Shown here: piece after piece, positions 1-64,000 of the stretch
Position numbering within the stretch: position 1 is the first letter of the stretch
Layout: each line of letters begins with the position of its first letter
IMG/VR virus record: IMGVR_UViG_3300034107_000314
Coordinates: 91,260-155,259 of that record
Strand: one strand, 5' to 3'
Length of the DNA stretch: 64,000 bases
DNA from: a virus
Notes under the pieces: generated by a model
Databases searched by the model: none
What the model was told of the DNA's origin: nothing
The model's input: only the letters and a program-made list of their open reading frames with translations
Made by a program: the position numbers and the translations under genes

Positions 1-454
1 CTGTGCATCCTGTCGCACATCTTGCTACACCAATCGCAGTATTAATTCCTAATAGCATAGCATTATGCGCTGGCGAGGCTACCCAAAGATTGAAAGCCGA
101 TACAAAATCTCCTACGCCAGCCCAATTTTGACGACCAAAGATTGAATGCGGTGCGTGTACAGCATTGTTTGTAGCTGCCATATTTGCTGCGTCCTGTGAC
201 CATCCTACAGGAGCAAGCCCGTGATTTGCTCTGTGTTGATTAACGAGAGCTAAGAATTGCCCTTCTGCACTCTCAACTGTTTGATTCGGTGTTAAAATTC
301 TATATTGTCCAGCAAGCTCACCATTTAAAATTTTCTTACCCTGTACATTACCATACTCTACAGTATAAATATTTTCAAGTTCCCCAAGTGTTTCACCCGG
401 AGCAGCAACTTGAGCAATAATCATACCAACTGTAAACATAATTCCATTCACCAT
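1..454 (-). CDS. CAP/SCP-domain secreted protein (3' end runs off the window)
   Basis: Manual translation: MVNGIMFTVGMIIAQ...FLALVNQHRANHGLAPV...ENW-like QNWAG...AFNLWVASPAHNAML...IGVA; matches the CAP-domain pattern NxxR..GL.P / W..Sp.H..nl. Confidence 0.7.
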   Translation of the reverse strand, partial: MVNGIMFTVGMIIAQVAAPGETLGELENIYTVEYGNVQGKKILNGELAGQYRILTPNQTVESAEGQFLALVNQHRANHGLAPVGWSQDAANMAATNNAVHAPHSIFGRQNWAGVGDFVSAFNLWVASPAHNAMLLGINTAIGVARCATGCT

Positions 455-467
455 TTTATTTTCTCCA

Positions 468-908
468 TTAAAAGGGGTCTGTTATATAGGTCAATCCCAT
501 AGAATATCTATTATATTTTAAAGAACGATATTTTTCAATATCAAGTTCTCTAAAAGGGATTTCTCTCATATCTTCATTTACTCCATTAGGAGTGCCAGTT
601 AAGCATCTACACTTGAGATACCAATTTATTACATCTTTGAGAAATAAGAATTTACCCTTACGCAATGCGGCTTTTCCTAGTCTTTTAAGTGCTTTCTTAT
701 TCAAATTAGTCTGTATTATAAAGTTAAGTTGACTAAATGATCCAATTATTCCATATGGAGTCAACTGCTCATCTAAGCATTTTCTAACTATATAAATAGC
801 TTCTCCCTCCTTATAGCCATTTAAATTTTTAGATTCGTAATAAAGAAACTTATCTCTAGAGCGTTGACAATTCTTTTTCACAAATTTTAGGAATGTAGAG
901 AACCGCAT
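468..908 (-). CDS. hypothetical protein
   Basis: 146-aa ORF, in operon with neighbours. Confidence 0.5.
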   Translation of the reverse strand: MRFSTFLKFVKKNCQRSRDKFLYYESKNLNGYKEGEAIYIVRKCLDEQLTPYGIIGSFSQLNFIIQTNLNKKALKRLGKAALRKGKFLFLKDVINWYLKCRCLTGTPNGVNEDMREIPFRELDIEKYRSLKYNRYSMGLTYITDPF

Positions 909-909
909 T

Positions 910-1578
910 TTACACCTCTAGTTCTACATAGCTTAATTCATCAATACATCTGAATTGAGTTCCATTAATTTCACTAGCCCAGTTATTATGATAGTGACCA
1001 AAGTACCAACGCTTAGGTTGATGGGATTGGAACATCATTTCTAATAACTCGCTTGTCTTAGTAGTGAACCTCTGAGGGTTATACCCAAACATTTCAAGGA
1101 TTTTATTATCCCCGACATATTGCGAAATACTTCTGGGACATTCGTGAGTAATCACAACGTCTGGTTTCATTTTCTGATATTGCCATAAAGCCATTTCCAT
1201 TTCTTCCATTGAGAGTTCTTCATTATCCCAATAAGATTTAGCTCCACCCATTAGAAAACTCTTTTGTCGTTGCTTCCAGTCAATCGAGAATCCACCCCGA
1301 AGGAAAAAGAAGTCGAGTCCACCATGAGTTGCAGTCCCATAATCTTTACTCATGCCCGTTGTAATTGTAGATTCTACAACATAAGGAGATCCGTAATATC
1401 TATCATAGTTGTCATGGTTTCCACCAATAAACTTATGATTGTCTTGATTGATAGCTCTTAGCTCAGAGTAGTCAAATCCCATATCTCCAACTTGGATAGA
1501 ATAATCGCACTCTTTAGTGAGTGCGATATAATCTTGAAATTTAGCATGAACATCGCCAATAATTCTTAGTGTAGACAT
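910..1578 (-). CDS. calcineurin-like metallophosphoesterase
   Basis: Motifs GDVH, GDMG, GNHD, THECP, FGHYH. Confidence 0.9.
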   Translation of the reverse strand: MSTLRIIGDVHAKFQDYIALTKECDYSIQVGDMGFDYSELRAINQDNHKFIGGNHDNYDRYYGSPYVVESTITTGMSKDYGTATHGGLDFFFLRGGFSIDWKQRQKSFLMGGAKSYWDNEELSMEEMEMALWQYQKMKPDVVITHECPRSISQYVGDNKILEMFGYNPQRFTTKTSELLEMMFQSHQPKRWYFGHYHNNWASEINGTQFRCIDELSYVELEV

Positions 1579-1581
1579 AGT

Positions 1582-1848
1582 TTACCTTGCGTATTCTGTT
1601 TTAAAGTACCTATCTGCTCGATCAACCATACGTTGAATAGATCGCTCCACTAAGCCCTCTTTTTTCACTGGAATTTCTGGAAAAATCCCAAGTTCTGCTC
1701 GCCCAATAGCAATGTTCTTTGCAATCTTCTTGTCAAATTCATCTTTTGGATTTAGAAGGCTAATTCCAATTGAATCCTTGTTAATAGCAACAATACAACC
1801 AATAGGTTCACGCTTAGCATTACGGATATATTCACACAAATAATTCAT
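1582..1848 (-). CDS. phage hypothetical protein
   Basis: 88-aa ORF with AGGAG RBS. Confidence 0.6.
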   Translation of the reverse strand: MNYLCEYIRNAKREPIGCIVAINKDSIGISLLNPKDEFDKKIAKNIAIGRAELGIFPEIPVKKEGLVERSIQRMVDRADRYFKTEYAR

Positions 1849-1890
1849 TTTTTTCTCCTGCTGTGTATAGTATTACGGAGGTAATTCAAT

Positions 1891-2496
1891 ATGAAACAAT
1901 GTAAGAAGTGTTTAGACACAAAAGATTTATCGGATTTTACAAAAAATAAGAATTCAAAAGACGGTTTATGCTGTTATTGTAGAATATGTAAATCTCAAGT
2001 AGATCGTGATTACTATAAAAATAATAGCAAAGAGATCAACAAGAGAAGGTTGTCGTATCATAAAACCAGTCCGATTCCTAAAGAATGTCGTAAACGATAT
2101 GCAAAAAGTGAGAAGGGCAAAATGGCCCAACGTAAATATGTTAAAAAACGCTATCAGTCAAATCTTGAATTTAAGATTCGGACAACGCTTAGAAGTCGAT
2201 TAAAACATGCAATAGACGGAAATATTAAAAAATTATCCGCTATTAAATTACTTGGATGCACTGTAGAATATTTTATATCGTACATTGAATCCAAGCTATT
2301 GCCTGATATGACTTGGGAAAATTATGGAAATCCCAATGGAAATCATAGTGATTGTTGGCATATTGATCACATAATACCATGTGCTAGATTTAATCTAGTA
2401 GATCTAGAACAACAAAAATTATGTTTTCATTATACTAATTTACAACCACTATGGGCAAAAGATAATTTATCTAAAGCTGATAAAATTATCAGTTAG
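1891..2496 (+). CDS. HNH-family homing-type endonuclease with N-terminal Zn finger
   Basis: CKKC...CRIC; WHIDHIIPC...FHYTNLQPLWAKDNLSK; lies opposite to its neighbours behind its own TGTGTATA motif. Confidence 0.8.
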   Translation: MKQCKKCLDTKDLSDFTKNKNSKDGLCCYCRICKSQVDRDYYKNNSKEINKRRLSYHKTSPIPKECRKRYAKSEKGKMAQRKYVKKRYQSNLEFKIRTTLRSRLKHAIDGNIKKLSAIKLLGCTVEYFISYIESKLLPDMTWENYGNPNGNHSDCWHIDHIIPCARFNLVDLEQQKLCFHYTNLQPLWAKDNLSKADKIIS

Positions 2497-2734
2497 AAAA
2501 TAGTTTGTTCAATTCTTCAATTTCTAGATCAATTTTGACGATAGCTTGCAAAAGTGCTTCTCGTCTATTTTTCAATCTTTCAAGATTAACACTTGCTTCA
2601 TATAGTTTTTTGTATTTGGCAGTCAAATCAGATTGAGCTGACTGTTCAGTTTCAGGTTTTTCTTCCATCCTACTTTTGAAGATCTCATCAATAGTATTTT
2701 GAAGATCTTTAAAATCGACTGTCCAAGTTGGCAT
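2489..2734 (-). CDS. hypothetical coiled-coil protein
   Basis: 81-aa ORF with GGAG RBS. Confidence 0.5.
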   Translation of the reverse strand: MPTWTVDFKDLQNTIDEIFKSRMEEKPETEQSAQSDLTAKYKKLYEASVNLERLKNRREALLQAIVKIDLEIEELNKLFSN

Positions 2735-2945
2735 CTTTATTCTCCATTTGAAACACGGTTAAGTTGTCCACGTCTTTATTATACTTGACAGAACCCTGAT
2801 TGTCAAGCAAGTCCGTAGAAAAATTTCCAATTTCCACTCCAGCGTTCGTCACGGTCACTGTTCCCGTAAGAAAACGACCATCTTCTTTTCCACCAACAAC
2901 TGTTTGTGATACGAATGATTCTGTAAGTTTAGCTGTTTGATTCAT
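2709..2945 (-). CDS. hypothetical protein
   Basis: ORF with GAGG RBS before ATG (MNQTAKL...). Confidence 0.5.
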   Translation of the reverse strand: MNQTAKLTESFVSQTVVGGKEDGRFLTGTVTVTNAGVEIGNFSTDLLDNQGSVKYNKDVDNLTVFQMENKDANLDSRF

Positions 2946-3126
2946 TTTTAATCTCCTCAAGTCTTTTAATGATAGCATTCCACTGGGTAGGCATCAGGCA
3001 ACCGGATAGCTGATGCAACAAAAATTTAATCTGTTCTTCCTGAACTTTCAACTTCAATTCTAAATCTCGCATGTTGCTTTCCATAAATGTGAAATTTGGG
3101 TCAATTGATTCTAGATCTTCAGACAC
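2929..3126 (-). CDS. hypothetical protein
   Basis: 65-aa ORF with AAGGA RBS. Confidence 0.45.
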   Translation of the reverse strand: MSEDLESIDPNFTFMESNMRDLELKLKVQEEQIKFLLHQLSGCLMPTQWNAIIKRLEEIKNESNS

Positions 3127-3152
3127 TTTACTGTCCTTTCGTTAGTGGTTAG

Positions 3153-3227
3153 TGGAGCGTGAGGGAATCGCACCCTCGCCCTTCCGTTTTCTCCAGAAGC
3201 TGTTAAGCTAAACTACAGTAACGCCCC
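3153..3227 (-). ncRNA. non-canonical tRNA-like RNA with Ala-type acceptor (G3:U70, A73) and aberrant anticodon loop GAGAAAA
   Basis: GGGGCGT-TA-CTGT(AGTTTAGCTTA)ACAG-C-TTCTG(GAGAAAA)CGGAA-GGGC-GAGGG(TGCGATT)CCCTC-ACGCTCC-A folds as a full cloverleaf. Confidence 0.7.
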
Positions 3228-3235
3228 GTTTAAAA

Positions 3236-3325
3236 AGTTGGATGGGGAGATCTTGGCTCCATAGGAATTGCAGTCCTCTGATATACAATCTATCATACAT
3301 ACCACCCATTATTGTACATCCAACT
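3236..3325 (-). ncRNA. degenerate tRNA-like RNA (Cys-type CTGCAAT anticodon loop)
   Basis: 9-bp closing stem AGTTGGATG/CATCCAACT, TACAAT/ATTGTA arm, AGGA(CTGCAAT)TCCT arm, GGAG(CCAAGAT)CTCC arm; sits inside a tRNA cluster. Confidence 0.45.
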
Positions 3326-3326
3326 A

Positions 3327-3411
3327 CGAGAAGTGAAGGATTTGAACCTCCGGGACTTTTACATCCTTCCGTTTTCAAAACGGACGCATTAGGCCACTCT
3401 GCCAACTTCTC
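3327..3411 (-). tRNA. tRNA-Ser(UGA)
   Basis: Cloverleaf with long variable arm, loop TT-TGA-AA, GGTTCAAATCC. Confidence 0.92.
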
Positions 3412-3414
3412 AAG

Positions 3415-3487
3415 GGTACTCGACGGGATTCGAACCCGCAATCACAAATTCCACAAATTTGGGCTTTACCAATTCAGCTACGAGTAC
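3415..3487 (-). tRNA. tRNA-His(GUG)
   Basis: Loop TT-GTG-GA, GGTTCGAATCC, C73. Confidence 0.9.
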
Positions 3488-3489
3488 AG

Positions 3490-3567
3490 TGGAAGTGAGA
3501 GGAATTGAACCTCTGCAAATGTCCCGGCGTTTCAAACCGGCGCTCTACCAAACTGAGCTACACTTCC
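3490..3567 (-). tRNA. tRNA-Phe(GAA)
   Basis: Loop TT-GAA-AC, GGTTCAATTCC. Confidence 0.88.
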
Positions 3568-3587
3568 AATATCATTGAGACTGCAAA

Positions 3588-3661
3588 TCTAGATGAGAGG
3601 ATTTGAACCTCTGGCCTCCTGTTCCCAAAACAGGCGCTCTACCAAACTGAGCTACACCTAG
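3588..3661 (-). tRNA. tRNA-Pro(UGG)
   Basis: Loop TT-TGG-GA, C1-G72, A73. Confidence 0.92.
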
Positions 3662-3666
3662 CTCTA

Positions 3667-3756
3667 CGGAATCGACAGGATTTGAACCTGTGGGAACTCA
3701 AATGCAGCTCCAACGGTTTAGCAAACCGCCGCCTTAAACCACTCAGCCACGATTCC
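3667..3756 (-). tRNA. tRNA-Ser(GCU)
   Basis: Loop TT-GCT-AA, long variable arm. Confidence 0.92.
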
Positions 3757-3766
3757 TTACTACTGT

Positions 3767-3795
3767 ATTATACCCTATGCCAATCAAAAAGTCAA
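3767..3795 (-). promoter_or_regulatory. sigma70-type promoter for tRNA cluster 1
   Basis: TTGACT-17 nt-TATAAT just upstream of tRNA-Ser(GCU). Confidence 0.8.
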
Positions 3796-3804
3796 CTGTT
3801 TTTT

Positions 3805-4116
3805 TTACAGTGTTGTTCTTCTCGGTCTTGGCGGCGGCGTTGGAATGCCAGTTGGCCTCAGCGGTGGAGTCACTGGAGTAACTACAGGAGCGTCCCTGTA
3901 CGCAGATGCGACAAGAGACTCAGCTTCTAGTTTAACACCGTCCAGCGTCAAAGCAAGTTCTTTTCTTTCATACGTCAAAAAGATATCACCGAGCTTATAA
4001 ATTGCACGCAATGTGTAGGTACTGTTGTTGTTTTGAACGATAGAAATATCTAAATCTCTATACTTGGTATTGAACGAGTTACTTGTTACAAGTGTCCAGC
4101 TGTCGGAACGTATCAT
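3805..4116 (-). CDS. hypothetical protein with Pro-rich C-terminus
   Basis: N-terminal region resembles the neighbouring ORF 4127-4594 (W...Y..L..SIVQ..N..Y), a probable paralogue. Confidence 0.55.
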   Translation of the reverse strand: MIRSDSWTLVTSNSFNTKYRDLDISIVQNNNSTYTLRAIYKLGDIFLTYERKELALTLDGVKLEAESLVASAYRDAPVVTPVTPPLRPTGIPTPPPRPRRTTL

Positions 4117-4126
4117 ATTATTATCC

Positions 4127-4594
4127 TCAAATAGTTTTTGGTGGTAGTGGTGAACTATTAATTACTTTACCAGATGGATCTTTAGGAACCCATACATAGC
4201 TTTCATTATCAATGAAGTCTTGTAATTTTGGCGGCAAACAGTTAATTCTAGACATAAGAAGCATAACGTGCGTCTTGCTAGCTTCAGTATATTTCTTTAT
4301 AGCTGCGGCTCGTCTGTTCCTAGCTTCTTGTTCTTCTTGAGTTATTTTTGGTAAAACAATAGGAAGTACTGCCACTCCAAAAGCCTGCAATACTACCTTA
4401 TCCGCTTCATCTTTTGCTGCGTCTATCGTTGGCAAGTCCAAAGACTGATTTAAAAAATTTGCATTTCCAACTTTTATTGCGGCAGTGAAGTCATATAATC
4501 CATTCTCATCTTGCACAATAGAGAATTTAAGATTGTTGTAACTTGCCACTTGACTTTTAGAATTTACTGAAACCCAATTATTTACTGTTCTCAT
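4127..4594 (-). CDS. hypothetical protein
   Basis: 155-aa ORF, overlaps the trx stop codon (ATGA). Confidence 0.55.
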   Translation of the reverse strand: MRTVNNWVSVNSKSQVASYNNLKFSIVQDENGLYDFTAAIKVGNANFLNQSLDLPTIDAAKDEADKVVLQAFGVAVLPIVLPKITQEEQEARNRRAAAIKKYTEASKTHVMLLMSRINCLPPKLQDFIDNESYVWVPKDPSGKVINSSPLPPKTI

Positions 4595-4935
4595 TTATAT
4601 GTCTCCACTGTTATTATTTTTCTTAATTCGTTTACATATTTAGATTCTGGATTTACTCCGATAATCTTAGCAAATACACTTCCTTTGTTGAATATATATA
4701 CTGATGGCATTGCAGAAACGCCATACACAGTTGCTAAATTAGCACATAGATCTGTATTGATTTTAGCTACTACAAGTTCTTTTCCGAAGTCTTTTGCGAT
4801 TTTATCCATTAACGGGGATATCATCTTGCAAGGTCCGCACCAAGGTGCGTAAAAATCTACCAAGACTGGCTTATCGCTATTTAATACTATTGACTCCCAA
4901 TCACTCTCATTGATTTCTATTGGATTTTCTGGCAT
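4591..4935 (-). CDS. trxA: thioredoxin
   Basis: VLVDFYAPWCGPCK active site, VSAMP cis-Pro loop. Confidence 0.95.
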   Translation of the reverse strand: MPENPIEINESDWESIVLNSDKPVLVDFYAPWCGPCKMISPLMDKIAKDFGKELVVAKINTDLCANLATVYGVSAMPSVYIFNKGSVFAKIIGVNPESKYVNELRKIITVETYK

Positions 4936-4986
4936 TCTATTCTCCGCTTGGCCTTTGTTGATTTGATAATTTTATTATAACATGGT

Positions 4987-6450
4987 TTAAACGGTAGTCA
5001 ACTCTTTTTTTATTTTTTTTGCCGCAATCTTTTCTTCTCTAATTCTAATAGATTGTTCAATTTTTTCTACTTTAGATATTAACTTTTCTACATTCTTGGC
5101 TGTTACCCTTGAATAAGTTAAACCGTATTCATATAATTCTTCGCCAACTTTTCTAATATTATTGGCAGCGTTAACATGTGAATCTTCTGAGTGCTTACAT
5201 CGCAAGCAATGAAATTTATCAGCGTTTCTATTCTTTTTATCTATGTATTGGCATTTTGAACAAGTCATAGAGGTGTATGGAGAAGGAGAGACATAAAAAG
5301 GAATTCTCATATCTTCGCAGAGGAGTTGTACGTATTCGGATATGTATTGGCCGAACTCTCCTCCTGTTGCTCCAGTGTTAATTTTATCAATTGCTATTCC
5401 CATCTTTTCTGACTGGGCTTTATTGATAATCTGTAGTGCGAAAGGTCTAGTTGATTTTTGTATAGCTATGAGTACTTTATCTTTTTCTAATCTCTTTTTC
5501 TTTCTTTGTTTTGTATTGATGTCTTTGATGTCGTCTTCCTGTTTGGACTTAGACTTTGCTTTTGCTTTTGCTTTCTCTATATCCTTTTTTCTTTTTTTCT
5601 TTTTATTAACTTCTTTTGTAAGGATGTTGTTTTTTCTGATCAAGGCGCTCATTTCATCTGGTCTTGCAATTTTTTCGCCATCATCAAAAGTAATCCAGTC
5701 CATTGGCGTTTGATTAATATCAAATCCAATAAAACCAATAGGCTCATATTTTGTATCTACTAATATTGGTACAGCTGCTTTCATTACGGTAGTTCTAACT
5801 GTTTTATCTTTATTATAATTAAAGACGAAGTTACCTCCGAAATTCTCTCCAACCATTCCTTTTCCAATATATTTATAGATATCAACTTCTATCTTTCCTA
5901 TAGACGTAGGGAAAGTTAGTTTTTTTGTATCGTCATCATAATTTAAACCTTCTGATATATGTAATTTCTTGCCTTTAAAATTAATAATTGGAAGTCTAGG
6001 GTCTGGATCTTTATCATCATTATTTCTATTGATTGAAGATTCAATTCTATCTAGCGCGTGCTTCACTATGCTTCTTTTATAATTAGAAATTCCATCTTCA
6101 ACAAAATCGTACTTCTTAAAAATATCTGCGAATACTGTTTTTACTAATTTTGAAGTTGTAATAGTTGGCAATACGGCAAGTACATCGCCATTCCTGTCTC
6201 TTTTTTCTTTTAGTACAATATCATCTTTTAATGAGTTGTATAGCTCTTTACCATCAATTAAAATAAAATCGCAAAAAGACCCAAAGAATCTTTTATTTAT
6301 TTGTCCGGCTTTCATCAATTGTAATGTTCTGTTGCAAATTTCTTGGCAACATTTCTTAGCTTTAATTCTTTCTGATTCAAGCATTTCTAAGACATTTTTA
6401 TCTTTATTTTTTAAAATAATAGTTACGCCACGCCTTTTGTAGATTTGCAT
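4987..6450 (-). CDS. TnpB/Cas12f-like RNA-guided RuvC protein with altered catalytic triad
   Basis: RuvC-I GFDIN, RuvC-II IAIDK, YTSMTCSKC...FHCLRC Zn ribbon, RuvC-III DSHVNAANNI; no transposase or CRISPR array adjacent. Confidence 0.85.
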   Translation of the reverse strand: MQIYKRRGVTIILKNKDKNVLEMLESERIKAKKCCQEICNRTLQLMKAGQINKRFFGSFCDFILIDGKELYNSLKDDIVLKEKRDRNGDVLAVLPTITTSKLVKTVFADIFKKYDFVEDGISNYKRSIVKHALDRIESSINRNNDDKDPDPRLPIINFKGKKLHISEGLNYDDDTKKLTFPTSIGKIEVDIYKYIGKGMVGENFGGNFVFNYNKDKTVRTTVMKAAVPILVDTKYEPIGFIGFDINQTPMDWITFDDGEKIARPDEMSALIRKNNILTKEVNKKKKRKKDIEKAKAKAKSKSKQEDDIKDINTKQRKKKRLEKDKVLIAIQKSTRPFALQIINKAQSEKMGIAIDKINTGATGGEFGQYISEYVQLLCEDMRIPFYVSPSPYTSMTCSKCQYIDKKNRNADKFHCLRCKHSEDSHVNAANNIRKVGEELYEYGLTYSRVTAKNVEKLISKVEKIEQSIRIREEKIAAKKIKKELTTV

Positions 6451-6473
6451 ATATTTCCCTTTGTATAAATTTA

Positions 6474-6508
6474 AAAATAAAAGGCTTCTGTTACAAAGCC
6501 TTTTATTA
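6474..6508. terminator. intrinsic terminator-like hairpin directly upstream of the tnpB-like gene
   Basis: AATAAAAGGCT-loop-AGCCTTTTATT followed by a T-run on the minus strand. Confidence 0.6.
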
Positions 6509-6564
6509 GATGATTGACGTAAAATAATATATCCTTAAGATCATCACTTAGTTTTGTTATATTA

Positions 6565-7422
6565 TTATTTTGGTGGTTCAATAGGTCCAGCGTATTGATA
6601 ACTTGTTGAATTACCAAGGCTTATTATTGAATTAATTTCATTGGATGAGTATTCCTTGATACTTAAATGTCCATTAGACTTTAGCCAATAATATCCCGGA
6701 ATGGTTGGATAATCTTTCCATGTTAAATCGCTATATTTATTTATAAGTGATTTAGCAATATCTATAGGTATTTGAACTAATGCCAATCCTAAGTTTGGAT
6801 TTTCAGATATTACTTTTATTATAGATGATGGATCAAATGTATAGTTATCTGAATAGATTTTCGACATCTACATTCTCCAGTAATAGTTCGAATTCGAAAT
6901 CGCTAATTTTGTATTTTTTCTGCATGAGCATTAATACATTTACAAGTTGCATATTTTCTAGTGATTTTTGTCTTGCTATGCCCCAAGCCATAATGAAAGA
7001 TTTATTATTTAACAGGTCTTTGTCCTGTGTATCGAATTCTATAATCGCTTGAGATGTTTCAAAAATATTATCAAGATCCATTGTTTATCCCCCTACGACT
7101 TGCCATAAAAATTTATTTCTTGATTGATTATTTCTTCATTTGTTGACCATCCAGCTTTTTTAATATATGTATCTAACGCTTTTCTGGTTGCTGCATTTTC
7201 TTTCTTTAAATCTTCTATTTGTTGATTAAGTGATGCTATGTACTTAAGACCGAATTTGCATTTATTTGGAGGGCAACAGTCTAGTTCACCACATGAACCG
7301 CATGTTGAACAATATATGTCGTGCATTTCTTTTAATAGCTCCACTGGAAAGATATATCCATTATAGACATATTCACTTATTTCAGATAGTACGATTTTTA
7401 ATCTGTCTTGTTTCATTTTCAC
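6565..7422 (-). CDS. three small hypothetical genes (6565-6867, 6845-7081, 7093-7422)
   Basis: Tandem ORFs; 7093-7422 has a CSTCGSCGELDCCP Cys cluster. Confidence 0.5.
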
Positions 7423-8328
7423 CTAGAAAAGATCTACCCATTGATGTATCACTTTGCTCCAGTCATAATTATACCTTGCATACTCCTGAATGTCAAGACA
7501 TTTCTGTTTGTATTTTTCAGTATTTGCTTTATAATATTCAAGAGTTTCTACAACATCCGCTAAAAATCCGTTTTCATCTGATCTTACTTTGATTCCACCG
7601 CCCTCCTCACTGTTATGTTTGAAATATCCAACAGGAGTTCCGATACATAATCTTCCAGCGGCAGCAGCCTCAAGCATAGGCATTCCCGCAGCTTCTTCTA
7701 TTGAAGCCATAATTATAGAGTCAATCGTTTTATAGTATCCCGGCATAGCAAGGTAATGATATGTACCATTTGGAACAAAATTTAACGATGCCATTTCTAC
7801 TGCTTGTTGTACTAAATGTCCACGTTTAATATCTACTCCAAAAAAATTACACCCAACCATCTTTCCACCAAATCCAACTTTTTGTAATCCATCAGATGGC
7901 TTTGCGTAAAATGCATGGAAATTTATTCCATTGGTTACTCTTTTAGCTTTTACTTTGGAATGTGGATTGCAATCATTAAACATATCTACTAGTTTATCAG
8001 AAATGCATCCATAAGAATGTATATCATAGTAGTTTGTAATGTTATGAACCATATCTCTGGCAGCTACATATATGTCCCATTCTGCATGTGCCACTGCTAC
8101 AATTTTATTAAGTGGGACTTGATAACTCATCAATTGTGGAATTGATTCTGGATTTGTTACGAAGTAATCATAAGTATCTATGAAAAAATTAAATTCTTCT
8201 TGGCTATATCCTATAGTATAATCTAATAGATTTGCATATATACCATGCTCATATAACTCTTTAACTAAACCCTGATGTAATGATCCAAAGGCCCACCTAT
8301 TCTGAGTGAAAAACATTACTTTTTTCAT
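7423..8328 (-). CDS. GT-B (GT4-like) glycosyltransferase
   Basis: SIEEAAGMPMLEAAAAG...GTPVG motif, NGI, C-terminal YDW. Confidence 0.85.
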   Translation of the reverse strand: MKKVMFFTQNRWAFGSLHQGLVKELYEHGIYANLLDYTIGYSQEEFNFFIDTYDYFVTNPESIPQLMSYQVPLNKIVAVAHAEWDIYVAARDMVHNITNYYDIHSYGCISDKLVDMFNDCNPHSKVKAKRVTNGINFHAFYAKPSDGLQKVGFGGKMVGCNFFGVDIKRGHLVQQAVEMASLNFVPNGTYHYLAMPGYYKTIDSIIMASIEEAAGMPMLEAAAAGRLCIGTPVGYFKHNSEEGGGIKVRSDENGFLADVVETLEYYKANTEKYKQKCLDIQEYARYNYDWSKVIHQWVDLF

Positions 8329-8888
8329 AGTGACGATTGCCTCGTTTCAAGCATTCCTTTGATAATACAATAGTGCATTTCAACTGGCTTATAAGCCTCG
8401 GAATTATGTGTATTGATTGTCAAGAACCTCTTCCAGTATAACTGAACATCGAATCTTGTCAAGTCGGAAATCGTAAAGTTTGATTTATGAATCTCAAACT
8501 TCTGACCTTCCCAATCATCTTGAAGAGCATTGGTCGGCCAAGCAACTGCCATCCACTTACATCTATAAGAGAAAAAGTCGAGATAATTAATCACTTCTGA
8601 TAGATAGCAATGCTCAAGAACATCGCCAAAATAAATAAAGTCATGTCTATTCCTTGGATATAGATTAATATACTTATCAATATCCATCATATAAACATCA
8701 CGATACTTTTTCTCAAGTTCAAATTGTCTAATATATTGCTCTGTTGGCTCAATACAATCAATAGCAGGGTGAGTAATCAAGCTAGGTAGCTTGCCAGACC
8801 CAGCTCCAACATCTAAGATTGACTCAGGATTTAATCCTTGGATGTGACTTTTAAGCAGCCAGTCAAAAGTGTCATTTGAATAAGGCAT
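8325..8888 (-). CDS. class I SAM-dependent methyltransferase
   Basis: ILDVGAGSG motif I, FGDVLEH. Confidence 0.85.
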
Positions 8889-10005
8889 TTATTGGTAACT
8901 CTTTCTTCAGCCAGTCTAAGTTTTTTCTATTTGGATTTTTTTCGTACCATCCACCACTTTCGTAGATATTTAGCACAGCCTGAAAGTATTCTTCATACAT
9001 TTTTGCAACTTTATCAAGAGAGAAGTTCATGGCCCAGTCTCTACAATTCTGTGGATTAATATTCTCAATATTTTTTGCAGCCCAACAGAACTGCTCAAAG
9101 GTTCGACATCTATATCCGGTATAACCGTGAAGATTATTTTCAGCGAAAGATCCCCAATCAGTTGTAATTGTTGGAGTGCCAGACATTAAATTCTCGATTT
9201 GTACACCACCGAAAGGTTCTATATACATTGAAGCTAAGAAGCTAGCTTTCGCCTTTGACATTAATTTACGACGAAGATTTGTATCCGCATAACCTAGATA
9301 GTCAACATTTTTTGGTAGTTTATAGTCGTTGTCTTTTTGACCCGCTATTACTAGTTTTGCTCCAATTTCTTGTGTTGCTTGGATTGCAATATTAACTCCT
9401 TTGCCATCATAGACTCTACCTAGATATAAGAAGTAGTCTTCTTTATTTGAATTGAAATCAAAATCGTTTTCATCAAAGTAATTTGGTATAACAACATCAT
9501 ACCAATCTTGCTTGCATGTTCCAACAGCTTCCAATCCATAATATGCATGGTAAATGGCATAGGATTCAAAGATCTTGAATCTTGCCCAGTGTCCACCAGC
9601 ATATCCGATGCCCGGCTCAACTACAATCATATCTGGGTGAGCGTCACAAACTGGTCTAACTCCTGATCCCCAGAATGGCAGAATGAAATCGTTGCGTTGT
9701 TTCCTAAGACCAACTTCTCTAATTGCATTCTTATAGAATGTCTGATAAGCATGGTCATTGACATCGAACTTAAAGAAGTTCTTACGCCAATCATAACTAC
9801 CGTAAGCAATTTCAAGATCTTTATTTGTTGTTACTGTGACATGCTCATCACATATTACGTCACTATCTTCGTGTCCATAATGGATAACTTCATGCCCTAG
9901 AGCTTTCATCATCTTGCAAAACTTAACAACTTTTTGCGTGTATGCGCAAGCAACATATTGTGAATTGCTAACTGTATGGGGAAGCCCTAATACATGAAAT
10001 CTCAT
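8872..10005 (-). CDS. GT4-family glycosyltransferase
   Basis: FLYLGR...[25 protein letters not shown]. Confidence 0.9.
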
Positions 10006-10532
10006 TTAATATTCTCCTTGAACCAATTATATATTTTTTCTACTTCTTCAAGAGATGCATTGCTTTTTAACGTATTTGCTCTGTGAGATATCACTTGTAT
10101 GTTTCCTTTTATATAACCTTTTGATGAATCTATTCTATCTATAGTTGGGGAATTATAGCTTAATTTTTTATCTGATCTTATTATTGGAATCCCAAGAATT
10201 GGACAGTTTATTGGTACTGTTATATCTTCAATAGATATGTCGAAATCTATTTTTTTATTTTTAGCTCTTTTTTTAGCGCCAATTAATAAAGTTTTTTCTA
10301 TATTATTTTTGTTCCAATCTACAGATCTTTGATTAATTCTTTTTCTGACTTCTGGAATATTCTGATGTTCTTTTCTTTTTTGTTCTATTTTGTCGTGATT
10401 GTTATCTTTGTACAATTTCTGTACTATTAAATGGCATTCTTTACAATCAGCTCTGTATCCACTTTTTAAGTGGTTATCTTTAAAGAATTCACTATAATTC
10501 TTTTCTAGTCCGCATTTACTACATTTTTTCAT
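10002..10532 (-). CDS. HNH-like endonuclease with N-terminal Zn finger
   Basis: Likely start MKKCSKCG after GGAGG; CPILG...[26 protein letters not shown]. Confidence 0.8.
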
Positions 10533-10588
10533 TGTGTATATACCTCCATTAATATATACACAATAAAATGTGATTATACGCAATTTTA

Positions 10589-11059
10589 TTAAAATGGCAC
10601 TCCAGTATCACTATCATCGCCAAATGGATGTCTAACCTGTTCTTCTTCGTATTCAACTGAATCATCTGAGATATCTTTTAGGTACTGCTTAATAATATTA
10701 GATACTCTACCAGCCTTTGATGTATATTGCTCAACTTCCACATAAACTTGCTTACCATTAAGCGGCTTTTCATTGAAGTTCTCGCCTTTCTTTACTGGCT
10801 TTAAGCCTACAGCTTCACGCAATGCATTGAGTTTAGTTGGACTAGTTACGCTAATCTTGTCAAAGATACGCTTGTTCTCGCCGTCATAATTGATATCAAC
10901 CCAAACGCTAAGACATGCGCCTTTAGCATTGTAATCTGTAATCATATATTCGCTAGTAGTCCATTCAGCTTTACTGATTTTAGCAGTATATTCGCCCGAA
11001 TCAAGCAGGATATCCTTATAGTTTGATCGCTTCTCTTTTTCATCCCATACTGGCTTCAT
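10589..11059 (-). CDS. single-stranded DNA-binding protein-like (DUF669-type)
   Basis: GEY.AKI..AE, acidic tail ending DSDTGVPF typical of SSBs. Confidence 0.6.
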   Translation of the reverse strand: MKPVWDEKEKRSNYKDILLDSGEYTAKISKAEWTTSEYMITDYNAKGACLSVWVDINYDGENKRIFDKISVTSPTKLNALREAVGLKPVKKGENFNEKPLNGKQVYVEVEQYTSKAGRVSNIIKQYLKDISDDSVEYEEEQVRHPFGDDSDTGVPF

Positions 11060-11648
11060 TATCTGATCCTTTCAATTACGGTTCCTGATAGTTGACTTTG
11101 ACTCTTCTTTACTGTTTCGCCTGTATTCTGATCTAAGAACGTGACGGTATCTGCAAAGTGTTTAAATCTATTGGAGTAATAGATACCGTCATTCGTTCTT
11201 ATTTTATATAGTGGCTCCGCCACGTAAGACATATATCCATAAAATTTATAACTAACCAACAAACCAAAAACTAAAATATTTGCAGTGATAAAGAGTTTAA
11301 GTAGTTCTTTCATCATTCAGAATGACTCCCGGATATTGACTCATGTATCTACTGAATTCTTTACGGTGATGTTCTAGTATTTCATTGGACTTTTGCTTTA
11401 CTTCTTCTTCATTCTCTGCCTCAATTACTACAGAGTAGGTGTAGACATCTTGAAGATCAACTTTGTACAAGTTCTTCATCTATTTTACCATCACTTTCAA
11501 GTTTGTCAAGTAATTCTTCAATTATTTTTATACTACGCTTAATTAAGCGAGCATCAAAGTTATCTGGGGCATCCCTATAACAGAAATGCCACCTGCGAAG
11601 TTCTGAAATGATTTCCATCGCATTCATTTTTTCGACATTATCGAACAT
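11059..11648 (-). CDS. three small hypothetical genes (11059-11316 membrane-anchored, 11297-11479, 11457-11648)
   Basis: Overlapping ORFs; 11297-11479 has a Y.V......V.IEAENEEE pattern (DpnD/PcfM-like). Confidence 0.5.
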
Positions 11649-11664
11649 CTTATTTCCTTTTAAG

Positions 11665-11736
11665 TACAGGTACTGAGAATTGAACTCAGATCTTCAGTTT
11701 GGAAGACTGACATAATAGCCATTATACGACACCTGC
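11665..11736 (-). tRNA. tRNA-Gly(UCC)
   Basis: Loop CT-TCC-AA, GAGTTCAATTCTC. Confidence 0.9.
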
Positions 11737-11740
11737 GTTT

Positions 11741-11837
11741 TACAGACATGAATCAGGTCGCTCAGCTAACGATTGTCCCGAATCCGGGACCACCGCTCAC
11801 GTTTTAGTGACGGACTGCCCTCATTGCCATGTCTGTA
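11741..11837 (-). ncRNA. uncharacterised structured small RNA upstream of tRNA-Gly
   Basis: 10-bp closing stem TACAGACATG/CATGTCTGTA enclosing two GC hairpins; begins at the predicted TSS of a consensus promoter. Confidence 0.6.
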
Positions 11838-11842
11838 TTATT

Positions 11843-11871
11843 ATTATACCCGATCACGTTGGTTTTGTCAA
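11843..11871 (-). promoter_or_regulatory. consensus sigma70 promoter
   Basis: TTGACA-17 nt-TATAAT. Confidence 0.85.
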
Positions 11872-13048
11872 CTTCAATTCTTCTAAGAACTGGATTAATT
11901 TTTCTTCATCTTCAAAAAAGAGATCTTTGAAGTAATCCTCTATGGGCATATTAACATCTGGACAATCTTCTCCATAAACGTAGCCGCCATCCTTGGGGGT
12001 GATATAGGCGTAGCATTCAGAATTCAAATTTTTAATCCAGTCATTAAAGTGGATATCATGCCATTTATTCCAGCTGTTATCTTTGAGATAGTTAGTTAGT
12101 TTGGAACTCAATATTACTATCCTTTATATCTAGGAATTCTAATACTTCTTGAATAGATTTAAAATTCAATGTATTGTAATCATCTGTTGGCATACTAATA
12201 TTAGAATAGTCATAGAAGTCATAGATCCATATTGGTCTATTATCTATTGCTCTTGGAATTAGTATATGATATTGTTGACTTGACTCTTTCTTTTCAAATG
12301 ATGGCCAATATTCTGAATATGGATATCCACTATATTGAGTCCAACCGTTATCTATAAGAGCTTTATAAGCCGGATTCATTCTTCACCCTTTGTTTAGCAT
12401 GGTCTATCATTGCTTGTTTAAAATCTTCTCGCCACTCTTTATTATTACTGTAGTCGAATTGCTTGATACATTCTTCAAGAGCGTATTCCATAGTCTTGGC
12501 TTGTTTAGTCATAAGATCTAAGAGATGTCTGTCATGATTATTTGCCATTATCAATATCCATTTTTGCATCGTGAATCATATAGTCAATATCCATTTCGTA
12601 ATAAGGTATATTTCTAAGAGAAAGATTGACATGACCTTCGTAATTATAAAAATCAACAGCTCTTTGTAATGCTAGCTTATAGATCTCAGCCCGTCGAAAT
12701 TGTGCTTTCAAGGGGGAAAAACCATTAGTGTTATCAATAATTTCAAATCCTGCAACACCTTCACCTTGTTTCATCCATTTCCAGCCATGAACAGCTTCTT
12801 TTTTATTATCAATATATCCGTACATATTAACCCTTTCTTCTAGTGAGTGTTTCAATTATTATACCAGCAATATCGTAAGAGTCAAGAGAATTCATGTGAT
12901 TTTTAATAACCCATTCAGCATTCTCTTGAGTGCATTTATAACCGCTCTGTTTCATGCACTTAAGAACGACCTCCATGTCGTATTTAATTGGCAGATCATC
13001 ATATGACTGCGGCTTAAGAGTTTCATACTTGGCGAAAAAATTTGGCAT
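11854..13048 (-). CDS. five small hypothetical genes (11854-12111, 12092-12379, 12363-12569, 12538-12855, 12827-13048)
   Basis: Tandem overlapping ORFs typical of a phage accessory operon. Confidence 0.5.
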
Positions 13049-14104
13049 TTAATCGCCCTTCTTCTCTAAGAACTTGTTAGAGATAGCTTTGAAGCTCACG
13101 CTACGATCAAAATACCTGATGACAATACCTTCACGCTCGGTATTACTATTAAGTTTAGATTTATTTTCTGATAATTCTAGACAAGCCTTACTGTTTTCAG
13201 GCAAGTTAATGTCCTTATATAATAGAGGAACGTGTTTAAGATTATACTCTTCTGTGAATTCAATTAACTCTTCTATGGGGGCGTATTGATCACAATCGCT
13301 GTAATATAGATTATATATATAGAAGTCGTGACCTTTGATATTATATATATTACCTTGAACCCCTTCTCCCACTAGCTCGCCCTGAACGCAAACGGTCTGT
13401 TGACCCGTCTTTGCAGCGTGTTTTCGTAAAATCTCCTCAATGTTTTGCTTTCTTGCAACTTTCCAAAAGGTATTACCTTCTGTTTCCTTTAAGTCCATAT
13501 TCCTAGAGCAAACACCAAACTCATTCCCTCTTAAATATATACTACAAGAAGAGCCATCTAGCTTTTCTGTAATATAGTATTGGCTACCTTTATCTCTATA
13601 ATCTTGATATTGGCGAGATTTAATATTCTGGACTCTCTCTTCATCTGTCTTGTGAAGGAATCCCGGAAAGTTTCCCTTCACTTGTCCAGCTAGACATGCA
13701 GGAACTGGAGGTTCATATTTGATGATCCCCATAATTTCTGTCACATCTTCCCCCATATCCGGGAGATCAACATGACCATTTTCATCTGGGGGCAATTTAC
13801 TAATCAAAGTTTGATAGTTTATCAGCAACCCCTGAGATAATTGTCCACGCAATCTGATAGTCCTCAGACGAAAGCCCTCTGTGCCATCTGACATCTTCTT
13901 ATACGAAGACTTGCGAAGGAACTCATATTCGGGCTGGATCGGCAAGAACGAGTCAACTTCGCAGAATACGACCATCTCATCAGTCTTGAAATCGCCCTTC
14001 TTCACTACAACATCCCAACCATTAATCCTCGCCACCTCAATAGCGTCAGCCCCTTCTATGGGGCGTAATTCAGAAATCTGTTGAACAGTCGCTAGCCTTC
14101 GCAT
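13049..14104 (-). CDS. RNA ligase, DRB0094/Rnl5-like family
   Basis: N-terminal OB domain (MRRLATVQ...IEGADAIE...LRGQLSQGL), motif I TEKLDGSS, QGELVG, REGIV, SFKAISN. Confidence 0.9.
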   Translation of the reverse strand: MRRLATVQQISELRPIEGADAIEVARINGWDVVVKKGDFKTDEMVVFCEVDSFLPIQPEYEFLRKSSYKKMSDGTEGFRLRTIRLRGQLSQGLLINYQTLISKLPPDENGHVDLPDMGEDVTEIMGIIKYEPPVPACLAGQVKGNFPGFLHKTDEERVQNIKSRQYQDYRDKGSQYYITEKLDGSSCSIYLRGNEFGVCSRNMDLKETEGNTFWKVARKQNIEEILRKHAAKTGQQTVCVQGELVGEGVQGNIYNIKGHDFYIYNLYYSDCDQYAPIEELIEFTEEYNLKHVPLLYKDINLPENSKACLELSENKSKLNSNTEREGIVIRYFDRSVSFKAISNKFLEKKGD

Positions 14105-14149
14105 TGAATCCTCTCCTAGATAGTCTTGTTTGGTTACTCTTATATTATA

Positions 14150-14380
14150 TCACCTGATCCCAGCATCGTCAAGTATCTTTTTGCATTTTTTGCAATCTAT
14201 TTTCTTTAGTTCAGCAAATGTATTGTCGTTTGGATTAGATTCGGGATCATACATGATCCAATGCATTTTTCTCTCCTGACCACATAAAGACATAGGATAA
14301 CTGTTCCAGTCACCGTAATGGGCTACTTTACTTCTTGCGGTAAATATTCTGAAAAATTCACGTATTTGCATTATATGCAT
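14150..14380 (-). CDS. small H-x-LC-x-CxxC Zn-binding protein (paralogue 1)
   Basis: AHY...SLCG...CKKC. Confidence 0.6.
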   Translation of the reverse strand: MHIMQIREFFRIFTARSKVAHYGDWNSYPMSLCGQERKMHWIMYDPESNPNDNTFAELKKIDCKKCKKILDDAGIR

Positions 14381-14882
14381 TTCTTAGTATTTCTAAATCA
14401 TTATCTTTAAAAAATTTATTTATTAGATTGGTTGAATTACTTTCTGCTTTTTCTTTTGTGGCAAAGCGTCCTAAAATATAAGATTTATTTTTAATTCGTA
14501 ATCTTACACTGTATGGATTTATTTTACATCTAGCGTCAAAATGTATATTTTTTGCATTATTATTTAAGCAATTATTGCTTCTATTTGTAAGTCTTAAGTT
14601 TTCTATTTTGTTATTTGTTTTATCTTTATCAATATGATCAATTTCCATTAAATTTGGAATATTTCCATTGTGATATATCCATATCAACCTATGGGTGTAA
14701 TATCTTTTACGATAAAAATTAATCTGCGAATAGTCGCCTAGTCTTTTTTTGCCTCCTGCAAGATCTCCGATTTTAGACCTGCAATGTGAGCCATTTCTTT
14801 TTTTCCAATACAAATTTCCATCTTTATAGTCAAACCATTCTAAAATGATTTCTTGCGGAGGATATTTAATTATATGTTTCAT
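14358..14882 (-). CDS. HNH homing endonuclease (HNH_3 plus AP2-like tail)
   Basis: GNLYWK, HRLIW.YH.G, IDHID....NN.IENLR, LGRFATKE.A. Confidence 0.9.
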   Translation of the reverse strand: MKHIIKYPPQEIILEWFDYKDGNLYWKKRNGSHCRSKIGDLAGGKKRLGDYSQINFYRKRYYTHRLIWIYHNGNIPNLMEIDHIDKDKTNNKIENLRLTNRSNNCLNNNAKNIHFDARCKINPYSVRLRIKNKSYILGRFATKEKAESNSTNLINKFFKDNDLEILRNAYNANT

Positions 14883-15476
14883 ATTTAAAATTATCTCCTA
14901 TTTTTTCACAAGATTGGCACTTAGGATGGATACTATTAGCACTTGAGAATTCCCAGTTGCCTTTAGCGACACTCAGGTTGCACAGCGTCCTTTTACTGTT
15001 AGCTTGTACGAAGTGTGTAATCTTATTCTTTGATACTGCGTTAATATACTTCTGCATTATATTTCTCCTTTATTTTTGAACATTTCTTGCATTTTTTAAG
15101 ATTGGCATCGTCAATTTCTTTATTTGCCCCGATAACAGCTTCCCATTGGCGATATTCAATTACTAAACCGCATAAAGTTTTATCATCGTTTATTCCACTA
15201 GTCAAGTGTTCTTTTAAATTTTTATGGGCATACTGTGGCCAATAGCTGTGATGCATAACTACTCTAAGAAGTTTATCCATATCTTTCCATAGCCCCGTTA
15301 TAAATATTTAAGCATTTCTTACACATATCAGTGTGGTTTATGCTAGTAGATTTTCTATTGTCTGGAAAAACTTTTAAGGAACATAAGGTCTTATCTTTAT
15401 CCCCACTCCAGACTATGTGGTTGATCTTACGACCTTTTCTCCAGTATGAATACATCATTCTTCTAGTATCGCCCAT
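14866..15476 (-). CDS. three further H-x-TLC-x-CxxC Zn-binding paralogues (14866-15057, 15041-15280, 15273-15476)
   Basis: THF..RTLCN..CQSC; EHL..KTLCG..CKKC; NHI..KTLCS..CKKC. Confidence 0.6.
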
Positions 15477-18005
15477 ATATCACCTATAGTACATTTAACT
15501 GTATGCCTATCTCCTGAGTTCATTGTGATAGCAGTGTATCTCTCATGCAAGAATTGATTATCCAATTTAACTGTTTCATGCTCTTCTATAGAACATATAT
15601 TACTAACTAATATATATACAGTTCCATTGTTGTAAGTTTCTAACTTTGCGAATTTATCAAGCATCATTTCTCCTTTTTATCTCTTGATCCATATCCTTGA
15701 TTACTTCCAATAGAGCTAATACTAATTGTAAGGGCGAATCGCAATAGAATTCACGATTACCACTGGTATTTTCACGTTTAAGAACTTCTTCACCGTTGAA
15801 ATAGATCTTATCGAATGTTGTAATATAGGCCATTATAAGTCTTCCTCATTTAACTTATGCAAAGGTAATGTGTCAAGGTACTTTTCCACCTTAATGAATT
15901 CTTCAAGTTCGCGATTTGGATCTATACCATCATATCCTTGCATCCACGGTTCTAGGTATATTCTTGGAAGTTCACCAAATGATTGGTATTCTTCACCAAG
16001 ATTGCAAACGCGAGGCAAACCACTTTCCTTGGCTATCTGACCCAATCTTCGAACTTCAGCACAGATTTTAGGATATACCTCAGACTCAAATTTAAGATAA
16101 TTTGCATACCAATTTTCTTCCGTCGATTCAATTGACATATTATTACTCCACTTCTAATGCTTCAATAGCTTCTGATAATTTTCTGCATTGGTATTTTTTT
16201 TCATAATGCTTACCCTCGTATGTATCTGGGTCGCTTTCTCTTTCTTTTACATACTCCTTGTATAATTCATGATGAATCATCTCAAGACCTTTAACTAGAT
16301 AATATATAGCGTCAGAATCGCTTGATTCATTTTTAACATGCATAAACATCTTTAATAGTAATGCGGAAAATCTAGCCCCTTCATCAACGCTTGCTAATTC
16401 TTTTGACATATTATAAGCTCTCTTCTTTATTGTATAATCAAGAGTATTTACCGCCATCATTGCGACTTCTTCTAAAATCAGCTATGACAGCTTCTTCATC
16501 TAAAGAAATTTCAGTAATTTTTGTTATTTGTGCCGATAGAATTATTGTGCTACACATTGTAACAGCAGACCATTCTGTATAAGCAGATATTAACATTGTG
16601 CAGATTCCATGTATATTTTCACATTCTACCTTAAACAGTTTCATTTTCATCTCCTGCAAATGGTTCTTTTTTATTTCTAGACTTGCCAGATCTGCGACCA
16701 CATGTTGTGCATTTACCTCCACCGGGAGTTATGCTATCTAAGTCACATCTACAATAGAACATGACCTTCTTCGGTTTGCGTTTGTTTATCCTGTTAGGCT
16801 TTTCCATATTCAAGCTGCCCCATAACTTGTCTTGGTGCGTCTCGCATCTCGTTGACCAGTTCATCATACTGTTCGGGGTAAGAAGCTCTCAGACAAGCCC
16901 CCAGCTCGTCTAACAGAGGGTGAGAGTAATCTCTATTATCGCCCACCACTTCTTCGATTATAAACGACATTTGGGTGAAGTCAAGGCTATCCAGAGAATT
17001 TTCTTTAGCTTGCTCAATAAAATCCGTTATATCAGATGCTTGCTTATTTGTCATTAGTTTCCTTTTTAGCAGCCTTGTCTTGATAATATTTGACTAATTG
17101 TCTCTTCAAATCTTCAGTCTCTTTTTTTAAAGTTCCAACAGATTCCTCATTTAATCTTCCTTCGTATATTCCATCGGCAGTCCACATTTGTACATAGTAT
17201 GGCACTTTCATATGGTTGTATCTATCTATTTTAGGTTGAAGTAGGTCTACTTCAGTTGTAGCAAATACTACGCATTCCACAGATGGACTAGCAAAGCTAA
17301 CCCACTCATCTTTTGCTATTAGTATATATATCATTCATGAATTCTTTCATTTTAGTACACTTTGGACATAAAGTTTCCCACTCTTCATATGACCAATCTG
17401 AGTCTGGCGAGATCATCACATGCCTAGCCTCACCATTTCTTATTGCTATATTAGATATGAATTGACCACAGTTATCACATTTAAACATTTAATCTTCCTT
17501 ATTGTCGAGTTGCTTTCTTAGTTCTTCAATCTCTTTCTTTAATCTCTCAATCATATCTTCTAAATCTTGAACATATCCACTTTTAAAGTATACCATCTCT
17601 ATTAGAGTCCTTTGTCGTCTAGTCATTTATTTGTCCCCGGAATTACAAAAGGCACAGAACTCTCGCCCCATGCCTTTATTATACCCTACTTACACGGCTT
17701 TGTCAAGAAGAAAACATCGTTTACCACCAAATAAGTATATAAACCGTTTCATCCTCAGCTATTCCCTGATCTTTTAAAAATTTGATCAGAAATGGATTAC
17801 CATATTCGTATTCATCCTCGCTTGCTCCATCCTCTACATCATTTGCATAATTTTCTTTTAGACTGCTTATTGAAACCTCGACATACGATTCATTAGAACG
17901 CCTTCCATATTGAAACGTCTCAAATATTTCATCTTTTAATTCTTCTGGACATGATCGGTCTTGGGGATCAAGCACCCATTGTTTTGACATGCAATTTTTT
18001 TTCAA
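15455..18005 (-). CDS. cluster of about ten small hypothetical genes
   Basis: ORFs 15455-15667, 15833-16138, 16143-16460, 16794-17054, 17044-17334, 17306-17488 (CDNC...CPKC), 17721-18005 and others. Confidence 0.45.
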
Positions 18006-18170
18006 TTAATTATCTCCTAAAACGCTATCAAGTAAAATGTAGAATTGCACCATCAATAGAATAGTAATCTTGTCAATCATAGTACCACCTTTTCGTAGAT
18101 ATTTTGTTCCTTCGGACTTCCAGCTTTACGCCCACGCAAATTGTTAAGAATGACACTGATAATAACAATA

Positions 18171-18752
18171 TTAACATAAGGATTTAACTCCTATAAGCAC
18201 TCCAATACAAATGATTGACATTATAATTGTTGATGGTTCTGGCACTTGAGTTATTGGTGTTACGATAGCTGGGCTAAACCTTGGAGTGGCCAAGCTAAAT
18301 ACATTTTCACCTTGAATTGCCCCACTCATAAATAGCTTTATACTATAAGAGCCAGCAGTTAGATTGCCTGAGCTATGTGCTGTTATAGATGTATAGTTGC
18401 TCATCTGTGGTTCATTGAATGTTCCATACGTGATTATATTGTTAGTGCTTGTATTTTTAATCTCATAACTTATAACAGTTGGATTAGATGGATTAGTTGT
18501 TGCTGTAGCTGCTAGTATATTTACATATATTTCGCTTGAGCCAGTATTATCCGTTACGTTGAAGTTTGTGATGTACGAGCCGTACATGATATAAGAACTT
18601 GTTGCTCCATACGAAGCGCCGATTCCCCATGTAGGAGCTGTTGCTGGCGCACTTGGATTGCTTGAGTGGGGGACGGTTATCAAAAAGTCCATCGCATGGC
18701 CGACAGAACACCATCCAGCGAGAACAATAGCTAGACTTCGGAGTATTCTCAT
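18171..18752 (-). CDS. PEP-CTERM sorting-domain protein
   Basis: N-terminal signal peptide, Ser/Thr-rich beta domain, C-terminal VPEPST plus transmembrane helix. Confidence 0.8.
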   Translation of the reverse strand: MRILRSLAIVLAGWCSVGHAMDFLITVPHSSNPSAPATAPTWGIGASYGATSSYIMYGSYITNFNVTDNTGSSEIYVNILAATATTNPSNPTVISYEIKNTSTNNIITYGTFNEPQMSNYTSITAHSSGNLTAGSYSIKLFMSGAIQGENVFSLATPRFSPAIVTPITQVPEPSTIIMSIICIGVLIGVKSLC

Positions 18753-19387
18753 TTGTTGCTTTCGTCAATATTGGGCTACACTTTACGCACTCCGTTCTAG
18801 TCAATACGAGAGATCCTATCTCACGAATCCATTGTATCACAGGCGATCTGAATGTCAAGGGGAAAAAGAAAAAGGCACAGAATTTTCATTCCATGCCTAT
18901 TATATATTTTTTCTCTAGTTTTTTCTAATTAATCTTCTTTTTTCTCATTAGATTGTTCACTTTTGTTACGTTTTGCCAGCCTTTGATTGGATACATTACA
19001 CTTCTTACATAAAGGATAATGTCTAAAATCGGTCTGTTGAACTCTTTTACATTGAGTGCATGTGAATACTAGTACGCTTTGGCCATTTTTATTTTTAATA
19101 CCCATATTTCTCACAAATCACCTATAAAGGGGTTAAAAACGCCTTAATTGAGGCTATAAAGGCCATAAATAAGACATAAACTATATATAAACACTAAAAC
19201 AGACATAATAAAACTAATAGGACTAATAGAGAATAATACATTAGATAGATTAACTATAATAGATCTAATAGATAGGTTGGTTTGATTATCTTTTTTATTT
19301 GTATTACCCTCTATAATCTGATTACGCACGGTCCCCTCCATATACACAAAATAACGTAATATTAATATGATATCACTTTAATATCAC

Positions 19388-19681
19388 TTAAATATCAATG
19401 ATTTTACACTCATTTTTTTCATCAAACAGCTTAATTTGTAGGTTATTGTAAGAAAAGTAGTATGAAACGATATCATAGTTATTAGAATCATTTAGTTTAA
19501 CCCAAAAGTTGACACGACCCGCCTCATGTTTGTAAAATATAGTGTCAGTTTTGATAGTATCTGCTGGTTTGGTGATATTCCTTGTAAGAGCTACTCTAAT
19601 CTTGGCTTCTTCTCTATTCATTTTTGGACTCTCACTCTCTACAGTACGCTTTTGGACTGGACGAGTTGCGGTTTTGATCAT
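19388..19681 (-). CDS. hypothetical protein
   Basis: ORF with GAGAGGG RBS, AGTGTATA motif upstream. Confidence 0.5.
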   Translation of the reverse strand: MIKTATRPVQKRTVESESPKMNREEAKIRVALTRNITKPADTIKTDTIFYKHEAGRVNFWVKLNDSNNYDIVSYYFSYNNLQIKLFDEKNECKIIDI

Positions 19682-19879
19682 TTCATTGCCCTCTCTATAT
19701 AGAATATACACTTTTTTGCCGTTTCTACCATAATTATACCAGTTTTTTTTAAGAAGTCAACAAAAAACACTTAAAAATTGTGTATATATTAATAGGAAAG
19801 AATATATTGCAAGCTTAACATGACAGATCCATTCGCACTCTTAACATGACAGCTCTCCTGAATATAGAAAATTCCTAAA

Positions 19880-20309
19880 ATGTTAGTTGCCTCTGTTCTA
19901 TATAGCCTATCTTGACACTTGCTGTATCTGGGACTTCATCCCCCACACACGCAGGTTTATTCCCATTTATAGAAATAATTTTAAAATACCATTCTTTTGA
20001 TCGGCGATTGTGGTTGCCGTTTTCACTGTTCACTGGTATCATCATAGTGTAATGAAATGAAGTCTTGGTGAACTCCCATGAGGAGACGAATGGGTTGTGA
20101 ACTAAGACGCAATGGAATGGAAGTATGGGGATTCAGAATCTCTATAGAAACAGGTTTTAATTTAAGGGTTTGAGATTTATACTTAGAGCCTTTAAAGAAT
20201 ATTAGCAAGTAAAGAAATATAAGTATGGTTAAGAGAATAATACAATGGTTACTTCTTATCTTGCTAATATACTTCAGTAAGTATTGTAAGAATAGAAGAA
20301 CACTAACAT
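19880..20309 (+). ncRNA. candidate large structured non-coding RNA or leader
   Basis: Nested helices ATGTTAGT/ACTAACAT, ACTTGCTG/CAGTAAGT, ATCCCC/GGGGAT, GTCTTGGT/ACTAAGAC, CGGCGAT/GTTGCCG, ATATTAGCAAG/CTTGCTAATAT; downstream of TGTGTATA at 19779. Confidence 0.55.
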
Positions 20310-20332
20310 ACAGTTTAATCAAGGAGAGTACA

Positions 20333-20680
20333 ATGGGTTTAATTTACGAAGTTGGTTTGGCTAGTTCAGTATCACCAGATGTTGTTAAGAGAGTACTGAG
20401 TGTAACAGTAGATGGTGCGGAAGTTGTAACAGAAGTGGACACTACTGCTACAAAATATGTGTTAGCTCCTGTTAAAGAGGGCGCTAATGTGACGGTGGCC
20501 CTGAAGGATGTGGATGACGCTGGCAATTCAAGCGAGTGGGCCACTGTAAGCTTTGTGGCAAAGGATACGCTCCCTCCAGAGACTCCGGGCGCTCCTACAG
20601 TCACTCTAGTAGAAGAAGTGGCCGATCCTGCCCCTGTGGTCATTGAAGGTGACGCTGTGGTTATTCCAACTGAAGGTTGA
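20333..20680 (+). CDS. Ig/fibronectin-III-like small protein
   Basis: AAGGAGA RBS; VDDAGNSSEW and DTLPPETPGAP motifs of Ig/Fn3-like repeats. Confidence 0.65.
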   Translation: MGLIYEVGLASSVSPDVVKRVLSVTVDGAEVVTEVDTTATKYVLAPVKEGANVTVALKDVDDAGNSSEWATVSFVAKDTLPPETPGAPTVTLVEEVADPAPVVIEGDAVVIPTEG

Positions 20681-20699
20681 TTTAGCTATATATAAACAA

Positions 20700-20737
20700 A
20701 ATAAGCCCAGAGGAATTAACCTCCGGGCTTTTTTATT
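20700..20737 (+). terminator. intrinsic terminator
   Basis: AAGCCCAGAGG-AATTAA-CCTCCGGGCTT followed by T-run. Confidence 0.85.
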
Positions 20738-20805
20738 ATACTTTTGGCATGAAAGTTACACTAGATTATTTAAAGTATAAAAGTAATATCTTAGCGTGCA
20801 ACTAA

Positions 20806-21467
20806 AAGTTAGCTGACTATGGCTATCCTGACGAATCTTAATATATAAGATGTTACAAGTCTAGACCATAGTCATCTGCATCATCTGATTTTGCTAGGCA
20901 CAATTCCCTCCATAGGGATTCTGCAAAGCTGACCAAATACTTAACACGGTCAGGGCTAGTGACTTCCCTAACACTATTTTTATATACTTCTACTGCTAAT
21001 TCTGAACAGAAGAAATCTGCTAAGAAGCTCGCCTTGTCAAGTTCATCGTCCATATTGTATTCCTTAAAAGTTAGCTGACTGTGGCTCATCCTGCGAATCA
21101 TAATAGATAAGGTGATACATTTAGTTTATGATATCCGAATATAAATAGTTAGGTGAACTAAGCCTGTATCAAGGCGATTATTTCTAATCAAATCCTACTT
21201 GTCTTTATATCCATATTAATATTATACCAGAGGGTCTATGAATTGTCAACTATAAAATTTAAATTACAATGGTCTTGGCATACACCCTGTGGTAGTTCCA
21301 CCCGGACGTGGAGTATAAACAATTCCAATAGGTCTAGAAACTGAAGTCTTAATAAGTTTAACTAATACATCAGGCTTTGGCGGTGGCGGTGGAACGTACA
21401 TTTTGATTCTCCTAAAAGTTAGCTGACTGTCACTATTCCCACGAATCTTATTATATAAGATGATACA
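20806..21467 (-). repeat. ~52-bp dispersed repeat, 3 copies (starting 20806, 21068, 21416)
   Basis: AAGTTAGCTGACT(A/G)T...CGAATC.TA.TA.ATAAG.TG.TACA. Confidence 0.9.
20853..21053 (-). CDS. hypothetical protein (MDDELDK...)
   Basis: AAGGA RBS directly after a repeat copy. Confidence 0.5.
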   Translation of the reverse strand: MDDELDKASFLADFFCSELAVEVYKNSVREVTSPDRVKYLVSFAESLWRELCLAKSDDADDYGLDL

Positions 21468-21527
21468 AAAAAATCCAAAAAAAAGGCCGGAGGGACAAAG
21501 CCCCCCAACCCCTCCAAACCCCCCAAG

Positions 21528-22703
21528 TCACCCAGCCGCTGCGAACACCTCATCTATCTGTTCTGACGTAATCGTCTTAGAGTACGCATTCAGCCTATCC
21601 CAATCATTCTCCGTATAGCTCGTAAGTTGTCCGCCCAACTCATCGAACTTGACCCAAGTCTCATTGGAGAGATTTTGCCCAGCCCTTGTGATAGAATTGA
21701 CAATTCCAAACAAGTTCCGATCATCTTTCTCAAATGTGGCAAACTGAGTTAAGACTTCTCTGCTCTCAGTTTTATCTAGTTTACTCCTAAGACATACAGC
21801 ACCTAAGATTTGTTTCATCGAACCTTCAACCTTTAAAGTTTGCAGGCCGAGGAACTTTCTAACACCAATTGGAATTAGTGGTAGTTGCTTCTCAATATTA
21901 TCGACGATACGCTTCTTAAGGTCAACTAGGTCAATCTTACCGATGTGACGACGATCAATCATCTCGCCCTCAGTTTTGCCCCAGATACAGCCGTTCATAC
22001 AGATAGACCTGAACAGGCTAGGCTTTTGACTAATCCTACGCTTGCCGATCTCACAATTCCCAACCGAGAGCATTCCACCATAGTCTGAGTCATCGCTTTG
22101 ACCATAGTCAATAATACTGTCAGGTAATAGGAGATTACCATAGATAGTATCATCGTCGCCCCGCCAGTGAGAATACATGGAACCCGGCAGATGCTCGTTC
22201 ATCGTTTCGAGATACCATCTATTATCAATCGGTGCATATCTATCGCTGACAAATGCACGAAGTGTACCATCGCTATAAGCACGAAGTCGATATTTCTTAT
22301 CCTTGTCCGCTCTTCGCATAGCATTTTTAGCAATACGAACAGCAACGTCCGAATCTTCCCAATCCGAATCATCTTGATTCAATAGCTCCCGAATGACTGT
22401 TGACGATGGCAGCTTGAGCCGCCCAGCGAATTGGCCCAATGCCCATTCTGTTGGTTTATATTGTTTACCTGCAACTTCGAAGGCAAACTTGCCGCCCTCA
22501 CCTACCACTGGTTCGATATCTGACAATGGAACCAGCATGTCCTCACGTTCCTCAGCAGACCGTTGAACAGTTTCCATCACCTGATCGAACGATTGGCACT
22601 TTTTAGCCCAGATCTTTGACACATGGAATCCATCGGCAAAGCCTTGTTGAGCCTTGACGAATGCACCAGCAGACTTGTCACTCTTGATCTCTAGCGTACT
22701 CAT
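21528..22703 (-). CDS. DUF932-like phage protein
   Basis: RAFVSDRYAPIDN, GNCEIG...LFRSICMNG, RRH.G, FGIVNSITR pattern. Confidence 0.6.
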   Translation of the reverse strand: MSTLEIKSDKSAGAFVKAQQGFADGFHVSKIWAKKCQSFDQVMETVQRSAEEREDMLVPLSDIEPVVGEGGKFAFEVAGKQYKPTEWALGQFAGRLKLPSSTVIRELLNQDDSDWEDSDVAVRIAKNAMRRADKDKKYRLRAYSDGTLRAFVSDRYAPIDNRWYLETMNEHLPGSMYSHWRGDDDTIYGNLLLPDSIIDYGQSDDSDYGGMLSVGNCEIGKRRISQKPSLFRSICMNGCIWGKTEGEMIDRRHIGKIDLVDLKKRIVDNIEKQLPLIPIGVRKFLGLQTLKVEGSMKQILGAVCLRSKLDKTESREVLTQFATFEKDDRNLFGIVNSITRAGQNLSNETWVKFDELGGQLTSYTENDWDRLNAYSKTITSEQIDEVFAAAG

Positions 22704-22783
22704 ATCTTTTGTCCTGCAATACTTGGTTAGTTGTTGTCTTCCTTACTCTTATATTATACCACAGGATTTCACCTTGTCAAGAG

Positions 22784-25056
22784 TTAAGAATACATTTCTT
22801 TCAATTCATTTACTTCCATCTGAGTGTTTACTATGTTCAAGGCCACTAGCATAGCAAAGTAGATTTGCTGCGATAGTTCCTTGTCACCCTGACTTACTTG
22901 ATTAGCAAGTGTATAAACCAAGGTAGATAAGACTCTATTCTCTTTATTGAGTTCAAGAGCCTTATCCTTAGCATACTTGAGCAGATCTCTCATAGCCTCT
23001 CTATGGACACTCTCTCCCACTTCTACGTCAATCTTTGGTAGCATCATTTATCACTCTCACTTCTACAACAGGATATCCGACCCAAGCATTATATGCCACA
23101 GGAACTTCACGCATGATCCTTTCTCTGAGTTCAGGAGTCATGTAATATTCGACGACTTTTAGGATCTGCTCTTTTTGGTGATGCGTCATGCTCATTATTT
23201 GATCTCGTACTTATAGGTTTTTTCTTCGTAGACTAAAGGCTTTGCCGTACTTACACCCTCTACGATTGCAAGACGATAGCCAAGACGTTCGAGAGCCTCA
23301 TAGTGAGCAGCATCGCTTGACTGTACGTCACAATAGCCACCTTCTTCAGCGTCACGAATGTTTGCATCGGCCTTGAACTCCGCTTCTAAATCTTGTGACT
23401 CGCCAGTTTTTTCGTTGGTTAGGACAAATTTCCAGCTACGCATTGTTGATTCTCCAATGTCACTTTCATGTTATGTACTAGTAGTTTGCTACCACTCATT
23501 GTCACTGTAGATATTGTACCATCTGGAGTCTTGCATGTCAAGATCCAAAGTTGATTATGTCGAACGATTTCGTAGGTGTTCATGATTGTCCCCAATTCTC
23601 AATTTCGTATTGTGTTTCGCCAGCGTTTCGAGCGTAGATAGTTTTATCACTTGCGTAGGGATGGTCAAAGTTGAAAGGCTTATAGATCTCATACTTATAT
23701 AGAGACCCATTCGTCTTTTTTACTACCAGCCCTTTGGACTTAGCTAGTTGTTCAAGAGCTTTGAGTGTTAATCTCATTTGTCAATATCCTCTGGTAAGGG
23801 AAATCCACCAATGACAGGACAGTTATCTCCATCCAATTCGCCTTGAGTTCGGATACCCATATTCTCTAGCTCAGCCTCAAACGCCTCTTGACTATCTAAT
23901 AGACGATCAAGCAGTGTTATTTGATAGTATTCAATTAGACTTTCTATATCCATACTGTCAACCGACAACTGAGCCAGATTCTTACAATTACTGTATGTGT
24001 TCTCGATCATATCTTTCCCTTTCTTGTACTGCAATTATATCATATGAGGGGCTGAATGTCAACCCCCCAAGCTATATATTTTTAGTCAATCTGGGCGAGC
24101 AGTTCGCCAGCACGCTTGGCCGCGATGATTTCGGCCAGCTTGGAGAGATCCTTCTTAGGCTTGCGAACTTCGTCGCTTCGTCGCATGGTCGGCAGTTCTA
24201 CGCCAACTTCCTTAAGCTCTTTGCGGAGCTTGAGAGCCTTCTGGTAAGACGTTTCAAGGTCAAGGCCAAAATGGTCGGCAACGTCTTGGATCGTGCCACT
24301 GGTGACGTTTGTAGCGGCATCAAAGCCACGTTGGAAAACATCCATATAAACAGACACAAAATCTTCAGCATTGATGAACTTGCGTGTTGTTTTAGCCATC
24401 GGTATAGATCTCTTTCTTTAGATAGAAGATAGTGGATTTGGCTTCAAACCAGTCGTGAGTGAGATCCACTTAACTCATCATACGTTTGACTGGCTATACT
24501 ACTATTATACAGGATAGAACGCAGTTGTCAAGACTTACTTGGTGAAAATTACAGGATTCACCATTTTTACACATGAGAGGGAAGCAATGCGATTGAACCC
24601 CTTGTCAGTGTATTGCAGGACGACATATTGACCATTAGAGCTTACACCCTGACGAATGATCTTACCATCACGAACCTTGAGGATATTACGATTGCCGCCT
24701 ACAGGGTAGGAAACAACCAACTTACGACCGTTGCGAACATTGATTGACTTGAGCATATCTTAGATCTCCTTAGAACTGACACTTGGTTACTGACCACACA
24801 TATATTCTAACACAGGTGAGTTTACTTGTCAAGCATACGGCCAATAATCTGATTTTATTTCATGTTTCAGATCCTTGACCTCAGCTTCAAGTAGAACTAC
24901 GTATTCCTCTAGCTTTTTATGTATTTCTTGATAGTAGCGGTCAGCTTGTGACCCTTCCCAATCATAACCATAATCCTTAACCTGATTAAGAATGCACTCG
25001 TCATATTTCTGTCTAGTAGAGGCAAGCTCATTTTTCACCTGTTCAATCTTACTCAT
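22784..25056 (-). CDS. early small hypothetical genes (22784-23047, 23195-23443, 23580-23777, 23774-24010, 24082-24399, 24535-24756, 24829-25056)
   Basis: Most have their own TTGACA..TATAAT-type promoter and RBS; 24082-24399 has an HTH-like TIQDVADHFGL segment. Confidence 0.55.
24431..24495 (-). ncRNA. pseudoknot RNA motif copy E3 (5' leader of 24082-24399)
   Basis: AGCCAGTC/GACTGGTT, TGAG/CTCA, loop AGTGGAT pairs ATCCACT after CCAA. Confidence 0.7.
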
Positions 25057-25173
25057 CTTTTCACTCCACTTCGTTTCGTTCGTTTCTCACTTCCTTACTC
25101 CTATATTATACATCATAGAAAGCTGTTGTCAAGCCCTGTGGGGTGTTATTTTGGAGATTATTTTATATTGTTG

Positions 25174-25250
25174 TAAGTGCTTGTGGTGTAAGGACTTGCG
25201 GCGAGGCGCGCTAGCGGGGTCGCTGTAAATCCTTACGTAGTAAGTACTTA
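25174..25250. repeat. 77-bp paired-dyad site, copy 1 of 7
   Basis: TAAGTGCTTG-N5-TAAGGACTTG-N27-TAAATCCTTA-N5-TAAGTACTTA. Confidence 0.9.
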
Positions 25251-25251
25251 C

Positions 25252-25279
25252 GAAAAAACCCACCGCAACGAGCGATGGG
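25252..25279 (-). terminator. intrinsic terminator after the tRNA operon
   Basis: CCCATCGC-TCGTT-GCGGTGGG-TTTTT. Confidence 0.75.
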
Positions 25280-25294
25280 CCACTTTAAAAGGAA

Positions 25295-25368
25295 TACCCC
25301 GATCAGGATTTGAACCTGAAACCTACAGCTTAGAAGGCTGTTGCTCTATCCAATTGAGCTATCGGGGC
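25295..25368 (-). tRNA. tRNA-Arg(UCU)
   Basis: Loop CT-TCT-AA. Confidence 0.92.
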
Positions 25369-25373
25369 TTATA

Positions 25374-25437
25374 TTGAGTATTTTGGTCATAAGATAATCT
25401 CAGGTAAGAATACTCAAACTTACTTTAGTGATTATCT
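25374..25437 (-). ncRNA. pseudoknot RNA motif copy E1 (between tRNA-Leu and tRNA-Arg)
   Basis: AGATAATC/GATTATCT, GTAAG/CTTAC, loop TTGAGTATT pairs AATACTCAA after CCAA. Confidence 0.75.
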
Positions 25438-25439
25438 AA

Positions 25440-25524
25440 TACGGATGATGGGAATCGAACCCATATGAGGTTTAATCCTCGACAGATTTTAAGTCTGTTG
25501 CGTATACCATTTCGCCACATCCGC
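25440..25524 (-). tRNA. tRNA-Leu(UAA)
   Basis: Loop CT-TAA-AA, long variable arm. Confidence 0.92.
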
Positions 25525-25529
25525 ATGAA

Positions 25530-25602
25530 TACCCCTACGGAGAATTGAACTCCGGTTTCAAGATTGAAAATCTTGCGTCCTAGGCCACTAGACGATAAGG
25601 GC
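25530..25602 (-). tRNA. tRNA-Glu(UUC)
   Basis: Loop TT-TTC-AA. Confidence 0.9.
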
Positions 25603-25611
25603 ATTTACCAC

Positions 25612-25684
25612 TTGGCCTATCGGGGTACGATCCCGAAACCTGTCACTTATAAGGTGACTGCTCTACCAATTGAGCTATAGGCCA
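25612..25684 (-). tRNA. tRNA-Ile(UAU)
   Basis: GTCAC-CTTATAA-GTGAC; T-loop ATCGTAC (A54). Confidence 0.85.
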
Positions 25685-25689
25685 GTAGA

Positions 25690-25753
25690 TGCCATTTTTG
25701 GACTGAAGTCAATCTCGTTTGGGAAATGGCAAACCCAACTTCATTGATCGACT
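25690..25753 (-). ncRNA. pseudoknot RNA motif copy E2 (at the TSS of the tRNA operon)
   Basis: AGTCGATC/GATTGACT, TTGGG/CCCAA, loop TGCCATTT pairs AAATGGCA after CCAA; 5 nt after a TTGACA-17-TATAAT promoter. Confidence 0.75.
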
Positions 25754-25764
25754 ATCTTATTATA

Positions 25765-27549
25765 TCACTTCACTTTCAGTTTGTCAACTAGACGCCTGAG
25801 AAAACTCTTGTTAATCTTCTGGACATTTACGAGACGACCATCGTAGAATGACTTGATTTTATTATCACTCAACTGAATGGTCAGCAAATACTGTGATCTC
25901 TCAAGATCCATGTTACGCAAGATTGTCTCGTATCGCAGTCTATGTTCAAACATATCACGAACTTGGATTACAGTACCTTCATATTCCTTGATCTCATATA
26001 GGGTATGAGCAGGAAGATGAGTACGATCTAATTTCCGTTCGATGTACTGGAACTTGACTTTGTTACCAGCGGTCAATTGTGCGATCATCTCTATCTTCTC
26101 CTGAAAGGTTTGAATCATCTTCATCTCACTACTCTATTATACCATCTCGTATTCACTTGTCAAGCAACTTTTTCGAGAACTTTCCTCGAATCTGTATTCG
26201 CCAGCAAAGATTTCGTTCAACGTCTCTAGGCTAGCAATGAAGTCACGATAAGATGAGAACTCATCAATATCGGTTTTTTGGTTATCGTATACTTTGCCAG
26301 TTGACAGGTTTGTCATCTTGTAGAAATAGATCATTCGTCTTCTCCTATTTCAAAAACTTCCCAGTCGTCTACATCCTTAGTAGAAAAATACTCTACAGTA
26401 TAAGGATACTGTTCTATCTTCTCATTTGCTATTTCTTTAGCATGATCTCTATTCTCAGCTTCAACGTCGATATCAACGCCGTGAATTTCGTACACTCTGA
26501 CGACATACTTCTTCATACATTACCCCGGATAGATAGAGATATTGAAACCACTCAAGAACGCATCGGACAACAGCTCAAATCGACCACCACCGTGGCTTGG
26601 CATGAAGATATGAATATCTCCATTATCTGCGATGTTACCAGAGAACATCTTATCAAGAGTTGGCACATACAGCAAGCAGTTCGTTTCCATCACTCACTCC
26701 CTTTCTTACTACTCTATTGTATCACACGATCCTGTCTTGTCAAGCTCAAAATGCCTTAATCGTAAGATTTTGAATTGGCAAGAGAGAGATGTTTATCACT
26801 TTGGGCTGCTTTGGTTCTTCGACCCTTACCTCTACGCTTCCCACTTTGGGAGCTACCAGAGCAGGAAATGGGGCTTCCCGCTTCTGGAAGTGTTTGCATC
26901 CACTGCATGACAGGATCAAAACCGCAATAATCGTCAATCGCATAGGTCACTCCTTTGTTAGTTTCCCTATATATATTATCGACATTTTGCGGCTCCCTAT
27001 CCAGCTTATTCTCCCAAAATTCAGCAGAAAATTCAAGAACATCTCTCATCGGCTACACTCCCTATAAAAAATTAAACTTCTTCAGGCCAGTTAAACCACA
27101 GTTGAGGTTGATTCTTATCTATAAGATAGTCTTCATCATCATTATCTAGCATGAGTGCATCATGATCTAGTATATATGTTGAATCGTTTTCTACATCGTA
27201 CAATTGAATGTCAGTGTCCAAGAAACGCTCATCAATCTGAGCTTCTTTAAGTTCACGCCATGTCATGGTCGATATCCCTTTTATCAGTGGTTCGTTCCCA
27301 CCGTTGTTTATGTTCTACTACATCATGCAAATATTTCTTGCCATCGCTGTTGAATGTCCATACATCCATCACTTCTTCCTGTTCAGGGATGATAAGATCG
27401 TCATCACCACTTGGGTCGTACCCCTTAAGAGCTTCGCGAGTTGCCCCCCGAAGTTTCTTGTTACATTGTTTCTTGCTACTCTTATCAGAGTCACCAGCGA
27501 TTTTGAAGATTGGCGTTTTGCGATATGACTTACCCACTTTATTCTCCAC
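25765..27549 (-). CDS. early small hypothetical genes (25765-26124, 26137-26334, 26331-26516, 26746-26943 lipoprotein-like, 27072-27266, 27253-27549)
   Basis: Tandem ORFs; 26746-26943 has a lipobox-like LSCSGC; 25765-26124 is weakly WYL-like. Confidence 0.5.
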
Positions 27550-27697
27550 TTTCAGGACATGAGATGCTTAGCATAATTCCACACATGAATAGCGTAAATA
27601 CCATCATAGATTATACCTTCATTAAAACCTCCAACAGAGCCGACAGATTGTTGTGTATCATGATACTATTATACCATACGGATACAGGAATGTCAAG

Positions 27698-27769
27698 AGC
27701 CGAGGGAGGGATTTGAACCCCCAACCTTTGCTTTACAAAAGCACTGCTCTACCGTTGAGCTACCCCGGC
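27698..27769 (-). tRNA. tRNA-Thr(UGU)
   Basis: Loop TT-TGT-AA. Confidence 0.9.
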
Positions 27770-27772
27770 GAA

Positions 27773-27844
27773 TGGAACTACTGGGGGACGATCCCAGACT
27801 AACACATTAAAAGTGTGCGGTGCTGCCAGTTACACCATAGTTCC
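27773..27844 (-). tRNA. tRNA-Lys(UUU)
   Basis: Loop CT-TTT-AA; T-loop ATCGTCC (A54). Confidence 0.82.
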
Positions 27845-27899
27845 AAGCTAGGACCACATAATGGTCCCGTTTCATATCGCACACATGGTACGACAGAAG

Positions 27900-27971
27900 C
27901 TGGTCAGGTAGGACTTGAACCTACAACCGTTCCGTTAACAGCGGAATGCTCTACCATTGAGCTACTGACCA
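27900..27971 (-). tRNA. tRNA-Asn(GUU)
   Basis: Loop CT-GTT-AA, G73. Confidence 0.92.
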
Positions 27972-27977
27972 AAGTAC

Positions 27978-28103
27978 GTTTGAATGGGAGGAATCGAACC
28001 TCATCTCACCTCTTATTCCACCTAGATTATCTGACCACAGAATGCAAAGATGGGAATTGAACCCATTCGATCTAGTCGGGACGCTTCCTGCGTTCATTCA
28101 AAC
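27978..28103 (-). ncRNA. tRNA-like RNA with two T-arms
   Basis: GTTTGAATG/CATTCAAAC closing stem; ATGGG(TTCAATT)CCCAT and GAGG(TTCGATT)CCTC; inner CTAGAT/ATCTAG; TCTG(TGGT)CAGA. Confidence 0.65.
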
Positions 28104-28105
28104 AT

Positions 28106-28186
28106 TGCGTGCTAGTGGAATCGAACCACTTAAGGCGTAGCCACCTGATTTACAGTCAGGTCCGTTATCCAACTCGGTCAACACGC
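28106..28186 (-). tRNA. tRNA-Tyr(GUA)
   Basis: Loop CT-GTA-AA, variable arm GGCTACGCC. Confidence 0.88.
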
Positions 28187-28198
28187 TTCGTATTACTA

Positions 28199-28782
28199 TT
28201 ATACACCAGATTCCAATTTTGTCAACCGATCTTTCAATTCTTTTATGATTTTCTCAAGTCCGGCGACTTGCCATTCGGCGATGTTCAGCCGTGACTCAAT
28301 TGATGGTGGCTCTGGCTTATCAGCATAGTCGCAGAAGTTGAAAGTCTCAATTCGGCTATGCTCATAGTGAACAGGTTCGCCATGTACAGTCTGGATTCCA
28401 TCGGGCGAGTAGAACTTCACTAAGATATGATTGTCTCCATCGTCCCAACCGTCAGCAGCTTCCAAGCATTCGATATAGTACCAATTCCTATAGTCGGGAA
28501 GCTGGGCTTTCATTCTAGCCAATTCAGTGGTACTGGGCCGGAATGTTGTGTGTTTCCAAGATACGCTCATTCTGATATCCTTTTCAATAGGTCAATAGCG
28601 GTTTGAAACTCTGGACGATCTTTGTTGTTGCTTCCTAAATTCCTTAGTAGCCACAACACGTTGTCTTCTCTCAGTTCTATTCTACCACGGGGAACATCCA
28701 TTGTCAAGAGTAATTCCATAAGAGCTACCCTAGTTTTTAAAAAGAAGATCTCATCGTTGAGTGTGTCTATGAAATACGACAT
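28199..28782 (-). CDS. two hypothetical genes (28199-28570, 28567-28782)
   Basis: ATGA-coupled ORFs. Confidence 0.55.
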
Positions 28783-28956
28783 CAGAATTGCCCCTTGAAA
28801 ACCATCTTGATTAGTTGACCAACACAGTAACCAGCAACCAGAGCTATGACTTCTAACATCTGCAACTCTCCTTTGAGAAGGGTGACTCGTTTCTTATATT
28901 ACTATTATACATTATCGACATCCTGTTGTCAAGTGTTTAGACCAAATTATTTTAAT

Positions 28957-29062
28957 AAGTTAGCTGACTGTAGCTTAACGTGGCGAGCCTTAATATATAG
29001 GATAATCCAAAGTTAGCTGACTGTAGCTTAACTTTGCGTATCTGATTATATAGGATAATCCA
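28957..29062 (-). repeat. two tandem copies of the ~52-bp AAGTTAGCTGACT repeat
   Basis: AAGTTAGCTGACTGTAGCTTAAC...TATATAGGATAATCCA x2. Confidence 0.9.
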
Positions 29063-29152
29063 CCCCCACCCCCCAGACCACCCAGATTACCCAAACTACC
29101 CAAACCTCCTAATCGCTATAAACCCTATAACCCACCCATCTTAACATCGACG

Positions 29153-29229
29153 TAAGTATATATAGTATAAGGACTTATGGCGTTTCCCCCTGCCGCCCTC
29201 GCCGTAAACCCTTACTGGCAAAGGACTTA
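29153..29229. repeat. 77-bp paired-dyad site, copy 2
   Basis: TAAGTATATA-N5-TAAGGACTTA-N27-TAAACCCTTA-N5-AAAGGACTTA. Confidence 0.9.
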
Positions 29230-29251
29230 TATCAATTGTATTTCAGTCAAT

Positions 29252-29280
29252 AAAAAATGCAACCGCCGAAGCGATTGCAT
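29252..29280 (-). terminator. intrinsic terminator with UUCG loop
   Basis: ATGCAATCGC-TTCG-GCGGTTGCAT-TTTTT. Confidence 0.85.
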
Positions 29281-29345
29281 TTAATATTAATCACGTTGGC
29301 ATAATGATATTGCAATGCCCATAAAGAACATCAATATTATTATCA

Positions 29346-29747
29346 TCAGGCCACCAAGATACCCGCCTTCCGTTGTGTCATGATTTCAATTTGCTTAAGT
29401 CTATCACGAATCCCCATACGCTTTACACCATATACAGGCGAATAGATATTAGGATTGGTTTTAGTTGACTTACGAACTCTAGCGGCTTGCAAGGTGTAGG
29501 GAGTAAGAAAGGGATGAGTCTTTTTCAAGACTGGGCTATTCTTATTTTCCAACATTGCGTAAATGCTATCGGCGAATTGTTTTAATGTCGAATCGGCACA
29601 GTGAGTGCGGAATTCGTTGCCATTTTTTTGAACCGATACCACTTTGTTTCCAAGCAAGAGCAGATCAGATCGGCCAGCGGTGATGCCAGCGGTTGCGTTT
29701 GAAGTCTTGGCAATTTTACGATCTGAGTTCTGAATGCGAATCGACAT
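29346..29747 (-). CDS. basic hypothetical protein
   Basis: AAGGTGA RBS, 133 aa. Confidence 0.6.
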   Translation of the reverse strand: MSIRIQNSDRKIAKTSNATAGITAGRSDLLLLGNKVVSVQKNGNEFRTHCADSTLKQFADSIYAMLENKNSPVLKKTHPFLTPYTLQAARVRKSTKTNPNIYSPVYGVKRMGIRDRLKQIEIMTQRKAGILVA

Positions 29748-29781
29748 GAATATTTCACCTTAGATAGTGAACAATCGGACA

Positions 29782-29948
29782 CCGCGAAGTTGCGGAACGC
29801 AATAGGTGGAATCGAACCACAATTTCAGGTTCAACTTTTTTCTTGATTGAGTCGTTTTTTTAGAACGCCTGTCAAGAGTTGAACATGAAAGAACCATCAT
29901 CGCGGAAGTCAAGTGTCGGAATCGAACCGACATTAAACCATTCTTGAC
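29782..29948 (-). ncRNA. two adjacent tRNA-elbow-like RNAs (29908-29948 and 29782-29905)
   Basis: GTCAAG-AATGGTTTAA-TGTCGG(TTCGATT)CCGACA-CTTGAC; CCGCGA...TGATGG...long stem...GTGG(TTCGATT)CCAC...TCGCGG. Confidence 0.6.
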
Positions 29949-29955
29949 GTAGGGA

Positions 29956-30707
29956 TTATTCATCCCCGAAGAAATCTTCGCACCATTTTTCATAGCTAGA
30001 ACGGGCGTTGAATTCTTGAACGATTGCTTCCAATTGGGCCACGACTTCCATCGGGTCAAGAGCAAACGCCACTTCCATATCCAGCAAATCTTGCTCGGTT
30101 GGAATATAGTCGCCTTGAACATCTTCGCATTGCAATTGGGCGTCGAAATCGTCGAATTGATTTTGCATCTGTCGTTTCCTTTGTTTGAGTCTCGTTTGCC
30201 TTACACCACTATTGTATCACACCGCAAGCGATTGTCAAGAGATTTTTCCATCGGAATCTAGGGAATAAACCACCACGACTTCCAAGCCATTTTTAGCAAT
30301 CCAATAGCCCGCACCAAGTTCTCGGCATTGACGGGCGTACACTATTGCATCATCTGAATTCAGCATGATCGCACGTTGAACGATTATTTCGCTCGTTTCT
30401 ACTATGGTTTCGACATCGGTTGGAATTGCGTATTCAGCCATCTTGAAAGCCCTTGTCTGAGTGTTGTTTGCTTGCCTTACACTACTATTATACCTGATTA
30501 ACTCGCGTTGTCAAGTATATTTTTTTGAATTTCTTCAAATAGTTTTTCAGCAGATTGAAGGGAATCAAAGAAGACCGTTTCCGTTTCTCCGTTGATGGCA
30601 CGCTCAACAGAGAATCCAAAGCTAGAATTCTTTAGCTTGAACATCATCACGGCGTTTTTACCACTGCGAAATTTCCGTAACCCTGTTTTTACAGTCATCA
30701 GATTCAT
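29956..30707 (-). CDS. three small early genes (29956-30168 acidic, 30235-30441, 30498-30707)
   Basis: Each has its own promoter and RBS. Confidence 0.55.
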
Positions 30708-30886
30708 CGTACCGCTCTCCGCTGAGTGTTAGATTCTTTTCTTCTACTGCCATCATACCATATATATCGACCATTACAAGCCCCTACCACCACTATTTTT
30801 CAAAATATTTTTAGACGCTGCCCAGCCGGGGTCACTCTGAGTCAGTATATTATTGTAATGCAATTGCATTAATAATACAATTGATA

Positions 30887-30963
30887 TAACTACTTGCTAC
30901 ATAAGGACTTATGGCGCGCCCCCTAGCCCGGCTCGCCGTAAATCCTTACACCGCAACGACTTA
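30887..30963. repeat. 77-bp paired-dyad site, copy 3
   Basis: TAACTACTTG-N5-TAAGGACTTA-N27-TAAATCCTTA-N5-CAACGACTTA. Confidence 0.9.
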
Positions 30964-31130
30964 GGTCGATTGCATTATAATATAATTAAATTAACATATG
31001 TAAATTAGTTGATGTGATAATTAAAAAGAGATGCAACCGGATATTACCCCGATTGCATTTAATTGTTTAATCAGATGATAATATTGCAATTGCAACGCCC
31101 ACGAAAAAGCAGATTACAATTGTCATTTAA

Positions 31131-31928
31131 TTACCCCACCAAAGAAACGGATCTGGCCGTGACCCTTTCCTTTTTTTTGGCCTTTTTAACCTTGGGCTTG
31201 GCGGGTTGCGTACCGTGAATAATCAAGGCGAATGACTTATTACGGTTGTCAGGGATAGCGGCGTGGGAATCGTCGTTATCGACTTCCAGATTAAAATCTT
31301 CGGCCTCATTTTCATTTTGCAATACAATTGCTTCCCGCAATTTAAATTCATCAATCTTGGAATCGAGTCTACCACCACGACTTGCGGTCAAGACAAGGTT
31401 CGATATAGGATTGACAATTTTCATATCATCAATCCAATAATTTAATGCTTTGGTATAAGCATAAAAGAGGATTGATGGATTATTCATAATCACTTGCAAC
31501 CAAGCTCTGAAATATATGCGGTTGAAGAAATCACCCGCAACGTGAATACGAACGATACCGGCGTTTTTTGGCAAGTTCGCTTGAATTAATCTTGCGATTG
31601 CATTTATTTTCTCAACTTCGCTCAAACGATTGTCGGATACAATCGCACGAATCGCATCGAAATTGGCCTTGCGGAGATTGTAAACATTGGTGTAAACAAC
31701 TTCCTGCGAAGCTGAAAAACAGCGAAATTCGGTATTTGGGCCATCCTGAATCCTACGCTTGCCATCGACCAAAATAGCCCGACTCATACACTTGTCAGCT
31801 TGTGGACATGCCCAGCCTGATAAGAGGTCGAAACTGTAAATCTTACGGCCACCGTCAAGCCACTTGGCAAGAGCGGCGACTTTGTACAGTTTTTTGAGCT
31901 TTGTATTTGCGGCTGAAAACTTGACCAT
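31131..31928 (-). CDS. GP88-like phage protein
   Basis: NTKL, SFDLLSGWACP...C, CFSA, VRIHVAGDFF, FYAYTK. Confidence 0.7.
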   Translation of the reverse strand: MVKFSAANTKLKKLYKVAALAKWLDGGRKIYSFDLLSGWACPQADKCMSRAILVDGKRRIQDGPNTEFRCFSASQEVVYTNVYNLRKANFDAIRAIVSDNRLSEVEKINAIARLIQANLPKNAGIVRIHVAGDFFNRIYFRAWLQVIMNNPSILFYAYTKALNYWIDDMKIVNPISNLVLTASRGGRLDSKIDEFKLREAIVLQNENEAEDFNLEVDNDDSHAAIPDNRNKSFALIIHGTQPAKPKVKKAKKKERVTARSVSLVG

Positions 31929-32002
31929 GATTCTATCCTGTCCTGTGATTGTGATACTGGCGTTACTTGACTAGTGAATTATACCACACCGAATCGGGAA
32001 TG

Positions 32003-32618
32003 TCAAGAGGGTCGAACCACTTGGTTATTGAATACAAACCGCAAGGCTTGCATCAAATCTGAGATGTATGTAGGTTCTGACGAACCGTCAAGATAGTCCA
32101 CACAATAGCTAGAACTCTTAGTATCTTTGGTTAGCGACAATCGGCCATTGAGTGAGAACATGGCATAGTCTGTAATGTTCAGGGCCGGCGACTCGACACC
32201 CTTAACACGAATGAACCACTGACTAGCGATTGATTTTTCATTTTTGTTGAACTTGCGAACCATGCCGGAATCCCCTTGGAAAGTGTTACTTGCTTGACTT
32301 ATTAGATTATACCACGGATCGGCCACCGTGTCAAGAAATCTTTTTAAGATAGTTCAAAAGACTTTGGAAAGTTTTGAAATACCTTACTTTAGGCTCTAGG
32401 CCCAAGCCCCGTTGATATTCCCAAGCGTCAAGTTTGAAGTTTCTAGCGTTTGTAATCGAGACCGATCCAAAGTTGGACTTGACAACGAAATTCCTACGAA
32501 CTTCGAAGTTAGTGTTAAAGCCCATATTTTCTAGGCTGAATAGTTGAAGCTGTGAAAAGCTCCACCCCGTTGACGTTGAAGCACTTCGGATAACTCGCTC
32601 AATGTCCAGATGATCCAT
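32003..32618 (-). CDS. two small early genes (32003-32263, 32331-32618), probably paralogous
   Basis: Likely starts MVRKFNK and MDHLDIE; both end in a F/I..L/F..L..Y/F helix and stop inside the next -35 box. Confidence 0.5.
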
Positions 32619-32804
32619 GTTTCTTTCCCTGCTAGTGTGATCTTGCCTTACATATATATTATCGGCTATCGCGGCCCAAAGATCAAGCCCATTTGGCCTA
32701 GATAAGAAATTTCTTATTTTCAAGATTTGCTATTGTGTTGGGCCGATCTTGTCGATATACTATATAGATCAAGTCAGTCACCACTATTCAGAAAGGTCAG
32801 AACT

Positions 32805-33329
32805 ATGCCGAAATACTATCGTCGATCATCTGGAATCGTTACCCGTTATTGGGTAGTAGAAACATACTCTTTTCAAACGGCCAGTGATCGTGAAACCTTT
32901 TTTGCTTGGATCAAAGGTCAAGATGAGGGCAAAGTTGACGATGTAGAAATGGATGGATGTTCTATTACAGTTCGCTGGAATCGCTGATTTTCACCACCAC
33001 CATAAAGGATAGATATGTCCAATTTTACCAGAACCGATCTTGAAATTCTCGCGGCCTTTGATATTCCTACCAAATGGCTTCCCGCCAAATATCAAAACGG
33101 CCAGTCACACGTTAATGCAATTGCATTATTAAATCAGCACAAAAAAGCTGAGAAAGTTGCAATGAAAAAAGCTGCCAAAGCTCAGGCCAAAGCGGATCGG
33201 GCCATCCGATTATCCCATTACATATGTCAAGTGCAACGTGGGGAAGAAATACAATTCGACGTTAATGAAATGCAATTGTATAGCAATCAATTAAAATTCG
33301 TACAGGGCTTGTATACAAGGCTCAAATGA
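32805..33329 (+). CDS. two small genes on the opposite strand (about 32805-32987, 33015-33329)
   Basis: AAAGG RBS before each ATG; divergent promoter at about 32733-32761. Confidence 0.55.
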
Positions 33330-33348
33330 GCCTATAATGCAAACGATA

Positions 33349-33461
33349 TAAAGCCTTGCACCGTAAGGACTTACGGCAAGGCCCGTAGCGGCGAACGCTC
33401 TAAATCCTTACAGGGTAACGACTTATATCACAGTCGTAAATCGTTACCCCGTATAGACTTA
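33349..33461. repeat. 77-bp paired-dyad site, copy 4, plus a third dyad (33437-33461)
   Basis: TAAAGCCTTG-N5-TAAGGACTTA-N27-TAAATCCTTA-N5-TAACGACTTA...TAAATCGTTA-N5-TATAGACTTA. Confidence 0.9.
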
Positions 33462-33465
33462 CGCC

Positions 33466-35380
33466 TTAATGCAATTTCTCTGAGAGTTTATATCGCATTT
33501 TATCTACCATTTTATATAAGGCATCATCGTACCCTACATGATGTTGAATTTCATCGACTGTATCATCAATGAAATCTTTTAATATTTCAATATTCAATTT
33601 GAGAGTTTCAATCTCATCTCGTTTATTGGGGAATATTGTATGAATTGCATTATCGTTCATGTAATCAGATCCAATCATTTTGGCACTCCTAATACAAGGC
33701 CATTCTGGAAATTGAATTTGTCGCCGTTATTGTATCTCACAAGCCATTCATAGTTTTTTTGAAAGATGCAATCGGCGACCATCTCATAATTCTCATATTT
33801 CATCAATTGCAATAGAGCATTTAAACGCTCTTTAGTTGTGGCACTACGAACGCCACCATCGTAAATATAGATGGAACCGGCGATACTTTTATCAGCGATT
33901 GTATTTCCATACAAACGCAAAACCTTTCCATCTGTGGTTGTATTTCCATTGCGTTTAGGCTTTCCAGCAAGAAAGGCTGAAATGACTTCGCGTGATATTT
34001 TTCTCATACTAGTGTCCCGTTCCTGAAATTGCGGATCAATGTTTTGTTGAGTTCGTGAAGATTTTTGACTTTCAACTCATACCATTGCTTCTCATATAAA
34101 GCCTTGGCGAGTTCCATTTCAAGATACTCGATCCGAGCATCTTTATCTGAGTCGATATTGATCTTATTTCTCGACATCGAAAAAACCACCGTAATCTCTA
34201 GGATTGTGAATTGATGCCACCATCAATAGGCCAGTGAAACCAAGAACAGCGATGATGAAAAAATCACTCATTTGATTCTCTTTTCTAGTTGTGCGATACG
34301 GGTACAGATTGCCATCGTGTCATTTTCCGATTCAATATCCGAATCACCATTGATTAGGACATTCCGCAGGAATTGAAGTTCTTCCATATCACCGTCAACT
34401 TGATCCATGATACCATTCAGGGTGTTTAGGATCTTGATTAGCTTTGCCATCTGTCGTTTCCTCGTTTGACTTCCGCGTTTCTTATACTTCTATTATACAC
34501 TGCTAATACGGATTGTCAAGAGTTTATTTTACGATTTGCAATGCTTTCTTGTAACATTTTTGAAGCGGCCTGAATAAGTTCTTCGGCCTGTGCTGGCGTG
34601 TATTTGCTTGGTTCTGTTTTTTGAATATAGGCGTCCACTTTTTTGGACTCGCTATTTGTTAAACAGTCTACACAGACATCACCAACGGTGCGACTGATTT
34701 TCATCGAAATCAGATTAATGATGGGTGAGGATGAATCGGGCGTTTGATCGTCGATGTAGTAAACACTCTCACAGCGACCGCATGTGAACCGTTCCATTCT
34801 TTCACCATTCATTCCGTATACCGTTGACATTTTCGTTTCCTTCGCTTGATTACTGTCATCTATCACTATGTATATTATACGCTATGCTGATTAGAAGTCA
34901 AGCATAATTCCAGAAGAATCTTTCGATATTCTTTCCGGCCCATTGTTGCTTGACCATATCGGCCACAATCTGTGAGACATTATCATAACATCCATCGGAC
35001 GTTACGATGATAAACTTGCGGTAGGTTTTACCACTCATTACCACGTTCACAGAGACCTTTTCTTGAATCAGCATTTTCGTTTCCTTGACTAGTGGCTTGT
35101 TTCTTCTACTACTATTATACGACATCCAGCCCGAATGTCAAGAGATTGTTTCGACCAATCTATTAAAATCAAAGAAATATTGTGGTATTTTTTTGCCTGC
35201 TTCCTGATAACGATAGTTTGTTCCATAGTTCTTGGCAAGTTTGTACTTTCTACCATATCCGTTAAGATCCGCTACAATTGCGGTTATCGTTCCCTTGTTT
35301 TCATTGCATACCACATCGGCCCCGCCATCAAAGCCCAGAGCCTTAAGAGTTGTTAGTTGATCTTGTGTGAAACCGTTCAT
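33466..35380 (-). CDS. early small hypothetical genes (33466-33678, 33675-34007, 34004-34189, 34268-34450, 34516-34830, 34898-35074, 35138-35380)
   Basis: Tandem ORFs with RBS and individual promoters. Confidence 0.55.
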
Positions 35381-35597
35381 GATTCTGTCCCTTACTTGTG
35401 TTGATTGCTTACCCTTATGTATATATTATCGTCTATCTAGGCCCAAAGGTAAAGACAATTCCCAACTATTTTGAAAAGTATTTTTGTACACTAATCAGAC
35501 CTGTATATCTAATTACTATTGGATCTATATATCCGATTTTAATTTAGATAATTAGACCTAGATATCCAATTACACCTGTCGCGGCTATCTGATTACA

Positions 35598-35674
35598 TAA
35601 AGTGTTACACCGTAAGGACTTACGGCGTTCGCCGCTGCCGCGATTTTCGTAAATCCTTATACAGCAAGGCTTTA
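35598..35674. repeat. 77-bp paired-dyad site, copy 5
   Basis: TAAAGTGTTA-N5-TAAGGACTTA-N27-TAAATCCTTA-N5-CAAGGCTTTA. Confidence 0.9.
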
Positions 35675-35821
35675 TGACTTGTCACCAGTCACAAGGCCCA
35701 TGCTCCCATACATCCACATATGTAATTTCATTTATACGATATGTGCATTCATATGCAATCACATCGCCGTTATCATCATAGGCAATTGCAATTGAATCAT
35801 AATCAGTTGAGTAGTATAGCA

Positions 35822-37218
35822 TTATTCAGCCATCTCCTTTTTCATCTTCCGAATTTTTTCTTCGTTGTATCTTATATACATTTCGAGACTAGGATTACAA
35901 GTCCAAACATCTGCGATTAGTATAGCACGGGCAGCTTTCACTACTTCGATATCGTCTTGCAATTTCTTTATTTTCAATTCAATTTCCGACATAGCGGTTT
36001 TCATCAACAACCTTCTTCTTCCGTTTGAATGTGTACAACACCTTTATTATCTGTCAGCACATTAACTATGTCTTCTTCACACTGTAAGTGATCGTAAGGG
36101 TAATCGACCAAAACTTTGGCGTTTGGGTCAAGTTTGGACAATTCAGCAATCAATTCAGATACGGTCATTATTTAGCCCCTTTGATTAAAGCCTTCAATGC
36201 TTCCAATGTGTTAGCCTTTGCGTCAGGCCCATCCCACCCATCGGCTATTTCAGCATCATACATTAGCAATGAATCAATTGCCATATGAAATTCGATATAG
36301 AGATCCAGTTGCTTTTTTGTGGCCGATTGTTTGTGAGTCTTAGCTTTGCTCATCGTCATCTCTCTACTTGGTTACTTGCTTCACTTCACTAGTATATTAT
36401 CGACTATTCCAGCACTAAAGTCAAGATGGTTTTTTGAAATTCTTTACGAGTTCATCATCTGCCTTATCTGCCTCATGGTCAACCGTAAGGCAGAACAATA
36501 CAGCAGTTCCAGAGGCGTTACTAGAAAGCCCACGAAGTTTTAGGTTATTATCCCGTGTACAGAAAGTCACAACGGCATCATCCGATAGATCAGCTAGCAT
36601 TGCGAGTAGAGTAGCTTTAGTCGTCATAGTATCGTTCCTTTGTGCTGGTTACTGTCATCTCTATCACTACGTATAGGATACCATATATATCGACATCCTA
36701 CAAGATAATTCTCAACTATTTTTACAGTTCGTCCATATCTTTTAACGCCTTGACGATAATGGCGTGAACCTTGTCAGAAATGGCATCAACCACCAATTTG
36801 GCTGGCTTATCGTCGTCGTCTTGACTACAAGAGATTTCGCTAGAAATGCTCAAGAGCAATTGGACAAGATCATATTTCTTCATTGTATCGTCATTCATCG
36901 TATCGTTCCTTTGGGCTTGGTTACTGTCATCTATCTCTTATATATATAGTATAGGACATTTCCTATACATAGTCAAGACAATTCTGAAACTATTTCCAGA
37001 TATTCCATAGGTATCATGTAACCTTTCTCGCACCATGAGCTACCCCATTCAAGGCCATTCTTGCTCAATTCTGGGCATTGTTTGTTATACTTGCCGTTAT
37101 ACTTCCAGAGTACTTGACCAACCCTGAAAGCTATAGGCTCGACTTGGTAATTGAATTCGCCAGCAGCTATTTCAAAGGCTTGCTTGACTACTACTTTGTT
37201 TGAGTATTTGACGTTCAT
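35822..37218 (-). CDS. early small hypothetical genes (35822-36010, 36168-36359, 36421-36627, 36973-37218 and others)
   Basis: ORFs preceded by a shared leader GATAGATGACAGTAACC...AAAGGAAC. Confidence 0.5.
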
Positions 37219-37390
37219 GATTCTTTCCTTTGCGTTGATTGTTATCACCTATCTCTTATATATATAGTATCGTCTATTTCGTCGCCTATGTCCACATAAT
37301 TCTCAACTATTTTGAAAGATTGTCGAAAGTATTTTTGTACACTAATCATACCTACTTATCCTATTACGCATGTGGCTCTAGCTGATTACA

Positions 37391-37467
37391 TAAGGTGTTA
37401 CACAGTAAGGACTTACAGCGAGCCGCTTAGCCGCGAATTTCCTAAATCCTTATACAGCAAGGGCTTA
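37391..37467. repeat. 77-bp paired-dyad site, copy 6
   Basis: TAAGGTGTTA-N5-TAAGGACTTA-N27-TAAATCCTTA-N5-CAAGGGCTTA. Confidence 0.9.
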
Positions 37468-37493
37468 TATCAATTGCATATATATAATAACTA

Positions 37494-38134
37494 TTACATT
37501 AGACTATCATCCTCATTTGGGCTATCATCAACCTCAGCCAATTGTTGTGCAATCTCATCTATTTGTTTTTTCCATTCTGCTGCTATGATATCACAATCAG
37601 CTTGAAATTGAACGCACCAATTAACACAATCGGCACAGCGTGTATTAATAGGATATTCGATCAATTCACCACAGAAATCACACGTGTTCATTATTCGCCC
37701 TCCTTTTTTGAGCGAGCGGCTTGCTTTGCCGCACATGCCTTGCAGCACGTCCCGCCCCAAGCGTCATTAGCGACGCAAAGGGCCATCTCTCCGCAGTAAT
37801 CACAATCCGTCACCACATATACTTCGCTCATCTTTTCTTCCCTTTGCTTGGTTACTGTCATCTATCTTTTATACGTATAGGATACCACATGTACCCATAT
37901 CTTACAAGACAATTCTTAGAAATTCTCGTAAGTTTCTTTCGCTTCTTCTACGCTTGCAAGATTCCACATTTTGCGAACCTTGCCAGTGACTAGGCAAGTG
38001 ATTGCCAATACGAAACCGAAATCCCGTGTTTGGGATACGCTACACATACGCTTGGCATCAACCTTGCTATATGAGTATTGACCGAATTTGTTGCGACTTA
38101 CAATCCAACCGCTGTTTGTGATCGTTGCTTGCAT
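37494..38134 (-). CDS. small early genes (37494-37691 CxxC Zn-finger-like, 37916-38134)
   Basis: AGGAGG RBS; CDFC...CADC. Confidence 0.5.
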
Positions 38135-38296
38135 GTTCTTGTCCCTTAGCTTGGTTACTGTTCTCTACTTCTTATATATATATTATCGTCTATTTGGTGG
38201 CCCATGTCTACATAATTCCTAAGTATTTTAGAAAGTTTATTTGTACACTAATTAGACGTTCTTATCCCATTACACCTGTGGGTCTAGCTGATTACA

Positions 38297-38373
38297 TAAG
38301 GTGTTACAGTGTAAGGACTTACGGCGTTCGCCGCTAGGGGGGATGCTATATCTCCTTACTACATAAGCCTTTA
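38297..38373. repeat. 77-bp paired-dyad site, copy 7
   Basis: TAAGGTGTTA-N5-TAAGGACTTA-N27-TATCTCCTTA-N5-TAAGCCTTTA. Confidence 0.85.
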
Positions 38374-38431
38374 TGATCTGCTAATATATATACATACGTT
38401 GATATGATAGGCAAAAAAAAGCTGTATGGCG

Positions 38432-38614
38432 TTAACCACACTGCCCACTTGTTAAACAAGTGAAGTACGTTAAAGTACATGTTTTTGGGACGACAAATTG
38501 TTGAACATGCTGGCGAGTTGCATAGAACCCGCCGCTCCTAACATACGTCATTGTGTAGACTTCGTTGGTTGTGTTGTTGGTGATTGTGACGCTGTACATA
38601 TTGGTTGTGTTCAT
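38432..38614 (-). CDS. small hypothetical protein (rightmost gene of the early region)
   Basis: AGGACAG RBS, own promoter. Confidence 0.5.
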   Translation of the reverse strand: MNTTNMYSVTITNNTTNEVYTMTYVRSGGFYATRQHVQQFVVPKTCTLTYFTCLTSGQCG

Positions 38615-39216
38615 GATTCTGTCCTGTCCCTTGTGTTAGGTATCCGTCACTCATCTCTTATATATATAATATAGCACATCACTGATCTATCGTCAAGATT
38701 ATTCACCTACTATTTTCAAAGATTCTCGAAATATTTTCTTCTCTTTTTTGCTATTGTAATCTGCTGATTATGTCGATATAATATATAGAGAAAGGCAAGG
38801 TGATAGATGAATAACTATGTGATGCTGGTAGTGGTGATGGGGTGTCCGGTTGGGCTATATGCGATGATGGTAGTGAATATGATGGTTGAACCATTTAGAA
38901 AGGATAGGTAAGATGAGGGGGTGGTGGTTTTTTGTTCATTAGTTAACCCCCCGATTTTCTCGAAAAAAGGGCGGGTGGGTCTTGCGCAATCCACAACTCT
39001 AAAAAATAAAGTATCACCCTATTTACTAAGAGTAAGAAACATGTAAACCAAACCTGTTAACAGTCAGTTTCTTAAAGTCCCCAAAAGCATACCTGAGAAA
39101 CTCTAGTCTAATCCCTATATCCTGCACCTCTATGTAGCAATAAACATCATTATGTATAACGATATCAACTCCACGATTCTCATACCTCTGGATTAACTCC
39201 TTAGTAATTAACCTCT

Positions 39217-39636
39217 CTAGTTGCGATTGATAAGCATATCCGCTTCTTCCGGGGTTTTGTCCCCCTTTATACAATTGCACGTTTTGCACGAAGTAACAAG
39301 ATTCTCCCATGTTTCTTTCCCCCCTCTACTTTTTGGCATAACATGATCTACGGATAATTCCCCTTGTTCAAGTTGCTTTCCGCAGTACACACAGGTATAA
39401 TTATCTCGTAAGAATATATTTCTTCTATTAGGTTTATACATTCTATCGGGCAACTTGATATATTTCTTCAGCACAACAATCTTTGGTATATGATAAGAAC
39501 TTGTTACAGTATTTACCTCTTCTTTGTAGTATTCGACAACATGAACCTTATCAGCCATGTATAGTTTCAAACCGCGTTTCCAAGAAACTATTTTTAAATG
39601 TGTATAATTACTATTAAGTATTGTTGTATTCTTCAT
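39217..39636 (-). CDS. HNH endonuclease (McrA/HNH_5-like)
   Basis: RRNIFLRDNYTCVYCG...SVDHVMPKSRGG...WENLVTSCKTCN..KG. Confidence 0.92.
   Translation of the reverse strand: MKNTTILNSNYTHLKIVSWKRGLKLYMADKVHVVEYYKEEVNTVTSSYHIPKIVVLKKYIKLPDRMYKPNRRNIFLRDNYTCVYCGKQLEQGELSVDHVMPKSRGGKETWENLVTSCKTCNCIKGDKTPEEADMLINRN
39599..39606 (+). promoter_or_regulatory. putative phage late-promoter motif TGTGTATA
   Basis: Same motif upstream of the HNH gene (1862), the candidate ncRNA (19779), portal (44784), protease (46944), 50052 (50008) and 60783 (60735), and on the minus strand at 10555 and 19341. Confidence 0.65.
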
Positions 39637-39770
39637 TTAAGGAATCCTTATGAAAACTATTCATTCTGAACTGACTATGGTTGAAACTTCTGAACTAGAA
39701 AAAAGTGTGGCCGAAGACCTAAAAGTGCCTGACCCCAAAAACATTATAGCAAAGGACAAGAGAGAAGTCA

Positions 39771-40280
39771 ATGAAAATCCCAAAAAATATGACCGAGGAA
39801 CAGGTTGTCTCTACAATATCTCTGATATCTTCCCGTCTAGCGAGTAAGTATACATTCCCCAATTACGAGGAAGATGACATCACCCAAGAGGCTTTTATCA
39901 TCGGCATGGAAGCCCTTGACCGTTACGATGGTGTTAGGCCACTCGAAAATTTTCTTTCGATTCACATAAAAAACCGACTGAAGAATTTCAAGCGCGACAA
40001 CTACTATCGCCACGACGAGGGCAAGGCCGAAGAAATCCAACAGGGCAAGAAAAAACTCCTTGACGCTGGTAACATAGACGATATACGATTATTCATCTCA
40101 TCTAAAGAAAACTCAAATTCCGTAGAAGAGCGCGAACTTGTCGAGTATATAGATCTTCATTTACCTGCTAATATGCGAAGCGATTACCTTAGATTTAAAA
40201 ATGATCAGACGCTCACTAAAACTAAAAAGTCTCAATTAATCAGTTGTTTAAAAAATATACTAGAGAGATTCTATGCGTAA
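39771..40280 (+). CDS. sigma70-family (region 2) sigma-factor-like protein
   Basis: EEDDITQEAFI...EALDRYD...LENFL..HIKNRL.N.KRD. Confidence 0.75.
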   Translation: MKIPKNMTEEQVVSTISLISSRLASKYTFPNYEEDDITQEAFIIGMEALDRYDGVRPLENFLSIHIKNRLKNFKRDNYYRHDEGKAEEIQQGKKKLLDAGNIDDIRLFISSKENSNSVEERELVEYIDLHLPANMRSDYLRFKNDQTLTKTKKSQLISCLKNILERFYA

Positions 40281-41064
40281 AGGTAGACTAGACCTCAACG
40301 AACAATCTTATATTAAAAATAATATCAAAGATATGTCCTACGAGAATATAGCCACAGTCTTGGACCGAGACCCCAAATCGGTCCTATTGTGGATCAAACA
40401 AAATATTGGAGTTAATGCCAACGACCGTAAAGAGGTTGAAGCGATTAACGAACTCAAAAATAAAGCCTATTGGTATGATTTAGAGTCGCAGTTCAACGAA
40501 GACGAACTTGAGATGTTTCTTTTTCACTGGAAGAAGATGTGGTCGCAGTTCAGAGATGATGTGTTTCACACTGAAGAGATTCAAATCGTTGACACTATCA
40601 AACTAGAAATTTTGATGAACCGCAGCCTAAAAAGCCAAAATGATAATATAAAATCTATATCTAATATGGAAAAAATTATCATAGAGGAGAAAAATAAAAA
40701 CAAAGCAGATATTGACTGGGATATCGTTCTTAATCTTGAGCGGCAATTAGCAGTCTTACGGGCCTCCCAAGAAGCGATATCTCGCGACTATAAAGATTTG
40801 CAGACCAAGAAATCTTCTATGATTAAAGATTTAAAAGGTACTAGAGAGCAACGTATCAAAGCTATTGAGGATTCGAAAACCACTTTTGCTTCGTTGATTA
40901 AGAAGATTATCTTAGATGGGGATTTTCGTCGTCAGGCCGGAATGGACATGGAAAAAATGCGGATAGCTATGGATGTTGAGAGGGCAAGACTGGGCGAGGC
41001 CCACACTTACGAGGATGGAATAACAGATCAGCCATTTTTTATACCGGAAACCGTGGAAGGATAA
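40273..41064 (+). CDS. HTH/coiled-coil protein, possible terminase small subunit
   Basis: N-terminal HTH-like MSYENIATVLDRDPKSV, long helices, upstream of terL. Confidence 0.4.
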   Translation: MRKGRLDLNEQSYIKNNIKDMSYENIATVLDRDPKSVLLWIKQNIGVNANDRKEVEAINELKNKAYWYDLESQFNEDELEMFLFHWKKMWSQFRDDVFHTEEIQIVDTIKLEILMNRSLKSQNDNIKSISNMEKIIIEEKNKNKADIDWDIVLNLERQLAVLRASQEAISRDYKDLQTKKSSMIKDLKGTREQRIKAIEDSKTTFASLIKKIILDGDFRRQAGMDMEKMRIAMDVERARLGEAHTYEDGITDQPFFIPETVEG

Positions 41065-41066
41065 AT

Positions 41067-42101
41067 ATGAAGACAGCAATTGTTACAGGAATCACAGGAC
41101 AAGACGGGTCTTACTTAGCTGAATTATTACTTGCTAATAAATATAAAGTATATGGTATTTACAGAAGAACTTCTAGCCCCAACTTTTCTAGGCTTTATGA
41201 CGCTTTAAAGTATAAGAATTTCCACCTATTGGAGGGGGATATCTGCGACCCCTATCTTATATCGCGAATGTTAAAAGCTATCAAGCCCGATGAATATTAT
41301 AATCTTGCTGCCCAGTCCCATGTGGCAACTTCTTTTGATCAACCGTCCTATACGTGGGATGCAACAGCTAAAGGGGTTTTGAACGCCCTTGAAGCGATCC
41401 GTAATGAAAGCTCAGATACTAAATTCTACCAAGCAAGTTCAAGTGAAATGTTTGGTAAGAACTATACTACTGTGTATGATGACTTTGGTGAAAACCCATT
41501 AAAATTCCAAAATGAAGAAACCCCCTTTTATCCACAATCGCCCTATGCAATCGCTAAACTTGCGGGGCATCATTTAGTTCGTAATTATAGAGACTCTTAT
41601 AATATCTTTGCATGTTCTGGAATACTTTTTAACCATGAGAGTGAACGCCGGGGCGAAAACTTCGTGACCCGTAAGATCACTAAGTGGCTGGGAGAATTTA
41701 TAGCAAGTGATAAAGATAAAAAATTTCCTAAGTTGCGCCTTGGCAACCTTGATGCTCATCGTGATTGGGGCCATGCGGAAGATTATGTCAAAGCTATGTG
41801 GCTAATGCTACAGCAAGAAACCCCCGATGATTATGTTGTGGCTACTGGTAATACATATACTATTAAAGAGTTCTTAGAAGTGGCGTTCTCTCGTTATGAT
41901 CTAGACTGGGAAAAGTATGTAGTGATTGATCCTAAACTTTATCGTCCTGCTGAGGTTGAATTCCTTAGAGGGAGTCCACGAAAAGCTAAGCAAAAATTAG
42001 GTTGGTCTCCAGACGTGTCCTTCTATAAACTCGTAGAAAGAATGGTAGAACATGACGTGGCCGAAGCGAGATTATCAAAACCAACACTTCAAACAGTTTA
42101 G
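41067..42101 (+). CDS. gmd: GDP-mannose 4,6-dehydratase
   Basis: TGITGQDGSYLAE, NLAAQSHV, YQASSSEMFG, SPYAIAK, LFNHES.RRG..FVTRKIT, RDWGHA.DYV, RPAEV. Confidence 0.97.
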   Translation: MKTAIVTGITGQDGSYLAELLLANKYKVYGIYRRTSSPNFSRLYDALKYKNFHLLEGDICDPYLISRMLKAIKPDEYYNLAAQSHVATSFDQPSYTWDATAKGVLNALEAIRNESSDTKFYQASSSEMFGKNYTTVYDDFGENPLKFQNEETPFYPQSPYAIAKLAGHHLVRNYRDSYNIFACSGILFNHESERRGENFVTRKITKWLGEFIASDKDKKFPKLRLGNLDAHRDWGHAEDYVKAMWLMLQQETPDDYVVATGNTYTIKEFLEVAFSRYDLDWEKYVVIDPKLYRPAEVEFLRGSPRKAKQKLGWSPDVSFYKLVERMVEHDVAEARLSKPTLQTV

Positions 42102-42333
42102 GAGTGAAGTCCTAAGAAGAGATAAACACACTTGCCAAATGTGCAAAAGTAAAAAGCGTAAAGAGTTACAAGTCCACCATTTAAGTAGATGGGCTGACTC
42201 GCCCAGTATTAGGTATGAACCAAAAAATGGTATATGTTTATGTAAGACTTGCCATAAATCTATTACTGGATCTGAACAATGTTATGAAGCATATTTTTTT
42301 GAGATAATAAAACGAAATGAACAAAACCCCTGA
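42052..42333 (+). CDS. small HNH endonuclease
   Basis: VLRRDKHTCQMC...LQVHH...NGICLCKTCH. Confidence 0.85.
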   Translation: MTWPKRDYQNQHFKQFRSEVLRRDKHTCQMCKSKKRKELQVHHLSRWADSPSIRYEPKNGICLCKTCHKSITGSEQCYEAYFFEIIKRNEQNP

Positions 42334-42799
42334 ATTTACCATAATTAGAGATACTAGAGAACAGACCCCGTGGGAATTCCACTACGAGCATACAGTTGCT
42401 GAAGAAATAGGCACTTTAAAAACGGGCGACTATACAGTTAAAGGTTTAGAGGATAAAATATGTATTGAACGGAAGGGGTGCATTGAAGAGTTTGCTAATA
42501 ATTTAGGCAGAGAATTCACAAGATTTTCAAAAGAACTTATTCGCATGGATGAATTCCCCCATTCGTTTATTATTTGCGAGTTCCCCATACGCGATTTAAT
42601 TGAATACCCGTTTCATAAATCAAATCAACAACTACAAAAAACTAGTAAGATAAGTGGTAAATTTCTTTTAAAAGTAATTATGGAAATACAATTAAGGCAT
42701 AATGTAAAGATCATGTTTTGTGGTAATAAATACTTTGCTAATAAAACTGCCCTTTCTTTAATGAAGAGAATACATGAAAAATATAGAACAGTCACTTAA
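42317..42799 (+). CDS. ERCC4/XPF-domain nuclease
   Basis: IRDTREQ, LKTGDY, CIERK. Confidence 0.85.
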   Translation: MNKTPEFTIIRDTREQTPWEFHYEHTVAEEIGTLKTGDYTVKGLEDKICIERKGCIEEFANNLGREFTRFSKELIRMDEFPHSFIICEFPIRDLIEYPFHKSNQQLQKTSKISGKFLLKVIMEIQLRHNVKIMFCGNKYFANKTALSLMKRIHEKYRTVT

Positions 42800-44777
42800 A
42801 GACGCATGGCTTGGTGTAGATCTAAATGAAGAGGGGTTATTCAATCCATTAGATTATATCTACGATATGGCTGGCGATGACAAATCAAAAATCCCGGAAG
42901 TTCTAGCGTGGTTAATGACACGCCCTGAGTATTTCTCATTTGTCTGCAAATATATATTTAATATAGAAATATCACCTATACAAGCACTAATACTATACGA
43001 TATGTGGAATAGAAAATTTCCGATGCTTGTAGGATCGCGCGGATTTGGTAAATCATTTATATTATCTTTATATTGTATGTTAAGGGCGTTCTTTTTACCT
43101 GAGCGAAAAATTGTAGTTGTTGGCGCAGCATTCAGACAATCAAAGGTGCTATTTGAATACGCTGAAGGTATATGGCGAAATGCTCCTATATTAAGAGACT
43201 TGTGTGACCAATCTAGTGGAACCACAAGAGATGTGGATAGATGCACTGTTCGTATTAATAGGGGCATTATTACTTTCTTACCTTTGGGCGATGGGCAAAA
43301 AATTAGAGGTCAGCGCGCTAACGATATTGTTGCTGACGAATTTGCTTCTATTCCCAGAGAAATTTTTGAAAATGTTGTGGCGGGTTTTGCTGCTGTAGCT
43401 AGTTCTCCAATTGAAAAAGTTAAAGCAAGAGCCAAAGAAAAGAGAGCAAAAGAGCTAGGTATCGAACTAGAAGTTGTCGAGGACAATATCGAGTTCTATA
43501 GATCCAATCAGATTATATTATCTGGTACAGCTTATTATGATTTTAATCACTTTGCTGACTATTGGAAAAGATATCACGCAATTATTAAAAGTCAAGGGGA
43601 TCGCGGAAAATTAGCTGAAGTTTTCAATGGTGAAGTTCCAGAAGATTTCAATTGGAAAGATTATGGTGTTTATAGAATACCAGTCGAATTACTTCCCGCT
43701 GGCTTTATGGATGAGGGGCAAATCTCAAGATCCAAGGCTACAGTACATGCTGGCATATTTCAAATGGAATATGGCGCATGTTTTTCTACTGACTCCAAGG
43801 GATTTTTTAAACGTAGTTTAATTGAATCTTGTGTTTGCTCAGAAACAAAACCAATTGTGTTATCTTCAGGAGATGTATTCTTTGAAGCGTCAACTAAAGG
43901 AAACCCCAATAAGCGTTATGTAATTGGAGTTGACCCCGCTTCTGAAGTCGATAATTTCTCTATAGTAGTACTAGAAGTAAATGATGACCACAGAAGAGTG
44001 GTATATTGCTGGACAACTACAAGAGAACGTCACAGAGAAAGCGTAAAGGCCCATCTAACAGAAGACAATGATTTCTATGGATATTGCGCGCGAAAAATAC
44101 GAAATCTAATGAAAATCTTCCCAACTGTAGAAATTGCTATGGACCCCCAAGGTGGTGGTATAGCAGTGATGGAATCTTTACATGATAAAGATAAACTTAA
44201 AGATAAAGAGATAGCTATCTGGCCCAAGATAGATCCTGAAAAATCAAAAGACACAGATGATGAACCGGGATTACATATAATTGAATTATGTAATTTTTCT
44301 AGCGCCCAGTGGACAGCCGAGGCTAATCATGGATTGAGAAAAGACATGGAAGACAAAGCTATTATCTTTCCTTTTTTTGACGCTGCAACTCTAGGTCTTT
44401 CTCTTGAAGAGGATAAATTAGCAAATAGAAAACATGATACTCTTGAAGATTGCGTAATGGAAATCGAAGAATTAAAAAACGAATTGTCGCTTATTGTTAT
44501 TTCACAGAGTCAAAGCGGTAGAGAAAGATGGGATACCCCAGACACGCGAAGTGGTAAGAAAAATAAATTACGGAAGGATAGATACTCCGCTCTTATTATG
44601 TCTAACTGGTCTGCTAGAAAATTAAATTCGCAAAAAGAAAGTATTATATATGATGAAGATTACTATGCTAATGTTGGATTTGCTCAGAATTATGTTGGCG
44701 AGCGAGCTGGGAATGACTTATATCATGGTCCTCAATGGTTTTCAGAAAATATGAAAGATATTTATAACATTTATTGA
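42774..44777 (+). CDS. terL: terminase large subunit
   Basis: Walker A GSRGFGKS, RGQRANDIVADEFA Walker B, FQMEY, nuclease IGVDPA, KDRYSA. Confidence 0.92.
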   Translation: MKNIEQSLKDAWLGVDLNEEGLFNPLDYIYDMAGDDKSKIPEVLAWLMTRPEYFSFVCKYIFNIEISPIQALILYDMWNRKFPMLVGSRGFGKSFILSLYCMLRAFFLPERKIVVVGAAFRQSKVLFEYAEGIWRNAPILRDLCDQSSGTTRDVDRCTVRINRGIITFLPLGDGQKIRGQRANDIVADEFASIPREIFENVVAGFAAVASSPIEKVKARAKEKRAKELGIELEVVEDNIEFYRSNQIILSGTAYYDFNHFADYWKRYHAIIKSQGDRGKLAEVFNGEVPEDFNWKDYGVYRIPVELLPAGFMDEGQISRSKATVHAGIFQMEYGACFSTDSKGFFKRSLIESCVCSETKPIVLSSGDVFFEASTKGNPNKRYVIGVDPASEVDNFSIVVLEVNDDHRRVVYCWTTTRERHRESVKAHLTEDNDFYGYCARKIRNLMKIFPTVEIAMDPQGGGIAVMESLHDKDKLKDKEIAIWPKIDPEKSKDTDDEPGLHIIELCNFSSAQWTAEANHGLRKDMEDKAIIFPFFDAATLGLSLEEDKLANRKHDTLEDCVMEIEELKNELSLIVISQSQSGRERWDTPDTRSGKKNKLRKDRYSALIMSNWSARKLNSQKESIIYDEDYYANVGFAQNYVGERAGNDLYHGPQWFSENMKDIYNIY

Positions 44778-44837
44778 ATTTAATGTGTATGTATTAGTAA
44801 TTGCATTGTCAATACTATTACATGGAGAAACGATATT

Positions 44838-46943
44838 ATGAGTGATTTATATTCTACTTGGGGCGACGATTCATCCAAAGAAAAAGCCTTAGCTCAATCT
44901 CAGGACGCTTATACAGAACATGGACCTATACAAAAAGCTCAGGCTTACTCCTATAGATCATATATAGATATTGAACCAAATCGCTCAGTTAGAACAAGTA
45001 TCACTAGAAATGATTACTATCGTTTTCGTCCAGAGGAATCAATTCCTACTCGTCAAAAAAGAATTTTGAAGATGTGCATGGATGCATACGATAGAGTTGG
45101 GATTATCAGAAATGTTATTGACCTAATGGGCGACTTCTCGTCTCAAGGCATTCAAATTGTACACCCCAATAAAGCTATTGAAAGATTTTATCGTAAGTGG
45201 TTTGAACAGGTAAAAGGAATAGAAAAGTCAGAAAGATTTTTAAATTACTTGTATCGCTGCGGAAATGTTGTTGTTAAAAGAAGAACTGCTAAAATTAACG
45301 CTGCAAAAGAAGAAGAATTAAGACGCGCTGCTGGCGCAGATATTGAAATTGAAAATAAGAAATATGCTAAAAGAGAAATACCTTGGCAGTATGATTTTCT
45401 TAATCCATTAACTGTAGATGTGATTAATTATTACAATGGTATGTTTCTCGGAGAACCTATGTTTGTTCTCAATCTATCTAAGACAACATACGATACATTC
45501 TCTTCTTCTGACGTATCAGGGAAGCAAACATTCTCGCGATTGCCTCCAGATGTTCAAAAGCAAATTAGCATGGGTAAAAGACAAATCCCATTGAACAGCG
45601 AAGAAATACAGGTCTTCTATTATAAAAAAGATGACTGGCTAGTATGGGCAAATCCAATGGTATACGCTATTCTTGATGATCTTATCATGCTAGAAAAAAT
45701 GAAACTTGCTGACTTAGCTGCTCTTGACGGGGCTATCTCTCAAATTAGACTATGGAGAGTTGGTAGTTTAGACCATAAGATTATTCCAAAAAGAGATGTT
45801 ATTAATAAATTAAGAGACATCTTAGCTAGTAATACTGGCGGTGGAACTATGGATTTAATCTGGGGTCCAGAGCTAGACTTTAAAGAGAGTCAATCTCAAG
45901 TTTATAAATTCTTAGGAAGTGAAAAATATCAACCCGTTCTAACGAGTATTTATGCTGGGCTAGGTATTCCACCAACATTAACTGGTGCTGGCGGGTCTAG
46001 TGGTGGGTATGCTAACAACTATGTGTCATTAAAAACCTTAGTTGAGCGATTAGAATACGGCAGACAAATGTTAACTCAGTTCTGGAATAAAGAAATTGAA
46101 ATTATTCAAAAGGCTATGGGGTTCAGATTTCCTGCTCAAATTAGATTTGACAATATTATACTTTCAGATGAATCAGCGGAGAAACAACTTCTTATCAATC
46201 TTGCTGATAGAGGTATTCTTTCTGACCAAACAATTCTTGAAAGATTTGGCGAAATGCCAGACATTGAAAAGATTAGAGTACGCAGAGAAGAACAAACTCG
46301 TAGAAGTGATTCTAGTTCACCAATGAAAGCAAGCCCATATCATAATCCAAATATTAGAAATGACGTAGCAAAAATTCTATCTACTAAAGATGGATTAGAT
46401 GATGAATATTATCATGATGAGCTAGATCTTCCAAAGAGAGATATTGTTCCTCCAGCTCCTAAAACTCCGTTTGGTGGTGGCGCACCCGATGCTCCAAAAC
46501 CTGTTGACGGGAGTCCACAAGGAGGTAGGCCAGCTAATCAAAAAGATAAGGTCAAGAGAAAGACAAAGAATGTAGCCCCCACTTCATCAGCCGCAGTACT
46601 ATGGGCGTACAATGCTCAAAAAGCAATAGCAGATGAGATAACACCCATGATACTAGATTTTTATGATAAGAAAAATGTTAGGTCTTTAACCAAGGCTGAA
46701 TTTGATCAATTAGAATATTTTAAATTATGTCTATTGACAAATATTGAACCGTTTATTGAACTAAATCCAGAAATTATTAAACAACTTATTGATAATAGTG
46801 GCAAGCCATCTGTAGACTTTTTAAATGAAATTAATAGTGAAACAGATTCATTTGTGTATGCTAATAAGAGAAAGCCAAATACAGATGAAATGAAGTATAT
46901 CTACGCTTCTATTTATGTAAAATTACTAGAAGTTGAAGTATAA
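44838..46943 (+). CDS. portal protein
   Basis: Immediately after terL, 701 aa, YDRVGIIRNVIDLMGDF, AGLGIPPTL, GGRP tail. Confidence 0.75.
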   Translation: MSDLYSTWGDDSSKEKALAQSQDAYTEHGPIQKAQAYSYRSYIDIEPNRSVRTSITRNDYYRFRPEESIPTRQKRILKMCMDAYDRVGIIRNVIDLMGDFSSQGIQIVHPNKAIERFYRKWFEQVKGIEKSERFLNYLYRCGNVVVKRRTAKINAAKEEELRRAAGADIEIENKKYAKREIPWQYDFLNPLTVDVINYYNGMFLGEPMFVLNLSKTTYDTFSSSDVSGKQTFSRLPPDVQKQISMGKRQIPLNSEEIQVFYYKKDDWLVWANPMVYAILDDLIMLEKMKLADLAALDGAISQIRLWRVGSLDHKIIPKRDVINKLRDILASNTGGGTMDLIWGPELDFKESQSQVYKFLGSEKYQPVLTSIYAGLGIPPTLTGAGGSSGGYANNYVSLKTLVERLEYGRQMLTQFWNKEIEIIQKAMGFRFPAQIRFDNIILSDESAEKQLLINLADRGILSDQTILERFGEMPDIEKIRVRREEQTRRSDSSSPMKASPYHNPNIRNDVAKILSTKDGLDDEYYHDELDLPKRDIVPPAPKTPFGGGAPDAPKPVDGSPQGGRPANQKDKVKRKTKNVAPTSSAAVLWAYNAQKAIADEITPMILDFYDKKNVRSLTKAEFDQLEYFKLCLLTNIEPFIELNPEIIKQLIDNSGKPSVDFLNEINSETDSFVYANKRKPNTDEMKYIYASIYVKLLEVEV

Positions 46944-46961
46944 TGTGTATACTTTTATGAG

Positions 46962-48419
46962 GTGAAAAATACTATGCAGATATTTAAAGCAGAGATTAAA
47001 GCTGGAATCGCAGACAAAATACAGAATAACTCAATAGCATTTTGCTCTGAAGTAATTCCATATACGCCTACGGAAACAGATATAAATAACTGTAAATCTA
47101 TTAAAGCTGTTGCTGAAAATAAAAATCAAATGGATTTATATTATATTAAATCTATCCTTGCTAGTGTTGGATGGAATAAAAATGACGATGTTTTTGATCC
47201 AATTGAAACTTGGAAAGCAAAATCAACGCCAGAAGATAAGCAATTTAATTATATGCATGATGAAAAAGATATCATTGGACATATTACTAGTTGCTATGCA
47301 GCTGATGCAGATGGTAATATACTGCCTGATTTTAACGATATGTCGCAAGTGCCTTCTGTTTTTGATATCGTAATAGGATCTGTTTTATATACTAGCTGGT
47401 CTGCCGCAGAATTAAAAAATCGAACCAAAGAAATTATATCCGATATTGAAAATGGTCAGACATGGCACGTTTCAATGGAATGTCTTTTTCCACAATTTGA
47501 TTATGCTCTTATTGATGCTGTTGGATCTACTAAAATAGTAAAAAGAGAAGAATCTTCAGCTTTTTTAACTAAACATTTAAGAGCTTATGGAGGCAAAGGC
47601 GAATATAATGGGTATAAAGTTGGTAGACTTTTACGTAGTTTTTCCTTTTCTGGTGTAGGATTAGTTAAGAAACCTGCAAATCCACGTAGTGTTATTTTAA
47701 ATCACCAAAAATCTATTAATTTTAATGTATCGAAATCCGAGGAGATTATTATGCAAGATGATTTAGAAATTTTAAAAGCTGAACTTGCAGAAGCAAAAAA
47801 GGCTACTGACAAGATGAAAGAAGAAGCTGAAAAGGCTGAAAAAGCAAAAAATGAAATTGATTCAACCGTTGCAGATCTTCAATCTCAACTTTCCCAAGCC
47901 AATGAAACTATTGCTGCTGAAAAAAGCGCAAAAGAAAAGATGGCTGAAGAAATGAAAAAGATGAAAGAAAAAGCTGAAATGAATCAAGACGAATTAGACA
48001 AAATGAAAAAAGAAAAGCAAATGTCAAAGCGCAAAGCTGAATTGTCTGAAGCTGGATTAGATGAGTCTGAAGTTGAAGAAGCTTCTGCTAATTTCGAATC
48101 TTTAGCTGATGATATGTTCGGTACAATCGTTGCTGCCTTAAAGAAAGCTAAAATGGCTGCAAAGCCTAAGCAAACCCCAGCGGAAGCCAAAGAAGGTGAA
48201 AAGCCAACTGGTCCTGATGGCGATAAGGCAAAGAAGAAACCTGCTTTTGCTTCTGAAGAAATTGACAACAATGAAGTAGAAGCTAGTGCATTAGACACCG
48301 CAGTTGCTACAGAAGGTCAAATTCCAATGGTAGATGTAGCAGAGGAAGAATCTTTAAGATCTTTCGCAAGCGATTGGTTCGGTTCAAAAGTTCTTAAATC
48401 AACAGCTAATATTAAGTAA
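46962..48419 (+). CDS. prohead protease / scaffold fusion
   Basis: WNKNDDVF, H..KDIIGH, VSMEC, FSGVGLVKKPANPRS, then a Glu/Lys coiled-coil; start may be the ATG at 46974. Confidence 0.75.
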   Translation: MKNTMQIFKAEIKAGIADKIQNNSIAFCSEVIPYTPTETDINNCKSIKAVAENKNQMDLYYIKSILASVGWNKNDDVFDPIETWKAKSTPEDKQFNYMHDEKDIIGHITSCYAADADGNILPDFNDMSQVPSVFDIVIGSVLYTSWSAAELKNRTKEIISDIENGQTWHVSMECLFPQFDYALIDAVGSTKIVKREESSAFLTKHLRAYGGKGEYNGYKVGRLLRSFSFSGVGLVKKPANPRSVILNHQKSINFNVSKSEEIIMQDDLEILKAELAEAKKATDKMKEEAEKAEKAKNEIDSTVADLQSQLSQANETIAAEKSAKEKMAEEMKKMKEKAEMNQDELDKMKKEKQMSKRKAELSEAGLDESEVEEASANFESLADDMFGTIVAALKKAKMAAKPKQTPAEAKEGEKPTGPDGDKAKKKPAFASEEIDNNEVEASALDTAVATEGQIPMVDVAEEESLRSFASDWFGSKVLKSTANIK

Positions 48420-48437
48420 TTAAAGGAGCTTATTAAA

Positions 48438-48917
48438 ATGGCTTTAAAATCAGATCGTTACGAGTTTCAAACAGATGTTAGTTTCTTCATGAATGAAGTC
48501 GCTGAAAGAGGTGGAGTTGTTACTTTGGCATCCACCAGCACACCTTCTGGATCAGCTATGGATTCTTCAGTTAACGTAGTTACCTATGTTGCTAATCCAT
48601 CAGGCAAAGTCCCAATCGGTATTCTTTTAAATGACATGGTTAATCTTGATCTCACACGCCAGCACATCAACTGGCACAAAGATGAGATTCAAAAGGGTGG
48701 TAAAGTTACGATTCTTCGTAAAGGTTATGTCGTTACCAATAGGATTTCAGGCACAGGCACACCAGTTGCTGGCGATGCTGCTTACGTTGCCGATAGTGGT
48801 CTTATTTCGACATCAACAAGAGGCGTTGCTTTAGACGCTGGAGCTGTTAAAATTGGTCGTTTCTTGACAGCTAAAGATTCTGATGGTTACGCTAAAGTTG
48901 AAATCAACCTTCCATAA
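48438..48917 (+). CDS. head decoration / capsid cement protein
   Basis: Between scaffold and capsid, 159 aa, beta-rich, ends in AKVEINLP. Confidence 0.6.
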   Translation: MALKSDRYEFQTDVSFFMNEVAERGGVVTLASTSTPSGSAMDSSVNVVTYVANPSGKVPIGILLNDMVNLDLTRQHINWHKDEIQKGGKVTILRKGYVVTNRISGTGTPVAGDAAYVADSGLISTSTRGVALDAGAVKIGRFLTAKDSDGYAKVEINLP

Positions 48918-48947
48918 TTATAAATAAAAGAAATAGGAGAATATCGA

Positions 48948-49949
48948 ATGTTAACAAGACCAAGTAATGAGTTTATTCAGTTGTTGTCTCGTTCAGGTAG
49001 CTCAGATAAATCTGTAGCACTTGACGCGCAAAGAGAAATCGCCAAAGCTTTGGAACTTCCATTGCGTAAAGGCATCATGTTTGGTGATGTAGTCACCGGC
49101 ATTTTCGAGAAGATGGTTATTGAGCCGGGTTCACAACCTGAATTCCCTCTTGACCTTCTTGCTCCCGGTACAGAGCGCGATTACACCGCTTATACCAATC
49201 CGGGCCACGGCCGTATTCCTGAGAAGCACGTTGAAGGCGATTACGTCATGGTTAACACCTACGGCATCACCAACAGCATTGACTTCTTACTCCGTTACGC
49301 CAGAGAAGCTCGTTGGGACATCGTAGCTCGCGCTATGCAAGTTCTTGAAGCTGGTTTCGTTAAGAAGATTAACGACGATGGCTGGCACACAATCCTTGCT
49401 GCTGCTGTTGACCGCAACATTCTCGTCTACGATGGCGATGCTGCTGCTGGCCAATTCACCAAGAGATTGATTTCTCTATGTAAGACTGTTATGCGTAGAA
49501 ACGGTGGCGGTAACACAGTTACAGCTACTGGTCGTTTGACAGATCTTTATCTTTCACCTGAAGCCTTGGAAGATATCCGTAACTGGGGTATCGATCAACT
49601 TGACGAAGTTTCTCGTAGAGAAGTTTATCAAGCTGCTAGCGATGGCGCTCCATTGACAAGAATCTTCGGCGTTAACTTGACCGATCTTTTCGAGTTGGGT
49701 GATGGTCAAGAATATCAAACATTCTTCACAAGTGATCTTTCTGGATCTCTTGGACCAAACTCTGATGTTGAACTTATCGTTGGCTTGGACCTCAATGCTA
49801 AAGATAGCTTTGTTATGCCAGTCAAGAGAGAAGTTGAAATCTTCGAAGACGAAGGTCTTCACAGACAACAACGTCAAGGTTATTATGGATGGGCTGAACT
49901 TGGTTTCGGCGTTCTTGATAATCGTCGTGTTCTTGCAGCTAGCTTCTAA
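48948..49949 (+). CDS. major capsid protein
   Basis: 333 aa, position in the head module, strong codon bias, followed by a terminator. Confidence 0.75.
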   Translation: MLTRPSNEFIQLLSRSGSSDKSVALDAQREIAKALELPLRKGIMFGDVVTGIFEKMVIEPGSQPEFPLDLLAPGTERDYTAYTNPGHGRIPEKHVEGDYVMVNTYGITNSIDFLLRYAREARWDIVARAMQVLEAGFVKKINDDGWHTILAAAVDRNILVYDGDAAAGQFTKRLISLCKTVMRRNGGGNTVTATGRLTDLYLSPEALEDIRNWGIDQLDEVSRREVYQAASDGAPLTRIFGVNLTDLFELGDGQEYQTFFTSDLSGSLGPNSDVELIVGLDLNAKDSFVMPVKREVEIFEDEGLHRQQRQGYYGWAELGFGVLDNRRVLAASF

Positions 49950-49973
49950 TTTAAAGTTAGTAAATATTAAAAA

Positions 49974-50003
49974 TAAGGGTGGACTTTTGTCTGCCCTTTT
50001 TTT
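49974..50003 (+). terminator. intrinsic terminator after the capsid gene
   Basis: AAGGGTGGAC-TTTT-GTCTGCCCTT-TTTTT. Confidence 0.85.
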
Positions 50004-50051
50004 ATTATGTGTATATATGAATGATATTTACATTTTTTGTGGAGGAATAAA

Positions 50052-50483
50052 ATGAGCGCACTTAGTACTTATCTTGAGTCTGGATTATTAAAACATATTT
50101 TTCTTGGCGTAGCTATGCCAGCAGAATTTGATACTGTTTATGTAGGATTAGTTAAAAATTTTGACTCTGGAAAACTTGAAGGAAGCGATTTTACAGATGA
50201 GCCAGCAATAGGCGACAGTTATGGTAGAATAGCAGTGCCTTCAAATACTAGCAGTTGGTCTAATCCATATATTTCTGGTACTGCGATGGCTATTAATAAT
50301 GTATCGGGTTTTCAGTTTAAACAAGCTCAAGTAGATCTTGGATTTATATCTGGCGTATTTATAGCAAATGCTAGTACCGGAGGCAAAGTATTACTATATG
50401 GAAGATTGACTAATGGAAGAGAGGTCAATGAAGGAAACCAGTTTGTTTTTTCTTCTGGAGCTTTAAAAATTACATTTAATTAA
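50052..50483 (+). CDS. virion structural protein
   Basis: GGAGG RBS; MSALSTYLE..LL.H, VYVGL, YGR.AV, GG.VL.YG.L, F.FSSGALKIT pattern common in phage tail regions. Confidence 0.65.
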   Translation: MSALSTYLESGLLKHIFLGVAMPAEFDTVYVGLVKNFDSGKLEGSDFTDEPAIGDSYGRIAVPSNTSSWSNPYISGTAMAINNVSGFQFKQAQVDLGFISGVFIANASTGGKVLLYGRLTNGREVNEGNQFVFSSGALKITFN

Positions 50484-50501
50484 ATCTATCAAGGATAAGA
50501 A

Positions 50502-53500
50502 ATGCCAATCATCCAAAGGAATCAGCTTGTACTTAGCAATCTCGTATACACTACAGGGAATTATATAAATCCTAACTGGATTGTTTCTTTATCTCCATAT
50601 AAGGTTGGAAATACAGTAGCGCAATGGAATGCTAATAAGCTACAGGGCTATCCAATTTATACAGGAGTGCCTATAAGTGGCAACACTTTATCTTGGAACG
50701 AAGCTAGTGGATATTGGATGTCTTCAGGAATCCCCATACCCGTGGGTGGACTTGAAGGTCAGATTATTTCTAAGGCTACTGACACTGATTATGATATCCA
50801 GTGGGTTGATAACTATGCCCCAGACGTTAGAATAGTCTGTAAAAATGATTCAGGGGCTAATATCCTTCGCGGTCAAGCTGTAATGGCAGTGGATGCAGTT
50901 GGAGATAGAATTAGAATTGCAAAATCTGTTGCAAATGGATCTGTAGATCCTAAATATATGTTAGGCGTAGCTTTTGAAAATATAAACGATGGAGCTGAAG
51001 GGTATGTGACACTCCTTGGCGAAATTAAAAACATAAGTACTAATTCATATATAGTTGGTACAGTTTTATGGCTAGACCCAGCAACTCCCGGAGGATTCAC
51101 TTCTACTGAGCCAGCCCCACCAAACCTTAGAATGTCCATAGCTATAGTGACAAGATCTCAGGCTAGCACAGGTCGTATTTTCGTTCGCATGTGGACACAA
51201 CAACCATCACTTCATGAGCTTTTTGACACTGCTATTTCTAGTCCACAGAACGGAGATACTTTAGTATATCATTCTGGTTCAGGCGTATGGTATAACTCTA
51301 TTGTTGCTGGCCAGATTGGAGCTACTGGAAGTACAGGCGCTACTGGTGTAGCTGGTAATCAAGGTGCTACTGGAAGTACAGGTGCTACTGGTGTAACTGG
51401 TAATCAGGGTGCTACTGGAAGTACAGGTGCTACTGGCGTAACTGGTGGAACTGGAGCTACTGGGGTAACTGGTAATCAAGGTGCTACTGGAAGTACAGGT
51501 GCTACTGGCGTAACTGGTAATCAAGGCGCTACTGGAAGTACGGGTGCTATTGGCGTAACTGGTGGAACTGGAGCTACTGGCGTAACTGGTAATCAAGGTG
51601 CTACTGGGAGTACAGGTGCTACTGGCGTAACTGGTAATCAGGGTGCTACTGGAAGTACAGGTGCTACTGGCGTAACTGGTGGAACTGGAGCTACTGGCGT
51701 AACTGGTAATCAGGGCGCTACTGGAAGTACAGGCGCTACCGGAGTAACTGGTAATCAAGGTGCTACTGGAAGTACAGGTGCTACTGGCGTAACTGGTAAT
51801 CAGGGTGCTACTGGAAGTACAGGTGCTACTGGCGTAACTGGTGGAACTGGAGCTACTGGCGTAACTGGTAATCAGGGCGCTACTGGAAGTACAGGCGCTA
51901 CCGGAGTAACTGGTAATCAAGGTGCTACTGGAAGTACAGGTGCTACTGGCGTAACTGGTGGAACTGGAGCTACTGGCCCCGGAACTATTATTTCAGGTAC
52001 AGGAAACTACATCCCAATTTATAGCGGCAATACAGTAACTTTGCAACCCCAAGGTATTGCGTATATCGACACTGGAAATTTAAGATTCGGTATAAATAGA
52101 GGAGCGTTTCCAACTGGAACTCTTGATATTTCTACCTCTTCAGCTTCTACTAAAGGATTAATTGTTCGCGGATCAACTTCACAGACTGCTAATATTTTAG
52201 AATTACAGGATGTAAATGCAAATATAGGATTTGCAGTATCTCCAGTGGGAATTGCATATCAAAATCTTAATGAGTGTGTTATCTTTGGCAATGGAATGTC
52301 AGCAACTGGCAATAGACAATACAATGTTGTTGTTGGACACAGACAAACGGTTGCTCCTGTTGGTGCAGAATCTGTTGTTGGCACTGGTAATATTGAAATT
52401 GGATGGAGAGCATTCGCTTATGGTCCAGTTGTAGGAAAATTTAATACATTGATTGGACACGATGTATCAAATAACTATTCGTATAATGCCAATACCAATG
52501 GATCTTCTGGAAACTTCTCTTATAATGTTGTAATAGGAAATCATGCAAATTATAGATATCAAGACCCTGCTAGAATAGGAAATGTATTTATCGGTGGATC
52601 GCCAAATAATAATGGAGTTGGATCTTGGGGGTCTGGATCTTACAATATTGCTATTGGACAGGCCATGCAGTCAAACGGAGTGATTGGACATTTTGGTAGT
52701 AATTCTATTGAAATATGTACAATAACATCAAATAATATGTTGAGATACGGTGGAGCTTCTACTGTTGTACTTTCTAATAAATTAAATATTGAATCTACTA
52801 TAGTTGGCGACACAAATACAAAAAGAATATATATTGGTAATTCCAATACCAGTGGAACCTTATCTCCAAATTCAACTCTACAAATAGTTCCTAAAAATGC
52901 AACAGATAAAGTATTAATAGTACAAGCTACAACCGCACAAACCGCTAATTTATTTGAAGTTCAAAATTCTACTAGTAATGCATTAATGTATATTGACGCA
53001 TATGGAAATCAGTCTGGAATTTCAGCTAGCTATCCAAGTGGAGTTACTCTTTCTAGTGGAATTCCAACCGTTACAACTAGTAAAATTTATGCAAGTGGTA
53101 CAACTTTATACTGGAATGGAGTTGCGGTAACTAGCGCTGGAGCTACTGGAAGTACCGGAGCTACTGGCGTAACTGGTAATCAAGGTGCTACCGGAAGTAC
53201 AGGCGCTACCGGAGTAACTGGTAATCAAGGTGCTACTGGAAGTACAGGTGCTACTGGTGTAACTGGTGGAACTGGAGCTACTGGGGTAACTGGTAATCAA
53301 GGTGCTACTGGTAGCACTGGAGCAACTGGTGTAACTGGTAATCAGGGCGCTACTGGAAGTACAGGAGCGACTGGTGTAACTGGTGGAACTGGAGCCACTG
53401 GTGTAACTGGTAATCAAGGTGCTACTGGAAGTACGGGTGCTACTGGTGTAACTGGTAATCAAGGAGCTACCGGAAGTACAGGTGCAACTGGCGTAACTGG

Positions 53501-55928
53501 TGTTACAGGTAGTACAGGTGCAACTGGTTTAAGGGGTGCTACTGGAAGTACAGGAGCAACTGGTGTAACTGGTAATCAGGGCGCTACTGGAAGTACAGGC
53601 GCTACTGGCGTAACTGGTAATCAAGGCGCTACTGGAAGTACGGGTGCTACTGGTATAACTGGTAATCAAGGTGCTACTGGAAGTACGGGTGCTACTGGCG
53701 TAACTGGTAATCAAGGTGCTACTGGAAGTACAGGCGCTACTGGCGTAACTGGCAATCAGGGTTCTACTGGTATAACTGGTAATCAAGGTGCTACTGGAAG
53801 TACAGGAGCAACTGGTGTAACTGGTAATCAAGGTGCTACTGGAAGTACAGGCGCTACTGGCGTAACTGGTAATCAAGGTGCTACTGGAAGTACAGGCGCT
53901 ACTGGCGTAACTGGTAATCAAGGTGCTACTGGAAGTACGGGTGCTACTGGCGTAACTGGTAATCAAGGAGCTACCGGAAGTACAGGCGCAACTGGCGTAA
54001 CTGGTGTTACAGGCAGCACAGGTGCGACTGGTTTAAGAGGTGCTACTGGAAGTACAGGCGCTACTGGCGTAACTGGCAATCAGGGTTCTACTGGTGTAAC
54101 TGGTAATCAAGGTGCTACTGGAAGTACAGGAGCAACTGGTGTAACTGGTAATCAAGGTGCTACTGGAAGTACAGGAGCAACTGGTGTAACTGGTAATCAG
54201 GGCGCTACTGGAAGTACAGGTGCTACAGGTTTAACTGGAGCAACTGGCCCCGGAACTATTATCTCCGGCACAGGAAACTACATCCCAATCTATAGTGGCA
54301 ATACAGTAACGATCATGCCACAGAATGTAGCATACATTGATACTACCAACAGAAGGCTTGGGATAAATAACCCTTCGCCTTTAGCGTCAATCGATATTAT
54401 AAATCAATCCAATACTACAATAGGAACAATAATAAAAGCAGCAGCTTCTCAATCCGCTGATCTATTAGAAATTCAAAACTCGTCATCTATTCCTTTATTT
54501 ACTGTAAATTCTGCTGGCAGAGTTGGGATCGGATCAGGTTCACAAATTCCAACCGGAACTCTAGATATTACCTCTATGTCTACAACTACAGTTGGACAAA
54601 TAACAAGATCAATCCCCGGCCAAACTGCTAATATAGCAGAATTTAGAGATAGTAATGGCAATGGCGTGCTTTCGATTGATAGTTTAGGAAGAGTCAGTCA
54701 AGTAATTAGTGGAGTTACTGGTGGAGCAGGATTTCAAAGTACTGCCTTTGGATACAATGCTATGGCAAATGCAACTAGCGCCGCTGCGTTAAATACATTT
54801 TTTGGGTATAGCCCTTCGGTGGCAGCGTTATCTGGAACTAGAAATACATGCGTGGGATATACCGCTGGATCAGCTCTTACTGCCGGAGGCTTTAATGTAT
54901 TAATAGGATTTGCTCCGGGTTCAATATCAACTGGAAGTAGAAATGTTTTAATTGGGTATCACGCCAATATAGGCAATCTATCTGATACAATTGCTATAGG
55001 AGATCAAGCATTAGCTAATACAACCGGAGCTGGAAATCTTGCTATTGGAAGTGTTGCATTGGCGAGTAATGTGTCTGGAATTGACAATACAGCGGTTGGT
55101 ACAGACGCTGGAAGAGCTGGTGGCTCATACGTTATCGCTAATGCTTATTTTGGTAGAACTGTTGGATATTTTAATAATGGTAGTTATAATACAGCAGTTG
55201 GAAGTAGAGCTTTAGGTGGAAATCAAGGCGGCACAGCAGACAGCAATCAAAACACTGCAATTGGTTATTTCTCAATGGCTGCTGAAAGATCTGGTAATTT
55301 CAACACTGCTGTAGGATATAATACACTTGGAGCTGTATTTTCAGGTCCATACAATACTGTTATTGGACATAACGCAACTCTTGGAAGTAATTATTTATCT
55401 GGGTGCATTATCGTTGGAGCGGCAGCTACGGCTAACCAAAACAATCAATTAGTAATTGGCTCTACGTCAATTAAAGTTGGCAAATCAGATAATACTGGCG
55501 AACAAGCTGTGTCGCTCACTGCTCCTAGTGGAGTGTCTAGACTGTTAGAGTCCAGAATTAATGGAACTATTTATAATATACCATTACTACCATCTGGCGC
55601 AACTAATCTTGCGGCAACAGTAGTCACTCCTCCTATCATAACTTCTACTGGCGGATTAACATTAACTAATTCACATAATGGATATATAATTGAACAGACT
55701 GGCGTAGTTGCGTCTGGAACATTTACTATAGGCAGCACTGCTGAAATTACTATTCCCGGCTGGAACTGCATGATTGTTAATATTGGTAGTGGTGCTATAG
55801 TTGCAAGCGGAACAGGTAATACTATGAGGTCTCCGGGCTATCTTAATAGATCCCGAACTCAATTCTCATCAATTAGTATCTATCGTCGTGCAGCTGGAGA
55901 TTATGTACTTGGGGGTGACTTAGCATGA
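50502..55928 (+). CDS. collagen-like tail fibre / adhesin (Gly-X-Thr repeats plus beta-roll domains)
   Basis: Two long ([15 protein letters not shown])n blocks and NTAVG/NIAIG beta-roll repeats. Confidence 0.85.
51318..51981 (+). repeat. collagen-like coding tandem repeat block 1
   Basis: Units such as GGTGCTACTGGAAGTACAGGTGCTACTGGCGTAACTGGTAATCAA. Confidence 0.95.
53139..54251 (+). repeat. collagen-like coding tandem repeat block 2
   Basis: Same units as block 1. Confidence 0.95.
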
Positions 55929-56617
55929 GTTTTTCTATTCCAACACTAAGAGCATATAGAATTACTACGGGCGGTATAGCCCCAGCAGCTCCAACTTTTA
56001 GCGTTGGAGTGTCATGTAACGGATCTTCTAGTGTACTGAATGGGTTTTTTAGCACTGCAACTGCTGGATCTTCTTTAGTATATACCATAGATGGAAGCAC
56101 TCCTGTTTACGGATCTAACGGAACTATAATTCCATGTGCAACTGGTTATTTTGTTACTACAACTCCTACATCATGTGAACAACAAAATATTGGCGCTGCC
56201 ATATGTCCTTCTGTAACAACAATCAAAGCTATTGCATATTTAAGTGGACAATCAAGTAGTGTAGCTACTACGACAGCATGTAGAACTTGTCCGGGTAGTT
56301 TAACAGCTCCGACTATAACGTCAACGTGTCCATTGGGTGGAGGAATGGGATGTAACGGGGGGCAAATTTCATTTACAATATCTGGTGGTGGAGGAGGATG
56401 CTCAGTTCTTCGGTATACAATTGCAGAAGGATCTCCTCCTGCTGATCCAACAATAAGTAGCAATAGCGCAACAGCAGGAGCTGCGTTTATTTATTACGGA
56501 ACAACTCCAGCTACTTTTCCTCCGGTGCAAGTATACATAAAAGCAGCATGGTTTGATCCAAGCTGCAGTTTAGTTTCGACCATTACATCCGCTAGCAATG
56601 GATATGTTTATCCTTAA
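55925..56617 (+). CDS. Cys-rich protein with two Fn3-associated (CHB_HEX_C-like) domains
   Basis: APTFS...VYTIDGSTP...[12 protein letters not shown]; second copy RYT..EGSP..DP. Confidence 0.65.
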
Positions 56618-56634
56618 TTAAAAAGGCGAAGCTC

Positions 56635-57951
56635 ATGGGAACCTCATACAATCCTAAAATAGTAACAGACGGACTAGTTCTTAATTTAGATCCTGCTAAT
56701 GTTAAAAGTTATCCGGCTAATCAAGACCCTTTTGTAAATAATGTAAGTTTAATGCTTGATGGAGAAAGCTTAGTTGACCAAAGTGCAAACGCAAGAACTT
56801 TCACTGCTTCTGTAGGTGCATCAGTTAGCACAGCAAATAAAAAATTTGGAAATTCTAGTATATACTGCACTGGAAGCACTAGTTATATCTATAATAGTTC
56901 ATTTAATAGCTCTTTTAGTGGCGATTTTACAATTGAATTTTGGGCATATCATAATTCTTTTGGATCTAGCAATGCTTTAATTGTCATAGGAAATGAATCA
57001 AGCGGAAGACATGTAATGTTTATAAATAGTAGTGGAAAAGTTGCAGTTGATTTATATTTTACTGGCACTATAGGAACTTTTAATACCACTATATCAACTG
57101 GAACTTGGAATCACTATGTATTAACAAGAAGTGGTACAACAGTAAAATTATTTGTAAATGGAACTTTAGATTCTACTACTGTATCAGTGTCTGGTACTTT
57201 TGGTAATGGTAATGGAGTTTATATTGGAGCAGTTTCCAGCGCCGTAAACGGAAGCAATGCATATTTTGATGACATAAGAATAACTTCGGGAATTTCAAGA
57301 TATACAGCAAGTTTCACGCCCCCAACCACTCCACTTTCTTTACCCGGAAGGTTAACTGACTTAACTAAAAATAAATTAAACACAACCTTAATTAGTGGTC
57401 CAACGTATAGTGGTGGAAGTCTAGTATTTGATGGAAGCACTCAATATATAAATGTAGGATCTAATTCTAATTTAATTTTAGGAACAAATAATTTCGCATT
57501 AGAGTTATGGTTCAAGCCAATAGCAAGATTGCAATCATATCCCTTTTTACTTCATAATCAAGTTGGAGGAGGCGGGTTCACTACAAATTGCTGGCAAATT
57601 AACGACAGACACGCCAACAATCCTACGTTAGTTACCTTCTGGAATTATAATTATAACGCTGGATCTTCTGCAATGCTAGCTAGCACTTCAATAGCTAATG
57701 GTAATTGGTATCATCTTGTAATAACTAGAATTGGAAATTTATTTTCAATGTATTTAAATTCTACTTTGCAATCAAGTGTAACATCCTCTATTAGTATGGA
57801 TAATGGCGTTGCTAAGAATTATGGATTCAATACAACCGGAGGGGGTGGATTTAATGGAAACGCATCATCAATTAAAATATATAATAATAAAGGGCTAACT
57901 GCCGCTGAAGTGTTTCAAAATTACAACGCTACAAAAGGAAGGTTTGTATGA
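56635..57951 (+). CDS. double LamG/concanavalin-A domain virion protein
   Basis: DFTIEFW, WNHYVLTR, LFVNG, DDIRIT; WYHLV, EVFQNYNA. Confidence 0.85.
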   Translation: MGTSYNPKIVTDGLVLNLDPANVKSYPANQDPFVNNVSLMLDGESLVDQSANARTFTASVGASVSTANKKFGNSSIYCTGSTSYIYNSSFNSSFSGDFTIEFWAYHNSFGSSNALIVIGNESSGRHVMFINSSGKVAVDLYFTGTIGTFNTTISTGTWNHYVLTRSGTTVKLFVNGTLDSTTVSVSGTFGNGNGVYIGAVSSAVNGSNAYFDDIRITSGISRYTASFTPPTTPLSLPGRLTDLTKNKLNTTLISGPTYSGGSLVFDGSTQYINVGSNSNLILGTNNFALELWFKPIARLQSYPFLLHNQVGGGGFTTNCWQINDRHANNPTLVTFWNYNYNAGSSAMLASTSIANGNWYHLVITRIGNLFSMYLNSTLQSSVTSSISMDNGVAKNYGFNTTGGGGFNGNASSIKIYNNKGLTAAEVFQNYNATKGRFV

Positions 57952-59363
57952 GTTTATCCCATCACCCAAATATAGTTAGGAATGGATTAGTTGCATATTT
58001 TGATGCGGCAAATCCGAAGAGTTATCCTGCGGGTCAAGATTCATATGCCAATAACGTAAGTTTGCTTCTTGATGGTGAAAGCCTGACGGATAAAAGTCAA
58101 AATAATTTCACAGTCACAAATAGTAGTGTCGCGGTTAGCTCAGCCGAAGTCAAATATGGAACTTCTAGTTTATATTTTAATGGGGCAAGTTATTTATCAA
58201 TTCCCGATTCTACAGCATTCGGGTTTGGAACGGGCGATTTCACTATAGAATTTTGGCTTAAATTAGGAGCGGCGATTACTGCTACATCTGGAGATGCAAG
58301 TTTTAGATCTATAGTTAATAAATACTCAGCAGGAAGTAATGGCACAGAAGACGCTTTCTATGTATTTCTTAATAATGCCGCTGGAACTATGCAGTTTAAT
58401 GTTGGTTTTGTATCGAACACAATAGGATCTAATTTTGCATTTAATATTACTGGAGTTGATACTTCATTAAATAGTGTATGGAATCATGTAGCAGTAGTAA
58501 GAAGTAGTGGGTCGCTTAAAGTTTATTTTAATGGAACTCAAATTGGAACAACTCAAGCATATAGCTCAAGTATTAACCAAGGAACATTACCTTTGTTAGT
58601 TGGGGCTAGAACATATGCTCCAATTGATTTATATTTTAATGGATATATAGATGATTTAAGAATTACTAAGGCGGCAAGGTATACGGCAAACTTCACGCCC
58701 CCAATCGCTCCATTTTCTTTACCGGGAAGAATTACTAATTTAACAACCAACAAAGGAGTCGGAAGTTTTATTGGTAGCGATATTTCATATTCGTCAACAA
58801 ATGCTGGTACAGTAACTTTAGGTGGTAGTAATGGATACGGAGTTTTACCAAACACTTTAACGATAGGACCAACTAGCACATTTACACTTTGCGCTTGGGT
58901 TAATTATATTTCAAGGCCAACTGGTGGAGTTGCAAGAAGATCCGTTCTTGATCAAAGCGTAAATACAAATGATTTTGAACCTATACTTGGATTTCCTTAT
59001 ACGTATTCTGCTAGTAAAATGGGATTAGAAGTAGGAAAGGCGGGAGTAGCTTCTCAGATAGCTTATTCTGCCAATACAAATAATCTTGATCAATGGTATT
59101 ACTTAACAGGATTATTTAAAAATGGATCAGCAGATTTTTATATAAATGGAGTTTATCAATCTAGCGTAACTTATAGCGCAACAGTAAATAGTGCAACAGC
59201 AAATTCTAAAAACTGGGGAATCGGCGGTGTATTTTTTAATGGAACTATAGTTGGACCATATGCAAATTGTAAAGTTGGTCCAATTCAAGTTTATAATAGA
59301 AATTTAGCTTCGGGTGAAATTTTCCAAAATTACAACGCAACAAAATCCCGCTATGGTTATTAA
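57948..59363 (+). CDS. double LamG/concanavalin-A domain virion protein
   Basis: FGTGDFTIEFW, WNHVAVVR, FNGYIDDLRIT, EIFQNYNA. Confidence 0.85.
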   Translation: MSLSHHPNIVRNGLVAYFDAANPKSYPAGQDSYANNVSLLLDGESLTDKSQNNFTVTNSSVAVSSAEVKYGTSSLYFNGASYLSIPDSTAFGFGTGDFTIEFWLKLGAAITATSGDASFRSIVNKYSAGSNGTEDAFYVFLNNAAGTMQFNVGFVSNTIGSNFAFNITGVDTSLNSVWNHVAVVRSSGSLKVYFNGTQIGTTQAYSSSINQGTLPLLVGARTYAPIDLYFNGYIDDLRITKAARYTANFTPPIAPFSLPGRITNLTTNKGVGSFIGSDISYSSTNAGTVTLGGSNGYGVLPNTLTIGPTSTFTLCAWVNYISRPTGGVARRSVLDQSVNTNDFEPILGFPYTYSASKMGLEVGKAGVASQIAYSANTNNLDQWYYLTGLFKNGSADFYINGVYQSSVTYSATVNSATANSKNWGIGGVFFNGTIVGPYANCKVGPIQVYNRNLASGEIFQNYNATKSRYGY

Positions 59364-59375
59364 ACGACGAACGGA

Positions 59376-60743
59376 GTGAGTCTCATGAGTAATTCTGCTG
59401 GACCTAAAATAACTAAAGATGGATTAGTACTTGACTTTGATGCTGCTAACCCTAAGAGCTATAATTTCTATGCAGATCCCTATGCTAGCAATGTTAGCTT
59501 GCATCTTAAAATGGATGGGGCTAATGGTAGTACCACGTTCACTGATTCCAGCCCGAATGCAATTGTGGTAACTGTGGTTGGAAACGCTCAGATTAGCACA
59601 ACTCAAAGTAAGTATAATGGATCGGCGGGATATTTTGATGGAACTGGCGATTATTTAAGTATCCCCGACTCTTCTGCGCCCGTTCTTGGAAGTTCTGATT
59701 GGACAATAGAGGCTTGGATTTATATTTCTGCTGCGAAGAGTTTTAATTGCATCTATGCCAAAAGGCCGCCGGGCGGCTATGGTTTTTCTGTGCAAGTGGA
59801 CGGGGCAAACAACCTTTCGATTTCTGCGTCAACAAATGGGTCAAGCTGGGCATTGCCCGGTTCAAGCCTTGGCAGTGGCTATGTAGCGGGTGCATGGACA
59901 CATGTTGCTGTCGTTCGATCTGGTAATACAATTACAGGATATAAAAACGGGGTTTCAACAGGAACACAGACGTTATCTGGAACGATTTGGCCCTCAACGG
60001 GTTATGTCGCTGCCGTTGCATCGGGTTTAGCTGGAGATACAAGCCAAGATTTCAACGGTTACATTGATAACTTAAAAATCTCTTCATTTGCTCGTTACAC
60101 GTCCAACTTCACATCTCCTCCAATTCCTTCTACATGTACAGACTTAACTAAAAATAAAAATGTAGGAACTTTAACTAATGGAGTTGATTATAATTTTTCT
60201 AATGGTGGGAGTTTAGTATTTGATGGAGTCAATGATTATGTAAATATTCCAGCTAGTACAAATTTAACTTTTGGAACTGGTGATTTTACAATGGAAGTTT
60301 GGTGTAAAGCTAGAGCTAAGACTATGCTATATCCTGCTCTCTTATCTGTCAACTTAGCTTGGGCTTCAAATGTTTGGGTTTTAATCGACAGGCATAATGC
60401 AACAGCTCCCACAAAATTTACATTCCATGTATATAATATAGGAAGTCCACTGCTAACAAGTGTCACCGCTCCTTCAAATGGAGTTTGGTATAATGTCGTA
60501 ATTACTAGAATTGGAACTTTATTTTCTATGTATATAAATGGAGTCTTAGAATCTACTGCAACTTCATCAGCTAGCATAGATGGTGGAGTTAGTAATTCTA
60601 TTAATCTAGGAAGACAATTCACTTCGGATTCTACTTATTATGATGGAAATATTCCAAGGGCAAGAATATATAAAGGTAAAGGATTAACTTCTGGGGAAGT
60701 ATATAATAACTTCGTAGCTAATCGTGGCCGATTTGGTGTATAG
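59376..60743 (+). CDS. double LamG/concanavalin-A domain virion protein
   Basis: DWTIEAW, WTHVAVVR, FDGVNDYV, FGTGDFTMEVW. Confidence 0.85.
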   Translation: MSLMSNSAGPKITKDGLVLDFDAANPKSYNFYADPYASNVSLHLKMDGANGSTTFTDSSPNAIVVTVVGNAQISTTQSKYNGSAGYFDGTGDYLSIPDSSAPVLGSSDWTIEAWIYISAAKSFNCIYAKRPPGGYGFSVQVDGANNLSISASTNGSSWALPGSSLGSGYVAGAWTHVAVVRSGNTITGYKNGVSTGTQTLSGTIWPSTGYVAAVASGLAGDTSQDFNGYIDNLKISSFARYTSNFTSPPIPSTCTDLTKNKNVGTLTNGVDYNFSNGGSLVFDGVNDYVNIPASTNLTFGTGDFTMEVWCKARAKTMLYPALLSVNLAWASNVWVLIDRHNATAPTKFTFHVYNIGSPLLTSVTAPSNGVWYNVVITRIGTLFSMYINGVLESTATSSASIDGGVSNSINLGRQFTSDSTYYDGNIPRARIYKGKGLTSGEVYNNFVANRGRFGV

Positions 60744-60782
60744 TATAATAGAAAAATCTTTTTTTAGGAGGTGCAAAAGCAC

Positions 60783-61745
60783 ATGGCAATTCTTTCAATC
60801 TACATTCCAGACGATAGCGCAACTCGCGTATTTGATGCTATTGCGGCGAATTATCGTTATCAGCCAACTGTGTCTAATCCAGTTGCAGGACAAAATATAA
60901 TCACATGGGCGAGTGATACGGGCGTTCTACTATCGCTTGCGAGCGGGGTTGGTTATGTGGGCGATTTGCCCGGAACTAAAGCTCCAGACTATACAACCTA
61001 TCCAGACTCTGGAAATTTACTTGGCGTTGGTCAAAGTGTTGGGTACGCTGGAAGTGGTTTGCCCGATCCTATTGAGCTACCATTCGTTTATAACTCAGAA
61101 ACATCTGCTACGGGAGTTATCATTCCGGGGCCAATTACACCAGTAGTTAATCCTTTTACACTGCAATATGGGCCAAGCGGACAAGTCATTGGTACTGGTG
61201 TTATTACTGGTCAACACCCACAAATGATATCAAACCCCGAAACTAAAGCTATGTTCGCTAATGGAATTGTTCGTGGATTTTTAGCAGAGCATACAAAAGT
61301 ATATGAACTAGACTTAGCTCGTAAAGCAGCAGAAGCAGTTGCAAATGGAACAACTTCAGTGTCAGTGGATGATGGGGCTACGGCGACCGTTTATGATTAT
61401 CATATGGTTTGCTTGGAACCAGCTAAGGCCCAATATGACGGTCTTGCTTCGATCATCTCGCCGGGCAACTCATTTAATATCGCTTTATCTGCTGATGGAA
61501 ATGCTCCTGCGACCCATTATGGTTTACAGGCTGGCATCACAGAAACTGCCCGTCAACAATTACTTGTGCTTGAACTTGCTGGTGGAACAACCACTGGCGG
61601 CGTTCAAACAATGTTCTATGTGAGATGCGACCCACAAACTCATATCGCCCAATCTACAAATATCACGGGTTTTGATGTAGTTGGAAAAATTTGTACATTC
61701 TCTGGTCTATTAGCTCAACTTGGACTTAAAGAAATATCGGAGTAA
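60783..61745 (+). CDS. hypothetical virion-associated protein
   Basis: AGGAGG RBS, within the structural region. Confidence 0.55.
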   Translation: MAILSIYIPDDSATRVFDAIAANYRYQPTVSNPVAGQNIITWASDTGVLLSLASGVGYVGDLPGTKAPDYTTYPDSGNLLGVGQSVGYAGSGLPDPIELPFVYNSETSATGVIIPGPITPVVNPFTLQYGPSGQVIGTGVITGQHPQMISNPETKAMFANGIVRGFLAEHTKVYELDLARKAAEAVANGTTSVSVDDGATATVYDYHMVCLEPAKAQYDGLASIISPGNSFNIALSADGNAPATHYGLQAGITETARQQLLVLELAGGTTTGGVQTMFYVRCDPQTHIAQSTNITGFDVVGKICTFSGLLAQLGLKEISE

Positions 61746-61748
61746 AGA

Positions 61749-64000
<2,252 letters not shown>

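Follow-up and report, generated by a model that had tools for sequence, protein, structure and literature searches.

The minus strand of the 64,000-nucleotide stretch analysed here (the window), part of the 155,259-bp IMG/VR genome of an uncultured phage, raises the question of what is done by a short pseudoknotted RNA that recurs in this genome with different helix sequences in every copy. Three copies of the element had been predicted, and all three were found to read as predicted: E1 (25437-25374), E2 (25753-25690) and E3 (24495-24431). The searches described below brought the number to 17, seven in this genome (five of them inside the window) and ten further copies in six related metagenomic contigs. 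The element is ~60-68 nt long and follows the helix order P1-P2-PK-P2'-P1'-PK', in which an 8-bp helix (P1) surrounds a hairpin of 4-5 bp (P2) and the loop of P2 forms 6-10 bp with the 3' tail. The junction in the element is A-rich and 7-10 nt long, and the first pair of P2 is U-A in every copy. The pseudoknot is formed by the 3' part of the P2 loop and the 3' tail and lies flush on P2 with a nearly constant zero-nucleotide junction, an arrangement that permits stacking of the two helices. The linker, which leads from the P1 base back into the pseudoknot helix, measures 9 nt in 13 of the 17 copies and 8-10 nt overall, and G-U pairs are present in both P1 and the pseudoknot.

The original prediction had also described a fixed 10-nt loop starting with UU and a linker ending with CCAA. 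Both are constant in the first three copies but not in the 17, in which the P2 loop ranges from 7 to 14 nt and the linkers, variable in sequence, end with CAA, UAA, CA or AU. The linkers of E5 and of the E2 copy in the related contig L110 contain no C at all, and no linker position is invariant. Indeed, no unpaired base is invariant among the 17 copies; the features that stay nearly constant are the lengths of P1 and the linker and the junction of P2 with the pseudoknot. Nested folding of single copies, with the pseudoknot left out, gave unremarkable z-scores of -0.7 to -1.0, owing to the absence of the pseudoknot from the nested folding model.

Analysis of base changes among 14 sequences showed that the three helices are kept by compensatory changes, as had been proposed. 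Pairing was retained in 93.4% of the paired cells compared with 65.0% in shuffles (none of 500 shuffles reached 93.4%), and sliding the partners against each other lowered it to 31-42%. Both sides have changed in 16 of the 20 pairs, with support for each of P1, P2 and the pseudoknot. Within one copy, loop and tail are complementary over a mean of 7.9 bp, compared with 4.5 bp when the two are taken from different copies. The alignments used were model-based, since MAFFT misaligned E4. A functional RNA fold is thus well supported.

The proposed covariance-model search was run with a first model built from the three original copies using P1 and P2 only, with the pseudoknot omitted. This model detected E5 outside the window (37.7 bits, E 2.8e-5), E4 inside the window (21.7 bits) and five copies in two related records; a second model added E6 and E7 and copies in the contigs L110, L112, L140 and L144. 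Every new match, in this genome and in its relatives, had a loop and a tail able to form 6-10 bp where the pseudoknot was expected, a feature to which the models are blind. A match at window positions 4111-4161 (19 bits) lacks P2 and was dropped as a false positive. Descriptor searches were less selective: the first two descriptors were too loose (~13 chance matches per genome), and an anchor-free descriptor applied to 613 kb of related loci gave matches indistinguishable from those in shuffles. Comparison of E4 between G000 and G001 showed that its helices have been largely swapped with compensation while the two sequences are identical in the 46 nt upstream and in the terminator, indicating that selection acts on the fold. 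We read the elements as a new, uncatalogued and narrowly distributed family in which the architecture alone is under selection.

The seven genomic copies are spread over 80 kb and all share the strand of the surrounding genes. Two are located at predicted transcription starts and one separates two tRNAs. The other four come after a stop codon and before either a terminator (three copies) or a ribosome-binding site (one copy). The location originally given, at transcript 5' ends and in tRNA leaders, therefore holds for the first three copies but is not specific, as four of the seven follow a stop codon. E2 and E3 directly follow consensus sigma-70-type promoters with perfect TTGACA and TATAAT boxes (25759-25787 and 24504-24531, minus strand), beginning 6 and 8 nt behind them, as predicted. 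The P1 bases of these two copies lie within 0-2 nt of the promoter-predicted starts; the other five copies are not 5'-terminal. E2 forms the predicted 5' end of a tRNA operon transcript, and its tail ends exactly 5 nt before tRNA-Ile (25684). E1, in the same operon, begins 2 nt after the discriminator base of tRNA-Leu and likewise ends exactly 5 nt before a tRNA, tRNA-Arg (25368), both distances agreeing with the prediction; a terminator at 25257-25281 (minus strand) closes the operon. E3 occupies the predicted 5' end of the mRNA for a 105-aa ORF at 24399-24082. E4 (20736-20803, minus strand) lies in the 3' UTR of an 82-aa ORF (21101-20853) and ends 5-6 nt before the stem of an intrinsic terminator (20703-20730, minus strand), which is extended by pairing of an A-tract with a U-tract and is located at a junction of convergent transcription. 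The P1 of E6 (6509-6566, minus strand) overlaps the stop codon of a 100-aa ORF (6867-6565), and the element ends 4 nt before another intrinsic terminator (6472-6504, minus strand). E5 has a stop codon upstream and a terminator downstream, also at a convergent junction, and E7 is preceded by a stop codon and followed by a Shine-Dalgarno sequence.

Copies that adjoin promoters or sit right upstream of terminators recall putL and putR of HK022 and nutL and nutR of lambda, and could be read as cis signals to RNA polymerase or as modulators of termination. Such a role is very improbable. Readthrough at the convergent junctions of E4 and E5 would reach no gene on the same strand, the feature downstream of E7 is a ribosome-binding site rather than a terminator, and no conserved bases are available for the polymerase or a factor.

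Structural turnover of the sites was examined in related contigs. In 15 of 18 related contigs, the place of E2 is taken by a plain 9-bp hairpin that starts equally far from the -10 box, suggesting that any stable 5' structure serves there. The E1 site is empty in the close relatives L110, L111, L115 and L121, and the E5 site is also empty in close relatives; on this comparison of sequences the element is dispensable. At the E5 site, G000 and L140 carry wholly different elements next to an identical terminator. This replacement and the varying presence at orthologous sites in close relatives would be expected of a selfish or nearly neutral structured insertion that spreads among permissive transcribed gaps by recombination and brings the phage little benefit. 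We consider that origin distinctly unlikely, since no helix sequence is common to the copies of one genome, which argues against recent copying, and compensatory evolution in three helices points to sustained selection on the RNA fold. In addition, neither target-site duplications nor terminal repeats were present at the sites compared among relatives.

Modularity and dispensability would also suit a folding insulator, a self-contained fold that soaks up its flanks and thereby leaves the neighbouring tRNA, terminator hairpin or ribosome-binding site free to fold irrespective of context. Consistent with such a role, E1, E2, E4, E5, E6 and the G002 copy all end a constant 4-6 nt before the next helix. 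However, other tRNAs of the same operon are only 3-8 nt apart and manage without the element, E3 has no stable helix downstream, and a plain hairpin would suffice for insulation, leaving the conserved pseudoknot unexplained. An insulator is thus unlikely.

Wider searches were made with lossy filters that missed even the phage's own E6, so their outcome reads as 'not found' rather than 'absent'. Within this limit, no element was found in loci around homologues of a 391-aa protein (most with 33-51% identity), in five whole relatives of 150-166 kb, in five further related records or in 101 genomes of the candidate host's order. No relatives were found for the ORF before E6, and G001 provided the sole relative found for the ORF after E3. 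Comparison of the region with cultured phages by megablast returned a tRNA-Arg match only, a capsid-region protein had no match by tblastn, and the best match of the large terminase, to Bacillus phages, has only 27% identity. The candidate hosts are four planctomycete MAGs with 54-79% homologues of one phage gene, a putative link.

Comparison with catalogued RNAs was made with Rfam release 15, in which no family matches the element. Searches of the whole window at gathering thresholds returned tRNAs only. A permissive-E search of E1-E3, E4 and five related loci returned tRNAs and sub-threshold sRNA and leader families only, the latter matches being driven by terminators, and no ribozyme family matched the searched elements at E up to 10. 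The combination of a fixed geometry with no invariant unpaired base argues against a ribozyme, an aptamer and a mimic of a ToxI-type antitoxin.

Small phage ribozymes are patchy in distribution and occupy intergenic gaps, as the element does. Theta ribozymes have been reported at tRNA 3' ends, and theta and minimal HDV-like ribozymes resemble the element in being small, pseudoknotted and located in phage tRNA arrays (PMC10879173). E1, 2 nt after tRNA-Leu, lies in a setting of the kind reported for theta ribozymes (PMC10879173). Self-cleavage, one of the functions first suggested, could thus trim tRNA 3' ends and cut intergenic transcripts as a new ribozyme class, yet we find this quite improbable. 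HDV-like and theta ribozymes have the order P1-P2-P3-P3'-P1'-P2', a nested double pseudoknot, whereas in the element the 3' tail pairs into the loop of the inner hairpin. The element has neither an invariant catalytic C, two linkers being free of C altogether, nor P3, L3 or P1.1, and most copies are away from tRNA 3' ends. Moreover, cleavage at the 5' edge of the two copies at transcription starts would remove almost nothing.

The preQ1-II and SAM-II classes are H-type pseudoknot aptamers with an embedded helix. As in the element, a hairpin loop pairs with sequence beyond the hairpin, helices are stacked, and a strand rich in A is positioned for the minor groove. However, the element lacks conserved ligand-contacting bases, a consistent expression platform and an Rfam match, and its copies are followed by four different downstream contexts. 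The resemblance to ToxI-type antitoxins, small pseudoknotted RNAs linked to phages and phage-host conflict, is confined to that one trait. A type III toxin-antitoxin mimic had been put forward, but the copies are dispersed rather than tandem, have no common primary sequence and are not beside a toxin gene: positions 20000-27000 contain no tandem array of ~36-nt repeats, and the ORFs flanking E1-E3 have no ToxN/AbiQ-type or toxin-like match in Pfam or PHROG. This mimicry is hardly credible. Three other candidates were rejected. A tRNA-like structure or RNase P substrate has no tRNA-model match and no conserved CCA; a stimulator of frameshifting or readthrough would have no slippery site and its positions are out of frame; and an operator acting at the DNA level leaves the pseudoknot and the G-U pairs unexplained.

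Another reading is that the element is itself the product and acts in trans. A host or phage protein, for instance an RNA chaperone or a nuclease of a defence system, would recognise its shape, and the element would serve as a decoy or sponge for that protein. RNase P and RNase Z would cut it out of tRNA precursors, or it would persist as a tail fragment still joined to a terminator. In favour of this reading, the element occurs in any transcribed gap whatever its neighbours, adjoins tRNAs whose processing would excise it precisely, and is multi-copy and patchy in relatives, as accessory anti-defence functions often are. However, a protein would have no conserved nucleotide to recognise, excision sites are not obvious around E3 and E7, and the flanking ORFs include no candidate partner gene. 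A role in trans is possible but doubtful.

Conservation of the shape alone points most readily to a physical cap or barrier on the RNA rather than an enzyme or a sensor. We tentatively favour a sequence-independent barrier or cap that would act in cis against RNases, and it is from the fold and the positions of the copies that we infer nuclease blocking and its direction. The element would be transcribed within early and middle transcripts, and its compact knot would be an obstacle at the ends of RNAs and at the borders between their segments. RNase E and pyrophosphohydrolases require a free single-stranded 5' end, which an element at that end may withhold from them in the way a 5' hairpin does. 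In copies that follow a stop codon or precede a terminator or ribosome-binding site, the fold may stop exonucleases or scanning endonucleases, and such blocking would set which RNA segments survive. The narrower proposal of a 5'-end protector agrees with the two copies at predicted starts and with the hairpin that occupies the E2 site in most related contigs, but leaves the copies before terminators, between tRNAs and between cistrons unexplained.

Several observations count against a barrier. One direction of protection cannot explain all the contexts: a copy just ahead of a terminator would shield little RNA against attack from the 5' side, and for a copy at a start site there is no upstream RNA to shield. 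The element is dispensable at the E1 and E5 sites, and several copies are weak. The cores of E6 and E7 reach only -3 to -6 kcal/mol, with the pseudoknot at -5 to -6, so any barrier effect must stem from topology and not from stability.

In Escherichia coli, REP elements are stabilising intergenic stem-loops in the same kinds of places. The positions of the element (the 5' end, after stops and between cistrons) match those of ompA-type 5' stem-loops and REP-type stem-loops, but the element is a pseudoknotted fold of three helices rather than a hairpin and, in contrast to REP elements, its copies have no common primary sequence. A structural parallel is provided by the xrRNAs of plant viruses (Tombusviridae/Luteoviridae type), stem-loops whose apical loop pairs 3' of the stem (PMC8374639), as in the element. 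In both, a ring of ~15 or more nt near the 5' end is closed by pairing, the location is in untranslated regions, and shape outweighs sequence. According to a review, xrRNA-type folds halt the bacterial RNase J1 (PMC8374639). However, Rfam comparisons showed no sequence or covariance-model similarity to the plant-virus xrRNAs. The element is also larger (8-bp P1 and 6-10-bp pseudoknot), belongs to a DNA phage, and in several copies is located at the extreme 5' end or right before a terminator. RNase J (TIGR00649) scored far below the cut-off in the four candidate-host MAGs, and RNase E/G is present in three of the four; the host itself is putative. If these are the hosts, the exact flavivirus-type mechanism would lack its enzyme. 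A speculative possibility is that the element, as an analogue of xrRNAs, would be the first nuclease-blocking knot-like fold to come from a DNA bacteriophage, and a portable module that would cap 5' ends, punctuate operons and set the lifetimes of RNA segments in an RNase E-based host.

Structured RNAs that act through shape only are known from eukaryotic RNA viruses as xrRNAs, and the counterparts in bacteria are plain hairpins, namely 5' stem-loops and REP elements. The seventeen natural variants with different helices define the tolerances of the present fold and thereby make it directly testable. Were it a mere dispensable insertion, the element would still show how strongly an RNA fold persists while every helix sequence turns over. 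As a covarying pseudoknot module that a phage deploys at transcript starts, among tRNAs, ahead of terminators and in the gaps between cistrons, it would be a compact natural part for the control of RNA ends and would extend the phage RNA repertoire by one uncatalogued family.

The pseudoknot RNA elements E1 (25374-25437), E2 (25690-25753) and E3 (24431-24495) read on the minus strand of the window exactly as originally given. As predicted, E2 and E3 follow sigma70 promoters, starting 6 and 8 nt past perfect TTGACA/TATAAT boxes, and 5 nt separate the E1 tail from tRNA-Arg and the E2 tail from tRNA-Ile. E1 itself starts 2 nt past the tRNA-Leu discriminator base. A first covariance model was built from these three copies and described just their nested helices, the outer helix P1 and the inner hairpin P2. 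A model of this kind cannot represent the pseudoknot, in which the P2 loop pairs with the 3′ tail, so the pseudoknot serves as an independent test of matches. This model recovered E4 in the window (20803-20736), flagged before by a separate descriptor, and E5 elsewhere in the genome (37985-37924 in genome coordinates, E 2.8e-5). Many spurious matches of the first descriptor were caused by collagen-like triplet repeats encoding Gly-X-Y at genome positions 1-1000, outside the window. E6 (window 6566-6509) and E7 (genome 82518-82458) emerged from an unfiltered search with a second covariance model, based on ten sequences. The genome therefore holds seven copies rather than three, all oriented like the genes around them.

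The phage record, from IMG/VR, is 155,259 bp long, of which the window covers positions 91260-155259. It has a G+C content of 36%, and megablast of the region, tblastn of a capsid-region protein and comparison of the large terminase (27% identical to Bacillus siphovirus terminases) showed no close cultured relative. Relatives collected via neighbouring proteins contain ten further copies: four in G001, one in G002, two in the marine contig L110 and one each in L112, L140 and L144. Lossy searches did not find the element in relatives at ~50% protein identity or in the order of the candidate host (101 genomes). The G002 copy ends ~5 nt before a tRNA-Met. Just upstream of it (L046:1435-1500), a 9-codon mini-ORF lies inside a long-range helix of 8-9 bp. 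The 3′ strand of this helix directly adjoins the element, and the arrangement may be another leader structure. Also in G002, an end-to-end match to the Rfam tRNA model across 124 nt (L046:2066-2189, 42.8 bits) suggests a tRNA gene with a ~50-nt insertion or intron.

In a 14-sequence alignment, standard pairs fill 93.4% of cells, vs. 65.0% after column shuffling (0 of 500 shuffles matched the observed value) and 31-42% with partners slid by 1-3 columns. Both sides change in 16 of the 20 pairs. The pseudoknot helix is 85.8% paired despite a one-column register shift in three or four rows. Within a copy, loop and tail can pair over 6-10 bp (mean 7.9), vs. a mean of 4.5 bp when they come from different copies. 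Comparisons of E1 orthologues showed an A-U to G-C change within the pseudoknot (L112) and two adjacent swapped P1 pairs (G001), indicating genuine compensation. In E4, this phage and G001 differ in five of the eight P1 pairs and in the entire P2, and the terminator and the upstream 46 nt are identical. G-U pairs assign the structure to the transcribed strand. Together, the alignments indicate a real fold with covarying helices, as originally predicted; the accompanying functional interpretation is partly supported, with its ribozyme and ToxI-like readings disfavoured.

The 46-nt tract (window 20805-20850, minus strand), 3′ untranslated region before E4, is 100% identical between the two phages, with ~80% identity in the preceding coding sequence and ~55% in E4. 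It is either a constrained element in its own right or a recent recombination tract.

Sequence comparison of the 17 copies shows that geometry, not sequence, is conserved. P1 is 8 bp long, and P2 has 4-5 bp with a U-A opening pair in every copy. The pseudoknot 5′ strand is flush with the P2 3′ strand in 15 copies, favouring coaxial stacking. The linker from P1 to the pseudoknot is 9 nt in 13 copies (range 8-10), its first five or six bases varying freely. The predicted CCAA linker end holds for the original three copies, with ACAA, AUAA, CA or AU elsewhere, and no unpaired base is invariant across the 17. Computed energies are -3 to -13 kcal/mol for the nested cores, plus about -5 to -10 kcal/mol from the pseudoknot, and stability is low in some copies.

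No Rfam 15 family matches. Their different helix order and the absence of the invariant C speak against HDV-like and theta ribozymes (comparison with PMC10879173); the same differences make a new ribozyme class very unlikely. An aptamer is also unlikely, given four different downstream contexts and no conserved pocket bases. The suggested mimicry of a type III antitoxin (ToxI) has a negligible chance of being correct, with no tandem array, shared sequence or nearby toxin gene.

The proposed placement at transcript 5′ ends and tRNA leaders applies to E2 and E3, at predicted transcription starts, and to E1, between tRNAs, but not to E4-E7, which follow stop codons. E4, E5 and E6 separate a stop codon from an intrinsic terminator and end 4-6 nt ahead of its stem; E4 and E5 occupy convergent-transcription junctions. 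A role as a signal to RNA polymerase is highly improbable. E7 is preceded by a stop codon and followed by a Shine-Dalgarno sequence. The E6 terminator is followed immediately by a 487-aa ORF (window 4987-6450, minus strand) with a Cas12f1-like TNB (TnpB-type) domain; this ORF has no promoter that could be recognised and is probably an insertion of the IS605 family. No phage tRNA gene inspected (window 25295-25684 and other tRNA clusters) encodes the 3′ CCA, so tRNA maturation must use RNase Z-type cleavage and a CCA-adding enzyme.

Comparisons of the sites among relatives indicate that the element is optional. In L110, L111, L115 and L121, tRNA-Leu directly abuts the next tRNA. Seven relatives (flanking protein 57-83% identical) lack an element at the E5 site, which in L140 (89%) and L144 (60%) is filled by elements with wholly different helices. 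Such dispensability would suit a selfish insertion, a distinctly unlikely reading. Of 18 related contigs, 15 have a plain 9-bp hairpin in place of E2, and its start is just as far from the -10 box. This conserved hairpin (L111-L127, just past the 119-aa ORF homologue; e.g. L114:4369-4420) begins right after the -10 box, has a 4-nt loop and compensatory stem changes, and ends ~6 nt before the first tRNA. It is a perfect palindrome at the DNA level and could be an operator.

On the leading but tentative reading, the element might act in cis as an obstacle or cap against RNases. Such a mechanical role would fit conservation of shape only, tolerance in any transcribed gap, exchange with a hairpin at the 5′ end and placement of the remaining copies where bacterial stabilising stem-loops sit. 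However, no one direction of protection fits all contexts, and the low stability of some copies and the dispensability also weaken it. The alternatives include a shape decoy acting in trans, which is unlikely, and a folding insulator, which is more doubtful still. Plant-virus exoribonuclease-resistant RNAs, which also stop bacterial RNase J1 (review, PMC8374639), have the same topology, with the apical loop pairing downstream of the stem and a ring near the 5′ strand; the likeness is one of topology alone, not membership.

Nine MAG contigs, most labelled Planctomycetota, carry 54-79% identical homologues of a DUF1559 prepilin-like phage gene (L130; genome 73782-74906, minus strand, outside the window), possibly a host clue or mis-binned phage DNA. 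RNase J was not found in four of these candidate-host genomes, and RNase E/G was found in three of the four. If the host is a planctomycete, the nucleases that matter would be 5′-end-dependent RNase E and 3′ exonucleases. The element represents a new RNA family of an already known fold class, and its role against RNases is putative.

Follow-up and report, generated by a model that had tools for sequence, protein, structure and literature searches.

Among described systems, the closest known analogue of the element analysed here appears to be the PeSL terminator/promoter cassette of T4-like phages, in which a polyG-then-polyC stem-loop adjoins an early sigma-70 promoter and an AT-rich tract and was shown to terminate transcription (PMC2839356, PMC4122927). 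Like PeSL, our element is a repeated intergenic composite of a hyperplastic early region full of small ORFans, in which a G+C-rich core able to form a stem-loop has a consensus early sigma-70 promoter and an AT-rich tract as neighbours. As with PeSL, the insertions, deletions and rearrangements that distinguish close relatives fall at copies of the element, a few cases of which were seen. What sets the element apart from PeSL is a pair of strongly conserved 25-bp dyads flanking the core, at fixed spacings of 5 bp and 27-28 bp and in helical register with the promoter. Its stem shows little conservation as a helix and is devoid of a U-tract; furthermore, the phages carrying the element belong to a lineage that has no relation to T4. 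For the present elements, the PeSL properties of terminating transcription and forming mini-circles would be hypothetical.

Other systems offer partial parallels. The RIP/RIB repeats (BIME-1) of E. coli, which Boccard and Prentki and Oppenheim et al. are said to have described in 1993, reportedly consist of two inverted REP units around an IHF site and occupy the 3' ends of transcription units. The present element is likewise a mosaic palindromic element of ~100 bp located past transcription units, in which G+C-rich palindromes occur together with sites for a (here putative) bending protein. However, the layout is reversed, with AT-rich dyads outside and a G+C-rich middle, and there is no IHF consensus, no RAYT-type transposase and no presence in bacterial chromosomes; by the yardstick of REP/REPIN sequences, we found no PF01797 domain and a single match, on a phage-like contig, among 185,579 genomes. 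In phage phi29, the regulator p4, a small phage dimer, bends DNA and switches early/late transcription; Badia et al. are said to have reported in 2006 that it binds paired dyad sites upstream of A2c/A2b/A3. As in phi29, several inverted repeats are placed at fixed helical spacing upstream of host-sigma promoters, but the two systems share no sequence similarity, phi29 has one control region compared with 7-16 elements per genome here, and no p4-like or p6-like protein was recognised in the phage. Finally, integron attC sites are 57-141 bp long and act as folded single strands with the IntI tyrosine recombinase. The resemblance lies in imperfect inverted repeats, with two box pairs around a variable centre, that bound small promoter-less or promoter-led cassettes, whereas our element has a fixed length (centre 26-28 bp) and displays no pairing covariation, and a six-frame search of the phage for tyrosine recombinases (PF00589) was negative.

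Structure and distribution of the elements

The window, that is, the whole stretch of DNA that was analysed, spans 64,000 nucleotides (positions 91,260 to 155,259 of the IMG/VR record IMGVR_UViG_3300034107_000314). It contains an early region of small ORFs of an uncultured 155-kb phage, in which the elements lie between early transcription units. The first-pass annotation had reported seven 77-bp sites with the layout 10-5-10-27-10-5-10, i.e. four boxes forming paired dyads, and both the coordinates and the geometry proved correct for all seven copies. Its statement that none occurs elsewhere in the window holds as well: the inner-arm pattern with the fixed 27-nt gap yields these seven matches only, all on the plus strand, compared with none in 100 dinucleotide shuffles. 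The same picture emerges for the complete genome of 155,259 bp, in which a 77-column weight matrix scores the seven sites at 94-110 bits and the next best locus below zero, leaving no eighth element. A matrix for the 25-bp dyad detects 15 dyads genome-wide, 14 of them inside the seven elements and one at 33437-33461, and none in shuffled genomes.

The dyad centres are 52 bp (~5 turns) apart, as had been claimed, and 53 bp apart in most relatives. The consensus YAA-N4-TTR attributed to the boxes fits 25 of the 28, the consensus being broken by both outer boxes of copy 2 and, in copy 7, by the right inner box. Each dyad comprises two unlike half-sites: read in the sense of transcription, a TAAGTCCTTA-like box on the left is accompanied by a YAAGGRTTTA-like or CAACGACTTA-like box on the right. 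The G+C content of the centres (63-85%) differs from that of the arms (30-40%) and of the genome (38.5%), and the centre is weakly palindromic, its axis of symmetry running through a GGC-(W or SS)-GCC core. The data support the sites as double-stranded DNA motifs with constrained geometry. A possible ECF-sigma-like or sigma-70-like pseudo-promoter inside the element, checked by eye on column counts, was inconsistent across copies and was discarded.

Profile searches uncovered ~10-16 copies in each of five related uncultured phages with genomes of 150-166 kb, clustered in one 15-25 kb early region of small genes. The terminases of these relatives are 53-63% identical to that of the window phage, and the boxes are nonetheless nearly invariant. 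The inner-arm pattern matched 70 viral loci, among which the genuine members have a centre of 26-28 bp; ~17 matches of the first scan with an AT-rich 26-nt centre and single matches with other spacings were set aside as unrelated or due to chance. The spacer is thus constrained in the homologues, being 28 bp in 100 copies, 27 bp in 36 and 26 bp in 2. By contrast, a single scan of 185,579 prokaryote genomes returned one real copy, located on a phage-like contig of 20.9 kb that had been assigned to a MAG, showing that the elements belong to phages rather than to bacterial chromosomes. The contigs stem from lakes; a planctomycete-type DUF1559 gene and a contig binned to Methylococcaceae are hints at the host. 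A megablast search of positions 33000-39000 against phage records produced no match to cultured relatives, and the terminase matches cultured phages, mostly those of Bacillus, at no more than ~30% identity. Searches of the literature for the box sequences returned unrelated primer matches only. The sole end repeat seen in a relative, a "terminal repeat" of G001, turned out to be a 127-bp assembly overlap.

Individual copies and their neighbours

The elements mark the boundaries of transcription units, as had been suggested from their location in gaps between gene modules. The first-pass annotation had placed copies 1-3 directly after terminators, which is the case for all three, and a terminator-like hairpin precedes copy 7 as well; the order and the distances (~6, 25, 67 and 50 nt) are counted in the sense of the minus-strand genes. 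Copy 1 (25174-25250) starts ~6 nt past the terminator that follows a tRNA-Arg gene, a hairpin with a T-run at 25257-25281 on the minus strand, and is followed downstream by a minus-strand sigma-70 promoter with 12/12 consensus matches (25105-25132). The distance from the outer box to this promoter is 41 bp, and copy 1 is the sole copy in the window with the spacing typical of the relatives. Copy 2 (29153-29229) and copy 3 (30887-30963) lie ~25 nt and ~67 nt past minus-strand hairpins at 29255-29282 and 31031-31058, respectively, with the next consensus promoter ~220 bp on in the case of copy 2 and a weak extended -10 promoter ~107 bp on in the case of copy 3.

Copy 4 (33349-33425) is located immediately past the stop codon of a 70-aa ORF (33466-33678) and is preceded, at a distance of 11 bp, by the lone fifteenth dyad (33437-33461), the only one outside the seven elements, which scores 18-24 bits with the dyad matrix, compared with no match above 12 bits in shuffled genomes. 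Copy 5 (35598-35674) and copy 6 (37391-37467) each head a repeated cassette, which at copy 5 consists of a promoter, a 5' leader and a small ORF; at the edge of copy 6, a block of homology with the closest relative stops. Copy 7 (38297-38373), ~50 nt after a minus-strand hairpin at 38424-38441, is the most degenerate, with an altered right inner box, and a homology block stops inside it. The possibility that the element is a tRNA-like gene was rejected, with ARAGORN returning only the 15 true tRNAs.

Promoter coupling and helical phasing

In the relatives, the element is usually found directly upstream of a near-consensus sigma-70 promoter. Promoter neighbours of the PeSL kind were identified for 82 of the 188 unique elements, in which a near-consensus promoter lies within 70 bp on exactly one side and points away (both sides, 0), and in the window for copy 1 only (41 bp). 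Distances from the box to the -35 hexamer in 31 independent linker clusters concentrate at 20-21 (3 clusters), 30-32 (9), 40-41 (11) and 49-50 bp (2), and a Rayleigh test gives its maximum at a period of 10 bp (R 0.67, p ~8e-7); some linker clusters may share ancestry and the distance classes were picked post hoc, but the test is independent of these classes. The distances between element and promoter in the relatives are therefore helically phased. The dyads also differ with respect to the promoter: position 4 is C in 37/56 promoter-proximal outer boxes, whereas the mirrored form occurs in 4/56 distal boxes. In the window phage, six of the seven copies have their next promoter-like site 86-220 bp away or lack one in the vicinity, so the case for promoter coupling is drawn mainly from the relatives. 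Given that the promoters adjacent to the elements are already near consensus, activation seems unnecessary.

A probable double-stranded DNA signal and alternative readings

The likeness to PeSL, whose stem-loop acts as a terminator (PMC2839356, PMC4122927), raises the question of whether the element is an RNA-level cassette, in which the centre, extended by pairing of the inner boxes, would fold into a stem-loop that terminates or attenuates early transcripts arriving from upstream. The boxes would then be retained for RNA reasons, for instance as a hairpin bound by a protein or as a site of RNase III-like processing that contains a 5x5 internal loop. Many centres indeed fold at -8 to -24 kcal/mol, the inner boxes pair 10/10 on the majority-class sense strand when G-U pairs are counted, and copy 1, the sole outstanding copy in this respect, folds at -44.6 kcal/mol (z -6.7). 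In addition, the relatives contain half-elements immediately behind tRNA genes in which a T-run follows the same centre, and of the 82 elements adjacent to promoters, 68 lack any separate terminator and any tRNA in the 70 nt upstream; combined with the hairpin-capable centres, this suggests that the centre may serve as a terminator or attenuator in RNA. However, the stem of full elements is followed by a box rather than by a T-run, so that the arrangement of an intrinsic terminator is confined to the half-elements, and four copies in the window are already preceded by a canonical terminator. Symmetric pairing within the centre averages ~50%, and ~30% of the promoter-oriented copies have an inverted distal dyad, which turns the wobble pairs into A-C mismatches on the sense strand. 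RNAalifold recovers a weak consensus only, on either strand, and four of eight single-copy folds, namely both strands of copies 2 and 6, are no better than shuffles. No Rfam family matches the elements at the gathering threshold or at E up to 1, and helical phasing to the next promoter has no RNA rationale. For each of four possible helices, the paired fraction at variable positions does not exceed the independent-column expectation, and one helix shows the opposite of pairing; at outer position 7-4, the observed paired fraction is 0.24 versus 0.42 expected. None of 138 elements has a dyad whose central 4 nt are perfectly complementary, with 14.4 and 6.3 expected for shuffled partners. Between orthologous copies of close relatives, the boxes differ at 4/200 positions (2%) and the centre at 19/135 (14%), the latter being similar to the genome background of 13%, which indicates that selection acts on the boxes. 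Thus, the lack of covariation and of perfect complementarity, together with the contrasting divergence of boxes and centre, points to recognition of double-stranded DNA, and the element is most likely a double-stranded DNA signal rather than an RNA hairpin; the RNA-level cassette appears unlikely.

The protein reading these dyads had initially been sought in the host: an IHF or HU-type protein would bind symmetrised sites, and the DNA would be folded at each of them by a pair of sharp bends in phase. Such proteins make two kinks 9 bp apart, and each dyad has invariant TT and AA steps at precisely this distance; moreover, YAA-N4-TTR corresponds to the 3' half of the IHF consensus, and the five-turn distance between the dyads and their register with promoters would fit as well. 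However, the 13-bp consensus WATCAANNNNTTR has no exact match in the seven elements of this phage and a single one-mismatch occurrence, and it is not enriched over the genome (with two mismatches, ~11 per kb in elements versus 18.6 per kb genome-wide), and a canonical IHF site was rejected. Box positions 4-7 are strongly conserved and G+C-rich (GTCC, GGRT and CGAC types in 56 promoter-oriented copies), which is not expected of an IHF site, and the half-sites of a dyad are always unlike and never perfectly symmetric. With no HU/IHF gene (PF00216) in a six-frame search of the phage and the composite site missing from the bacterial chromosomes of the scanned genomes, we dropped the label and consider binding by IHF or HU improbable. 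The second proposal of the first-pass annotation was that of recombination sites that bound shufflable cassettes. Close relatives do differ in gene order at elements: in the zone 36.4-38.7 kb, the number and order of cassettes have changed relative to the closest relative (four elements against two), and of the four homology blocks there, two end in an element or at its edge, which fits the proposed cassette boundaries. Small ORFan cassettes are flanked by elements, the two inverted boxes around a short spacer, present twice around a variable centre, look like paired core-type sites, and the phage encodes HNH endonuclease genes and a TnpB-like gene, all of which would suit dedicated attC-, REPIN- or MITE-like sites cut or exchanged by a site-specific enzyme. 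No dedicated recombinase was found, however, six-frame searches having detected neither a tyrosine recombinase nor a Y1/HUH transposase (PF01797). Target-site duplications are absent, elements hold orthologous positions across 10 kb of colinear sequence in a close relative, and the copies of one genome differ strongly in centre and outer boxes, showing no sign of recent spread. A link to promoters and phasing would be unexpected for mobile DNA, and ordinary homologous recombination between repeats explains the rearrangements, making dedicated recombination sites improbable.

Candidate binding proteins

A Pfam search of 87 small ORFs of the leftward arm identified no HTH or RHH domain, and Pfam and PHROGs together revealed no recognisable DNA-binding domain among the early and small proteins. 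Early-region proteins are poorly conserved between the relatives, and only one family is common to five of the six genomes, namely that of the basic 73-aa protein encoded at 24538-24756. Its structural model is an all-beta SH3/Tudor/bL19-like barrel (pLDDT 84; best PDB matches with E ~0.01 and TM ~0.7), making it a possible nucleic-acid binder. As a candidate for the element-binding factor, this protein was rejected, given that nothing links it to the elements.

Proposed model and implications

We favour, at about an even chance of being correct, a composite boundary module that works as double-stranded DNA, with the dyads bound by a sequence-specific, probably dimeric protein. The two 25-bp imperfect dyads would be the binding sites of this protein, and the centre of fixed length would set them five helical turns apart on the same face of the helix. 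In what may be the ancestral layout, seen in the relatives and in copy 1 of the window, the module is placed whole turns upstream of a strong sigma-70 early promoter; because of this helical register, the bound complex would contact or wrap the upstream face of RNA polymerase. We infer that such a complex could switch or insulate early transcription units, for instance, by shutting off early transcription or by preventing strong promoters in tandem from being coupled through read-through and supercoiling. The centre looks like a terminator stem and probably originated as one, in agreement with the half-elements of the relatives, in which the same centre is joined to a T-run. As repeats, the modules may double as points of homologous exchange that reshuffle the small-gene cassettes. 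In a bolder and rather unlikely version, the dyads would be operators of a new phage-encoded protein that reads two unlike half-sites, forming a phased complex of ~90 bp at every early-unit boundary and thereby a genome-wide insulator or shut-off switch for transcription by the host polymerase; this complex could also direct cassette exchange, integron-like but with no known recombinase.

Dozens of very strong host-type promoters have to be timed and kept apart in large lytic phages, and how this is done is, to our knowledge, mostly unknown outside a few model phages. The element described here is a sharply defined, deeply conserved cis-signal of strict geometry, which predicts a factor that binds two unlike half-sites, five turns apart and phased with the promoter, and which can be used as a probe for that factor. 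It would also extend the PeSL idea, that regulatory cassettes are recombination points for the shuffling of ORFans, to a lineage unrelated to T4.

Elements in the leftward early arm

In this window, the final 64 kb of an IMG/VR virus record of 155,259 bp, minus-strand genes run leftwards from approximately position 39,700 and rightward structural genes begin at 39,771. The leftward arm is rich in perfect TTGACA/TATAAT promoters, carries 15 tRNA genes and opens with an HNH endonuclease gene (39217-39636, minus strand); a second HNH endonuclease gene lies at 14358-14882 (minus strand). The 77-bp elements are confined to the first 14.5 kb of this arm, where the ORFs span 45-130 aa. All seven copies reported by the first-pass annotation (starting at 25174, 29153, 30887, 33349, 35598, 37391 and 38297) are in place, each with the 10-5-10-27-10-5-10 geometry, that is, two 25-bp dyads flanking a centre. 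The inner-arm pattern with the fixed 27-nt gap matches the window seven times, always on the plus strand, and yields no match in 100 dinucleotide-preserving shuffles. With a 77-column weight matrix, the seven sites score 94-110 bits and the rest of the whole genome at or below zero; the entire phage genome holds no further copies. A 25-bp dyad matrix recovered 15 dyads in the 155 kb, namely, the 14 expected and one extra (33437-33461) that adjoins copy 4. The G+C content is 63-85% in the centres and 30-40% in the arms, compared to 38.5% for the genome. Terminator-like hairpins with a T-run lie 6-67 nt before copies 1, 2, 3 and 7 in the sense of transcription, and a consensus promoter is found nearby at copy 1 only, with 41 bp between the outer box and the -35 hexamer.

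Two other ORFs in the window deserve mention. The 487-aa product of the ORF at 4987-6450 (minus strand) is TnpB-like, with a Cas12f1-like TNB domain (E 1.5e-9); it is a solitary TnpB, adjoining a tRNA cluster in a lytic-type phage whose genome lacks a Y1 transposase. The 1808-aa ORF at 50502-55928 (plus strand) contains long arrays of 9-bp-period repeats of the collagen-like Gly-X-Y type and probably encodes a fibre protein.

The element family in related phages

A scan of viral contigs for the inner arms with a free gap of 15-40 retrieved 70 loci, in which the real members have a gap of 28, 27 or 26; some 17 matches with an AT-rich gap are unrelated, as are single matches with different spacings. 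A model derived from 56 copies, using sequence only, gave 20-32 matches per genome in five complete or near-complete relatives (149-167 kb; terminase identity to the window phage, 53-63%), corresponding to approximately 10-16 elements each, because every element counts on both strands. These are clustered within one 15-25 kb region, with 1-2.5 kb between neighbours. The spacer does not vary freely: of 138 parsed elements, 100 have a 28-bp centre, 36 a 27-bp centre and 2 a 26-bp centre. Thus, the element is a family across phages rather than a private repeat. The composite site occurs once in 185,579 prokaryote genomes, on a phage-like 20.9-kb contig from a Methylococcaceae MAG bin (locus L088), and so does not represent a signal of the host chromosome. 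Host hints are at odds, as the leftward arm of the phage genome (G000) carries, outside the window, a planctomycete-type DUF1559 (PF07596) prepilin gene (E 2.7e-42; loci L090-L092).

Anatomy and coupling to promoters

In 56 copies oriented by the adjacent promoter, boxes 1 and 3 resemble TAAGTCCTTA, box 2 reads YAAGGRTTTA and box 4, next to the promoter, is CAACGACTTA in most cases; the distal dyad is inverted in a minority of ~30%. Conserved sequence extends 6 bp past the outer boxes on both sides. The centre keeps G at column 2, C at column 27 and, at the symmetry axis, a GGC-(W or SS)-GCC core. The 27 and 28 classes differ by one base, which falls in this core; most other centre columns are much less conserved. 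Half-elements, consisting of one dyad and the centre followed by a T-run, were also found, often directly after a tRNA gene.

In 82 of the 188 unique elements with flanks, one side, and one only, bears an outward-pointing near-consensus promoter no more than 70 bp away, a coupling observed mostly in the relatives; none of the 188 has such promoters on both sides. To lessen shared ancestry, linkers were pooled into 31 sequence clusters; box 4 and the -35 hexamer are separated by 20-21 bp in 3, 30-32 in 9, 40-41 in 11, 49-50 in 2 and elsewhere in 6, with a Rayleigh peak at a 10 bp period (R 0.67, p ~8e-7). The proximal dyad is therefore centred near -68, -78, -89 or -99, and the distal dyad five turns further upstream. 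Only about one in six strong promoters has an element. Since the element-adjacent promoters match the consensus as well as other promoters do, activation is no more likely than repression or insulation. In the relatives' element-adjacent early promoters (loci L025, L029, L032, L045, L082, L085 and others), the -35/-10 spacer contains a common CCGATA motif and a C-run immediately precedes -35, a pattern absent from the window's own promoters.

DNA recognition, RNA folding and candidate factors

Four helices are conceivable: outer-outer and inner-inner pairing in a long hairpin, and the left or right pair in local hairpins. At every variable position of these helices, the pairable fraction is no greater than expected for independent columns, and one position is anti-pairing (0.24 observed versus 0.42 expected). 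The four central bases of a dyad are perfectly complementary in none of 138 elements, compared to 14 and 6 with shuffled partners; hence, the two half-sites are kept different from each other. Folding of the alignment gives a weak structure on both strands, single-copy folds are uneven and an Rfam search produced no match on the elements. For orthologous elements of the closest relative (loci L076 and L065, 81-94% DNA identity), 4 of 200 box positions differ, as do 19 of 135 centre positions; the centre figure matches the background rate, with changes concentrated right in the middle. Taken together, the results on pairing, half-sites, folding, Rfam and divergence point to recognition of the boxes by their sequence and to a centre constrained in length and composition, rather than to a conserved RNA or single-strand fold. 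The centre could conceivably act as a terminator or attenuator.

As for the recognizing protein, the IHF or HU proposed by the first-pass annotation is unsupported or untestable: the IHF consensus is absent from the elements, and the phage genome lacks genes for HU/IHF, a tyrosine recombinase and a Y1 transposase. The proposed role in DNA entry is likewise unsupported or untestable. Within a dyad, the invariant TT step lies 9 bp from the invariant AA step, which is the kink spacing of IHF/HU-type proteins; this is a resemblance, not a test, that would favour the structural idea of paired bends. Neither Pfam nor PHROGs recognized a DNA-binding domain in the small leftward-arm proteins. Hardly any early proteins are common to the relatives; the only early-region family present in five of the six related genomes is a 73-aa basic protein (24538-24756, minus strand), predicted by AlphaFold (pLDDT 84) to form an all-beta SH3/Tudor/ribosomal bL19-like barrel, which, as a lead only, may bind nucleic acid.

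Possible exchange between modules and likeness to PeSLs

Colinearity with L076 spans 26.8 to 36.4 kb of the window, and four elements in this stretch are orthologously placed. Between 36.4 and 38.7 kb, the small cassettes come in a different order; L076 has four elements there and the window two, and two homology blocks terminate within an element or at its edge. Though cases are few, this rearranged zone is compatible with exchange between repeated copies of a regulatory module, which has been described for the promoter-early stem-loop (PeSL) cassettes of T4-like phages (PMC2839356, PMC4122927).

Other repeats populate the region. A ~100-bp unit comprising a promoter, 5' leader and ribosome site occurs five to seven times at 35400-38750 (families D9, D11, D12, D16-D19), each time heading a tiny ORF; number and order differ from L076. 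A second family with a ~25-nt palindrome of the AAGTTAGCTGAC... type has two copies between element 2 and its promoter (28950-29100) and three further downstream (20785, 21047, 21395). A short palindromic motif, ATGCAAT / TGCAATTGCA, which may be a second operator-like signal, recurs many times in and around the terminators and flanks of elements 2-4 (29230-29290, 30964-31100, 33150-33340).

Overall, the elements constitute a real, conserved and previously undescribed family of cis-elements, related in logic to the PeSL cassettes. The family is best read as a putative protein-binding boundary module of early transcription units. The first-pass remarks on geometry and on module boundaries both stand.
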